Below the pieces are notes generated by a model that was not told where the DNA came from, did not search any database, and worked only from the letters and a program-made list of their open reading frames with translations. From Hemiscyllium ocellatum (taxonomy: Eukaryota), in the NCBI RefSeq assembly GCF_020745735.1, contig NC_083412.1, positions 59,424,320-59,488,319 on the forward strand: a stretch of 64,000 nt of DNA, read 5' to 3'. The number at the start of each line of letters is the position of its first letter. Position 1 is the first letter of the stretch. Below are positions 1 to 64,000 of the stretch, piece after piece. A program made the position numbers and the translations under genes.

Positions 1-400
1 ATACAAACATGCCCCAATTTTTCACCTCCACACACCAATTACCATTTTAGGCTCTAATAGATCCTACACTTTTTTCCCTTGTCATCACCTGGTTTTTGTA
101 TTTACAAATATCATTGGATATTATCTCATTCCCTTTGCTTTTCTAATATTTTTAAAAACATTTCAACTTTTATAGCTGCTTTACTCTTCTCAGGCTTTCT
201 GCACTGTTGAGTTCTCAGCATCTGACATAAGCTTCAATTTTTTCCTCTTACCTTACCTTGCATATTCATGGATTGCTCAAGGGTCCTCGATTTGAGATTC
301 TCAGCGTTTATCTTTAAGAACATATTTGCTCCAAACCTTCAGTCTTTATCTTGAATGTCACCCACTGCTCTTAACACTTTCAATTTGTTGTTTTTCAACT

Positions 401-740
401 AGAGTCATAGAGATGTACAGCACGGAAACAGAACTTTGGTCCAGCCCGTCCATGCCGACCAGATATCCCAACGCAATCTAGTCCCACCTGCCAGCACTTA
501 GCCCATATCCCTCCAAACTCTTCCTATTCGTGTACCCATCCAGATGCCTCTTAAGTGTTGCAATTGTACCAGCCTCCACCACTTCCTCTGGCACCTCATT
601 CCACACATGCACCACCCTCTGCGTGAAAATGTTGCCCCTTAGGTCTCTTTTATATCTTTCCCTTCTCACCCTAAACCCATGCTCTCTAGTTCTGGACTCC
701 CCGACCCCAGGGAAAAGACTTTGTCTGTTTATCCTCTCCA
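401..740 (-). mobile_element. CR1 LINE 3' fragment
   Basis: ORF 478-771 (RRERYKRDLRGNIFTQRVVHVWNE...) is the CR1 ORF2 C-terminus. Confidence 0.9.
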
Positions 741-1231
741 TCTCAGCTTCGTAAAGTTGGCCTTGTGCCAATGGATAAGTTTTTTTGCTGGATCTACGAA
801 TGTTTTAAAGTAAGTATAAACGAATTATGTTCATTATCAACAAATACTTTTAAGCTAATACACCTTCAACTTGGCTGGCTTCCTGAAGCTAACTAAGATA
901 GTCTTCTTGAATGTATCAGTGTGCACTGATTTTATTCTGGTTAGAATTGGAATGGTTGAAATCCCTGACTGTCACTACCCTTTTGCCTTTGATAATGTTG
1001 TTTGATAAAAAAGAAGAACAGGAGAAAGCTTGAGCAGAGCATAAATGGAGCATGGACTGCTTGGGCTGAATGTCCCATTTCTGTGCCATATTCTTTGTGT
1101 AATTCTAATGTTTCTGGGTGTACTCTATGAACAAACCATTGCAAAATTTGTCCCTATGTTTTAGAAAGGGTTATTTTTCTCCCTTGTGGAGTAATGTTAC
1201 TTTGTATTTTTCCAGATCTCTGATTTACAAG

Positions 1232-1795
1232 TCCCAGGGTCATATGGCATGGAAACAGACCCCTCAGTCCATCAGTCTATACCATTCACAAACTAAACTA
1301 GTCTTGTCTGCTTGCGTTTGGCCCATATTCCTCCAAACCTTTCCTATTCATGAATTTATTCAAGTGTCTTTTAAATCATGTAAATATACCTGCATCCACC
1401 AGATTCTCTGGCAGTTCATTTGACACATGAACTACTGTGTAAAAAAAAGTTGTCCTCCTATCATTTTTAAATCTTTCTCCCCTCAGCTTAAAAATATGCC
1501 CCAGTTTTGAACTCCCCTTCCCTAGGGAAAAGACCCTTGTCATTCACCTTATCTATGCCCCTCGTGATTTTATAAACATCAAGGTCACTCCCTCAACCTC
1601 CTACACTCCTGTGAAAAAAATCTTTCCAGTTTATTTTTCTATCTCAAACTCTCCATTTCCTGCAACATCCTGGTGAATCTTTTCTGAACCCTCTCCGGCT
1701 TAATAATATCCTTCCTATAACGGGGTTACCAGAACTGTACACAACACTCCAGAAGAGACCTCACCAATGTCCGATACAGCCTCAGCATGATGACC
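1232..1795 (-). mobile_element. CR1 LINE 3' fragment
   Basis: Reverse complement matches the CR1 3' end seen at 4600-5240. Confidence 0.85.
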
Positions 1796-2351
1796 CTTTA
1801 TAAATAAAGCTATCGGTTTTAATCTATGTATTTTAACACAAAAGGCCTTGTGTTCCTGATCAGGTGTTACATTGGATTTCTCATCCATTTCGGAGGGTAA
1901 TTAAAGTAGTCACTTTGGTGTGTGAATGTAGTTACCTAATTCAGGTTAGGTTCAGGTGGATCCATTGCCTAAGCCACATCCTTTGCATTTTTAATGACAA
2001 TCTCACAGCTTCACAGTTACTTGCTGCAATCTCCAGACTTAAAAGTGAAAAGAAAATCAAATTTCTTAAATTGTTTTGCTGGGATTTGAACTCTCATTCT
2101 CTGGAGTAGCCCAGTTTTCTACATTTAAAGTAATGTGACTTATAGTGTCATTCCCATAATACAAACATTATAAATATAACTTGTAGAGAAAACAGAATAC
2201 TACAGTGATTGAAATTTGCTCTTCAGTTCTGTAGCTGTGTATTTGGTCACTTCTGTGCTTTTGAAGAAGGAGCAAATAACTTATAGAAGGCAGCATTTGT
2301 TTTGTTTTTTTTAACATTGAAGAAAATTATTTTGTTTAATATATATTAAAT

Positions 2352-3965
2352 ATTGGATGTAGGTTTGCTCGCTGAACTGGAAGATTCATTTCCAGACATT
2401 TGTCACCCTACTAGGTAACATCTTCAGTGGGCCTCAGGCAAAGCACTGCTGAAAATTCCTGCTTTTTTTTATATGTTTGGTTTTCTTTGGTTGGTGATGT
2501 CATTTCCTTTTTTTTCTCAGGGGGTGGTAGATGGGGTCTAACTCTCAATGTATTTGTTGATAGAGATCCAGTTGGAATGCCATGCTCCTAGGAATTCTCG
2601 TGCATGTCCTTGTTTGGCTTGTCCTAGGATGGATGTGTTAGTAGAAGAATCACACCACTCCATCCACTCTACCCAAGAATTCTTGAAGACCATCAAAGAC
2701 ATTAAGATATGAGAGGATGAAAGAATGGTCTCCTTTGATGTAACAGCCCTGTTTACATCAATCAACATTAACTTGGCCAAGGAAACACTGACTACACTAT
2801 TAGAAGACCCAAAGATATATGCAACAATCACCACTAACTTCATCAACAAGGACAGTATGATCAAGCTAGTGGACCTATGCCTTACAACCCACTTCACCTT
2901 CAACAACAAAACCGACAGACAAACCAATGGAACACCTATGGGATCTCGATATCAGGGTTCTTAGCAGAGGCAATAATGCAGAAACGTGAACAAACAGCTC
3001 TGCCAACCATCCAACCCAAACTTTGGGTCCACTACATGGATGACACCTTTGTCATCACTAAATGAAACAAATTAGAGGAAACCTTCAAGACCATCAATAA
3101 TACCCTGACTGGCATAAGGCTCACTAAAGAGGAGCAAAACAACAATAAACTGCCATTCCTAGATGTCACAGTCGAGTGAACAGCCAATGGGGAACTTCAA
3201 ATCAGCTTTTGCAGGAAAACAACACGTACAGAACAAATATTGAACTACAGAAGCAATCATTCCAACATCCACAAATGAAGCTGCATCAGAACATTATTTC
3301 AACAAGCCACCACACACTGCAGCACAGAGGAACTATGCAGAGCACAGGAAAATCACCTATACCATGTATTCAAAAAGAGTGGGTACCCAATGAATACAGT
3401 CCGCCTATTTCTCAGCAACAAACCCAAACAAGCAGACAAAACATGTCCGGAAACCCTAGCTACTCTCCCCTACATCAAAGACATTTCAGAAATGACTGCC
3501 AGACTACTCAGACCCCTTGGCATAATGGTAGCCCATAAACCCACCAACACACTAAAATAGCAGCTAATGAACTTGAAAGACACTATACAGACAACAAGCA
3601 AAATTAATGTCATTTACAAAATACTGTGCAAAGACAGTAACAAACACTACATTGGACAAACAGGCAGAAAACTAGCAACAAGGATATATGAACACCAGCT
3701 GGCCACAAAAAGATGTGACCCTCTCTCACTAGTATCCTTATATATGGATGAGGAAGGACACCACTTCGTCTGGGACAATACATCCATCCGAGGACAAGCC
3801 AAACAAAGACACGCATGAGAATTTCTAGAAGCATGGCATTCCACCGGACCTCTATTAACAAACACATCGAGTTAGATCCTATCTACCACCCCCTGAGAAA
3901 AGGAACAGGAAATGACTTCACCACAGGAAATGACATCACCAACCCAAAGAAACCTTAACAAATAA
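2352..3965 (+). mobile_element. Penelope-like element (RT plus GIY-YIG) with inverted 5' terminal repeat; decayed
   Basis: RT fragments MVSFDVTALFTSI, QTNGTPMGS and YMDDTFVI; GIY-YIG KHYIGQTGRKLATRIYEHQLA. 2352-2650 is the reverse complement of the element's 3' end. Confidence 0.9.
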
Positions 3966-3967
3966 AT

Positions 3968-5240
3968 TCTAGGCTTTGTGCATGGGAATTCATGTCTTAA
4001 CTTGATTGAACTTTTTGAGGAAGTAACAAAGAGGATTGATAAGGGCAGAGCAGTAGATGCGATCTATATGGACTTCAGTTAGGCGTTCGACAAGATTCCC
4101 CATGGGAGACTGGTTATCAAGGTTGAATCTCACAGAATACAGGGAGAATTAGCCACTTGAATGCAGAACTGGCTCAAAGGTAGAAGACAAAGGGGGGTGG
4201 TGTATGGTTGTTTTTCAGACTGGAAGCCTGTGACCAGTGGAGTGGCACAAGGATCGGTGCAGGATCCTCTACTTTTTGTCATTTACATCAATGATTTGGA
4301 TGCAAGCATAAGAGGTACAGTTAGTAAGTTTACAAATGACACCAAAATTGGAGGTGTAGTGGACAGTGAAGAGGGTAACCTTCGATTACAACAGGATCTT
4401 GACCAGATGGGCCAATGGGCTGAGAAGTGGCAAATGGAGTTTAATTCAGATAAATACAAGGTGTTACATTTTGGGAAAGCAAATCTTAGCAGGACTTAAT
4501 GATAAGGTCCTAGGGAGTGGCGCTGAATAAAGAGACCTTGGAGTGCAGGTTCATAGCTCCTTGAAAGTGGAGTCGCAGGTAGATAGTAACTGAAGAAGGC
4601 GTTTTGTATGCTTTCCTTTATTGGTCAGAGTATTGAGTACAGGACTTGGGAGGTCATGTTGCAGCTGTACAGGACATTGGTTAGGCCACTGTTGGAATAT
4701 TGCATGCAATTCTGGTCTCCTTTCTATTGGAAAGATGTTGTGAAACTTGAAAAAGTTCAGAAAAGATTTACAAGGATGTTGCCAGGGTTGGAGGATTTGA
4801 GCTATAGGGAGAGGCTGTACAGGCTAGGACTGTTTTCCTTGGAGCATCTGAGGCTGAGTGGTGACCTTTTGGAGGTTTACAAAATTATGAGGGGCATGGA
4901 TAGGGTAAATAGGCAAAGTCTTTTCCCTGGGATCAGGGAATCCAGAACTAGGGGGCATCGGTTTATGGTGAGAGAGGAAAGATATAAAAGAGACCTAAGG
5001 AGCAACTTTTTCACGCAGAGGGTGGTACGTGTATGGAATGAGCTGCCAGAGGAGGTGGTGGAGGCTGGTACAATTGCAACATTTAAGAGGCATTTGGATG
5101 GGTATATGAAATAGGAAGGGTGTGGAGGGATGTGGGCCGGATGCTGGCAGGTGGGACCAGATTGGGTTGGGATATCTGGTCGGCATCGACGGGTTGGACC
5201 GAAGGGTCTGTTTCCGTTCTGTATGTCTCTATGACTGTAA
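3968..5240 (+). mobile_element. 5'-truncated CR1 LINE nested in the Penelope element
   Basis: GVAQGSVQDPLLFVIYINDLD, SKFTNDTKIGG, RTLVRPLLEYC..FWSP; typical CR1 3' tail ending ctctatgac. Confidence 0.93.
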
Positions 5241-5244
5241 ATAG

Positions 5245-5400
5245 AAAGCATCAGTTTTGAGCAGTGCTTCGCCTGAGGCCCACTGAAGATGTTACCTAAT
5301 AGGGTGATGAAACTTCTGGAAATGAACCTTCCAGCTCAGCGAGCAAACCTACATCTAAAACCTCAGCCTGAGCTGCAAATCTTCTCAACACTTGCTAATA
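5245..5400 (+). mobile_element. Displaced 3' terminus of the same Penelope element
   Basis: Continues the sequence broken at about 3965 and is the reverse complement of 2352-2470. Confidence 0.8.
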
Positions 5401-5444
5401 TATTAAGTATAACATAACTTTGGTAACTGCTATTCTTTTCCCAG

Positions 5445-5571
5445 GGATCTCCATTCACTGTAACAGTCACAAGTAAACTCCGTAAGCACACTGGTATATT
5501 TCATTGCTGCACGTTCTGTTCTAGTGGTGGACAAAAGGATATCCGTTGTGGTTGCAGAGGCACAATGCCTG
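5445..5571 (+). CDS. TRIM45: TRIM45 penultimate coding exon (end of filamin repeat plus Cys/His-rich C-terminal region)
   Basis: Acceptor tattcttttcccAG (5443-44), donor GTgag (5572). Translates GSPFTVTVTSKLRKHTGIFHCCTFCSSGGQKDIRCGCRGTMP(G), matching the recalled vertebrate TRIM45 segment GSPFTV..R.H.GVFHCCTFCSSGGQK.ARC.CGGTMPG. Its phase-1 end matches the next exon. Confidence 0.93.
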
Positions 5572-6203
5572 GTGAGTTTAATAGAAAATCTCACTTGTAA
5601 TTGTTCCATTGCAGATAGCCAGACATTGAATGATAAAACTGGGGCGAAATCCATTCAAAATATCATTACTCAGAGATAAACAATACAAACATGAACCTCT
5701 TAATTCTACAGCTATAGTTTCATATGCTTTATATTCTGAGAGGTGCAAGTGAAACACCATTTTAATCATCTGAATGCAATGAGGCCTCAATTTTAATACA
5801 CAATTAATAATAGACTCATGCCTCAGAATATGTAGTATGCATTGCATGATAATTTACACTTGCAGATTCTTTAATACATTGTTGATATACTTTATAAGTG
5901 AGTAACACAGCTCACTGATTTTTTAAAAAATTTCTTACTGTGTTGTAAATAAAAGTGATTTGACAGTCCATATAAATAATGTTTGGAAATAGAAAAAAAT
6001 GAAACAGCACAAATAATGGCAGAGAATAGCTTTTTAAATTTATCCTCCCTAATTTATTTTCTTAAAGTGTGAAAAATCATCTATGCAAAGGGGAGGTTTT
6101 TTTTTGTAGACTCTGAAGCTATACATGATTGTTTTGAAGTAATTAAATGTGGACAGAGAGGAAAAGATGACTTATTCATGTATGCTGTTCCATCCAGCTC
6201 ATG

Positions 6204-7075
6204 AAAGAACAAAGAACTCTACAGCACAGGAATAGGCCCTTCGGCACTCCAAGTCTGAGCTCACACATTTTGTCCTTCCATACTAAAACTGTCTTCACTT
6301 ACAGAATCCGTTTCCCTCTATTCCCTTCCTTTTCGTGTATTCATTCAGGTGTTGCTTGAATGCTGCTATTGTGTTTGCCTCCTCCACCACCTCTGACAGT
6401 ACGCTCCAGCCACTCAGCACTCTGCGTGAAGAACTTGCCTCACATCTCTTTTTTTTTAAACTTCCCCCACTCCCAACACCTTGAACCTGTGTCCCCTAGT
6501 AATTGTCCCCTCCATCTTGGGAAGAAAACCTCATACATTCCACTCTTTCTGTGCCATTCACAATCTTATAAACTTCTATAAGGTCGCCTTTCAACCTCCT
6601 GGGTTCCAGTGAAAACAAACCTAGTTTATCCAACCTTTCTTCATAGCAAAATCTCCCATAATAGGCAACATCCTGGTAAACCTTTTCTGTACCTTCAAAA
6701 CATCCAAATCCTTCTGGTAGTGTGGTGATCAGAACTATACAATATTGCAGATGTGGCTTAACTTGTCTATCCTTCTACTCAATGCCTCTTGCACTAAAGG
6801 CAAGCATGCCATAACCCTTTCCTACTACCTTATCTACCTGCATTGCCACCTTCAGTGATCTGTGGAACTACACACCCAGATCGGCATATCAGTACTGCTG
6901 AGGGTTTTGCCATTCACTATACAAATTTCACTGGTATTTGTCCTTCCAAAATGCATCGCCTCACATTTGTCTGGATTAAACTCCATCTGCCATTTTTCTA
7001 CTTTTGCCTCCAACTAATCTATATCTGGCAGTATCCTCTGACAGTGTTCCTCACTATCCGCAATCCCACCAATCT
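6204..7075 (-). mobile_element. CR1 LINE 3' fragment
   Basis: aaagaacaaagaactctacagcacagg tail; reverse-strand WQMEFNPDKCE-type and 3' ORF2 remnants. Confidence 0.85.
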
Positions 7076-7262
7076 GAACAACTTATTGAGAAAATACAAT
7101 TCAGAGTATAGGGTTGAATATAAACACTTGCCTTTTTATAGAAAGTAGAAATGTAGTTAGTGTGATGAAGGGCATTGTTTCTGACATGACACTGCATAAA
7201 ATTTACAGGGATTGTTGAATCTACAGTATTATGAAACTTTGTTCTTTGTATTCAATTGGCAG

Positions 7263-7411
7263 GTGGGTACCAAGGCTGTGGACATGGGCACAAAGGACAC
7301 CCGGGCCAGCCACACTGGTCCTGTTGTGGAAAGTTGACTGAACATTCAGAATGCCCTGGAACAATAAATAGCAACTCTCACCAGAGCCTGGTTAGAACTG
7401 TTGCTTTGTAA
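7263..7411 (+). CDS. TRIM45: TRIM45 last coding exon
   Basis: AG acceptor at 7261-62. Translates (G)GYQGCGHGHKGHPGQPHWSCCGKLTEHSECPGTINSNSHQSLVRTVAL*, matching the recalled TRIM45 C-terminus GGYLGCGHGHKGHPGHPHWSCCGKFNEKSEC...SLLRTVAL. TAA at 7409-7411. Confidence 0.95.
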
Positions 7412-7800
7412 AACAAAACCAAGACATGAAAACCACAAACCTAACGTTGATCTTTTAAAATTTTGCATTAAAGTAATGACTGTTCAGCCAATCTAGAAAA
7501 CTTTGTGATCTTCAGGTATGCTCAAAGATTAGCCAGTTTAATGCCTGCTATAGTTTTTCGTGTAAGATGAGAACGGAGATAGAAAATTAGCTATTGTTAA
7601 TTACTTTTGGGGTCTTTTCAAAAGGACTAATTTATCCGTAATAATTCCAAGAGAAGTAACTTAAACATTCACTGAACCGAGCCTTTTCAAATAAAAAGAT
7701 CTGCAATTTAGGAATAACCAAGAAATTACTGTAATTTTGTTGCAGATTTCACAAATGAATACTCTACAGCATAGAGTGTAATAAAGGATCTAGTTATTTT
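7412..7800 (+). other. TRIM45: TRIM45 3' UTR with candidate polyadenylation signals
   Basis: AT-rich unique sequence after the stop; AATAAA at 7690-7695 and 7780-7785. True 3' end unknown. Confidence 0.5.
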
Positions 7801-9499
7801 TAATGAATTACCTTGTACTAGAAGTAATGCATTATTATGTTATAATACACAGAAATCATTTCAAAATATTAGAGATGTAATCAAAATACCACGGCCTGAG
7901 CAACATTAATGGAAACTGCCATATGGGATACTGTGATATACTTTGAATTGAATCCATTGTTTGTCATCAATCTGGTTCATTCAGACTTTTTTTTGACTAA
8001 ATGGTACATGTTTTGGAAGTAAAGATCTGTGTAAGGAGACATTGCATGCGCTATTTGTAGAAATGTAGCCAATTAAATAACACGGTAATTTTGTATGTGC
8101 ATTGAGTTTAGTTTTGTCCAAAGTATACACATGTTGCATGCATACTCTATATTAACATGGATTCATACTGAATGGAAGTTTAGCTCATACTCAAAGCAAA
8201 GATTAACTTTAGTGATCTCAATACTCTAATTATAATTAAAATTAAATCAATTTTATAAATTTCAAATAATATCAACCATATAATGTACATTTTAACACCA
8301 TTTTTGTGCCAATTTGAAATACTCAAAGTTTATTTCAACCATTGTATTACAAACAGTGTATTTTAGGTTGGGGTTCGCAGCTACAGTGTCCAGAAAGCAA
8401 TTGAGGCACTTAAATAACCTCTCAAGGCCTCATAAAATCATTATTGATATTCAGCTAGCAGTGAGTGGAGGAACTTGCCATAAGTGCATGTAGAGGGAAC
8501 CAGCATCAGGAAGCAAAGAGAGGGGTCTGTGGTGGTATGAAGCTCTCCCTTCTCTCAACTAACTGTAATACCAGCAGTAGCTGCCACTATTGGTGGCATT
8601 GCCATTACTGCTACCAATATTGCGAGCTGCTGGCCTCTGGCTGACAACCCTTGGGCAAAGTGGGGAGTGGGGTGAGGGAGGATACCCAAGATGTGGTAGT
8701 GCAGCAACTAAATGATGCTGGGAGATGTACAGGTTCTCAAAAAAGGATACTGGCTGTCGAATAGAAACTTCATCATGATTGCTAGAGATGGGCAAGTGTG
8801 GGTGATGGACGACCCAGATGAAATTCCATCAGTAGTGTGTGAGATGTTACTTTATTGTCTACCTTTTATACTCACCACTTAGATTAACACAACATGCTAC
8901 TTATGGTAGCCTTTATATTGGCTCTGCTTAATCTACACAGCGTTTTGATCATTCAAACTTATGGACCAATACAAAAAAACTGGAACCTGAAGCAATTTGA
9001 TGTGCCACGTTGAAGTGCTGGATTTTTTTTAATCCATCAGGATTTTCTTTATTTACTTTATTGTGATTTAGTTTTTTTTAAACTTGTACATCAGACTTTT
9101 AAAAGCTTGAATTTTAATTTATATGTAATGCACAAATTCAATGTTTAACCCATTTAATAAAACTAATTTCAATGTATTAAGCTTTATCTGTTTGATTTCT
9201 GGACTGTGCTTGCATTCGGCATACATAGCTTGATATTTTTATACTGATAATGTAACAGTAAGTGTTCACAAGAATCACCCAAACCACAATAACCATGTAT
9301 GGAAAGGACTTGAGTTTGACCGATTATGAGACCAGACTGCTGTTATTGAGATGGGGGAACAGTCTATTTAATTTTTTTATCCTTGGATCAGCATGTTCTG
9401 GAACTGATGAGAAAACAGATTACATCAACATTGTTACTGTGTGTGATATGACAAAATTAATTAGTGACCTTAGAATAAAGGCACCTCGAGGTAAAAATG

Positions 9500-12430
9500 A
9501 GCACAATATGATTTGAATGTTGCATTCAACTTGAATGGGAAACAATGTATCTAAGACTAGTATTATAAACCTAAATAAAGACATGAGAGCTGCGTTAGCT
9601 GAAGTAAACTGGCATACTAGGCCAAGGGATGATCAATTGAAAAGCAGCAACAAGCATTTAAGGTGATATTTCAGAATATGTAACTATAAAGAAACATTAT
9701 CAAAGGATTCCCACCAACCATGGCTGATTGAAGATGTTAGGGGAATCAACAAACTTAAAGAAAAGGCATATAACTGCAAAGTTGAGTGAAAGATCAGATT
9801 ACTTGACAGAATATAAAAATGTCTGTGCATGAAAAAAAGGTTAATAAAGAGGAAGAAATTACAGTATGAGACAAAGTTTACAAAAGAATGCATTGCAGGA
9901 ATTTCTATAGGTATTTAAAAGGGGAACGAGTCAATAAAGAGCGTTTGTTCTCAAGAAGGAGGATAGGGAGTTAATAGTAGATAATAAAATGAAATGAATA
10001 AATATTTCCTTCTTTCTTCCTAAAGAGGATAGAGAAAGTAATTCCAGTTTAGCTGAAATCATGAGGTGAAAAGGAGAAAAGAACTTTGTGAAATTGCAGT
10101 CTCAAGGGAAATGGTAATTAGCAAACTGATGAAACTGTGGGCTGACAAATCTCCAGGTTCAGATGGACTTCATTCTAGGATCTTAAGAGATGTTGCTAAT
10201 AAGATCATAGACACCATAAGTTATAGATGCAGTCTTCTCCTTTATTCGATTATGGCTGATATATTTCTCAACCCCAGTCTTCTACCTTCTCCCCATAACC
10301 TTCAATTCTCTCACTAATCAAGAACCTGTCTTAAGTGCACTCAATGACTGCCTCCACAGCCTTCTGCAACAATGAGTTCCACAGGTTAACTACCTCAGGC
10401 TAAAGAAATTTCTTTTCGTCTCAGTTGTAAAGGGTCATCCCTTCACTCTTGAGGCTGTGGCCTCAGATCCTGGTCTTTTCTACTACTGGAAACATCTTCT
10501 CAATGTCCACTTTATCCAGGCTTCTCTGCATTCAGTAAGTTTCAATGAGATTTCTGCCCCACTGCTCTAAACCCTATCGAGTACAGAAGCAAAGTCCTCA
10601 GTTCTCATATGACAATCCCTTCAACCCACGATCATTCTTGTAAACCTATTCTGGACACCCTACGATACCAGCATATCCATTCTTTGAGATGGGGCCCGAA
10701 ATGCAGTCTACCTTAGCAGGACATTCCTGCTGTCATGTTCTAGCCCTCTTGAAATGAATGCTAACAATGCATTTGCCTTTATAACTGACAACTAAACCTG
10801 CATGTTAGCATTAATAGAATCCTGAAGTTAGACTCCTAAGTCCCTTTGAGCTTCTGATTTCTGAAGCCTGTCCCAGTTTAGAAAATAGCCGACCCCTCTG
10901 TTCTTCCCACCAAAGTGCATAACCTCACACTTTCCACATTGTATTCCAACTGCCAATTTTTTGCCCACTCTCTTAGCCTGTCCAAGGCCTTTTGCAGCCT
11001 TCTTGCTTCCTCAACACTATCTATCCCTACACCTATGTTTGTGTAATCTGCAAATTTAGCAACAATACCCTCAATTTCATCCAGATCATTAATGTGTAGT
11101 GTGAATAGCTGTGGTCCCAACACTGCTGCAGAACTCCGCTTTCCACTGCCTGCCATTCCAAAAAAAATCCCTTTGTCCCTACTCTCTGCCTTATGTCAGT
11201 CTGCCAATCTTCTATCCATGCCAGTATTTTGCCCCTAATACTCTTATCTAGCCAGCAAAAGTGAGGACTGCAGATGCTGGAAATCAGAGTCTAGATTAGA
11301 CTGCTCCTCGGATGCTGCCTGACTGGCTGTGCTTTTCCAGTACCACTCTAATTTAGACTCTTATCTAGCGGTCTCCTGTGTGGTCTTTTGGTAATCCAAT
11401 CCACGTCCACTGGTAGATCTACTGATTAATTTTCCAAAAGTCCCTTTATTCAGGAAAGATTCCATCAGGCTGGAAAGTTGCAAATATAACCCTTTAAAAA
11501 GGGAGAAAAGCAGGAAATTAAAGGCCTTATCTGTCATGGAGAAGATGTTAGAATTGATCATTGAAGAGATTATAGCTGCCCACTTAAATATAGTTTCCTG
11601 AAAGGGAATGGTGTTTAACCATTTATTGGAGTTATTTGAAGGAGTAAGATGTCCTGTGGATAAGGGGGAACCTTTAGGTGTACTTGGAGTTCCAATAGGC
11701 ACTTAATAAGGTACCACATCAAAGCTCTTTTGAAAAACATCAGGGCTGATTGTTTGGCATAACAAACTAACGGGGTTATGAGATTGGCTGGCACAGCACA
11801 TATCAAGAAGTCTCATGGCACACTACCCTTTATTATGACAGAAACTGAACATAAACTAAGGAAGTTTTACTCCAATTATACAGGGGATTGGTGGGACCTC
11901 TTGGATACTGTGTGCAGCTTTGTTCTCCTCATTTAAGGAAGGATGTAAATGCATTGGAGGCAGTTCAGAGAAGGTTTACTGGATTGTTACCTAGAATGAA
12001 TGTGTTATCTTATCAAGCATGTTTCTACTGAAGTTCAGAAGTGTGTTGTGTGATTATTTGAAGTGTATGAGATCCTAACTGGTCTTGACAATATGGACAT
12101 GGAGAGAATGTTTCCTTTTGTAAGTCAGTCCAGAATTAGGGGGCACTATTTTAAAAATTGGAGTTACCATTTTACGACTTTTCGAGATTAGGAGATTTTT
12201 GTTTTCTCTCAGAGTATAGTGTGACTTTGCATCTGTCTACTTCACAAGGCAGTCAAGGAGGAGTTATTGAATATTTGTAAATCAGAAACAGACAGATTCT
12301 TGTTGGGTAAGGGGATCAAATGTTATCAGGGGTAGATGGTAATGTTGCATTTCAAACATAAATATATTAACCATGATCTTATCAAATGGCAGACCACGCT
12401 CATGGGGCTGAGTAGTCTATTTCTGCTCCT
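9500..12430. mobile_element. Cluster of old CR1 fragments in both orientations
   Basis: KSPGSDGLHSRIL (+, about 10150), LGPQLFTLHINDLD and AKFADYT (-, about 11050), and CR1 3' end (+, 11900-12430). Confidence 0.75.
11253..11356. mobile_element. Short pLTR insertion with 13-bp TSD
   Basis: TSD ACTCTTATCTAGC at 11240-11252 and 11357-11369. Confidence 0.8.
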
Positions 12431-12979
12431 GTTTTTTTGTGCCTCTTAGCATTGACTGTTATATCCAATTACCTCCATATTTTTAAAGGATTTCATTTAC
12501 TTGGAACTTAATAAAAGAAGTTTAGACACATAACAATCATGGTTACAACTTAAACTTTTTACTGTATAAAACTTGGTCAACATAATCAATGTCTTTGAAC
12601 AAGTTGGAAGAGAAATAAGTGCAATTTACCCTGCTTTTCCTTTGTGTAAGTTTAATCTTAATACATGTTGGTGCCCTGAGCCTGATTCTAACCCCATTGT
12701 ACCACACGTTGTGCCCAGATGCACTCACCACTGCTGGGATCTCCCTGAAGAGTTGCCATCTTTAAAACAGTGCTGTGTACCTGGACAAGCACTCTTTGTC
12801 TGGACATACCCTACATATTTGCTGACACTTTTTCCAAACATACATGGCAAGAAAGAGTTGGCAGGGACCTGGATCTTCTGCTGATCAAGGTGGTGCAGAG
12901 GGTCATATCCTCATCCCCCTGGACTAGCAGTGGAAGCCTCAACACCAGACCATGGCAGCAATATTGGAAGAAAGGCAAT

Positions 12980-14450
12980 GACAAAGAACAAAGAAAATTA
13001 CAGTACAGGAACAGGCCTTTCGGCCCTCCAGTCTAGATCCTGTATCTAAACCGCTCCCTTATTTTCTAAGAATCAGTGTTCTTCTGCTCACTGCCCATTC
13101 ACATACCGGTCTAGATATGTCTTAAATGGTGCTATCGTGCCCACCTCTACCAGCTCCGCTGGCAGTGCATTCGAGGCATCCACCACCCTCTGCATAAAGA
13201 ACTTTCCATGCATATCTCCCTTCAACTTCTCCTCCTCACCTTAAATTCATGGCCCCTAGTAATTGAGTCCCTCACTCTGGGAAAAAGCTTCTTGCTCCCC
13301 ACCCTGTCTATACCTCTCATGATATTTTAGACTTCTATCAGGTCCCCCGTCAACCTCTGTCTTTCTAATGAAAATAATCCTAACCTACTCAACCTCTATT
13401 CATAGCTAGCATCCTCCATACCAGGCAACATCCTGGTGAGCCTCCTCTGCACCTTCAAGCATCCACATCCTTTTGGTATTGTGGTGACCAGAACTGTATT
13501 CCAAATGTGGCTGAACCAACATCTTATACAACTGTAACATGACCTGCAACCCCTGTACTCAACACCCCATCCATTGAAGGAAAGCATGCCATGTGCCATC
13601 TTGACCACTCTATCAACCTGCATTGTCACCTTCAGGGTACAATGGATCTGAATACCCAGATCTGTCTGTACATCAATTGTCCCTAGGACGTTTCCATTTA
13701 CCATATAGTTTGCTCTTGAATTGGATCTTCTAAAATGCACCACATCATATTTGCTTGGATTGAACTCCATCTGCCATTTCTCACTCCATCTAGCTAGTAC
13801 ACCCTGGACCCCATGCGACTTCACTTTCTCCATTTGCCTACAATGAGGAACCGTATCAAACACCTTACTGAAATCCATGTATATGACATTTACAGCCCTT
13901 CCCTCATCAATCAATTTTGTCACTTCCTCAAAAAATTAAGTTGATAAGACATGACCATCCCTGCACAAAACCTGGGCCTATCACTGATAAGCCCATTTTT
14001 TTTCCAAATGGAAATAGATCCTATCCCTCAGTATGTTGCCCAGCAGCTTTCCAACCACTGACGTCAGGCTCACCGATCTATAATTACCTGGATCATCCCT
14101 GCTACCCTTCTTAAAGAAGGGGACAACATTAGCAATTCTCCAGTCCCCTGGGACCTCACCCGTGTTCAATTATGCTGAAAAGATACCTGTTAAGGCCCTA
14201 GCTATTTCCTCTCTTGCTTTCCTCAGTAACCTGGGGTAGATCCCATCCGGACCTGGAGACTTGTCCACCTTAATGTGTTTTGGAATATCAACACTTCCTC
14301 CCTCCTTATGCCAACTTGACCTAGAATAATCAAACATCTATCCATAACCTCAACATCTGTCCTGTCTCTCTCCTCAGTGAATACCAATGCAAAGTACTCA
14401 TTAAGAATCTCATCCATTTTCTCTGACACCACACATAACTTCCCCCCTTT
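12980..14450 (-). mobile_element. CR1 LINE RT region and 3' end
   Basis: VIYMDFSKVFDTVPH, WQMEFNPSKYDV, PGDWRIANVVPFFKKGSRDDPGNYRSVSLTS. Confidence 0.9.
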
Positions 14451-16211
14451 GTCTTTGACTTCTTCTCTCTGTGCCACTATCTTCTCTCAGATACCTCAGA
14501 CTCACTCTACTTCAACTGCCATACCTACCTTCCAACAAGGCTCATGTTCTACAGCTCTTATTGTTACCTGCAACATCTTCCCTCACTTGCTCTTACCCAC
14601 TCAAACCCACACCACCACAAACCCTGCATGTCCTCTGCACTGCCTACTGTCTTGGTTGGGAGATCTGCCAACCTACACCAGATGTAATGCGTGTACCACC
14701 TATTTCATTTCCCTTAACACCAGTCCCTCTCAAGGAAACCTTCCCTCCAATTTGAAGACAGCATCCTAACTCTGATTGTATTGCATGGCTGATTGACCAT
14801 GTCCAGCACCTAGCTTGCTATTGAAAGCTGGCCTTGACTTACTTGTTGAGACCCTGCAATCGAAGGCTTTGACCTGACTGAGGACTACTAACAAGCATAA
14901 CAGGTTTCTTGGCTTTGTGCCTGCACTAAACAGCACTGCAAGCCAGCAGTACTGATAACCTGGTGTCTCTCATTGAGAGGGTAAAGCTCAAAAACTCAAG
15001 GCGAGGCAGGGATAACTTTGAGTTTCAAGATAGGCTCAAGGAGAGTGAGCACTATGAGAAGAGTGTGCAAACAGCTGTAAATGCAAGTCCATGAGCTGGG
15101 TTCTGTGTTTCTGAGTGTAGAGTGGCCTTGCTGCAACATTACAATGATAGTTGCTGTTTTGCCTCAAGGTGCATATTGACGCACACTAACAAACAGTAAG
15201 TGGATTGGATATATGTCATGAAAGTCCCAGAGGCATATGTCCTTTGACATGGGATGTATATGACCAGTTCCTATAAAGTGCACCCTGAAATGAGAGGCCC
15301 TTAACAGTCCATGGCAAGCTAATGTTACTAGATACTTGGTCTGATTTTCATATTGAGATTTACCAGCATCAAATTTGCTTGCCGTGGAAGGTAGGATGGA
15401 AACATACATAATAATGAGGTGAGATGTGTATTTAATAAAGTCGTTAACAAACAATAATCCCCCACTACAGGCAATCACTGATCCTGAGTGAGAATATCAC
15501 CTCAATGCCTGAATCTGATTTAAAAGATGCATCAGGTTACTCCCAATATTGAGATAGGCCTCACTGGATTTATTGTGCAATTCTGCCACATTTCTTACAA
15601 TGGCCCAGATGATTCAGGCTGCTGTAAGATTCAGGCCCATGTCTCGCTTTCAATGTGGTTCTGTGATTGGACAGTATTTCTTGAACATTCCCAATTACTT
15701 GAAGATTACACAAACAACCACTCTAAAATTATCAATCAGCCTTGCAATGTGGTTCACTGCTATTTGTTAAAATAGAATGACCTGTCCTTTGTAAGCAGAA
15801 AACAAATGTCCAGTCATTGTGTTTTTTTTAATTAAATGGGGACTATGATGTCCTTGGTCACTCTTCACAACAATGCTTCTACCAATCAGAATTGATTTGG
15901 CAGCCAATCAGCACCACTTGCTCATGAAGTATAAATTATTACTCTCTTTGAAGTTTGGCATACTTGTATTTGTCCTGGTGAGTGCCTGTCTCAATTTGTA
16001 TTCAGCAATTCTCAAATTCTTTACTACTAAGGAACCAATTTAGTTGCAACAACAAAACTGAGGCAAGAGGTCAAGTTGCAAAGTATGGCAAAATTTTTGC
16101 TTTACATGTATTCAATCTCCTTCCATGCCATATCGAACCATGCAAGGTTACCAGCATAGGTTTCAGTTTATTTAGACTATGGTGTCTGTGCTAACTCTAT
16201 ATACACCATTT

Positions 16212-16490
16212 GGGTGGCATGGTGGCTCAGTGGTTAGCACTGCTGCCTCACAGCAATATAGGTCCTAAGTTCAATTCCAGCCTCAGGCTACTGTCTGTGT
16301 GGAGTTTGCACATTCTCCTTGTGTCTGTATGGGTTTCCTCCCACAGTCTAAAGATGTGCAGGTCAGGTGAATTGGTCATGCTAAATTGCCCATAGTGTTA
16401 GGCACATGAGTTGGTGGGTTACTTTCCAGAGGGTCAGTGTGGACTAGTTGGGCTGAAGGACCTATTTCCACATTGTAGATAATCCAATCT
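16212..16490 (+). mobile_element. tRNA-derived HE1/V-SINE
   Basis: A box GTGGCTCAGTGGTTAG, V-domain-like tgtgtggagtttgcacattctcc, CR1-like tail. Confidence 0.85.
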
Positions 16491-16999
16491 AAAGTTTTTA
16501 TTGCTTGCATATTCATCTTATACTTATTTACATTTTTCCTTTAAAAATACAATTACTCACAGTGACTAGGCATGCTACACTTTAATAACTTACTGTATAA
16601 TTATTTCTCTCCTAGCCTCTATTCATTCTCTTAGTTGTTATTTTAAATTGATTAATCTTTGTCGTTGGCTCTCCAACTAGACCAAATAGTCTTCCCCTAT
16701 TCTCCACATTAAAAGATTGATCATATAAAATTCTGTGAGCTAATTTCATGGCTTATTCTGTTCTGGTGTCATTAGTCCAAGTAACATTCAGTGCAGCAAA
16801 TCAGCTAGGGTGTTTCTTGCCAAAAACTAACCCCTAAAAGTATGTAATTTTATAAACATACATCACTGACCTGACCCTCCATGAATCAACTGATAACCAG
16901 TATTTTTGGAAATATTCTTTAAATTCTCAGAAATTCATGGACCAAATAGATTTTTCAACAGAATATTTGAATAAAAAGGGACATTACTGGAAACAATTT

Positions 17000-17100
17000 T
17001 AGTCAAGGAAGTGCGTTTTCTATTACAGAAGAGGAAATGAAATTAATGCAACAGTGTGGCTCAGTGACTTTGATTCATCCAAAACGTGTGGTTGTTTTTA
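17000..17100 (+). promoter_or_regulatory. Candidate lymphoid/haematopoietic promoter of the NCR3-like gene
   Basis: ETS site AGGAAGTG 17006-17013; ETS-IRF composite GGAAatGAAA 17033-17042; AP-1-like TGATTCA 17071-17077; RUNX TGTGGTT 17087-17093. All lie within 115 bp of the ATG. Confidence 0.6.
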
Positions 17101-17116
17101 TTACTGTGACCAAGGC

Positions 17117-17153
17117 ATGATGTTGACTGTTATGTTGCTTGTGTTTTCAATCA
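17117..17153 (+). CDS. NKp30/NCR3-like receptor exon 1: signal peptide
   Basis: ATG ATG TTG ACT GTT ATG TTG CTT GTG TTT TCA ATC A|GTGAGT = MMLTVMLLVFSI(S). Hydrophobic leader, consensus phase-1 donor, 116-bp intron to the V exon. Confidence 0.88.
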
Positions 17154-17269
17154 GTGAGTACATCGATTCTACTTTTAAGTAACATGCATGATTAATCATT
17201 TCGTATTGTGGCCGTCTTATTAGAATGGATCAATTTTTTTTTACTACCTACAAAATTGTGTTGTAATAG

Positions 17270-17620
17270 GTGCTGCCACTGAACTGAAGCTGCTACAATC
17301 TCCCTCATCACTGAGGCTGCAGGAAACCCATTCTGCCCGTTTCTTTTGCCTTCTACAACACAAAGGTAACGCAGTGAATGGCAGTTTCTATTGGCATCAC
17401 ATTAAAATAACATTTAGTGAATCGCAAGTGAGAAATATCAGTACTGAGGAAGGTGGTCGCATCACTTTCTTCAGTAGCAACGTGCCTAGTTTCCACAGCG
17501 TACTGATCATTGAAGACCTTCGTTATACTGACAGCGGTTTGTATTATTGTAACATGATCATTCATGGAGGTTCACATCCGAGAAAGATCACTGGCACTGG
17601 GACTCGCCTAATTATTCAAG
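17270..17620 (+). CDS. NCR3: NKp30/NCR3-like receptor exon 2: germline-joined VJ-type Ig domain
   Basis: AATELKLLQSPSSLRLQETHSARFFCLLQHKGNAVNGSFYWHHIKITFSESQVRNISTEEGGRITFFSSNVPSFHSVLIIEDLRYTDSGLYYCNMIIHGGSHPRKITGTGTRLIIQ. Has B-strand Cys, C-strand Trp, D.G.YYC and a J-like TGTGTRL. GS..W, QVRN....GRI and TGxGTRL parallel recalled human NKp30 (IGSVTW, EVRNGTPEFRGRL, TGNGTRLVV). AG acceptor 17268-69, GTAAG donor 17621. The Ig V call is near certain; the NCR3 orthology is inferred. Confidence 0.8.
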
Positions 17621-17975
17621 GTAAGGGAAAATACCTCGATGAAACTCCCTACAAGTTTGGGTTAGGCATTGAATTGGCTTCTAAAAAAGCACATTTTGTA
17701 CAGCTGAAAATCCTACGCTTGTTCTGTTTATGACCTATTAACATAAGACTGTGAGAAAGTCTGTAAACAAGCCGAAAAGAGCCCCCTCCAGGCTTTTCTG
17801 ACAGCGGTGTGGAACATTTTCCACTGTCTGGTGTTCTGCCCAGTCAGTTGAACAATCCTTTTTCAACACAGATGAAAGGCTTAACAGACAATCAATTTTT
17901 CAATGTATAATTTCAGTTACATTACACTGTAAATGTTTGCTATAAATTCTGTGTTACCATCGAGCCCTCCACAAT

Positions 17976-18012
17976 CACCTGATGAAGGACCGTCCGTCCG
18001 AAAGCTACTGTG
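17976..18012 (+). ncRNA. Hammerhead-like motif in a third pLTR family (element about 17840-18100, in NCR3-like intron 2)
   Basis: CAC-CTGATGA-A-GGAC CGTCC GTCC-GAAA-GCTA. Perfect stem II and AGCU palindrome. Confidence 0.55.
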
Positions 18013-20930
18013 CTTCCAATTAAACCTGTTGGACTATAACCTGGTGTTGTGTGATTTTTAACTTTGTACACCCCAGTCCAACACCGGCATTTCCAAATCA
18101 TTCGAATTTAACTGAGAGCCCTTTTTAATAAAATGTTTTAATCGTCCTGTTATAATACACCGCTGAAGGGGCTGAGACTTGAATTGAGGTGAAGCTCAAG
18201 TCACACTGTCACCCAGACCACAAGAGCCCGAAATAGCCCGTGATATTGTGTTCACATATAGATGACAAAACAGCCACAAAACTGAGCACAGAAAGGCATT
18301 TAGCAACCAACTTTGGGGAAATTGTTTCAGATGTAAGATGTAATTGTACACGCCATAGTGTGTTCCTTCTTAGAATTTCTACAACATTAAAGCGCAATTA
18401 AATTATAACAGCAGCAAATGTCCTTTGGTTGATATTTAAGAAATATACGCTGTTACAATAGTACTCAATGGTGGAAAGATTGCAGAAATACAGAAGACCA
18501 TCAGTTCTCTTTCTCTGCAGGAGCAGTCAGCCTTCCCTTTGCCTGTACCCCTGCCGTTTTTTTTGACCCACCCACAAAGTGATAATCTAAATACCTTTGG
18601 AAATTTGCTAACTTTTCAGAAAGTTTTCCTCTGGTCCCCACAGTTTTGGCCAATGGGAACTATCTCGACTCTGGACCCCTTGCGATGTTTCATACCTATC
18701 AAAATTCCTCTCAATCTTCTCTTTAAGGAGAACAATCCCAGGACCCAGATAAATTTTATAGGGATATGTATACAAATCCCACCATAGCAGATAGTCAAAT
18801 TTGGATCAATAAAAATCTAAAATTTTAAAACAAGCCAACTTAATGATGAGTAACGGTGACTGTCAATTATTGTAAATATCTATCCAGTTCACTTATGTAT
18901 TTTAGGGAAGGAAACTGCTGTCCTTATCTGATCTAGCATACATGTGGTTCCAGACACAGAAATAAGGTTAACTCTTAACTGCCCAGTGACAATTAAGAAT
19001 GGACAATAAATGCTGGCTGAGCCAGTTACATCCACATCCATGAATGAGCTAACAACAAAAAATGTCCCTTGGCATTCCACTAACGCAGCCTGGAACATGC
19101 ACACACTTACTGCCAATGAATGATGCACATTGTCCCTTGGTATTAATGCTGAGGAATCCTTTAACTCTATCACCACTTTATCACCCTTCTTCATGTTTTA
19201 CCATCAAAAAGGGCGACTCATAACCATGCCTTCAAGTGTCAGTATTTATATTATATTTGGAAAACATTATTACATGACAAAGCTGTAACAAGGAGAAAAT
19301 GCAATTTCAATGCTCAGCCTAATAGAGTAGCCTTTGCCCTTGGCTGATTCTATTTGATCCACTCTTTGTAGACTGAAAGGAGGTGGAAGCATTCTATTGA
19401 CTTGTCTTAGCTGAGACATCTGCAGTGGTTAACCTCATCATGGATGTACAGACGGGGGAATCGCCAGAGGACGCTGCTTTTGAATCATTGCAAGGCAAGC
19501 TTCCTCATCCTGGCTCTGCTGCACAAACGCAAAGGCAGTCACCTCACAAGGAATGCCACATGGTTTCTCCCTGGTGACACTCTCACTTCTTGGTGTGCAC
19601 TCTGATGTCTGGATGGGAGTGCCAGCAGAGGCCCAACTGAGACCCTCTTGAAATATTAAGGTGCTGCCAATGCCACTGTCAATCTAGAAAACATGAGACT
19701 GCATCCTGTGGACAGCAGCACACAGTTCCTTTATGCATTGAAGGTGCTGCCACCAATGGCTCAATGTTGTAGGTGTACTAAATAAATGAATACAGGATTT
19801 CAGGAAAACAGGACTGCAATCATTTGTTTCAGACACATATGTGAAGGGAAAGCCTTAATAATGAAGCTTCAAGCTCAGTCTGTTGGCTGACAGAAAATCT
19901 TCAAGCTTTATACAGATTAAGCACTTATATTACAATCCCCACACTTTAAGATCCAAATGTCCCACTTTACCTTTGTTTTCCATAATCTTTCATAGGCATT
20001 GTCTGTTTGTTCACCTAAGGCCTCTGAAAATATGGCTTCGAGTCACTAACTTTGATAGTCTGAATGCATTTTTGTTATTCATTGCTTTACACATCTGTGC
20101 TTTGCTAGCTTTGTGTATTACTGACTGACTGCATGGCTAAAGCTTAACTCACTTAACCCTTTCACTCACCATATGGTTCACCAGTCTTTCATTGGAGAGG
20201 CTTATACATACACAGCCCTGAGCCATAACCATGCACATGAACCGGATGGATTCTTACACTTTCAGCTCCTGATCCTGCACAGCCTTGGGATACTGATGAA
20301 GGGTTCTGGCCCAAAACATTGAATTTCCTGTTCCTTGGATGCTGCCTGACCTGCTGTGCTTTAACCAGCAACACATTTTCAGCTTGGGATACTCAGACCA
20401 GTAACAGAAGTGTTTCTACATTTCACATCAGAAGCTGCATTCCTAGGACTTCGGAGGCTCTGCAGCTGCATATCTCAGCAAAGTTATGTTTGTCCTCCCT
20501 CCTTTGGGGGAATTGCCCACTTCTATTTCAGCAACATTCTGATGGCTGATTCATGCTCCTCACCCAAAGTCAGTGAGTGATCTAATTGCGTATGAGAATT
20601 CACTAAGATGAACGCAAACATGTACAGATTAGGTGGATTGGCCACGCTAAACTGCCTAGGAGAAAGTGAGGACTGCAGATGCTGGAGATCAGAGTCGAAG
20701 AGCTTGGTGCTGGAAAAGCGCAGCTGGTCAAGCAGCATCCGAGGAGCAGGAGAATAACCCGCTCATCATTCCTGATGCCCCAAACATCGATTCTCCTGCT
20801 CCTCGGATGCTGCCGGACCGGCCATGTTTTTCCAGCACCACACTCTTTGACCATGCTAAATTGCCACATAGTGCCCAGGAATCTGCAGGTTAGGTGGGTT
20901 AGCTCTTGTAAATGCAGGGTTAGATTAGAT

Positions 20931-21246
20931 TAGATTACTTACAGGGTAGAAACAGGCCCTTCAGCCCAACAAGTCCATACTGACCTACCGAAGCACAACC
21001 CACCCAGACCCATTCCCCTACATTTGCCCCTTCATCTAACACTACGGGCAACGTAGCATGGCCAATTCACCTAACCTGCACGTTTTTGGATTGTGGGAAG
21101 AAACCGGAGCACCCGGACGAAACCCACGCAGACACGGGGAGAATGTGCAAACTCCACACAGAGAGTCACCTGAGGCAGGAATTGAACCCAGATCTCTGGC
21201 GCTGTGAGGCAGCAGTGCTAACCAATCAATGTGCCATCGTGCCGCC
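20931..21246 (-). mobile_element. HE1/V-SINE
   Basis: Reverse complement of the same SINE consensus. Confidence 0.88.
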
Positions 21247-24200
21247 AAGGGCGGTCTGGGTGGGATGCTGAAAGTCAGTGCAGACTCAGTGAGCTAATTG
21301 ACCTCTATCTGCACTGTTGGGATTCTGCGATTATATCTGCAATGTACAGATGGTGCATTTGTAAGGTGTGATGGTGAGTGTTTGCTGATCATATTGGCTT
21401 ATTGATAGAGAGGGAGAGGTCTCCTTATGTGGACATTAACACCTGTGTGTGAGAAGAGATCATGAAATTTAGCATTGGAGAGTAGATATCTCTCTTGGAA
21501 TGAGGCTTTCCAAAGAAAATTGGTGTTTGGTGTGCAGCTGAGTATGTGGAGTACATTACAACTCCTAATAAGTGCAATGTCAATGTCAATGCCAATTTTT
21601 CCCTGACTGACATCTTCATTGTGTATGACTCTGACTCATACTCCCTCTTCTGTTGAGGTAATGATATGAAGATCGGTTACCCTACACCTCTTTGGGTACT
21701 CTCTTACGTTTCTGCTCATGGATGAAAGAGAGCGTGACAGAGCACTGTCAGTGGCAGCTGCTCCAGTTCATTGGGGTACATGAATCAATGATGGCACATC
21801 CTCAGCAACATTCTGAATGTGAGCCATTCTGAGCATTTCGTCGTGGCCAAGGCACATGGATTCTCCTGGTAAGGAGCAGCATGCACCCTCAGATTCCTCA
21901 AAGTCTGTCGGCTGCAGCAAAAATCCAGCCTCTATGTATTTCATTGTCCTGGGAGCTTTGGCTTTGATTGTCATACCTTTCCTTGTCAGGAGGGATGTAG
22001 CTTCACCTTATGTGATCCATGCCCTTTTTATATTAGTCCACTGTTCCTTTAAAGTTTTGCCTACCAATCTTCCACTACAATGTACTAGTGTGTGGCACCT
22101 GATGTAATCTCATGATTACCATCTTTGAACCTGGATTGTCCTCCTTGGACAAGGTTGAGAGGAGATGTGATAGAAGTTTTCAAGTCAGGAGGGGCTGAAT
22201 AGGGTTGAGAGGCAGAAACTGTTTCCATTGACAAAATAACCGAGAATTAAAGAACATTTAAGGTGAATGGTTAAAAAAAATGTAGAGTTTAGTGCGGAGT
22301 TATTCTTATAGTGAGTGGTGAGGATTTGAATGTATTGCTTGAAATGGTGGAAACATATTCAATCATGGCTTTTATAAAAGAATTGACAAGTAACTGAAAA
22401 GAAAAAAGTTCACAGAAAAAGAGCAGAAATTTGCAGTGAGACAGCATGGATACAAAGATCTTCTGTGCTGTAACCAATCTATGATTTAGTATTGATTTTG
22501 ATATTCATTATCCTACTTTTACAATTTAACTTAAAATAATATATCAAATATATAATTTTAATCATAAATGACCATAAAAACTCTACTAAGGTCTCCCCTT
22601 ACATGTTCTTTTCCTTGGCTAGAAATCAAAGCCTTTCCAAGTATTGTCTCAAATCCAGAATCCAGTTTCTAAAGATTAGCTTTCTGGTCATTTGTTTCAT
22701 GTGACATTTAGTACTTGATTCTCTCCCTTGTGCTTCTGCAACAAAGATTACACACAGTAGTTAATTTGTCATCTCACAATTACTTTGCACTGTTGGCCAT
22801 GACTCCCTCTAACATATATTCTAATGTTTGGGATGTAGGTCATAGGAGAAAGAGAGGACTGCAGATGCTAGAGATCAGAGCTTAAAAATGTGTTGCTTGT
22901 AAAGGGCAGCAGGTCAGGCAGCATCAAAGGAGCAGGTCAATCGACATTTCGGGCATAAACCCTTCTTCAGGAATGTATAGGTCATACTCTTAATTGATTT
23001 TTATTTGCCATTCCTCATTGGCTGGGCATGTTGACATGTTAAATATTCATGTAAAGCACAACAAGATGACACCATCTCATTTCCTCTGCCTGTTGCCATG
23101 GTGACCAGATTATAAAAAAGAATGTTCATGCCTTCATTTGGAAAGGACAACATTTGACTTGGGTTTGAAATCAAAGACAAAGTAGTTTTACTTACATTTC
23201 TCTACTCTGGGAAATATCATTTTGATGACAAGGTGGAGCAGGGGAAGTGGCCGGATGGGAGGGGCTGGGCAGTTGTCATGATGATGGCTATTTGTCAGCC
23301 TGAGGCCCACTGCAGGTAACAGGAATAGTTCCCAATTTCTTACTGCCTGGAATTGAAACTCATAGGTTACAGTATGTTGGAATTCATTACAGACATCTAG
23401 GAGGTGGGATGAGGATTGTAGGCAAAATGTTTGGGATTTAAAAAGCTGAGAAAGACACAGAGGATGGTTTAACTATGGAATGAGCTGCCAGAGGAGGTGC
23501 TGCAATCTGGTATAATCACAACGCTTAAAAGGCATCCGGATGGATGCACGAATAGGAAGAGTTTAGAGAGAAATGGGCCAAATGCTAACAAATGGGACTC
23601 AGTATGGACGAGTTGGACCCAAGATTCTGTTTCTGTGCTGTACAACTCTACAACATTATGACTGTACTTAGACTTCTATGATTGTTTTGGCTTTATCCAT
23701 GGAATTTGCAATAAAGCTTCTTTTTTTCTTTTGAGTTACTTTGTCTGGATAAATTTAGTTTGCCATTGTCCTGCTCATTTATAAATTTTATGCAAATTGC
23801 TCTGTATCGTTTTAGTCGCTTCTTTTGATGTGATTATGCCTTCTACTCATCAGCTTTGAACACTTTATATTAATAACTCCAATTCAAGTCATGCACATTA
23901 GAAGTAGTGGTGATTTCACCTTGGAAACATGGGACATCCCTTCCAGTGCTTCCACCAACCTACTCCCCTACACTTTGTGATCAGACCTCTGTGAAGATTT
24001 TGTTTGCCACATTAAATTTATTTCTTACATCAATTTCTAGGGTTGGATGTGAATGTCGCAAAATTTGGCAAAAGGAACAACCTAAGCTGCACCATTGTTC
24101 CTGAGGAATTCTGAGTATCTGTTGATAGATAGACCACTTTTTTAGATTAAACTTTAACAGATCATGCATTTCTTTATATTTATATATTGTGATTACTGCT

Positions 24201-25107
24201 GAAAGTTTGTTTCTTAATATTAACTTTCTTAAATCTAATTTTCACAGATGTGATGCACAAGTATAAATTCTATGAAAGTAGGTATTATATTATTATTATT
24301 TTTCACTTTCCGGTCAGAATTGCCAGTTGATAATTTAATTATGTCTCATCATAAGTGAAGGTGGGCAGGAATGAAAGAAATGCAATGAGACAAAAAGGAA
24401 CGTGCGTATTTGGAAAGGAAAGGAACTGACAGCAGTGAATCCTCACAAGATGACTCTGCAGAACTTGACAATTGTGTTAAAATTGTCAAGAACATCCAAA
24501 GAAATATTTTATTTTTATATTTTCCAAATGAAATATTATGCCTAGAAAAAATAAATAATATTCAAAGATGAGCCTTTAATTCCTTCCAATTCTTTCTGAA
24601 CTAGTTCTTGCAACTTGAATTATTTGTTAATTGCTCGAAGTTCTTTCAATGGAATGATTACCTACATCACCAAATGGCTGCTGTGCACTGCAGACATGAC
24701 GTCAGATATCAGCTGCCTGCAACAGGACAGGTTGCAAGAAATACTGGTGCATGAACCAATGCAATCATTACTATCTATATTGTATGCAATACCAACATCT
24801 GTAGCACATGTGCCACTGAAAAGGAGGCTGAGGAGACAAGAAAAGGCTGGGGCTTTGGCAGGAGCTGGGACAAAATCCATTGCCAGGAGCAGGAGCAGGA
24901 ATAGGGAGAGTCAGCCTCCATTCGTCTGTTCTATAAAATAGATTTTATGACACAAAGATCTGAAGGGATCTCTTATTTTCGCACCATATTTAAGACTGGC
25001 TGCTGATTTCCATCATTTATCAATGATTTAGGATTTCACTTTGTGATACACATCATATTTTCTTACAATTGAAGGATTATATTTTATTCAGACTGGTTAT
25101 GTTGCAG

Positions 25108-25205
25108 AAGCCAAGACCACGTTGGGCTCTTCCCTGTCAATCATCCGCTACATTTTGTTCGTTCTGCTCCTATGTTACTTTCTCCTCATTGAGAAATTCT
25201 ACTAA
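25108..25205 (+). CDS. NCR3: NKp30/NCR3-like receptor exon 3: stalk, Arg-containing TM, short tail
   Basis: Acceptor gttgcAG (25106-07), phase 1, in frame with the V exon: (E)AKTTLGSSLSIIRYILFVLLLCYFLLIEKFY*. The Arg sits 14 residues after the V domain (15 in recalled human NKp30, KEHPQLGAGTVLLLR). TAA 25203-05, AATAAA 25212-17, GTACGT donor 25219. Confidence 0.75.
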
Positions 25206-25999
25206 ACATGAAATAAAGGTACGTACATGCACCATATTCAAATGGCACCTTGCGTGTTCAGTGGTTTTCACTTGTTCATGCTAACTTGATTTTAAAATTG
25301 AGGAAAATACAGAAGTAGACTGTCTTTATTCTCCGACATGCTGTGTTATTTAATCCTATACTTCATTCTTCTTCATTAAATTTCCTCAATTATCTAGCTC
25401 TGCTAATGGTTAGAGTGGTCTTTCTTTGACAACATCCAGCTCTATCTCTCTGCCAATTTTTTTCAACCTTGTAACCTTCTCTATGTGATCAGACTGCTTT
25501 GTCTGACATTATAATGTGTGGTTCACAAATTCCTCGAGTTGAATATTTTAAGACTGGTGAATTCCCGTTGGTCTCTGACAATCAGGTTTAATTTATTTCT
25601 CTGATCAACCTGTTCACAAATGTTATTACACATCTCTGGAACAGATGGGACTTCAACCCAGGCCTCCAAGTTCGGGTGAAGGGACATTACCACTTAGCTA
25701 GAACAAAATCAGGTTTAATGAGACACATAATCATGTAAAACATTACCAATGCAAACTGCTAACCCTTCTGATCTCCAGAAAAAAATGACTGGAAGGTGGG
25801 ATGGTGCTCATAAGCTGAGTTTCTGTGCTTGTTTGACCTGTAGAGCACTGAATTTGCCCCCACTGAGGAGTTCAGTGAGAAAAGAAACCTCATCTCCCTC
25901 CACTGACCGTCTTTCCAAGAGGCCTTTCCACCAACAAATCCCCAGCAATAACTTTCAATATATGGAGCTGTCCTCCAATCTAACCAATGTGTAATTCCT

Positions 26000-27900
26000 T
26001 CTTCCTCCTAAGACTATAAGAAATAAAACCAGCAGTAGGCTCCAATGCCATCAAACCTGGGCTTTCTTTCTATACAAGACTGAATTTCTACCTTAACATC
26101 ACTTCCCACTCTATTGTCATATTTCTTAGTTATATCCTTTGATTCTGCTTGTGCTTCAAGACTATTGATCTTGGCCTTAAGCAAACTCATAGACCAAGCA
26201 TCCATAGTCCTCTGGGATTTAAAAAAATTCCAACTATGTGATCTTTCAATACCGCAATCTTAAATCTTATCCTGAAATTATAAGCCTTAGTCATAGCCTC
26301 TCTAGGCAGTGGAAAGAACTCTCCTTTCACTCTGTCTGCCTCTCTAAGACTTTTAAACACTTCAATGTGAGTACATCTTTTCTAAACTTTGGAGGATATA
26401 GGCCAATTTTACATGCTTTTTCCTCAGGGAACCCTTTTCATTCAGAATTCAGCCTAGTACATGCACTATGCAACACCTCCAAGGTAACTAACATCCTCGC
26501 TTAAGTAAGAACACAAAGAAACATCAAAAATAGGAGGAGGAGTCAGCCATTCAGCCCTCTCAGCTTGCTGCATGATTCAATATATTCATGGCTGATCCTG
26601 TTCCTGATTTCTCCCCATAACCTTTGATCCCTTTAGCCACTAGAACTATATCTGTCGAGTTTTTGAAAACATTCAGTGCTTTGACCTCAACTGCTTTCTG
26701 TAACAGATCAGTCCACAAGCTCACAGTTTCTCCTCAATGCAAGGCACTGTACAATTGCAGAAGATATCCTTGCCCCTCTACTCAAATCCTCCCACTATGA
26801 AGACTAACAATAACATTTCCCTTCTTCACTGCCTGCTGCACCTGCATGCTTATTTTCAGTGACTGTTCTACAGGACACCCAGATCTCCCTGCATCTCCCC
26901 CTTTCCTAATCTATCACCATTCAGATAGTAATCTGCCTTACTGTTTCTACGACCAAAAAGGATAACCTCACATTTATCCATATTATATTGCATCTGCCAC
27001 ACATTTACCCACTGACTCACTTAACCAAATCATACTGAAGCATCTGCTTACAGCTCATCTTCCCACCCAGTTTTGTGCTCTCTCCAAACTTGGAGATATT
27101 CCATTTGGTTCCCTCATCTAATCATTAATATACATTCGTGAATAGCTGGGGTCCAAGCACCGATCCCTGCTGCCTGCCAGTTGGAAAAAGACCTGTTTAT
27201 TCCTACAGTCTGTACCCTGTCTGCCAGCTCATTCATGCCAGTACATTATCCCCAAACCCACTTTAATTTTGCATACAAATCTCTTAGATGGTACCTTATT
27301 GAAAACCTTCTGGAAGTCCAAGTAAACCATATAAACTGACACCCCCACATGATCCCTATTATTCATATCCACAAAAAATTCTAGTGGATTTGTTAAGCAT
27401 GATTTCCCTTTTGTAAATCCATGCTGAATCTGTCCAGTCTTGTCACTGTTTTTCATTTTGTTATTTAAGTGTTCTGCGATTAAATCTTTAATAAGGGACT
27501 GTAGCAATCTCAAGTGAACCAGCCTATACTTCCCTGTTTTCCCTTTAGTTCTTTTTTTTTAAATAGTTGGGTTACATTAGGTATCCTCCTATCTGTAGGA
27601 GCTGTTCCAGAGCCTACAGAAACTTGAAAGATGACCACCAATGCACCTATTATTTTTACAGCCACTTCCTTAAATACTATGCGATATAGACTAATCAGGC
27701 CTGGAGATTTATTGGCCTGTACTCCCAGTAATTTCTCCAACACTATTTCCCTATTAACATTGATTTCCTTCAGTTCCTCCCTCTCACTAGACCCTGTTTT
27801 CCCCAACATTTTTGTCATGTTATTTACATCCTTTGTGAAGACAGAACCAAAGCATGTTTTCAACTGGTCTACCATTTCTCTACGCACAGTACACTAGATG
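26000..27900 (-). mobile_element. CR1 LINE fragments
   Basis: QHGFTKGKSCLTNPLEFF, VYLDFQKVFNKVP, NKSPG. Confidence 0.8.
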
Positions 27901-28194
27901 CAGTTTTGTCAAAACCCTATCATCAAGAAAAGTAACCATCATCCCAGAGGACTGCTCTCTGTTTACAGATCGACAATTGGTGGTGGTTTAACCTGAGGGT
28001 CACCACAGCTCAGGCAAGGGGGTGAGCTTGTGAAGACAGGATCTTCCAGTTAAGCTCACCTGGTGTGGGAATGGAACCCACTCTGTTGGTATCACTCAGT
28101 ATTGCAAACCAGCTAACGAGCTGTATTTTCTTGTTGTCTTTCTTGCTTTAGTTCAATTATTCCTGCCTGTAAATTGATTGATCTGAATAGACTG

Positions 28195-28403
28195 AAAATG
28201 TGTTGCTGGAAAAGCGCAGCAGGTCAGGCAGCATCCAAGGAGCAGGAGAATTGACGTTTCGGGCATGAGCCCTTCTTCAGGAAGAAGGGTCCATGCCCGA
28301 CACGTCGATTCTCCTGCTCCTTGGATGCTGCCTGACCTGCTGCGCTTTTCCAGCAACACATTTTCAGCTCTGATCTCCAGCATCTACAGTACTCACTTTC
28401 TCC
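28195..28403. mobile_element. Short inverted pLTR hairpin insertion with 16-bp TSD
   Basis: TSD TGATCTGAATAGACTG at 28179-28194 and 28404-28419. Confidence 0.88.
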
Positions 28404-29339
28404 TGATCTGAATAGACTGTAGGTCGAGACATCCTAAGTGCAAAATCACCAGAGACTGCCTGGTTATGCATTAAAAATGGGAAATACAAACATAAGCACA
28501 TAGAAAATAGGAGCAGGAATAGGCCCTTCTGCCCTTCAGGTCTGTTCTACCAGTCAATACGATGATGATTATTCAGTACCCTTTTTCCACTTTCACCAGT
28601 TGCCCTTTCATTCTGAGAACTACACTTAACTTCTTTTTGAAAACATTCAATCTTTTAGCCTCAACTGATATTTGTGGGAGAGAATTCCATGCACTTACCA
28701 TCCCCTGGGTGAAGGAATTCCTCCACATCTCAGTCCTAAATGTGCTACCTTGTATCCTTAAATTGTGACTCCCTGGGCATCCAGAACATTCGCCCTGCAT
28801 TTGACCTGAACTAGTTCACAGAACTGTAATCTCTAAGCAAAATGTTTTCAAACAGTGCCTTTCACAACTTCAGATTATTAAGGGGCATTTCAGCCTATGA
28901 AGCATTTTTGTAAGATGTTATGTTGATAGGTGGTGCTATAATAGTTTTAAAATGTTTTGCGTTATTTAAAACAATAACAGTACCATTTGCTTCTCTATTC
29001 TGTGTTCGTGAAGTAGTGCACTGTCTCCACAAGTAGGAACTAAACAAGTGTATTCTTAGAGCAAAAATGCTGAGTAGATCTGTGATCTTGTTTACCTTCT
29101 CTATCAATTTCTAATTGCTTTCTTCACGTTCCATTTAAAGTCACATCTTCTAATACATTTTACATCCCTATCATTGAGTTTTTGCTTGTGAATTCTGTAG
29201 TATTTGGGTTTGTAAATGTTAATGTCTGGGACATGATTATATAAGAGAGCATATGACTCAGGGATATAGGGAGAATGATCATTGTTGAAACCATTAAAAC
29301 CTTGCTGTACAGAGTTATAATCCAGCAATATGTAATGAT

Positions 29340-30125
29340 TCAGTTGTTGTTGTGGTTCTGTTCGCCGAGTTGGGAATTTGTGTTGCAGACGTTTCGTCCC
29401 CTGTCTAGGTGACATCCTCAGTGCTTGGGAGCCTCCTGTGAAGCGCTTCTGTGATGTTTCCTCCGCCATTTATAGTGGTTTGAATCTGCTGCTTCCGGTT
29501 GTCAGTTCCAGCTGTCCGCTGCAGTGGTCGGTATATTGGGTCCAGGTCGATGTGCTTATTGATTGAATCTGTGGATGAGTGCCATTCCTCTAGGAATTCC
29601 CTGGCTGTTCTCTGTTTGGCTTGTCCTATAATAGTAGTGTTGTCCCAGTCGGATTCATGCTGCTTGTCATCTGCGTGTGTGGCTACTAAGGATAGCTGGT
29701 CGTGTCATTTCGTGGCTAGTTGGTGTTCATGGATGTGGATCGTTAGCTGTCTTCCTGTTTGTCCTATGTAGTGTTTTGTGCAGTCCTTGCATGGGATTTT
29801 GTACACTACATTGGTTTTGCTCATGCTGGGTATCGGGTCCTTTGTTCTGGTGAGTTGTTGTCTGAGAGTGGTAGTATGTATGTATGGTAGTGTGGCTAGT
29901 CCTTTGCGTTGCGGCATGTCCTCGTCCCATTGTCTTTCCCATAGGCATCTGTTGATGAAATTGTGCGGGTATCCATTTTTGGTAAATACATTGTATAGGT
30001 GTTCTTCTTCCTCTTTTTATATCAGGAGCATTTCCGAACTGACAGCCAGACTACTGCAACCACTAGGACTCATAACAGCACACAAACCAACAGTCACTCT
30101 CAGACAACAACTCACCAGGACAAAG
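29340..30125 (-). mobile_element. Penelope-like GIY-YIG/3' fragment with a short inverted 5' piece (30015-30125, +)
   Basis: SKTNVVYKIPCKDCTKHYIGQTGRQLTIHIHEHQLATK on the - strand. Confidence 0.9.
29385..29424 (-). ncRNA. Minimal type I hammerhead ribozyme motif in a Penelope pLTR (intact)
   Basis: - strand: GCA-CTGAGGA-T-GTCACC TAGACA GGGGAC-GAAAC-GTC-TGC. Shows the CUGANGA/GAAA core, stem I GCA/TGC, stem II, palindromic ACGU stem III and a GUC cleavage triplet. Confidence 0.75.
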
Positions 30126-31074
30126 GTTACGTCAACATTTTTTGACTGACCTTTCATTGAATTCAAATTTTGTCCATCTGCTCTGGTGGGATTCCAACAT
30201 ATGTCCCCTGAACATTAACCTTGCGTCTGGATTACTAGTCCAGTGATATTATCCATTACCCTACCACTTCCTCCTAAACAACATGGGAGCCACAGGGCTG
30301 GACTCCAGACCACTGAAAATGTGATGCCAAACCAGCATAGACAGTTGAAGAACTCTCAAAACAACTCCGTAATCAAATTGTAGAATCAGAAAATCAACTT
30401 GCAGACATTTTGAAGGCTGTACAGAGAAGCATAGCAGTCTGTGAGGAAATCCCAATCCCTTGGTTGCAAGCTTTGTGTAAGAGAATCAAACAACAATCAT
30501 GGATGTAGTGAGTAAAAGATCACTTATAATGATGCATGAGGCAGATAGCTGTGTGACAATGGATCCTCTAAGTTGCATAAAAGCCATTTGAAGGTTCCAA
30601 GCATGCAGATTGACATGGGACTTTGAGGTTTGGTTCTGGTCACCACTGCAGTGTCCTGGCCTGCACTGTAGGGAAACAAGAATTACAGGGAACATAGTCT
30701 GGGAAAGCCAGATCTCTATTAAGAGTAGCTTACATTTAAAACCCTGCTATCTTGGTCTGAGGACACCACCATTACACACAGTGACAGCAAGATAGCACAA
30801 CAAGAAAAATTAAAATGTGGCTGCAAATATTCAATACTCCAGGGGAAACAGTAAAGAGGCTAATGAAATACCTTAAAATAAAATGTTTTCAACAGCTTTG
30901 CATGGTTTGCGTGTACTGTGTTTTGCTGAGGAATTCCCCAGGAAAGCCAGTGACTGCAAGAATTAATGAGAGGCTGAGCCGTGAGGGAAAGTTTCAAATA
31001 CTGGGAAAAAAAAACTTAAACCATACAAAAGCTTAGAAAAATAATAGATTCTAAATTTTAACTATCTGTGAGAA

Positions 31075-31530
31075 CTGGATACATAACAGAGCCAAATTAA
31101 ACTCAAAACTGGGCCCTTTGGAGAAAAGAGATTCTTGAGGTATTGAATTGCTTCGGGATTGGACAGTAAGGCTGAGGCTAAACGTGTCAACACATTGCTC
31201 CAAAGGGGAAAAAAGCAGACTTATTACAAAACAGGACATAAATGTGAAGAAGTCTTAAAAGCCTTCAAACTCTTTCAGTCTGAGGAGCAACAGGATTCTG
31301 GAAAAGGACAAATTCAACACAGGGTCCAGAAAACAGGTGAACCAGTAACTACTTTTATTAAAGACATTGACAGCCCAGTTGAAATGTTCAAGAGTGGAGA
31401 CTTATGACTAGAATTAATACGAGACTGCATAACAGTTGGTATTGTTGATGAATACTTATTAAGCCTTTTGCAGTCTAAGGAGAGACATCACCATAGGTAA
31501 AGCAACACAGCTGATGAGACAAACAGAGGT
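31075..31530 (+). mobile_element. Ty3/Gypsy gag remnant
   Basis: LDSKAEAKRVNTLL, EEVLKAFKLF, QKTGEPVTTFI.D, ELIRDCI.VGIVDE across frameshifts, which is the Gypsy gag pattern. Confidence 0.7.
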
Positions 31531-31899
31531 CTGTAAATATAACAGGGCAATACTGGATAATAAAGAGAAACATGGTTCAGGAAACCTCCAGTGACCATAC
31601 AGTTCTTAACCACAGAATTATAAAAGAAGCATCAGAAAAGGAAGGATACATGGGAGAGCATGTGCAAATCCATAAACCCTGCCAGTGCTATGATATCTTA
31701 CAAATATTGCAGAAAAATATTCCATTTGAGAGGAAGTGATGAAGTACAAACTCAACCTTCACTGGTTTCAAAGAAATATTCTTCATACACAAAGCCGTTA
31801 AGTTGAAGAACCTCCACAAAATAATTGTCTGGAACCTGCAGGTGTCCAGGACAGTTACTAGGTAAGGAAGAGAAAGAAACATAGACTGAAAAGAAAGAG

Positions 31900-32460
31900 A
31901 CCATAAAACGATAAGATATCGGAGCTGAATTAGGCCATCCAGTCTACCAAGTCAAGAGTGCGGTGCTGGAAAAGCACAGCCACTCATGCAGCATCTGAGG
32001 AGCAGAAGAATTGACATTTCAGGCATAAGCACCTCATCAGAAAAGGCCAGCGTCAGCAGTCCTCACTTTCTCCATTCGGTCTATTGAGTCTGCTCCACCA
32101 TTCAATCATGGCTGATAGATTTCTCAACCCCATTCTTCTGCCTTCTCCCATAACCTTTGATCCCCTTACCACTCATGAACCTATCTACCTTCTTCTTAAA
32201 GATACTCAATAACTTCAACAACACAGTCTTCTGTGGCAATGAATTCCACAGATTCACCACCTTCTGGCTGAAGAAATTCCTCTTCATCTCAGTTTTAAGG
32301 GTTATTGCTTCACTCTGAGGCTGTGCCCTCAGGTCCTAGCCTCTCCTACTAATGGAAACATTCTTTCCATGTCCACTCTATCCAATCCTCTCAATATTCT
32401 GTAAGCTTCAATGATATCCCTCCTCGCCCTTTGAAACTCCATTGTGTACAGACACACAGT
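31900..32460 (-). mobile_element. CR1 3' fragment with a short pLTR insert (about 31955-32075)
   Basis: MKRNFFSQKVVNLWNSLPQK. Confidence 0.8.
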
Positions 32461-35446
32461 CATATGGTAAACCCTTCAATCCTGAGAGAATGAAAAGAAC
32501 TGAGAGATAAACAAACTGAGAAGTGAGGGATAGTTACAAGCTGGAGAGGGGAAAAGTTTATGTTACCTGCTTCTTCCTCACCTAGCAACACTGAAATTTT
32601 CAGGCAATTTTCATTGACAAATTCTGAAGTTGTATTTGACATTTTGTTCTACAGTCTGGTGAGCAACATAATTTATACATAAAAAAAGGAATTCAAAAGA
32701 ATTTAAAAAGTTAAGAATAAATAATGTTTAAATAAACTTCACTATTGCCATGCTTTCACAGCTCTGCATGGAGAAATTGCAAATAATTTTTTTCTGATTT
32801 GCAGAAATGCAATTGACATAAATAATTTGCAACCAAAGTGTTCCATGAATTTATTATCTTTCACAGCTTTTGTATGAAGAACCCAACCTGAACGCAGATT
32901 GCTACTTTCCATACCCCCCTGCAGAAAGCCTGCTTCAAGGAGATGAGGCCCAGCCATCAGAAAGAAATAGCAAAGCTGCATGACTCCAAGACAAAATATG
33001 TTATACAACAAGCCAATACAATACTAAGATATAATCAAATAACATCTGGAAAGAAGAAACAACTGTGACATGGTCAAGTTTCCTGTGACTAAACATCATA
33101 CGAACAATGTAATATGGTATTTCTGGGAATATATCAAAACAGAGTTGATGACCCAGTTAAAACCTATCCTCACTGACATCAAAATTAAATCTCATGGTCC
33201 CCACAATTAAGAGCAACATTCAGACTCATCAGCAACTTTTTTAAAGTCCATTTATGGGATGTCAGGTTACTGGCTGGACTAGCATTTATCGTCCATCCCC
33301 AGTTACCCTGGAGGGCACTTCAGCAATGACCATATTGCTAGATTGGACCGCGATGTCACTTTCCTTGCTTAAGGACATTAGTGAACCAGATGGGTTTTTC
33401 CTGACAGTTGACAATGGTCATAACTAAATTTTTAATTCCGGAGTTTTTTCATTGAATTCAAAATCTGCCAGCAGCCATGGCAGGGTTCAAACCTAATTCC
33501 CCATACATTGTCTTGGGTCCATGAATTAATAGTCCAGTAATTTCCTAAATTTTCCCAGAATGTGAACAAAACTCTTCTCCACTCCTCCCTCCTTATCCCT
33601 TGTAATTCCCATCTTTGTATTGCATTCCTTCTTAATTTCCCAAACTACATCTAACCATTACCCTAACATTTTTTGGTGAAATTAACTGTGCTTAAACTAT
33701 GTATTGTCCTTGGTACATACAAACACATGAGTTATACATATATGAGAAGGAATTGACCATTTGCCTGCTCTGCTATTCAATAGGATCACTGCGGATCTAA
33801 TTGTAACCTCAATGCTACCAGAGGTAGTAACATGCCCACTACCTCTAATAACTTTTCACTTTATTGTTTATCAAGAATCTATCCAACTCTACTTTCAAAT
33901 TATTCAAACACTCTTCAGCGCCTTTCCAGGAAGAGAATTCCAAAGATTCACAATTCTGTGGGAGAAACAAAAATCCTCTGTCTTAGATGGATGACACATT
34001 ATCTTTAACTGATGATCTACAAGTCACCCGGTTCCACGATCCATCAATTAACACACCTGTAAATGACTTTTTGTCTAACATGCAAACAATCGTTTCTTGT
34101 ATGTTACAGTGATGGGTTGGCAGACTCTGATTCGCCCAGAAGTAGGAAAACTTCTTGGCAATCAAAAGAATCCAAAAACCTTACAGAGTCTGCATAAGGT
34201 TTATATCCATTAATCTTTATCAGACATGGAGCATGAGTACATAATTACAACCAATCAATGGTTATAATCACTTCATGGGTAGTAGCTTGAACCAATGATA
34301 TTGATTAAAGTGTAGTGGCTTATGTCACCTTTTTAAAAATTCACAACTGACAAATGCACTTTAGTATTTCCTCGACAAGAACTTTCAACTTGCAAATGTG
34401 TTAAGTATTTCCTCATCTTATCCATCTACTACTTCATAGCTTTAACTATAGGTAATCATGTAAGCATGGGGAAACATCAGTCTTCAGTTTCTTGTTTCTG
34501 CCTGGTTCAGAGCAATCTAATTTAGCAATGCAGAAGCCCTTTTGTACACTTTGCAGAAGGCATTTTGTGCAGCTCCTTTATCCATTTTGTCCTACATCCT
34601 AGAGGCTCATAACCTCATAATCAATGACCCCATTCGAGATTCTTCCACAATAGGATCCTTCTTTTCTCATATTCAAAATTTTAAGGATCTTCTGTGTCTC
34701 ATTCAAGTCATCCTTTCCTCTTTCACATTCCAGTAATCAAAACCTAGCCTGTCCAATCGTTCTTCAATGGGGAGCCCGCATATTTCAAATATTCATATAG
34801 TAAACTTGTTTGAACGACTTACAATGTTTGCATCCTACATTGGCCTTGATTTCTCATATACAATGGTGCTGGCATTCAACTAACATTCCCTAAATTCCCA
34901 GCCTAGCTCTGCAATATGTTCAAGCTTTACATCTTCGCTTGAATGATTTAGACTCTAATCATGTTCCTTCATCCACCATTGTTGGCAGAGCCTTCAACTG
35001 CCTAGACCTTAATCTCTGGAAATACCCCTCTAAATTCTTTCATCTTCCTTCTTCTCACTTCACCTTTAAGACATTTCTTTTAAAGAATGCGTCTTCTGGA
35101 TCAAGCTTTCAGCTATTCTTCTGACCTTTCACTATAGCTTGATGTTCATTCCCTTTTATTTTTGTTAGTCTGTTTTGCTAATACAGGGTAATAGTAGGAT
35201 GTGTGACAACATGAAAAGCCCTCTTAAATGTCCATTGTTGCTCTTAAACGCTCACAGTATAGTCCCTATGCTGAAAATGCAATATGATAATTTACGAAAC
35301 AACTCTCTTTTATACCTTCAATAACAGAAAAATCAATCCTAGCTCTACTCATCCTTTGGAAATTATGGCTCAACAGATACGTTGTCCATCCAATAACCTG
35401 CCCTGGAATTCGATGTTTGATAACTGTCTTCTCTGGTGTTTTGCAG

Positions 35447-35835
35447 AATGAGGGAAGGCTGTTTCTGAGCTAGTATATAGCTATATTATTGATCTTACGT
35501 ACAACCGACTGTTCAATCATTTAAGGAACTCAATACTCTTGTTTTTATACAAAATGAATACTGAAATGATTTTAATGTTAATTTTGAAATTCATAGATGG
35601 GGAACAACTCTGAAAAATATGTCAGTAATAGACTAATGTCTACTAGTATATGCTTATGAAACATATTAATTATTTTAGACATTATTAGCATAAAAGCTTA
35701 TTTGATTGGTACTAAATAACCTTGGTGAATTGTAATTACAATAACCGTGAATAAATGCAATTAATGAGATAATTATTTCCATTTGTTGTCCATTAATAAA
35801 TTAATATTTAACAATAATGTTATCAAATAAAGTGA
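35447..35835 (+). other. Candidate terminal (mostly or entirely untranslated) exon
   Basis: Good acceptor tgtcttctctggtgttttgcAG (35445-46), then unique AT-rich sequence with AATAAA at 35750, 35795 and 35826. Could pair with the donor at 25219. Confidence 0.3.
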
Positions 35836-36004
35836 CAGCCAACTTAATCCTTTGTCATTGTTGAGAAAGTATTAAATGGTGAGAAACTATGATTTACACT
35901 CAGAAGACACATATTTGTAATAATTAAAGAATCAAGTGAAGGCAATTTGTTAGTGGCGTGGGTCAGTATAATGTATTGTATCTATTACTTAATACGTCTT
36001 GTAC

Positions 36005-37270
36005 TAAGACTTGAAAAACGTGGTGCTGGAAAAACACAGCAGGCCAGGCAGCATCTGAGGAGCAGGAGAATCGACGTTTCGAGCATAAGCCCTTCTTCAG
36101 GAATGAGGCTGGTGTGCCAAGTGGGCTGAGATAAAAGGTAGGGGAGAGAGAATTTGGGGGAGGGGTGATAGGAATACGATAGGTGGAAGGAGGTGAGGGT
36201 GAGGGTGTTAGGCTGGAGAGGGGGTGGGGGCCGAGAGTTCGGGAAGAAGATTGCAGGTCAAGAGGGCGGTGCTGAATCCGAGGGTTGTGACTGAGATAAG
36301 GTGGGGGGAGGTGAGTGCCTCCTTCGTCAGGTCCATACCCCCTACCAACCTAATCTCCACTCCAGTCACCTTCCCCTGCAACCGCAAGAAGTGCACTCCC
36401 TCGTCAGGTCCACAACCCCACCAACCCAACCTCCACTCTCGGCACCTTCCCCTGCAACCGCAAGAAGTGCAACCCCTATCAGCATTCAAGAGAGACCACT
36501 CACTCCGCGACTCCCTCGTCAGGTCCACAACCTCCCACCAACACAACCTCCACTCCTGGCACCTTCCCCTGCAATCGCAAGAAGTGCAAAACTTGCGCCC
36601 ACACCTCCCCCCTCACCTCCCTCCAAGGCCCCAATGGATCCTTCTATATCTGTCGCAAATTCACCTGCACCTCCACATACATTTACTGCATCCGCTGCAC
36701 CCGATGTGGTCTCCTCTACATTGGGGAGACAGGCCACCTACTTGCGGAACGTTTCAGGGAACACCTCTGGGACACCCGCACCAACCAACCAACCGCCCCG
36801 TGGCTGAACACTTTAACTCCCCCTCCCACTCCGCCAAGGACATGCAGGTCCTTGGCCTCCTCCATTGCCAGACCATGGCAACACAACGCCTGGAGGAAGA
36901 GCGCCTCATCTTCCGCCTAGGAACCCTCCAACCACACAGGATGAATGCAGATTTCTCCAGCTTTCTCATTTCCCCTCCCCCAACCTTATCTCAATCACAA
37001 CCCTCGGATTCAGCACCGCCCTTTTGACCTGCAATCTTCTTCCCGAACTCTCTGCCCCCACCCCCTCTCCAGCCTATCACCCTCACCCTCACCTCCTTCC
37101 TATATCATATTCCCAGCACCCCTCCCCAAATTCTCTCTCCTCTACCTTTTATCTCAGCCCGCTTGGCACACCAGCCTCATTCCTGAAGAAGGGCTTATGC
37201 TCGAAACGTCGATTCTCCTGCTCCTCGGATGCTGCCTGGCCTGCTGTGTTTTTCCAGCACCATGTTTTTC
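36005..37270 (+). mobile_element. Penelope-like element, second family: GIY-YIG region flanked by inverted terminal repeats
   Basis: C..C.LLYIGET..LAERFREHL and PVAEHFNSPSHSAKDMQVLGLL..QRLEEERLIFRLGTLQP across frameshifts. About 36010-36300 is the reverse complement of about 36990-37270. Confidence 0.85.
37181..37213 (+). ncRNA. Hammerhead-like motif in the second Penelope family terminal repeat
   Basis: TC-CTGAAGA-A-GGGC TTAT GCTC-GAAAC-GTC-GA. The same motif recurs in short copies at about 28255, 36075, 57900-57960 and 62745. Confidence 0.55.
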
Positions 37271-37319
37271 AACTCTTAGTTGAAAACAGTCAAGGCAGGC
37301 AGGAACAAAGCAGAAAACA

Positions 37320-40300
37320 AGGTAGGACTGAAAAATTAAACTGCATTTATTTCAATGCAAGAGGCTCAACAGGGAAGGCAGATGAACTCAGGGCATGGTT
37401 AAGAAAACGGGACTGGAATATCATAGCAATTACAGAAATGTGGTTCAGGGATGGACAGGACTGGCAGCTTAATGTCCCAATATACAAATGCTACAGAAGG
37501 GATAGAAAGGGGGAGCAAGAGAGGAGGGGGAGTGGTATTTTTGATAAGGGATAGCAATATTGCTGAACTTAGGATATTCTTTGGAGTACATTCAGCAAAC
37601 TTATTTGGGTGGAACTTAGAAATAAGAAAGGGATGATCACCTTATTGGGATTGTATTATAGAAACCCCCCATCCCCACCACTACCACCCCCTCCCCCAAT
37701 AGTTAGTGGGAAATTTAGAAACAAACTTGTAAGGCGATTTCAGTTATCTGTAAGAATAATAGGGTGGTTATGGCAGGGGATTTTAACTTTCCAAACATAG
37801 ACTGGGACTGCAATAGTGTTAAGGGTTTAGATGGAGAGGAATTTGTTAAGTGTCTACAAGAAAATTTTCTGATTCAGTATGTGAATATACTGACCAAAGA
37901 AGGTACAAAGCCTGACCTTCTCTTGGGAAATAAGGCAGGGCAGGTGACTGAGGTATTAGTGAGGGACCACTTTAGGGCCAGTGACCATAATTGTATTTGT
38001 TTTAAAATAGTGATAGAAAAGGATAGACCAGATCTAAAAGTTAATGTTTTAAATTGGAGGGAGGCTAATGTTTACAGTATTAGGCAAGACTCACCTGGAC
38101 TTGCCCTACCTGCCTGTCTCCTTTTCCACCTATCCACTCCACCCTCTCCTCCTTGACCCATCATCTTCATCCCCTCCCCCACTCACCCATTATGCTCTAT
38201 GCTACTTTCTCCCCACCCCCACCCTCCTCTAGCTTATCTCTCCATGCTTCAGGCTCACTGCCTTTATTCCTGATAAAGGGCTCTTGCCTGAAACATCGAT
38301 TTCGCTGCACTTTGGATGCTGCCTGAACTGTTGTGCTCTTCCAGCACCACTAATTCAGAATCCAAGACCATTCAAAAGCTGATCGGGGTAGATGTTCGCA
38401 GGTAAAGGGACAGCTGGAAAATGGGAAGCTTCCAATGAGATAACGAGAATCCAGAGACAGTATATTCCTGTTAGGGTGAAAGGAAAGGCTGGTAGGTGTA
38501 GGGAATGCTGGATGACTAATTGAGGTTTTAGTTGAGAAAAAGAAGGAAGCATATGTAAGGTATAGACAGGAGAGAGCAAGTGAATCCTTAGAAGAGTATA
38601 AAGATAATAGATGTACACTTGAGAGGGAACTCAGGAGAGCAAACACTGGACATCAGATAGCTTTGGCAAATAATGTTCAGGAAATTCCAAAAGGTTTTTA
38701 CGAATACATTAAGGACAAAATGGTAACAAGGGAGAGAATAGGGCCCCTCAAAGATCAGCAAGGCAGCCTAAATGTGGAGCCGCAGGAGATGGGGGAGATA
38801 CTAAAAGAGTATTTTACATCAGTGTTTACTGTGAAAAAAGACATGGAAGATATAGAATGTGGGGAAATAGATGATGACATCTTGGAAAATGTCCATATTA
38901 CAGAGGAGGACATACTGGATATCTTGAAATGCATAAAAGTGGATAAATCCCCAGGACCTGATTATTTGTACCCTGGAATTCTGTGGGAAGCCAGGGAAGT
39001 GATTGCTGGGCCCCTTGCTGAGATATCATTGGTAATCAGAGGTGAGGTGCCGTAAGACTGGAAGTTGGCTGATGTGATGCCACTATTTAAGAAAGGGGGT
39101 AAGGAAAAGCCGGTGAGCCTGACATTGGCGGTGGGCAGGTCATTGGAGAGAATCCTGAGGAACAGGATGTTCATGTATTTGGAAAGACAAGGACTGACTA
39201 GAGATAGTCAACATGCTTTCTGTGTGGGAAATCATGTCTCACAAACTTGATTGAGTTTTTTGAAGAAGTAACGAAGAGGATTGATGAGGGCAGAGGGGTG
39301 GATGTGATCTGTCTGGACTTCAATAAGGCATTCGGCAAGGTTTCTCATGGTAGACTGGTTAGCAAGGTTAGCTCTCATAGATCTTATAGCCATTTGGATA
39401 CGGAACTGGCTCGAAGGTAGAAGACAGAAGGTGGTAGTGGAGGGTTGCTTTTTAGACTAGAGACCTGTGACCAGCAGTGTGCCTAAAGCATTGGTGCTGG
39501 GTACACTACTTTCCATCATTTATATAAATGATTTGGAGTGAACATAGGAGGTATGGTTAGTAAGTTTGCAGATGACACCAAAATTGGAGGTGTAGTGGAG
39601 AGCAAAGAAGATTACCTCAGAGTACAACAGGATCTTGATCAGATGGGCCAATGTGCTGAGGAGTGGCAGATGGAGTTTAATTTAGATAAATGCGAGGTGC
39701 TGCATTTTGGAAAAGCAATTCAGAACAGTACTTATACACTTAATTTTAAGGTTCTAGGGAGTGTTGCTGAACAATGAGACCTTGGAGTTCAAGTTCATAG
39801 TTCCTTGAAAGTAGAGTTGCAGATAGATAGGATAGTGAGGAAGTCATTTGGTATGCTTTCCTTTATTGATCAGAGCATTGAATATAGGGGTTAGGAGATC
39901 ATATTGCGGCTGTACAGGACATTGGTTAGTCCACGTTTGGAATATTGCATGCAGTTCTGGTCTCCTTCCTATCGGTAAGATGTTGTGCACTTGAAAGGTT
40001 TCAGAAAAGATTTACAAGGATGTCGCCTGGGTTGGTGAGTTTGAGCTATAGGGAGAGGCTGAACAGGCTGGGGCTGTTTTCCTTGGAGCATCGGAAGCTG
40101 AGGGGTGACCGTATAGAGATGTATATAATCATGAGGGGCATGGATAGGGTAAATTGACAAGAATTTTTTCCTTGGGGTGGGTGAATCCAGAACTGGAGGA
40201 CATTGGTTCAGGGTGAGAGGGGAAAGAAACCTAAGGGGCAACCTTTTCACACCCTGAGGCGAGGTGATTGGGGTACATGTATGGAATGAGCTGCCAGAGG

Positions 40301-40480
40301 AAGTAGTGGTAGCTAGTACAATTACACTATTTAAAAGGCATCTGGACAGGTATATGAAGAGGAAGGCTTTAGAGGGTATGGGACATGTCCTGGCAAATGA
40401 GATTAGATTAATTTAGGATTTCTGGTCGGCATGCACGAGTTGGACCAAAGGATCTGTTTCTGTGCTGTACATCTCTATAT
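37320..40480 (+). mobile_element. Near full-length but decayed CR1 ORF2 (APE endonuclease, RT, 3' tail), interrupted at about 38085-38360
   Basis: LNCIYFNARG..KADELRAW, VMAGDFNFPNIDW, VDKSPGPD, VSKFADDTKIGG, and a CR1 tail at about 40470. Many stops and frameshifts. Confidence 0.93.
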
Positions 40481-40481
40481 G

Positions 40482-40790
40482 ACGGCACAGTGGTTAGCCC
40501 TGCTGCCTCACAACGCCAGAGACCCAGGGTCAATTCCCGCCTCAGACAACTGACTGTGTGGAGTTGGCACATTCTCCCCGTGTCTGCGTGGGTTTTCTCC
40601 AGGTGCTCCGGTTTCCTCCCACAGTCCAAAGATGTGTGGGTTAGGTGAATTGGCCATGCTAAATTGCCCATAGTGTTAGGTAATAGGTAAAATGTAGGGC
40701 TCTGGGTGGGTTGCGCTTCGGCAGGTCGGTGTGGACTTGTTGGACCGAAGGCCTGTTTCCACACTGTAAGTAATCTAATCTAATCTAGAA
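40482..40790 (+). mobile_element. HE1/V-SINE
   Basis: ggcacagtggttagccctgctgcctcaca ... taatctaatctaatc tail. Confidence 0.88.
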
Positions 40791-41339
40791 AATGACTCTG
40801 TATCCTCACTGTATGTGGATAAATCAAGTAATTTTGCCAAATACAAAACCCAAACCAACCATCTTGTAATCATTTGCATTGTCAAATTACTTCTTCAAAA
40901 CAGGTTAATGATTTTGGCCTGTCAAGATAGCTCTCTGCTGTATGGTGCTTATTGGTTTGCTGTCATTAGTTGCCTGCAGTACAGATGGAATGGTATTCAC
41001 TTGAATCAGGTTAGGACCAATGTCTTGGTTACCAGAATGACTAGGGCTGTCAAGAGGGCTTTACACAAATTAGAGGGAGAGAGAGATTGGGAGTGGGGAA
41101 ACATAAGATTACAAAGCAAAATGATATAGCTGTCTTCCAGGACAGCTATTTGGATAACAATACCCACAGTGGGACAGAAAGGGACAGAGTATACAAACAT
41201 AGAAATACAGCAGTAAATAGGGTAATAAGTGGAAAATGGGTAAAAAGATAAAATTAATGGCTCTTTTGCTTGAATTCACATAGCATTCAGAACAAAATAA
41301 ATGAAATAACATCACATATACAGGTTAATGGTTATGATC

Positions 41340-41715
41340 TTTTGGATGTAGGTTTGCTCGCTGAGCTGAAAGGTTCATTTCCAGACGTTTCGTTCCCTTA
41401 CTAGGTAACACCTTCAGTGGACCTTATGCAAAGCAATGCTGAAAATTCTTGCTTTCTATTTACATGTTTGGGTTTCTTTGGGTTGGTGATGTCATTTCCT
41501 GTGGTGATGTTATTTCCTGTGGTGAAGTCACTTCTTGTTCCTTTTCTCAGGGGATGGTAGATGGGGTCTAACTTGATGTGTTTGTTGATAGAGCTCTGAT
41601 TGGAATACCATGCTTCTAGGAATTCTCGTGCATGTCTTTGTTTGGCTTGTCCTAGGATGGATGTATTGTCCCAGTCAAAGTGGTGTCCTTCTTCATCCGT
41701 ATGCAAGGATACTAG
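41340..41715 (-). mobile_element. Penelope 3' fragment
   Basis: HHFDWDNTSILGQAKQRHAREFLEAW. Confidence 0.9.
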
Positions 41716-42984
41716 AGGGTATGAGCTGTTTGCCATTATCGAGACATCTTTACAAGGAGATCAAAACTGTGAACTAGATATTCAGGGATGCATGAATTTT
41801 CAAAAGCATAAGCATGAAGGAAACAGTATTGAGGCAGCATTGTTGAAGAAAGGGATAAGTATGACAGGGAGACACAATCCTGTATGGGAAGATGTAGAAT
41901 CCATTTGGGTGGCAATAAGAAATACAAATGGGGTGATAAGGGCACCATAGACCCAGCAGGCCATAGGACAGACAGGTTGAGAAGGAGAGTCCATCACAGT
42001 AACCTCAGCTAGTGCAGGAATTTAACTCACACACATCCAGATCACTAGTTGTCCAGCTAATTGAGCTAACCAAATCCCAGCAAAAAGGAGGAAGAAGAAT
42101 ATGGTAGAAGTAGTCTGCATGTGCCTGTTTAAGAGCAACTAAACAGTGGGAGAGGAAATAAATCAGAAGATACGAAAACACATAAGAAAGCAGCATCTTA
42201 ATCATGGGTGACTTCAATCTTCACATACATATGAATTGTCAGATAGGCAGAGATAGCCACGAGGAAGAATTTATAGTGTGTATTCTGGACAGTCCTCTAA
42301 AATAATATGTTGTGTATTCAATTGGTGATGTATAATGAGGCTAATAAATGATATCAGAGTAAAAGCTGCCAGAAACAGTGAAGCATGGTAGAATTCAGCA
42401 TTCAGTTTGAGAGGGAGGAACATGGGTCAGAAACAACTGCACTGAGCTTAAATGAAGGCAATTACAAAGGAATAAAGGCAGAGCATGGCTGCAGTGTAGT
42501 GGGAAAAGAGTTTAGCAGCAAAGACAAATGAGGAACATGGGCAGATATACAATAAAAGAGTTCATGGCTTACAGCAAAGACAAACCTCAGTGAGCAAGAA
42601 GGAATCTAGGAGGGGGTAAGTTAACCTGAGAAGTTAAGAATAGCATCAAATTGAAGTAAATGGTGAAGATTAGTGGCAGGCCAAAGGATTGGGAAAGTTT
42701 TAAAAACCAACAAAAGAATTCTAAAAAGATGCTAAACATGGAGAAAATAGATTTTGAGGGGAAACTTTCAGCTAGACAAATAGCAAAAGGTTTATTAAAT
42801 GTATGTAAAGTAATAGAGAAGTCAAAGTGAACATTGGCCCCTTTGAGACTGAAGCTGTGAAAATAATCATCTTTGAATTTCTACAGTGTGGAGGCAGGCC
42901 ATTCAGCCCATTGAGTTCACCCCCACCCTCCAAATACCAACTCATCCAGACCCAGCCCATCCCTCTAACCCTGCATTTTCCATG

Positions 42985-43210
42985 GCTAATCCATCTAATC
43001 TATACATCCCTGAACATGATGGCCAATTTAGCATGGCCAATCAACCTAACATGCATATCATTGGACTTGGGGAGGAAATCAGTGCACCCAGAAGAAACCC
43101 AAGCAGGCACAAGGAGAATGTGCAGACTCCACACAGACAGTTGTCTGAGGGTGAAACTAAACCTGGGTCCTTGGCACTATGAGGCAGCAGTGCTAACCAC
43201 AGAGCCATCG
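42985..43210 (-). mobile_element. HE1/V-SINE
   Basis: Reverse complement of the SINE consensus. Confidence 0.8.
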
Positions 43211-44954
43211 CGGGGCCCAAAGGGGAATAAGAAATTGACACAGGAGTTAACACTTTGAATCAATCTTCAATTTGGAAGACAGTATTTGTTTTCCAAAATT
43301 ATTAAATATTCAAGGGGCAAAAGAAAGAGAGGAAATAAATATAATAGTTATTACTAAGGAACTAAAGTGTGATAAATCCCCAGAAACAGATGGGATGCAC
43401 TGATGGGATAAGATAGTAAAGGAAAGAGCTATAGAGGTAGGGGATGCACTAGTCATAATCTTCCAGGAATTCTTAGATTCTTTAAAATCCCAGAGTACTG
43501 GAAAACTGCCAACATGACACTTTTATTTAAGCAGGGAAGGTAGCTAGAAAAAAGGTAGCTGGAGGCCAGTTAAATTCATGTCTATTATTGGGGAAATGTA
43601 ATGAAGAATGTAATAAGAAAGTATTTAGAAATATGTCGAGTAAAAAATGAGGTCTGCAGATGCTGGAGATTGTAACATCATCAAGCAGAGTCATCAGGGC
43701 TTCATGAGGGAAAATCCATCCCTGACAAATTTACTTGAATTGTTTGATGAGATAACAAGCCTGTTAGATAAAGGGGGAAGCAATGCATGTAATGTATTTA
43801 GATTTTCAGAAGAAGTTTGATAAAGTACCAAACATTTGGCTACTTCATAAGAGCCCATGGTGTTGGAGGTAGTACATTAACATGGATACAAGGCTGAGAA
43901 TTGGCAGAAAGTGAAGTCATTTTCAAGGTGGCAACCTGTGATTGATGGTGTGCCACACGGATCATTACTGCAGTCACAATTATTTACAATATGTAATAAT
44001 GATTTGGATGAGATAAGTGAATGTTTGATAGTCAAGTTTGTGCATGACACAAAAGAAAGTGGGAAGGAAGTGTTGTGGGTACTTGTGAGTTTTAAGAAAG
44101 CATTTGAAAAGTGACAACACATTAGGCTACCTAATATAGTGTTCACGTAAGCATGTTAGTAATATATTATAGAAAGAGAACTGACTAATAGAAGACAAAA
44201 ATTTGTGATAAGAAGGTCCTTAACCTGTAACTAGTGGATTGCCATGGGATTAGTGATGGAGCCACATGTCATTACAAAATATATTAATGACCTGGATGAG
44301 AAGTGAATGCACTTTAGCCAAATTTGTGGATGTCACAAAAATAAATGGAAAGACAAGTGGTGAGCCTGAGACAAAAAGTCTACAGAGGGATATGGACAGG
44401 CTAGGCCAAAGGGAAAAGTTGGCACATGGAAAATAAAGTGGAAAAATATGAGGTTATGCACATTATCAGGAAGCTGAACATTATTCACATGTAAAAACTA
44501 CAGAACAGGGGAAAGAAAGGACACTGGACGCCAAACTCTGATTTCTCTCCACAGCTGGTGCTAGACCTGCTGAGATGTCCCAGCAATTTCTGTTTTGTTT
44601 CAGATTTCCAGCATTCGGAGTTCTTTAAGTTTTTTTTGTTGAGAGATATACTGGCACTGCAGGCAGTGGAGAGAAGGTTCACTGAATTTATGCTGCTTAT
44701 TAGCTTATGCTGCTAATTAGGCCAAGGCTGTACTTATTTGAATATTGAAGAATGGAAAGATGTAAGGTTCTTAGAGGACTTGACATAGTAGATGTGTTTT
44801 GCCTTGTGGAAGATCTAGGACCCCAGAGGATAATCTCCGAATGGGGAGGGGGGCAGGGGGGCCTTTCTCCTCTCAGAGGATCGTGAATCTGTGGAATTCT
44901 TTACTGCAGGGAGCTGTTGAGGTTGGGTTGTTAAAGATATTCAAAATGAGATGG

Positions 44955-46430
44955 ACAGATTTTTAATCAGCATGGGAATCATAGGATGATGGGGAAAAGG
45001 TAGAAAAATGGAGTTGAGGGTTATCTGATCAGGTATGTTCTCATTGAATGATGCCACAAACCCTCATTGGGCTGAATGGTCGATTTCAGCTCCTATGTTC
45101 CTTTGAATCGATTTCATATCGCTAGACATTTTGTGCGATACCAAAGTGGGAGAAACAAGTGCTAAGATAATGGACAGATGGCAGTGGGGTTTTCCGGCTG
45201 CTGGACTCACACATGAACTTTTTTTTTCCTTTCAATGTACGTGTGACTGAGAATGTAAATGAAACAGCAAATGGTGGTAACATGCAGCGACGCAGCATTT
45301 GTTTCGGTTCTGCTTCTGTTTCCGCAGGAGCGCCCTTACTCTTAGTCACCATCTAAGTAGGAATACATTTCATGTCCTTTATGTTTCTGATCAACAACGC
45401 TTTTGGAATAAACTCTGCGCCTGCCATAGAGTGAGATCTCACTTACATTTATTTATCACACAAACCTCATCATAAATCCAATACTGAGCGACCCGTCGCA
45501 AAATTTAAAATTGGATTCGCGCTTAGTCTGGTCGTTATTTCTAACCTGTAAATGATACTTCTGCCCGGATACAAGTGACGAGAGGGAAAGTGGCCTTTCA
45601 ATAGGAGATTACACCCAGTTCTGGGCGGAGTACAGAGCTGGTTGTGTTCCTGTTTGAACAGACGTGGGAATCATAGTTTCGCATTAAAATTGAATAAAAT
45701 TGAGACATAATGTAAGTTATACTGAACGTTTCTTGTCGATAGATTGTTTTAAAATAACGTTAAGTGTAGATGAATATTAAAATGTTCTGTTGATTGATGA
45801 TGAACACGTCCTTCAAGCAGACCTTTTGAGAATGAGTGTTAACGTTCTGGGTAGAGTACTATCGATATCAAAAGAGCAAATTAGTGTTTATGAACTTCAT
45901 TGTGATGGTAAGAAATGCGTTACAGTTATTTAATAAATGAAAAATATTTCATAGAAGTGTATCGAAGGAATTTTAGAAACGACAGCATGTAACCAGACCT
46001 ATCAGCCCATGAACGCGTGTTGCTATCTCTTAACCCTTTGTTTAGCAGTGCTACGGCACCGCGAAGTGATCCTCACATCCCTGTACAGGACTGAAACCTG
46101 GACCGTCTGGTCCACAGAGAGGGTCACTGCCTTTGCTCCACAAAGTATCTCTCATTTATGTTGGACAGGCACAGGAGCGTTAACCCATGCATGACCTGTT
46201 TTTGTCGACCCCTGGTAATCTGAAGGTCGCCATCATACTCCGGATATATAAACTCCTTGATTTCCCACAATACAGCAACTTCGGCTAGCCCAGTGCTTTG
46301 AGACAGAGAGTTTACAATTCTGAAAGGAGTCGTACTTGCAAATCTTTGTCTTTAACAAACTCGATCAGGTCATTGCTCAAATTCCTATTGCTGGAGAAAT
46401 TAGCCCCATATTGCACTGTTTTCCAATCAT
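44955..46430 (+). repeat. Local duplication, copy 1 (promoter-like unit flanked by old CR1 3' ends)
   Basis: Colinear with about 48620-50350. Core 45541-45946 matches 49475-49880 at an offset of 3934. Confidence 0.9.
45186..45713 (+). promoter_or_regulatory. Candidate promoter and non-coding first exon, copy 1
   Basis: NF-kB GGGGTTTTCC 45186-95; degenerate ISRE GTTTCGGTTCTG about 45301; GC box GGGCGGAG 45623-30; TGGGAATCATAGT 45665-77 (reverse complement fits ACTAYRNNNCCCR, the ZNF143/THAP11 motif); donor AT|GTAAGT 45712. CpGs are retained. Confidence 0.55.
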
Positions 46431-46439
46431 TTTTGAGTA

Positions 46440-48610
46440 GTGGAGCCGAAGAGCCTGGTGGGGGATGAGGGGCACGTGGTTTTACAGACAAAGCTTTGGA
46501 AGAATATTGGGAAAGTGAACCAATTTAAAATGAGGAATTAAGAGGACTAAAAGGGGTCATGAAATATCTTTTGCAAACAGGGTTAAGGAAAATCCCAAAG
46601 CCTTTTATTCATATATAACAAGCAAGAACATAACTAGAGATAGGGTTGGCCCACACAAGGACAAAGGAGGAAAGTTATGTATGAAGTCAGAGAAAATGGG
46701 TGAGATTCTTAATAAGTACTTTGCATCAGTATGACATGATGGATGTTGAGGTTAGGGATAGATCTTTGATTACTCAATGTCATATCGGCAAAAGAAGGGA
46801 GGAAGTCCCCAGTTCTGGATGGGATCTATCCCAGGTTACTGAAGGAAGCAAGAGAGGAAATAGCTGGGGCCTTAACAGATATCTTTGCAGCATCCTTGAA
46901 CATGGCTGAGGTTCCGTAGAACTAGAGACCTGCGAATGTTATTCCCTTCTTTAAGAAGGATAGCAGGGATAAACCAGGTAATTATAGACTGGTGAGCCTG
47001 ATGTCAGTGGTAGGGAAGCTGCTAGAGAAGATACTGGAGGATAGGATCTATATACATTTGGAAGAAAATGGGCTAATCAGTGATAGATAGCACAGTTTTA
47101 TGCAGGGATGGTCATGTCTTACCAACTTAATAGAATTCTTTGAGGAAATGACAAAGTTGATTGATGAGGGAGGGCTGTAGATTTCATATACATGGACTTC
47201 AGTAAGTCATTTGATAAGGTTCGCTCTGGTAGGCTAATGGAGAAAGTGAGGTTGCATGGGGTCCAGGGTGTACTAGCTAGATGGATAGAGAACTGGCCGG
47301 GCAACAGGAGGCAGATAGAAGTGAAAGGGAATTTCTCAAAATGGAGAACTGAGACCAGCAGTGTTTCACAGGGATCTGGGTTGGGACCAGTGTTGTTTGT
47401 GATATACATAAATGACCTGGAGGAAGCCTAACATGAGGAACCTTATAAAATACCTTTCAAGAGGGTGCAGAGGGCATATGTAATGAAGTGAGGTTGAGGA
47501 GATAGGGCTTTTCTCATTCGAATAAAGAAAAATGAGAGGTGACTTGATAGAGGTTTACAAGTGATGAGACGCACAGATAGAGTGGATAGCCAGAGACATT
47601 TTCCCAGAGCGGAAATGGCTTTTAGGAGGGTGCGAAAAATTTTCTATTTTGTGATTTTTGAGCAGATTTGTAGTTCAGGTTGAGGTTCAAGTTGTAAACT
47701 TGCTTGCTGAGCTGGAAAGTTTGTTTTCAGATGTTTTGTTACCATGCTACATAACATCAACAGTGAGCCTCTGGCGAAGCACTGGTGTTCTGACCCGCTT
47801 TCTATTTGTGTGTCTTGGTCTGTTCTTGTGGATGATATCATTTCTGGTTCTTTTCCTCAGAGGTTGGTAAATGGGGACCAAATCAATGTGTTTATTGATG
47901 GAGTTCCGGTTTGAATAGCAGGCCTCTACGAATTCCCGTGCGTGTCTTTGTTTAACCTGTCCAAGGATGGATGTATTGTCCCAGTCAAAATGGTGTCCTT
48001 CTTTGTATATGTGTAAGGATACTAGTGATAGTTGGTCATGTCTTTTGGCATCTTGGTAGCCCACAAACCTACCAAAACACTGAAACAGCTATTAAAGGAC
48101 CCGTATCAACAGCCAGCAAAATGAATGTCATTTACAAAATACCCTGCAAGGATTGCAACAAACACTACATTGGACAGATGGGCAGGAAACTAGCCACCAG
48201 GATACACAAACACCAACTAGCTTCCAAAAGACATGATTAAGTATCCATACACACAGACGAAGTAGGACACCATCGGAGCATGGTGACAATGTCTGAGAAC
48301 AAACCTTCCAGCTCAGTGAGCAAACTTACAAACATAATTTTAATGTGATTGTAGAAAGGTTTAGGTAAGATATCAGAGATAGGTTCTTTACACAGAGAGT
48401 AGTGGGTGCGTGGAATGCACTGTCATCAGTGGTAGTAGAGTCAGATACATTGGGCACATTTAAGCAACTCTTGGATAGGCATATTAATGATTGTACAACT
48501 AAGGGTATGTAGGTTAGTTTGATCTTCAAGTAAGATGAAAGGTCAGCATAACATTGAGAGCTGAAGGGCCTGCAGTTTGCTGTACTGTTCTCTGTTCTAT
48601 ACCTAATGCT
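46440..48610 (+). mobile_element. CR1 LINE lying between the two duplicated promoter units, with a nested Penelope fragment
   Basis: MDFSKSFDKV, SVSQGSGLGPVLFVIYINDLE; 3' end resumes at about 48340. Confidence 0.85.
47660..48330. mobile_element. Penelope fragment with inverted arms (- arm about 47660-48060, + arm about 48060-48330)
   Basis: GHHFDWDNTSILGQVKQRHAREF (-) and KIPCKDCNKHYIGQMGRKLATR (+). Confidence 0.85.
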
Positions 48611-48619
48611 GATATGGAC

Positions 48620-50350
48620 AGAATTTTTAATCAAGAGGAAAGCATAGGATTATGGGGAAAAGGTAGGAAAATGGAATTGAGAGTTATCCGATCAGATCTG
48701 AGCTCATTGAATGATGCCACATGCCCTCAATGGATTGAATGGTCTTTCGACTTCTATGTCAACTGGTTTTGTGGTATACAGTATTCATGAAATCCTCAAA
48801 TTTGCTCCTTTGAATCGATATCCTATCATTTGCCATTTTGTGCGATAACAGTGGGAGAAACAAATGCTAAAGTAATGGACAGATGTGGAAAATCTGTTAA
48901 CATTGGATTGAAGGAAATAATTGTAGGGAATGGGGTTTTCCGGCATCACGCAGGAACCTTTCTCCTTTCGATGTGTGTGTTCTAATTTGAGCAAAAACTC
49001 AAATACTGAGGATGTCATAATTTTGAAATAAAACAGCAAATGGTGGTAACAGACTTAGCGCTTGTTTCGGTTTCGTTTCTCTTTCTAGAAGTACGCAGTT
49101 TTTAATTCGCTCTTGCACTTGGTCACCATCTATTTACAAGTGCAAAATCACATGACATCAGGTTACAGTCCAACGGGTTTATTTGAAAACACTAGTTTAA
49201 GGAACAGCGCTCCTAAAGCTAATGTTTTCAAATAAACCTGTTGGACTGTAACCTGTGTGGTGTGATCTTTGACCTTGTCCGCCCCAGCCCAACACCGATA
49301 CCTCCATATCATATTGAAAAGTAAGAATACATTTCACATCCTGTATGTATTTGATCACTAGCGCGCTTGGAATAAACACAGTGCCTGACATGCAGTAGGA
49401 ACTCTCACACGTTTATTTATCACACTGACCTCATCATTATTCCAATTCTGAGCTGAAGATCGGGTTCGGTATTGCTAACCTGTAAATGATACTTCTGCCC
49501 AGATACAGGTGACGGGAGGGAAAGTGGCCTTTCAATAGGAGATTACACCCAGTTCTGGGCGGAGTACAGAGCTGGTTGTGTTCCTGTTTTGACAGACGTG
49601 GGAATCATAGTTTCGCATTAAAATTGAATAAAATTGAGACATAATGTAAGTTATACTGAACGTTTCTTGTCGATAGATTGTTTTAAAATAACGTTAAGTG
49701 TAGATGAATATTAAAATGTTCTGTTGATTGATGATGAACACGTCCTTCAAGCAGACCTTTTGAGAATGAGTGTTAACGTTCTGGGTAGAGTACTATCGAT
49801 ATCAAAAGAGCAAATTAGTGTTTATGAACTTCATTGTGATGGTAAGAAATGCGTTACAGTTATTTTATAAATGAAAAATACTTCATGGCAGTGTATCGAA
49901 GGACTTTTGGAAACTACAATATGGAATCAGGCCAATCGGCCGAAATGCATGTTTCTATCTCTTAAACCTTCCTGTTGGGTGTGTTCGGACAGCCGAAAGT
50001 GGTCATCACATCCCATATGGGACTTTAACCTGGACCCTCTGGTGCAGAGATAGGGTCACTGCCTCTGCTCCATAAAACTCTCATATGGCCATATTGACAT
50101 TGGACAGGTACAGAAGCTTGAACCCGTGTATGACCTGTTTTTGTGGATCCCTGGTAATCTCAAGGCCTCCATCAAACTCCTGGGTTTTCCACAATACAAC
50201 AACTGCTTTTGTCTGTGTCCTTTGGGACAGAGAGTGTATAATTCTGAAAGTTGCCATACCTACAAGTCTTTGTTTTTAACCAGCTCTATCAGATCACTCC
50301 TCAACTCCTATCGCTAGAGAAATGGGCCCTATATTGTACTTTTTTACAAC
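48620..50350 (+). repeat. Local duplication, copy 2 (with an extra Penelope-type pLTR insert at about 49145-49320)
   Basis: Same motif order as copy 1. The insert aaaatcacatgacatcagg...cctccatatcat is absent from copy 1. Confidence 0.9.
48932..49647 (+). promoter_or_regulatory. Candidate promoter and non-coding first exon, copy 2
   Basis: NF-kB GGGGTTTTCC 48932-41; strong ISRE GTTTCGGTTTCGTTTCTCTTTC 49064-85; GC box about 49557-64; ZNF143-type motif 49599-49611; donor GTAAGT 49646. Confidence 0.6.
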
Positions 50351-50499
50351 AGGTTATGAACAGTGTGGCCTAAGAGTGGTGGTTAGGGATGGGCTGTGCA
50401 TGTGATTCTGTAATAAGCAAAGGCAAGGAGCAGTTTTTTTTAGAAAAAGGGGATATTTGATATTAGTGATACATTTTTTCTGACCAACTCTAATTGCCC

Positions 50500-51520
50500 T
50501 TGAGAAGGTATTGAAAGACTGGGAATAAATGAGTGTTCTTCTGGTTGGTAATCAGTAACTAATGGTGTGCCTCAGGGTTCAGTGTCGGGACCACAATTAT
50601 TCACAGTTTACATTGATGATTTGGTGTTGGGAACCATATGTAGTGTGTCAAAGTTTGCAGAGGACACTAAGATGAGTGGTCGAGCAAAGTCGGCAGAGGA
50701 CTGTGAAGCGTTGTAGAGGGACATGATAGTTTAAGTGAGTTGGTAAAAGTCTGTCAGATGGAGAACAATAAATGTGAAGTTATCCATTTTGATAGGAATA
50801 ATAGTAAAAAACACTATTATTTGAATGGTAAAAAGTTACAGCACGCTGCTGTGTAGAGGGACCTGGGTGTCCTTATACATGAACCACAGAAGGTTGGTCT
50901 GCCGGTGCAACAGGTAATTAAGAAGGCACATGGAATTTTGCCCTTCACTGCTAAAGGGATTGAGTTTAAAATCAGAGAGCTGTACAGGGTGCTAGTGAGG
51001 CTACATCTGGAGGACTGTATGCTATTTTGGTCTCCTTGAAAAAGGATGTACTGTCATTGGAGGGGGTGCAGAGGAGGTTCACTAGGTTGATTCTGGAGTT
51101 GAGAGGGTTAGTTTATGAGGAGGGACTGAGTAGACCAGGATTATATTCATTAGAATTTAGAAGAATGAGGAGGGATGTTATGGAAATGTATCAGATTATG
51201 AAGAGAATTTATAAGCTAGAAGTAGAGAGGATGATTCCACTTGCGGGTGAAACTAGGACAAGAGGGCATAGCCTCAAAATTTGGGGGAGCAGATTTAGGA
51301 CATAATTGAGAAGGAACTTCTTCATCCAGAGGGTTGTGAATCTGTGGAATTCCCTGCCCAGTGAAGTAGTTGAGGCTACCTCAATAAATGCTTCTAAAGC
51401 TAAGATAATATTTTGACCAGTAAAGGAATTAGGGGTTATGGTGAGAGGGTGGGTAAGTGGAGCTGAGGCCACAATCTTATTGAATGGCAGTGCGGGCTTG
51501 AAGGGTCAGACAGCCTACTC
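50500..51520 (+). mobile_element. CR1 RT and 3' fragment
   Basis: GVPQGSVSGPQLF, SKFAEDTK, LEGVQRRFTRLI. Confidence 0.85.
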
Positions 51521-52789
51521 CTGCTCTGAATTTGTATGCACTTGTGAGCTTCCTTATTGAACTGCTGCTGTCCATGTGGTGTGAGTACGATCATAATGCT
51601 GCTGGGAAATGACAGGACTGTTTCAGAAAGACATGGGATTTGAATATCTGTATTTGGATTCTCATAGCCAAAGAATATTTGATAATGCACAGTTCTCAAA
51701 GGGGGAGTTTGGGAACTTTTACCATTACTTATATCACTAGTTCTATCTTTGTACTTTCTGATATTGGACAGAATTCCAGTGGACATATGTTTTATCCTTT
51801 CTGTTGTTATGTTGTTTTGGTTTGTAATTTAGTGCTTGAGGCAGTGTCACTTCACTGAATGAGTAATCTAGCGTCCTAAATAAATTATTTTGTAAAGTGA
51901 GTTCAAGTTCCACTATGGCAACTGGACAGTGTGAATTCAGTTAATAAATCTGGAATTGGGGGCTGATGTGGTGGAGTGGTAGTGTTGAGCCAAGATGCCT
52001 GGGTTTAGGTCTGACATACACCAGATGTGTGTCATAATATTTCTGGTCAGGTTGATTTAAAAATATCCAAGCCGAGAGTTGAAAGCTGGTCCCAGCAAAA
52101 CTGACTGTTAAACTGCCATTGGTTTTCATCACTGCGGGACTCCAGAAACACTGTCGCTGCACAAATTGAGCACTTTGTGTGTAACAAAATAAATTACCTG
52201 CAACCAAAAGTTTCACTAGTGTTTCTTTGCGGAATCTGGCCCCGATGTGATACTCAAATTCACAATATGTGGTTGACTTCTAACTGAAATGACCAAGCAT
52301 GTTATTCAGTTCAAAGGCAATTAGGGATGGTCAACAAATCACTAGGCTTGCCATTGACACCCAAGTCCCATGAAGAATAAAAGAAAAATAGTAATGCTCC
52401 GTGACAGTTATTACCTTCCTAATTTGTTGACGTTATCAACATCTGCCAGGATTGACTGCAACTGGTGTGATTTGATGATCTTAAGACTAGATTTAACACA
52501 TTAGATTTACTGGAAAATTTTACTCCCATACACTCTCTCATACACTCCTCTCTCTCACTCTGACACACACTTGCCCTCTCACATGCTCCTCCTCATATTC
52601 CCCTTCAATGTGCTGCTGTCTCTCCCATACCTGTGGCCCCTCCCCCTGTATTCTGTTTTTTATGTGTAATTTAAAAAATATACTTTATTCATAAATAAGT
52701 CATTTTATATATACATTTTTACAAATGCAATTCGGTTCTGTGCAGTAGCATGTCAAGTAAACAAACATTTGAGTTTGACTCTATCCCAA

Positions 52790-53510
52790 CAAACCCAAAG
52801 GCATCTCTTACACATCCAAGACTACATTTTCTATACATTGACACACTTCGAGGGTCTGATAACTGAACAAACTCCCATTTAGCAGGAAGTTCTCAAACAG
52901 TGGTCCTTCCCCACTGTGCCTTGGCAACAGCTGACCCAAGCTCTAGAATGTTCCTCAGCACGTAGTCCTGGCCCTTGGAATGTGCCAGTTTGCAACACTC
53001 TGGAGCGCAACTCCTTATTCTGGAAGCCATGATATGGAGATGTTGGTGTTGGACTGGGATGGACAAAGTTTAAAAATCACACAACACCAAGTTATATAGT
53101 GCAACAGGTTTATTCAGAAGCATTAGCGTTTGGAGCAACGCTATGAAAACTAATGCTTCCAGACAAACCTGTTGGACTATATCATAGTGTTGTGTGATAT
53201 TTAACTTATTCTGGAAGACACCAAGTTTTGGGCAGACAAAAGAATGTCTTTAACTGAGTTGATGGTCCTCCAAGTGGTGTCAGTGTTTGTTTCGGTGTGC
53301 AACCCGGGGAATAGACAATAGGTTTCAGAGCTTTGTGTCACAGAGCTTCTTGGGCTGAACCTTGAGAAAAAGCCACTGCATCTTTCTCCAGACTTCTTAT
53401 GCAAAGGCACATTCCAGCAGGAGATGTGTGACAGTCTCTATCCCCCTGCAACTGCCTGGAAGGCAGTGTGCAGTGGTGCACACCTGACATTGATGGTGGG
53501 CTGTTGCAGG
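52790..53510 (-). mobile_element. Tx1/L1-clade LINE ORF2 C-terminal remnant (split by a pLTR insert at about 53035-53210)
   Basis: YCLFPGLHTETNTDTTWRTINSVKDILLSAQNL; CRGIETVTHLLLECAF zinc-knuckle region. Confidence 0.75.
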
Positions 53511-54720
53511 AGGGACAGGACTTATGTATATTTGGAAGGGCAAGGACTGATTAGGGATAGTCAACATGGCATTGAGTACGAACTTCAGTAAGGCATTTGA
53601 CAAGGTTCCTCATGGTAGACTGGTTTGCAAGGTTAGATCACATGGAATATAGAGAGAACTAGCCATTTGAATACAGAACTGGCAAGAAGGTAGACGATAG
53701 AGGGTTGTGGTGAGGATTGCTTTTCAGGTTGGAGGCCTGGGACCAGGGAGTGACTCAAGTATCAGGGCTGGCATTTAGATAAATGATTTGGATATAAACA
53801 TCTAACATTTGCAGATGCCACCAAAATTGGAGGTGTAGTGGGCAGTGAAGAAGTTTTACCCCGGAGTATAATGGGATCTTGATCAGATGGGCCAATGGGC
53901 TGAGGAGTGGCAGATGGAGTTTAATTTAGATAAATTTGAGGTAGTGCCTTTTGGAAAAGCAAATCAGGACAGAACTTATACACTTAATGATAAGGTCCTG
54001 GGGAGGGTTGCTGAACAAAGTGAACTTGGAGTGCATGGTCATAGTTCCTTGAAATTAGAGTTGCAGGTGATTAGAATAAGAAGGCTTTTGGTATGCTTTC
54101 CTTTATTGGTCAGAGCATTAAGTGTAGGAATTGGAATATCATGTTGTGGCTGTACAATGTATTCGTTAGATCAGTTTCGGAATATTGTGTGCAGCTCTGG
54201 TCTCCCTCCAATAGGAAGGTTGTTGTGAAACTTGAAAGGGTTCAGAGAAGACTTATAAGGATGCTGCCAGGGTTGGAGGGTTTGAGCTATAGTGAGAGGC
54301 TGAATTGGCTGAGGCTATTTTCCCTGGAGCATCAGAGGTTGAGGAGTGACCCCAAGAGATTTATAAAATCATGAGGGGCATGAATAGGGTGAATAGCGAA
54401 TGACTTTTCTCTGGGATGAGGGAGTCCAGAACTAGAGGACATAGGTTTATGGTGAGAGGAGAAAGGTTTAAAAGGAACATAAGGGGCAACTTTTTTTTAT
54501 GCAAAGGGTGGTGCGTGTGTGGAATGAGCTGCCAGAGGAAGTGGTAGAGGCTTGGACAATTATAGCATTTAAAAGGCATCTGTAATGGTATATGAATAGG
54601 AAGGGTTTGGAGGGATATGGGCCAAATGCTGATAAATGGGACTAGATCTGTTTCAGATATTTGGTCGGCATGAACAAGTTGGACCGAAGGGTCTGTTTCT
54701 GTGGTGTATATGTCTGTTAC
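53510..54720 (+). mobile_element. CR1 RT and 3' fragment
   Basis: WAEEWQMEFNLDKFE, EYCVQLWSP, LERVQRR. Confidence 0.88.
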
Positions 54721-54769
54721 TCTACTTGGAGCATTCAACAGCAACAAGGCCATTTCCAACCTTTAATAC

Positions 54770-55240
54770 CATAAGGTATCGGAGTAGAAATTTGGCCATT
54801 TAGCCCATTGAGTCTGCTCTACCATTCAATCATGGCTGATAAGTTTCTCAACCCCATTCTCCCACTTTCTCACCGTAACCCTTGATCCCCTTGATACTCA
54901 AGAACCTATTAACTCAGTCTTAAATATGGCCAGGCCTCCACAGCCCTCTGTGGCAAAGCATTCCATAGATTCACCACTCTCTGGCTGAAGAAGTTTCTCT
55001 TCATCTCCGTTCTAAAAGGATTTCCCCTTACTCTAAGGCTGTGCCCTTGGGTTCTAGTCTCTCCTGCCAACGGAAACATCTTCCCAACATCTACTCTGAA
55101 CAGGCCATTCAGTATTCTGAATGTTTCAATTAGATCCCCCTTCCTCCTCTAAACTCCATTGAGAGTGTAAACCCAGAGTCCCCAAATGTTCCTCATATGT
55201 TAAGCTTTTCATTCCTGGGATCATTCTCGTGAACCTTTGC
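54770..55240 (-). mobile_element. CR1 3' fragment
   Basis: Reverse complement of a CR1 3' end with the ccataag tail at about 54770. Confidence 0.8.
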
Positions 55241-55460
55241 AAACCTCAGTACGTAATGTCACTTGGTATTTGCATACCAAGGGTTTATGCACAGTTTGAT
55301 GCAGCTGCACACAAAGATGGCCATCAGGATGAGGGTGGTGTTGGGTAAATTCTTTCCACTTATCCAGAGTTTTGTACGAGGTGTCCCTGTAGATATGATC
55401 CATCTTACACTTCCAGATGAAGTGGAAGATGACTGAAACTACAATTTTGGGGAATGGGCT
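55240..55460 (-). mobile_element. Tx1-like LINE remnant
   Basis: VIFHFIWKCKMDHIYRDT.YK. Confidence 0.65.
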
Positions 55461-56233
55461 AGACCTGTGCCACATCCAATAACAGAGAGAGTGATTCACA
55501 CCCAATGACCAGGTTTCCATTTGCAATGGAGAGAGAGTGGTGCTCCCAAAAGCCTAGTTTCTGCCTCACTTTGGTATTATACTCCTCCCAAGAATTTGTG
55601 CATGCCCTCCCCCTCCAAGCAATGTTCCCAGCAGATTCAGGTAATCTGTCCTGAAAGTGAACGGGCTAAAGGATTGGTTGGCCCAGTTCCCAAAGAACAT
55701 GGCCTCGCTTTTTCTTCAATTTACCATGGCTCCTGAGGTCGGTTGGAACTCTTTGCCGATGCTCATCGGTTTGCACGCTGACAGCAGATCCGAGCAGTGA
55801 ACCTTTAATTGGCAGGCCTCTGCTCTGCCTGGAATCGTCACCTCTCTCAGGCTCGCATCCTTCCTGAAGGACTGCTCCACCTAACATACAGTCCCCCACC
55901 CATGCGCTATGTCACATTGTCTCTCTGATTCATTCACATTGCCCCTTTCTGAAAACGCTTCACATTTGGCTGCACCAGTTCTGTCTACCACGTTTCTCTG
56001 CATTGCATCATCTTCTCAATTCGTTGTTGTTGTTCCCTTCTGAAATATTGACGAGAACTCCTATTTTAATATTATTTGGGACTGTAGATTATTGTCCCTC
56101 TGATTGTATCCAAATCATTGATGTGTGGTTGCAGAACTCTACCCTTCAGGATAATGTTGCCATCTGCAACCACGGTTCAAATTTAGTCAGTGCAAGTTCC
56201 TCCCTTCTAACCAGTTGTTAATTCTTTTTCAGG

Positions 56234-56282
56234 ATGCTGTCACTGTGCTGCCTCCTACTTGTTTTACTACTTCCTCAGTTTG
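56234..56282 (+). CDS. Signal-peptide exon of an unidentified secreted or membrane protein
   Basis: Acceptor attctttttcAG (56231-32), then G-ATG: MLSLCCLLLVLLLPQF(G), then G|GTAAGT (56283). This is a phase-1 leader exon preceded by a non-coding exon. No matching downstream exon was found in the window. Confidence 0.75.
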
Positions 56283-57831
56283 GTAAGTTTTTTTATTCCT
56301 TTTAATGCACATGAATGAATCTAAATGAAAATGCAAATATGAATGACTAATATTAAATACTTCTGGCAAATCATGTTTGACTAATTTGATTGAGTTTTTG
56401 ATGAAGTAACAGAAGTTGCTGAAGGTAATGCAGTTGATGTGGAATATGTCGACATCCAGAATGCATGGAATTAGATGTCACGTCACAAAAATACAAACTT
56501 GACTGAGTAACAGTTAACAGAATAGTGGTGAACACTAGTTTTCTGGGCAGTAATTGTGTTTCCCAGGGGAAAGTATCAGGACCATTGTTCTTCTTGGTCT
56601 ATGGGGAAAAAAAAACTAAATCTGCACGTGTAGAGCACTACTTTAAAATTGCATACTGATAAAAAATGTATAGTTGTGAACTGTGAAGAGGACAATGAAA
56701 AACTGGCAGAAAGCACAGACAGGATGCTGGAGTAGGCAGACATGTGACAGATGCATTTACTGTAGGGAACTGTGGAATTTGTGGGACGGCTGTTTGTTCT
56801 AGTCTTTGCATTACTGCTTTGGCTATGAGCCCATAGAAACAAGGTGAGTGGGAAAGATTAGGGTAAAACTCAAAGGCGTCCTACATGTACGTGAGGAATA
56901 GGAGAATGATCAGAGACAGGGAAGGACCGATCAGGGATAGTGGAGGGAACTTGTGCTGGGAGTCTGAAAAGGTAGGGGAGGCCCTAAATGAGTTTTTTTG
57001 GGTTCAGTATTCACGAGAGAGAAGGACCTTGTTGATAGTGAGAACACCATGGACCAGGTTAATAGGCTTGAACAGGTTGATCTTAAGGAAATAAATGTGC
57101 TGGAAATTCTGGGAAGCATCAAGATAGATTTGTCCCTATGCCTGGACCAAATACATTCAAGGTTACCACAGGAAGCAAGGAATGAGATTGTTACGCCTAT
57201 GCAATGATCTTTGCATTCTCACTCTCCACGGGAGTCGTACCAGCTGATTGCAGGGAGATGAATGGTGTTGCTCTGTTCAAGAAATGGAATTGGGAAATCC
57301 CTGGCAATTACAGCCCAGTCAGTCTTATGTCTGTAGTAAGCAAGGTATTGGAAACAATTCTGAGAGATAGCATTTATGACTATTTGGGAAAACATAGTTT
57401 GATTAAAGATAGTCAACACGGCTTTGTGATGGGCAGGGCATGCCTCACAAGCCTTATTGAGTTCTCTGAGGACGTGACAACACAGTTTGACAAAGGTCAA
57501 GCAGTGTTGTGTATATGGATTTCAATAAGGCATTTGATAAGGTTCCCCATTGTAGGCTCATTCAGAAAATTAGGAGGCATAGGATACAGGAAAATTTGGC
57601 TATTTGGATATAGAATTGGCTGGCCCATAGAGGGTGGTAGTGGATGGAAGGTATTCGGCCTGGAGGTCAGTGACCACTGGTGTTCTTCAGGGATCTGATC
57701 TTGGGCCTCTGCTCTTTGCAGTTTTTATAAATGACTTGGATGAGGAAGTGGATGGGTGGATTAGTAAGTTTGCCGATGACACAAAGGTTAGCTATGGATA
57801 ATATCAAGGGCTGTTTCAGGCTACAACATAA

Positions 57832-58059
57832 CATTGCTGAAAATGTGTTGCTGGAAAAGCGCAGCAGGTCAGGCAGCATCCAAGGAACAGGAGATTCGAC
57901 GTTCCGGGCATAAGCCCTTCTTCAGGAATTCATTCCTGAAGAAGGGCTTATGCCCGAAACATCGAATCTCATGTTCCTTGGATGCTGTCTGACCTGCTGT
58001 GCTTTTCCAGCAACACATTTTCAGCTCTGATCTCCAGCATCTGCAGACCTCACTTTCTC
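57832..58059. mobile_element. Short inverted pLTR hairpin insertion with 11-bp TSD
   Basis: TSD CTACAACATAA at 57821-57831 and 58060-58070. Confidence 0.88.
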
Positions 58060-58589
58060 CTACAACATAATGTTGACAGGTTGCAGAGCTGGACTGAGCA
58101 GTGGCAGATGGAGTTCAACCTGGATAAATGTGAAGTGATTCATTTTCAAAGGTCAAATTTGATTGCTGAATACAGGGTTAAAGTCTGAATTCTTTGCAGT
58201 GTGGAGGAACAGCAGGATCTTGAGGTTCATGTACGTAGATCCCTCAAAGTTGCCATCCAAGTTGAAAGGATTGTTAAGAAGTCTTATGATGTTTTGGCTT
58301 TCGTTAACACAGGGATTGAGTTTAAAAGCTGTGAGGTTTTGCTGCAGCTCTATAAAACCCTGGTTAGACCACACTTGGAATATTGTGTCCAGTTCTAGTT
58401 GCCTCATTATAGGGAAGGGTGTAGATACTTTAGAGAGAGTGCAGAGGAGATTTTTCCAGGATGCTGCCTAGATTGGAGAGCTTGTCTTCTGAAGAGAAGT
58501 TGAATGAGCTAGGGCTTTTCACACTGGAGAGAAGAAGGAAGAGAGATGACTTGGCAGAGATGTATAAGGTAATCAGATTCTAGATATAA

Positions 58590-58810
58590 GTTTGCTCACT
58601 GAGCTGGACGGTTCATTTGCAGACGTTTCATCACCATACTGGGTAACATCATCTGTGAGCCTCTGGTGAAACACTGGTGTTAGTGAACCACTTTCTATTT
58701 ATGTGTTTGGGTTTCCTGGGGTTGGTGATGTCACTTGCTGGTGTTATGTCATTTCCTGTTCTTTTTCTCAGAAGGTGGTAAATAGGGTCCAAGTCGATGT
58801 GAATCTTCTC
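58590..58810 (-). mobile_element. Penelope 3' terminal fragment
   Basis: HIDLDPIYHLLRKRTGNDIT plus terminal repeat. Confidence 0.8.
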
Positions 58811-59905
58811 AAAACTCGCTAAGGTAATGAGAGGCATAGATAGAGTTCATAGCCAGAGATGTTACACCAGGGAAGAAATGGCTGCCACAAGGAGTCATAA
58901 TTTTAATCGAGGAAGGTTTGGGAAATGCCAGAAGGAGATTATTTACGCAAAGTAGTGGGTGCGTGGCATGCACTGCCAGCGGTGGTAGTAGAGTCAGAGA
59001 CATTAAGGACATTTAAGCAACTGCTGGACATGTACATGGATGACAGTAAATTGAGGACTGTGTAGGTTAGGTTGATCTTAGATTCAGGTAAATGCTCGGC
59101 ACAACACCGTGGGCCAAAGGGCCTGTCCTGTGCTGCACAGTTCTATGTTCTATGCTCTTATGTTCTAATCAATATAGTGTCTTCACTGGGGGAATGTGAA
59201 AATTATTTTGAGCCATAAGTCCTGTGCATGTGGATTGTTAGTTACCTCTTAAAGCTGCTGACCTTCACAAGGAAAGGTGTAGCTGACTTTGCAGGGCAGC
59301 CATGAGCAACTGTGAGCCTTGAGAAGCCCAGCTTTGGGCTGCACCACTTCGGGCAGCAGCAAACTGAGCTGACTGACAGACTGACTGACAGGAGCAAGTG
59401 GGATGATGAGAGGATAAATATTGTCATCTTGTGAGAGGAGGGCAGGTTCATGTTCCACAGTGCCACTGCCACTGCTACAAAACATCACCTCTTCCATATC
59501 TGTCTGTGACTGACTGGCAGTGGTTTGAGACTGTTGGCTAAGTTTCCAGGACAATGCAGTTACCTCCACAGGATTTTGTTTGTGCTGCCATCAAGGTTAA
59601 GACTACCGTCATCAAATGATCCCTTCACAGTGGAAAGCATGGACTCCAGACTCTCGACAATATCCTCTGATCTGCTAGAGCTGAATTTTTTATGCTCCTA
59701 TCCAGTGACTGCAAGCTATTCAGCAGACAATGCCAGTGCACCAAGTGCTTTTGTTTGCACATTCATTGTCATTTTCCTGTGGTTCAGGTCTCCTGCAACA
59801 ACGGGAGTGTGACCTTGCCCTTCGAAGAGATTGCACATGAACTGACCTATCCCCCGTCCCATTATCTGCAAACACATTCCTGGTAATGTTTCACATCAGA
59901 TTCCA

Positions 59906-60597
59906 ACTATTATCAAAAGTTCACACTACTCAAATCTTTTCCAAGTTTTCAAAAAACTCTCTTGATTCTGGGAAATACCATTAGATTGGAGACAACAAAC
60001 AGAGTTTTGGTCTATTCCACCTCTCCCTATCGCTCAAATATATCTCTTTTATACAAAAAAGGAGGTCGATGTTGATGTATATTTTGTTCCACAAATCCGG
60101 ATAACACAAGTTTCAGTACAACGGTAGATGCTTTATTATTGGACAGCCGGCGAGAGATTCTCAATGTTCCCAAAAGTAGTTGTGTGCCTACTTGTGGTGA
60201 CACTTCTCCACGAATCCCTACTCTGCACACAAAGGCAGTACTTTTTATAGGAATAATACAAACGGTCTATAAGTCACATGGTTGATTGTTGTTACATTGT
60301 TTAAGATAGATAATTATAATTTTACAAGGCCCGGTGAATGTCGATGTCCTGTGATAACGAGTGAATGGATTACAGGGGCTGTTTATCATATTTTTCATAA
60401 TCATATGTTGATGGGAAAAGTTCACACTACTATCAAAAGTTCATGCTACTCTTATCTTTTCGAAGTTTTCAAAAAACCTCCCTTGTTTCTGGGCAAGTCC
60501 CATTAGATTGGAGACAACAAACAGAGTCTTGGTTTATTCCACTTCTCCCTATCACTCAAACCCTGCAATATAACTCCTTTATGTAAAAAGGGAGGTA
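59906..60597. repeat. Local direct duplication of about 165 bp (59906-60066 and 60426-60597)
   Basis: Shared tatcaaaagttca...aagttttcaaaaaac...ccattagattggagacaacaaacagag...tattccac.tctccctatc.ctcaaa...aaaaagg.agg. Confidence 0.85.
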
Positions 60598-61362
60598 GAG
60601 GGTAACAAAAAACAAGAAACTACCGGTTAATGAGTTCAATGTTTGACATAGGAAAAATGTTACAAACTTTATTGACAAAGGTATATTAGGGTATTTATAG
60701 GTTTAAGGTACAGTCAGCATGTTTTGTTAGAAGGAACTTTGTAAAGTTAACACATGCAATGGTTATTGGGGCGTTGGTGCATGCATTCTAGTTTGCAGTT
60801 GATAAAGTGCCACATCAAAATTGTCATGGAAAATAAAATCTCATGCTGTAGTGGGTAACGTATTGACATGGGTAGACAATTGGCTGGCAAATAGGCAGCA
60901 GAGTGTAGGGATAAATGGGTCTTCTTTCGGCTGGAAAAATGCATTGAGTGGTGTGCTACAGAGACTGATGTTTGAACGTCGGCCATACATCTGTATTCCA
61001 CTTGCAGCCACAGGCAAAGGTATTTGTCCTCCTTGGACAAGACTGTTGGTTTTGGCCATAATGTTATTAACTGCCCCCTGCTCCCATTACCATGCTTCTC
61101 CTTCCTATTAACATAGATATGTGAATCCCACACTGAGAACAAACAAAGTCCTTCTGTTTAAATCTCTTCCCATCAACACATTATTATGCAGAATACGATA
61201 ACCAGTCCCTTGTATAAATAACTTTGATGAAATGGTGGATTGTATTTTGCTGGAGACATAAAGGTGAGGCAAAAAGTAAGTTTGAAGATCAAAGTTTGGG
61301 AGAAGATTTGAGCTCGGGTGCTCGTTGTTGTGGTTCTGTTCGCCGAGCTGGGAGTTTGTGTT

Positions 61363-61402
61363 GCAAACGTTTCGTCCCCTGTCTAGGTGACATCCTCAGT
61401 GC
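61363..61402 (-). ncRNA. Minimal hammerhead ribozyme motif (GUU triplet)
   Basis: GCA-CTGAGGA-TGTCACCTAGACAGGGGAC-GAAAC-GTT-TGC. Confidence 0.65.
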
Positions 61403-62163
61403 TTGGGAGCCTCCTGTGAAGTGCTTCTGTGATGTTTCCTCCAGCATTTATAGTGGCTTGTCTCTGCCGCTTCCGGTTGTCAGTTCTTGTTGTCAGCTGC
61501 AGTGGCCGGTATATTGGGTCCAGGTCGATGTGTTTGTTGATAGAATCTGTGGATGAGTGCCATGCCTCTAGGAATTCCCTGGCTGTTCTCTGTTTGGCTT
61601 GCCCTATAATAGTAGTGTTGTCCCAGTCGAATTCATGTTGCTTGTCATCTGCGTGTGTGGCTACTAAGGATAGCTGGTCGTGTCGTTTCGTGACTAGTTG
61701 GTGTTCATGGATGCGGGTCGCTAGCTGTCTTCCTGTTTGTCCTGTGTAGTGTTTTGTGCAGTCCTTGCATGCAAAACCAATGTGTACAAAATCCCATGCA
61801 AGGACTGCACAAAATATTACATAGGACAAACGGGAAGACAGCTGGCGACCCGCATCCATGAATACCAACTAGCCACGAAACGACACGACCAGCTATCCTT
61901 AGTAGCCACACACGCAGATGACAAGCAACATGAATTCGACTGGGACAACACTACTATTATAGGGCAAGCCAAACAGAGAACAGCCAGGGAATTCCTAGAG
62001 GCATGGTACTCATCCACAAATTCTATCAACAAACACATCGACCTGGACCCAATATACCGGCCACTGCAGCTGACAGCAAGAACTGACAACCGGAAGCAGC
62101 AGAGACAAACCATTATAAATGCCGGAGGAAAGATCACAGAAGCGCTTCATAGGAGGCTCCCAA

Positions 62164-62203
62164 GCACTGATGATGTCACCTAGACAGGGGACGAAACATT
62201 TGC
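62164..62203 (+). ncRNA. Minimal hammerhead motif with a CpG-type mutation in stem III
   Basis: GCA-CTGATGA-TGTCACCTAGACAGGGGAC-GAAAC-ATT-TGC. Confidence 0.55.
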
Positions 62204-62677
62204 AACACAAACTCCCAGCTCGGCGAACAGAACCACAACAATAAGTTTGAAGATGAAAGAAGTATTGTACAAAAGGATGTAGATAAGTTGTGAGTCGGCA
62301 AAAATGTGCCAAATGTGGGAAAACGTGAAATTGTCCAATATGACAGGAAGAGTGGAAAAGAAGCATGTTGTCTAAATGGTGACACATTGAAGAGTCCTGA
62401 GGTGCTGAGGGCTGTGCATGTTTTACTGCATGAATCATACAAGGTTGATATGCAGATACAGCAAATAATTAGCAAAGCTAATGGAATCTTATTATTTATC
62501 ACAAGAGGAAGTAATTGTGAAAATAAGGTGGTTACTGCTTTAGTTAAACAGGTGAGACCACATCCAGAGTACTGTGTACAGTTCTGGCCACCTTACTTAA
62601 GAAAACATGTAAATATGTTGGAAGTAATTCAGAGAAGTTTTATCAGACAAATACCTGGAATGGGCAGTAGTCTTATG

Positions 62678-62803
62678 AGCTGAAAATGTGTTGCTGGAAA
62701 GGCGCAGCAGGTCAGGCAGCATCCAAGGAGCAGGAGAATCGACGTTTCGGGCATGAGCCCTTCTTCAGGAAGGCTCCAGCATCTGCAGTCCTCACTTTAT
62801 CCT
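62678..62803. mobile_element. Short pLTR insertion with 12-bp TSD
   Basis: TSD AGTAGTCTTATG at 62666-62677 and 62804-62815. Confidence 0.85.
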
Positions 62804-63445
62804 AGTAGTCTTATGTCGAAAGGTTGTACAGGTTAGGCTTATGTTCACTGGGAGTTAGAAGAGAAAGAGCTGACTTGCTTGAAACATATAAGATCCTAAG
62901 GAGTTATGACAGGGTCTGTGTGGAGATAATGATTCCTCATTTGGAAAAATCTTGAATTCTGGTCACTGTTTATAAACTTCACTGATTTAAAACTGACATG
63001 AGACAGTTTGCATTTTCTCAGAGGCTCTTGAGGTTTTGCTTCTACCAACTTTTCAAGAAGAGAATTCCATAGTCCTTGAATATTTTTAAGGCAGAGCTGG
63101 ATTATTGGGAATGAAAATGATGATAACAAGAGGATAGGACAGGTTTATTAATAAAGGGATTCCATTTATCATGCACATTGAGGAGTTGAATCACCACAGG
63201 ATGTTGATGGCATTACATAGGTATTGTATTCTGCTGTAGGGTACAAATGCTGAGGTTTAGAGAATTGTGGTAGCGAGGCTTCATATGGGCTCCAGCAGGT
63301 TTGGTTCATAAATCACGCCAGCAACATTTGGAATATGACAGTCCTGATCCTTTCAATATCACAGAACTTGATAGTTGTTCATCACTTGCTGTAGTTTTTA
63401 GCCTTGGCTCAGGTAGTAAGGTTTTGTTCACACTTTACCCTGAGC

Positions 63446-63765
63446 CATGGTGGCTCAGTGGTTAGCGCTGCTGCCTCACCAGGGACCCAGGTTTGATTCC
63501 AGCCTTGGGCGACTGTCTGTGTGGAGTTTGTGCATTCTCCCCGTGACTGCAAGGGTTTTGTCCAGGTGCTTCGGTTTCCTCCCGCAATCCAAAGGTGTGC
63601 AGGTCAGGTGAATTGGCCATGCTGTTGTCCATAATGTTCAGGGGTGTGCAGGTTAGCTGCATTAGTCAGAGGAAGTGTAATAAGGTAGAGAAATGGGTCT
63701 GGGTGAAATACTCTTTGGAGGGTCAGTGCTGACTTGCTGGGCCAGACAGCCTGTTTCTACACTAA
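63446..63765 (+). mobile_element. HE1/V-SINE
   Basis: atggtggctcagtggttagcgctgctgcctcac... Confidence 0.88.
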
Positions 63766-64000
63766 GATTTGTATGAATTTATGTGTATATTCTAGGCTAT
63801 TGTTTAATTGAAACAGGAGATTCCCACTCTTATATGATGTACTGGCTCAATGCAGCTGTAAAGGGCAAGTGGCAAGAACAGCCATTGAGAGCTGGTGACT
63901 TCTTTCCAGATACATTGTTGGGATCTGGTGATATGGCCAGCTGTTATTATTTATTACCTCTGGGTCCGAGTGGAATGGGAGTGGGAATGAGACCTGGTTA

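What the first reader, a model, noticed from the sequence alone, without database searches (positions are those of the whole stretch)
17117..25205. Complete NKp30/NCR3-like activating receptor gene hidden from the ORF track
Sequence shows: three in-phase exons with canonical splice sites give a 161-aa type I protein (leader, single VJ-type Ig domain, short stalk, TM with Arg, 4-residue tail). V and J are contiguous in one exon and no RSS heptamer/nonamer was seen. Established: NKp30 is a non-rearranging VJ receptor whose TM Arg pairs with ITAM adaptors (CD3zeta/FcRgamma), and NCR3 family genes exist in cartilaginous fish. Inference: the domain shares NKp30 hallmarks (GS..W, VRN with an N-glycan sequon VRNIS vs VRNGT, GR[I/L], T-G-x-G-T instead of F/W-G-x-G), and the Arg spacing is nearly the same. 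The FG/CDR3-like loop is longer (14 vs 11 residues between Cys and GxGT), which may alter ligand binding.
Basis: partly seen in the sequence, partly recalled or inferred. Interest (0 to 1): 0.8.

Follow-up and report, generated by a model that had tools for sequence, protein, structure and literature searches.

The report
Small shark VJ-type activating receptor gene
This is a real, unannotated shark gene for a tiny antibody-like surface receptor that looks built to signal through partner proteins; it resembles the natural-killer receptor NKp30 in design but is a separate, unnamed gene lineage sitting next to TRIM45, not the shark's own NKp30 gene.

Summary
Three GT-AG, phase-1 exons (17117-17153, 17270-17620, 25108-25205) give a 161-aa type I protein. 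It has a leader, one germline-joined VJ Ig domain (Pfam V-set), a 10-aa stalk, a TM with Arg and a 4-aa tail. No RSS heptamer is present.

A Mustelus asterias orthologue (53% identical in V) ends in the same TM and tail (16/22 identical), which confirms the distant third exon. An RNA-type run holds exon words only, plus all exon-3 words. Junction reads could not be obtained.

The NKp30/NCR3 reading is only partly supported. The architecture is the same, and the best single-domain hits among 1.84 billion proteins are NCR3-family proteins (35-37 bits). ML trees place it with a tetrapod NKp30 (support 87-91). However, AU tests reject no alternative, PDB searches rank TCR-alpha V and shark VNAR at or above human NKp30, and a bona fide nurse-shark NCR3 is only about 30% identical. 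The gene lies after TRIM45, as in Mustelus, not in the MHC.

It is therefore a new, conserved member of the non-rearranging VJ receptor kind, not NCR3 itself. The scan had already noted this stretch (s1-203673) and other NKp30-like genes on other DNA of this genome.

The parts
17006..17036 (+). Possible core promoter elements: ETS/PU.1-type AGGAAG (17006) and GAGGAA (17031), about 85-110 nt upstream of the ATG, with no nearby TATA box. This is inference only.
   Evidence: Motif scan; sequence.
17117..17153 (+). Exon 1 coding part: start codon and most of the leader (MMLTVMLLVFSI + first base of Ser). The donor is GTGAGT, phase 1.
   Evidence: The N-terminus MML... is shared with the Mustelus orthologue P0002. 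RNA-type run X1 holds the exon words.
17270..17620 (+). Exon 2: end of the leader plus a germline-joined VJ-type Ig V domain (116 aa). It has Cys26/Cys93, Trp41, N-glycan sequons NGS and NIS, and the J-like motif ITGTGTRLIIQ. There is no RSS. The exon is phase 1-1.
   Evidence: Translation. Pfam V-set E 2.4e-7. Orthologues 91% and 53% identical, with both sequons invariant. AF2 pLDDT 89.8 with strands A A' B C C' D E F G and no C''. No heptamer.
18441..18580 (+). Alternative or possibly spurious 3' exon. It is used as the end of the C. plagiosum RefSeq model ('CD8 beta chain-like'). It has an AAG acceptor and encodes no TM, and its frame is shifted between the two species.
   Evidence: tblastn of P0001 on the window; sequence; no Pfam domain.
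25075..25107 (+). Possible 5' extension of exon 3 through a weaker AAG acceptor. It is in frame and adds 11 aa, giving 172 aa against 171 aa in Mustelus. Which acceptor is used is not decided.
   Evidence: global alignment scores are 404 (long form) against 402 (short form).
25108..25205 (+). Exon 3 coding part: a 10-aa stalk (EAKTTLGSSL), a TM with Arg (SIIRYILFVLLLCYFLLI), a 4-aa tail (EKFY) and the stop codon.
   Evidence: 16/22 identical to the C-terminus of Mustelus P0002. 7/7 sampled words are held by RNA-type run X1.
25212..25217 (+). AATAAA polyadenylation signal 7 nt after the stop codon.
5445..7411 (+). Context: the last two coding exons of the upstream neighbour, a TRIM45-type gene on the same strand (...GSPFTVTVTSKLRKHTGIFHCCTFCSSGG... 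and ...GGYQGCGHGHKGHPGQPHWSCCGK...SLVRTVAL*).
   Evidence: Six-frame segments. In Mustelus the gene just upstream of the orthologue is a 571-aa RING/B-box/Filamin protein. Scan note s1-203673 says the same. Naming it TRIM45 rests partly on my memory of the human C-terminus.

Best explanation
The locus is an intact, transcribed, three-exon gene of the epaulette-shark lineage. It encodes a roughly 143-aa mature type I membrane glycoprotein with one non-rearranging VJ-type Ig domain, a very short stalk, a transmembrane helix with an Arg in its outer third, and essentially no cytoplasmic tail.

What is shown: the exon structure; the Ig fold; conservation of the whole architecture between orectolobiform and carcharhiniform sharks; and the position directly downstream of a TRIM45-type gene.

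What is inferred:
- The protein cannot signal alone. Like NKp30, NKp46 and other receptors with an Arg in the TM, it would reach the surface and signal by pairing that Arg with the TM Asp of an ITAM adaptor dimer (FcR-gamma/CD3-zeta type). That would make it an activating receptor of a leukocyte population.
- The V domain, with two conserved N-glycans, a truncated C'-C'' region and a long FG loop, would be the ligand-binding face.

In evolutionary terms it is a distinct, unnamed paralogous lineage of the NKp30-like / non-rearranging VJ receptors. It is not the MHC-linked NCR3 orthologue. It sits within a TTF2-TRIM45-B7-type neighbourhood that, according to other notes of this scan, also holds VJ-C1 receptors.
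For: - Gene structure and ORF.
- V-set domain. Confident AF2 Ig model (pLDDT 89.8).
- No RSS. No other Ig exon in the intron or anywhere in the window.
- Orthologues: P0001 at 91% and P0002 at 53% identity.
- P0002 has the same leader-VJ-stalk-TM(Arg)-4-aa-tail layout. Its TM and tail are 73% identical (16/22) against 53% for the V domain, which fits a constrained, partner-binding TM.
- The gene span is similar: 7.4 kb in Mustelus and 8.1 kb here. Both have the same upstream RING/B-box/Filamin neighbour.
- Transcription: run X1 holds the exon-only share of words for exons 1-2 and all words of exon 3.
- NKp30-likeness: best single-domain hits are NCR3-family proteins (P0050 is named NCR3; P0055 matches human NCR3 structures at E 2e-37). 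hhalign gives 96.4 against the NCR3-like group and 74.1 against the other shark family. The ML trees are. The short C'-D segment with V-x-N-x-[ST]...G-R-I is shared.
- Pairing of a TM Arg with CD3-zeta/FcR-gamma is established for NKp30 and NKp46 (PMC6514059).
Against: - No read-level proof of the 17620/25108 junction.
- A RefSeq model in a sister species joins the V exon to a different, non-TM exon.
- A second acceptor at 25075 is possible.
- Family placement is statistically unresolved (AU p 0.21-0.40 for all groupings tried), and no true TCR or Ig VJ sequences could be put in the tree.
- PDB sequence and structure searches rank TCR-alpha V and VNAR above NKp30. The same sequence test also fails to put NKp30 first for bona fide nurse-shark NCR3, so it has little power.
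- Adaptor pairing, cell type and ligand are untested.
- Only two relatives were found in protein databases.
Confidence: 0.6

Rival explanations
1. It is a true member (ancient paralogue) of the NCR3/NKp30 family in the strict sense. On this view it shares a most recent common ancestor with tetrapod NKp30 and was moved or duplicated onto the 1p13-type MHC paralogon. It would work like NKp30, including recognition of a B7-type ligand.
For: ML trees place it with tetrapod NKp30 (P0055) and a frog V-V-C1 protein at 91/89, and at 87/92 without the J columns. The best single-domain hits are NCR3 proteins. hhalign prefers the NCR3-like group. The architecture is identical. In Mustelus the next gene downstream carries V-set plus C2-set_3 domains, which I recall to be the B7/butyrophilin type. 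In human, TRIM45 is next to VTCN1/B7-H4 (PMC11565109).
Against: AU tests do not reject alternative placements. The gene is only about 30% identical to nurse-shark NCR3 and scores 21-27 bits against human NKp30, where true shark NCR3 scores 37. It is not MHC-linked. The aromatic residue of the E-[FY]-x-G-R motif is missing.
Confidence: 0.25
2. It is a C1-less offshoot of the local elasmobranch VJ-C1 (SIRP-like) paired-receptor cluster that flanks TRIM45. In that case its NKp30-likeness is only the general likeness of non-rearranging VJ domains.
For: Scan notes place an activating VJ-C1 gene 36.8 kb upstream of the window and an inhibitory VJ-C1 gene 35.5 kb beyond its end (not tested here). The frog protein that is its nearest sister in the tree without the J columns (91/86) is a V-V-C1-TM-ITIM protein (P0020).
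Against: No shark VJ-C1 protein scored above the NCR3 proteins in the exhaustive search, so any duplication would be old. The orthologue in a different shark order already lacks C1.
Confidence: 0.2
3. The main product is not the membrane receptor but a soluble or non-coding isoform ending in the exon at 18441, as in the C. plagiosum RefSeq model. Alternatively, the gene is a decaying relic.
For: The RefSeq model P0001 uses that exon. Run X2 holds part of exons 1-2 but no exon-3 words.
Against: The 18441 exon changes frame between the two species and has no conserved stop. The TM exon is conserved at 73% across shark orders and is present in RNA-type run X1. The ORF is intact in three species.
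Confidence: 0.07

Closest known systems
NKp30 / NCR3 (human; nurse shark NCR3 QTT61904.1 = P0050)
   Same: The layout is the same: leader exon, a single-exon germline VJ-type IgV, a short stalk, a TM with a basic residue, and no signalling motif. Both have a short C'-D region with an N-glycan sequon followed by G-R-[IL]. NCR3 is the best named match in the exhaustive protein search and in hhalign.
   Different: Only about 30% identical to shark NCR3 and about 27% to rat NKp30 in the structural alignment. The FG loop is 2-4 residues longer. The shark NCR3 TM has Lys rather than Arg, and the TM sequences are unrelated. The gene lies beside TRIM45, not in MHC class III. Phylogenetic membership is unresolved.
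Shark IgNAR V (VNAR) and TCR-alpha V domains
   Same: These are the closest solved structures to the AF2 model (VNAR Z 15.4-16.7, rmsd 1.4-2.0 A; TCR-alpha V Z about 15.3-15.6). They are also the top PDB sequence hits. Like VNAR, the model lacks a C'' strand.
   Different: Those domains are assembled by RAG from V(D)J segments and are joined to C domains. This gene has V and J fused in the germline, no RSS and no C exon, and goes straight into a TM.
Other non-rearranging shark VJ genes: UrIg/UrIg2 (PMC12227049) and the VJ-C1 paired receptors noted by this scan beside TTF2/TRIM45
   Same: They are germline-joined VJ exons kept in elasmobranchs in the MHC or an MHC-paralogous neighbourhood.
   Different: Those genes carry one or more C1-type domains. 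This gene has none, either in the window or in the Mustelus orthologue.
CD8 beta (the name given to the C. plagiosum orthologue)
   Same: A single V domain with a J-like G strand. It is among the AFDB Swiss-Prot structural hits.
   Different: This gene has no long hinge with a dimerising Cys, has a charged TM, has no cytoplasmic tail, and is not at a CD8 locus. The RefSeq name comes from automatic annotation.

Membership tests
NCR3 / NKp30 | Single extracellular IgV domain of VJ type, encoded germline-joined in one exon | tested here: met
   V-set domain, contiguous G-x-G-T-x-L J motif, no RSS.
NCR3 / NKp30 | TM with a basic residue (Arg in mammals) and a tail without signalling motifs (PMC6514059) | tested here: met
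   SIIRYILFVLLLCYFLLI + EKFY. The Arg is conserved in Mustelus.
NCR3 / NKp30 | Groups phylogenetically with NCR3 to the exclusion of other VJ families | tested here: inconclusive
   The ML placement is with tetrapod NKp30 at 91/89 and 87/92. AU tests do not reject five alternatives. No TCR/Ig VJ sequences were available for the tree.
NCR3 / NKp30 | Orthologous position in MHC class III (next to AIF1/LST1) | tested here: not met
   The upstream neighbour is a TRIM45-type gene, here and in Mustelus. Scan notes place another NKp30-like gene next to AIF1 elsewhere in the genome (not tested).
NCR3 / NKp30 | Association with CD3-zeta/FcR-gamma and binding of B7-H6-type ligands | not testable with these tools
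   Needs co-expression and binding assays.
Rearranging antigen receptor V genes (TCR/Ig/IgNAR) | V segment ending in an RSS, separate J segment, downstream C exons | tested here: not met
   No heptamer, J fused in the V exon, no C-type exon.
Elasmobranch VJ-C1 (SIRP-like) paired receptors | VJ domain followed by a C1-set domain | tested here: not met
   No Ig domain in the intron ORFs or elsewhere in the window. Mustelus P0002 is V-only.
CD8 beta | Long hinge with Cys, uncharged TM, cytoplasmic tail, CD8 locus | tested here: not met
   10-aa stalk without Cys, TM Arg, 4-aa tail, TRIM45 neighbourhood.

The most novel reading that the evidence does not exclude
The TRIM45-adjacent VJ receptor may be a relic of the proto-MHC VJ gene set kept on the 1p13-type paralogon. 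It may also be the cognate receptor of the neighbouring B7-type gene, which sits where VTCN1/B7-H4 lies in humans. That would parallel the linked NKp30-B7H6 pair and would point to a receptor lineage for B7-H4-type ligands that mammals lost. B7-H4's receptor is still described as poorly understood (PMC13588502). A related reading is that its VNAR-like, C''-less germline VJ domain is close to the non-rearranging stock from which IgNAR/TCR-type V domains arose.
Probability: 0.07. Interest if true: 0.8.

Novelty: new member of a known kind. Interest (0 to 1): 0.48.

Why it matters
Germline-joined VJ genes in the MHC and its paralogous regions are the raw material in current models of how antigen receptors arose (PMC12227049, PMC10751288). 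Activating receptors with a TM Arg are the basic design of NK-type recognition.

This gene adds a compact, conserved elasmobranch member that current annotation misses or mislabels. It is absent from this genome's protein set, is called 'CD8 beta-like' with a wrong 3' end in C. plagiosum, and is 'uncharacterized' in Mustelus. It also sits in the TTF2-TRIM45-B7 neighbourhood.

It gives comparative immunologists a defined candidate for adaptor-pairing and ligand screens, and a further VJ lineage to include in trees of NKp30, VNAR and TCR V origins.

Tried and rejected
- All three word-indexed protein searches returned only P0001 and/or P0002, so no named TCR, Ig or CD8 VJ sequences could be added to the trees.
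- DNA of the C. plagiosum and Mustelus loci could not be fetched because the files were too large. Exon-level synteny and dN/dS were therefore not possible, and the Mustelus downstream Ig gene could not be identified beyond its Pfam list.
- ESM Atlas gave only generic V-set neighbours (PD-1, Ig, CD22-like) and nothing for the TRIM45-type exon.
- Ranking PDB hits by phmmer/hmmsearch was rejected as a family test, because true nurse-shark NCR3 also ranks antibody V domains above NKp30.
- AU tests were indecisive.
- A search of intron 2 for a mini-exon matching the extra 10 stalk residues of Mustelus found nothing.
- A CD28-family reading was rejected: there is no PPP or EIP loop motif and no tyrosine tail (PMC11599192).
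- The rearranging V-segment, VJ-C1 and CD8-beta readings were rejected as set out in the membership tests.
- Flajnik et al. 2012 and Ohta & Flajnik 2015 are not held in the library.


Full report
**Observation**

The three exons are present exactly as described.
- Exon 1 (17117-17153) starts with ATGATG and ends at the donor ATCA|GTGAGT.
- Exon 2 (17270-17620) follows a T-rich tract and a TAG acceptor, and ends at CAAG|GTAAGG.
- Exon 3 (25108-25205) follows ...tgttgcag and ends in TAA, with AATAAA seven bases later.

Both introns are phase 1. The spliced CDS is 486 nt and gives 161 aa: a leader, a 116-aa Ig domain, the stalk EAKTTLGSSL, the TM SIIRYILFVLLLCYFLLI and the tail EKFY. Exon 2 is a Pfam V-set domain (E 2.4e-7) with the J-like strand ITGTGTRLIIQ in the same exon. 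There is no RSS heptamer in or next to it. An HMM built from VJ domains, Pfam scans of the intron ORFs and Ig-motif scans find no other Ig exon anywhere in the 64-kb window.

**Is it a real gene?**

An exhaustive phmmer search of 1.84 billion representative proteins found two close relatives.
- P0001 is from Chiloscyllium plagiosum, is annotated 'CD8 beta chain-like', and is 91% identical.
- P0002 is from Mustelus asterias (XP_078088791.1, 'uncharacterized') and is 53% identical in V.

P0002 is 171 aa and has the same layout. It ends in SVVRYILFVLLMCYFILVETFY, against SIIRYILFVLLLCYFLLIEKFY here (16/22 identical). The third exon, 7.5 kb downstream, is therefore confirmed by orthology across two shark orders. 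The TM (73%) is better conserved than the V domain (53%). Both N-glycan sequons are invariant.

The Mustelus gene spans 7.4 kb, against 8.1 kb here. It lies 6.7 kb downstream of a 571-aa RING/B-box/Filamin (TRIM45-type) gene on the same strand, and 10 kb upstream of an Ig gene with V-set and C2-set_3 domains. In the window, TRIM45-type terminal exons lie at about 5445-5597 and 7260-7411 on the same strand. In human the gene order is CD101-TTF2-TRIM45-VTCN1 (PMC11565109).

**Transcription**

Run X1 (150 M letters) holds 0.63 of the sampled 31-mers of 17100-17700. Exon-only content predicts about 0.60, and the runs that hold the genome (X3-X6) score 1.00. X1 also holds 7/7 words of 25108-25225. 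A run of that size could not hold these words as genomic DNA, so it must be spliced RNA.

Two uncertainties follow.
- The C. plagiosum RefSeq model joins the V exon to window 18441-~18580. That exon changes frame between the two species and has no conserved stop, so I regard it as a minor isoform or an annotation artefact.
- A weaker AAG acceptor at 25075 is also in frame and would give 172 aa. Alignment to Mustelus does not decide between the two forms (402 against 404). No mini-exon matching the extra Mustelus stalk residues exists in the intron.

**What family?**

Evidence for an NKp30-like assignment:
- Outside its own family, the best single-domain scores are P0046 (catshark, 36.7 bits), P0050 (nurse shark NCR3, QTT61904.1, 35.9 bits) and P0055 (35.0 bits). 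P0055 matches human NKp30 structures at E 2e-37.
- The alignment shows the same short C'-D segment, with V-x-N-x-[ST] and G-R-I, as the NCR3-like group. Another shark multi-V family has a long Ig/TCR-like C'-C'' region.
- hhalign scores 96.4 against the NCR3-like group and 74.1 against that other family.
- ML trees (LG+C20) group the gene with P0055 and domain 2 of a frog V-V-C1-ITIM protein, at 91/89 and at 87/92 after removing the J columns.

Evidence against a firm assignment:
- AU tests do not reject holding it with the other shark family, a NAR-type V, a Polypterus multi-VJ protein, a turtle protein or the nurse-shark NCR3 clade (p 0.21-0.38).
- In the PDB, TCR-alpha V and VNAR domains score at or above human NKp30, both for the window sequence and for a three-sequence profile.
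- The AF2 model (pLDDT 89.8, no C'' strand) is closest to shark VNAR (Z 16.7) and then to TCR-alpha and IgL V domains. NKp30 is not in the top 50, and rat NCR3 is rank 11 in AFDB Swiss-Prot.
- The PDB ranking has little power, because true nurse-shark NCR3 also ranks antibody V domains first. Even so, that protein scores 37 bits with human NKp30, against 21-27 bits for this family.
- Bona fide shark NCR3 is a different gene, only about 30% identical. Other notes of this scan place NKp30-like genes elsewhere in the genome, including one next to AIF1 (untested here).

I conclude that this is a distinct lineage of non-rearranging VJ receptor. It is NKp30-like in design and most similar to NCR3 among named families, but it is not shown to be an NCR3 family member in the strict sense, and it is certainly not the orthologue.

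**Mechanism**

What is shown is a type I protein with one glycosylated VJ domain, a 10-aa stalk without Cys, an Arg five residues into a strongly conserved TM, and a 4-aa tail without any tyrosine motif.

What is inferred from established receptor biology is the mode of signalling. NKp30 and NKp46 pair a TM Arg with the TM Asp of CD3-zeta/FcR-gamma (PMC6514059). By analogy, the Arg here would need an ITAM adaptor dimer for surface expression and signalling, which makes this an activating receptor. The ligand is unknown. The long FG loop and the C''-less face are the likely contact surface. ETS/PU.1-type motifs about 100 nt upstream of the ATG fit leukocyte expression but are only a hint.

**Context and novelty**

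Scan notes, not tested here, report an activating VJ-C1 gene between TTF2 and TRIM45 36.8 kb upstream of the window, and an inhibitory VJ-C1 'SIRP-alpha-like' gene 35.5 kb beyond its end. The gene therefore sits in a cluster of non-rearranging VJ receptors on the 1p13-type MHC paralogon.

I found no paper describing a TRIM45-linked VJ receptor. The key Flajnik 2012 and Ohta 2015 papers are not held, so prior description cannot be excluded.

I rate it a new member of a known kind. It is of moderate interest for the evolution of NK-type and antigen receptors. There is also a low-probability but attractive possibility that it pairs with the neighbouring B7-type gene.

Noticed in passing
window 18441-18787 (+): This exon is used as the 3' end of the C. 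plagiosum RefSeq 'CD8 beta chain-like' model. It has an AAG acceptor. Its frame is shifted between the species, and in this genome it stays open to 18787. It may be a soluble isoform or an annotation artefact.
   Followed up: partly
window 25075-25107 (+): A second in-frame acceptor for the TM exon would add 11 aa, giving 172 aa against 171 aa in Mustelus. Which acceptor is used is undecided.
   Followed up: partly
window 61383-62183, also 41401-41736 (-) and 47747-48064 (-): A head-to-head pair of near-identical ORFs with a GIY-YIG-like motif (...HEFDWDNTTIIGQAKQRTAREFLEAWHSS..INKHI), typical of Penelope-like elements. Further copies lie at the other two positions.
   Followed up: no
window 36224-39055 (+): A GC-richer block (0.505) with overlapping proline-rich ORFs, followed by what looks like the start of a LINE endonuclease/RT. 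It is probably one LINE insertion. RT fragments also occur at 4161-5114, 13396-13923 (-) and 57204-57698.
   Followed up: no
window 5445-7411 (+): The last two coding exons of a TRIM45-type gene, ending ...SLVRTVAL*. The same neighbour lies upstream of the Mustelus orthologue.
   Followed up: partly
window 17006-17036 (+): ETS/PU.1-type motifs (AGGAAG, GAGGAA) about 85-110 nt upstream of the ATG, with no TATA box nearby.
   Followed up: no
P0010 cluster (Scyliorhinus torazame), P0007/P0026 (Hemiscyllium ocellatum), P0053 (Rhincodon typus), P0047 (Narcine bancroftii): A large elasmobranch family of multi-V proteins with a conserved W-G-x-I-x-G-x-G-T-x-L J region. Its members are variously auto-named 'Ig kappa light chain-like', 'IGSF2/3-like' or 'SIRP-like'. 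It is distinct from the NCR3-like group in the trees.
   Followed up: partly
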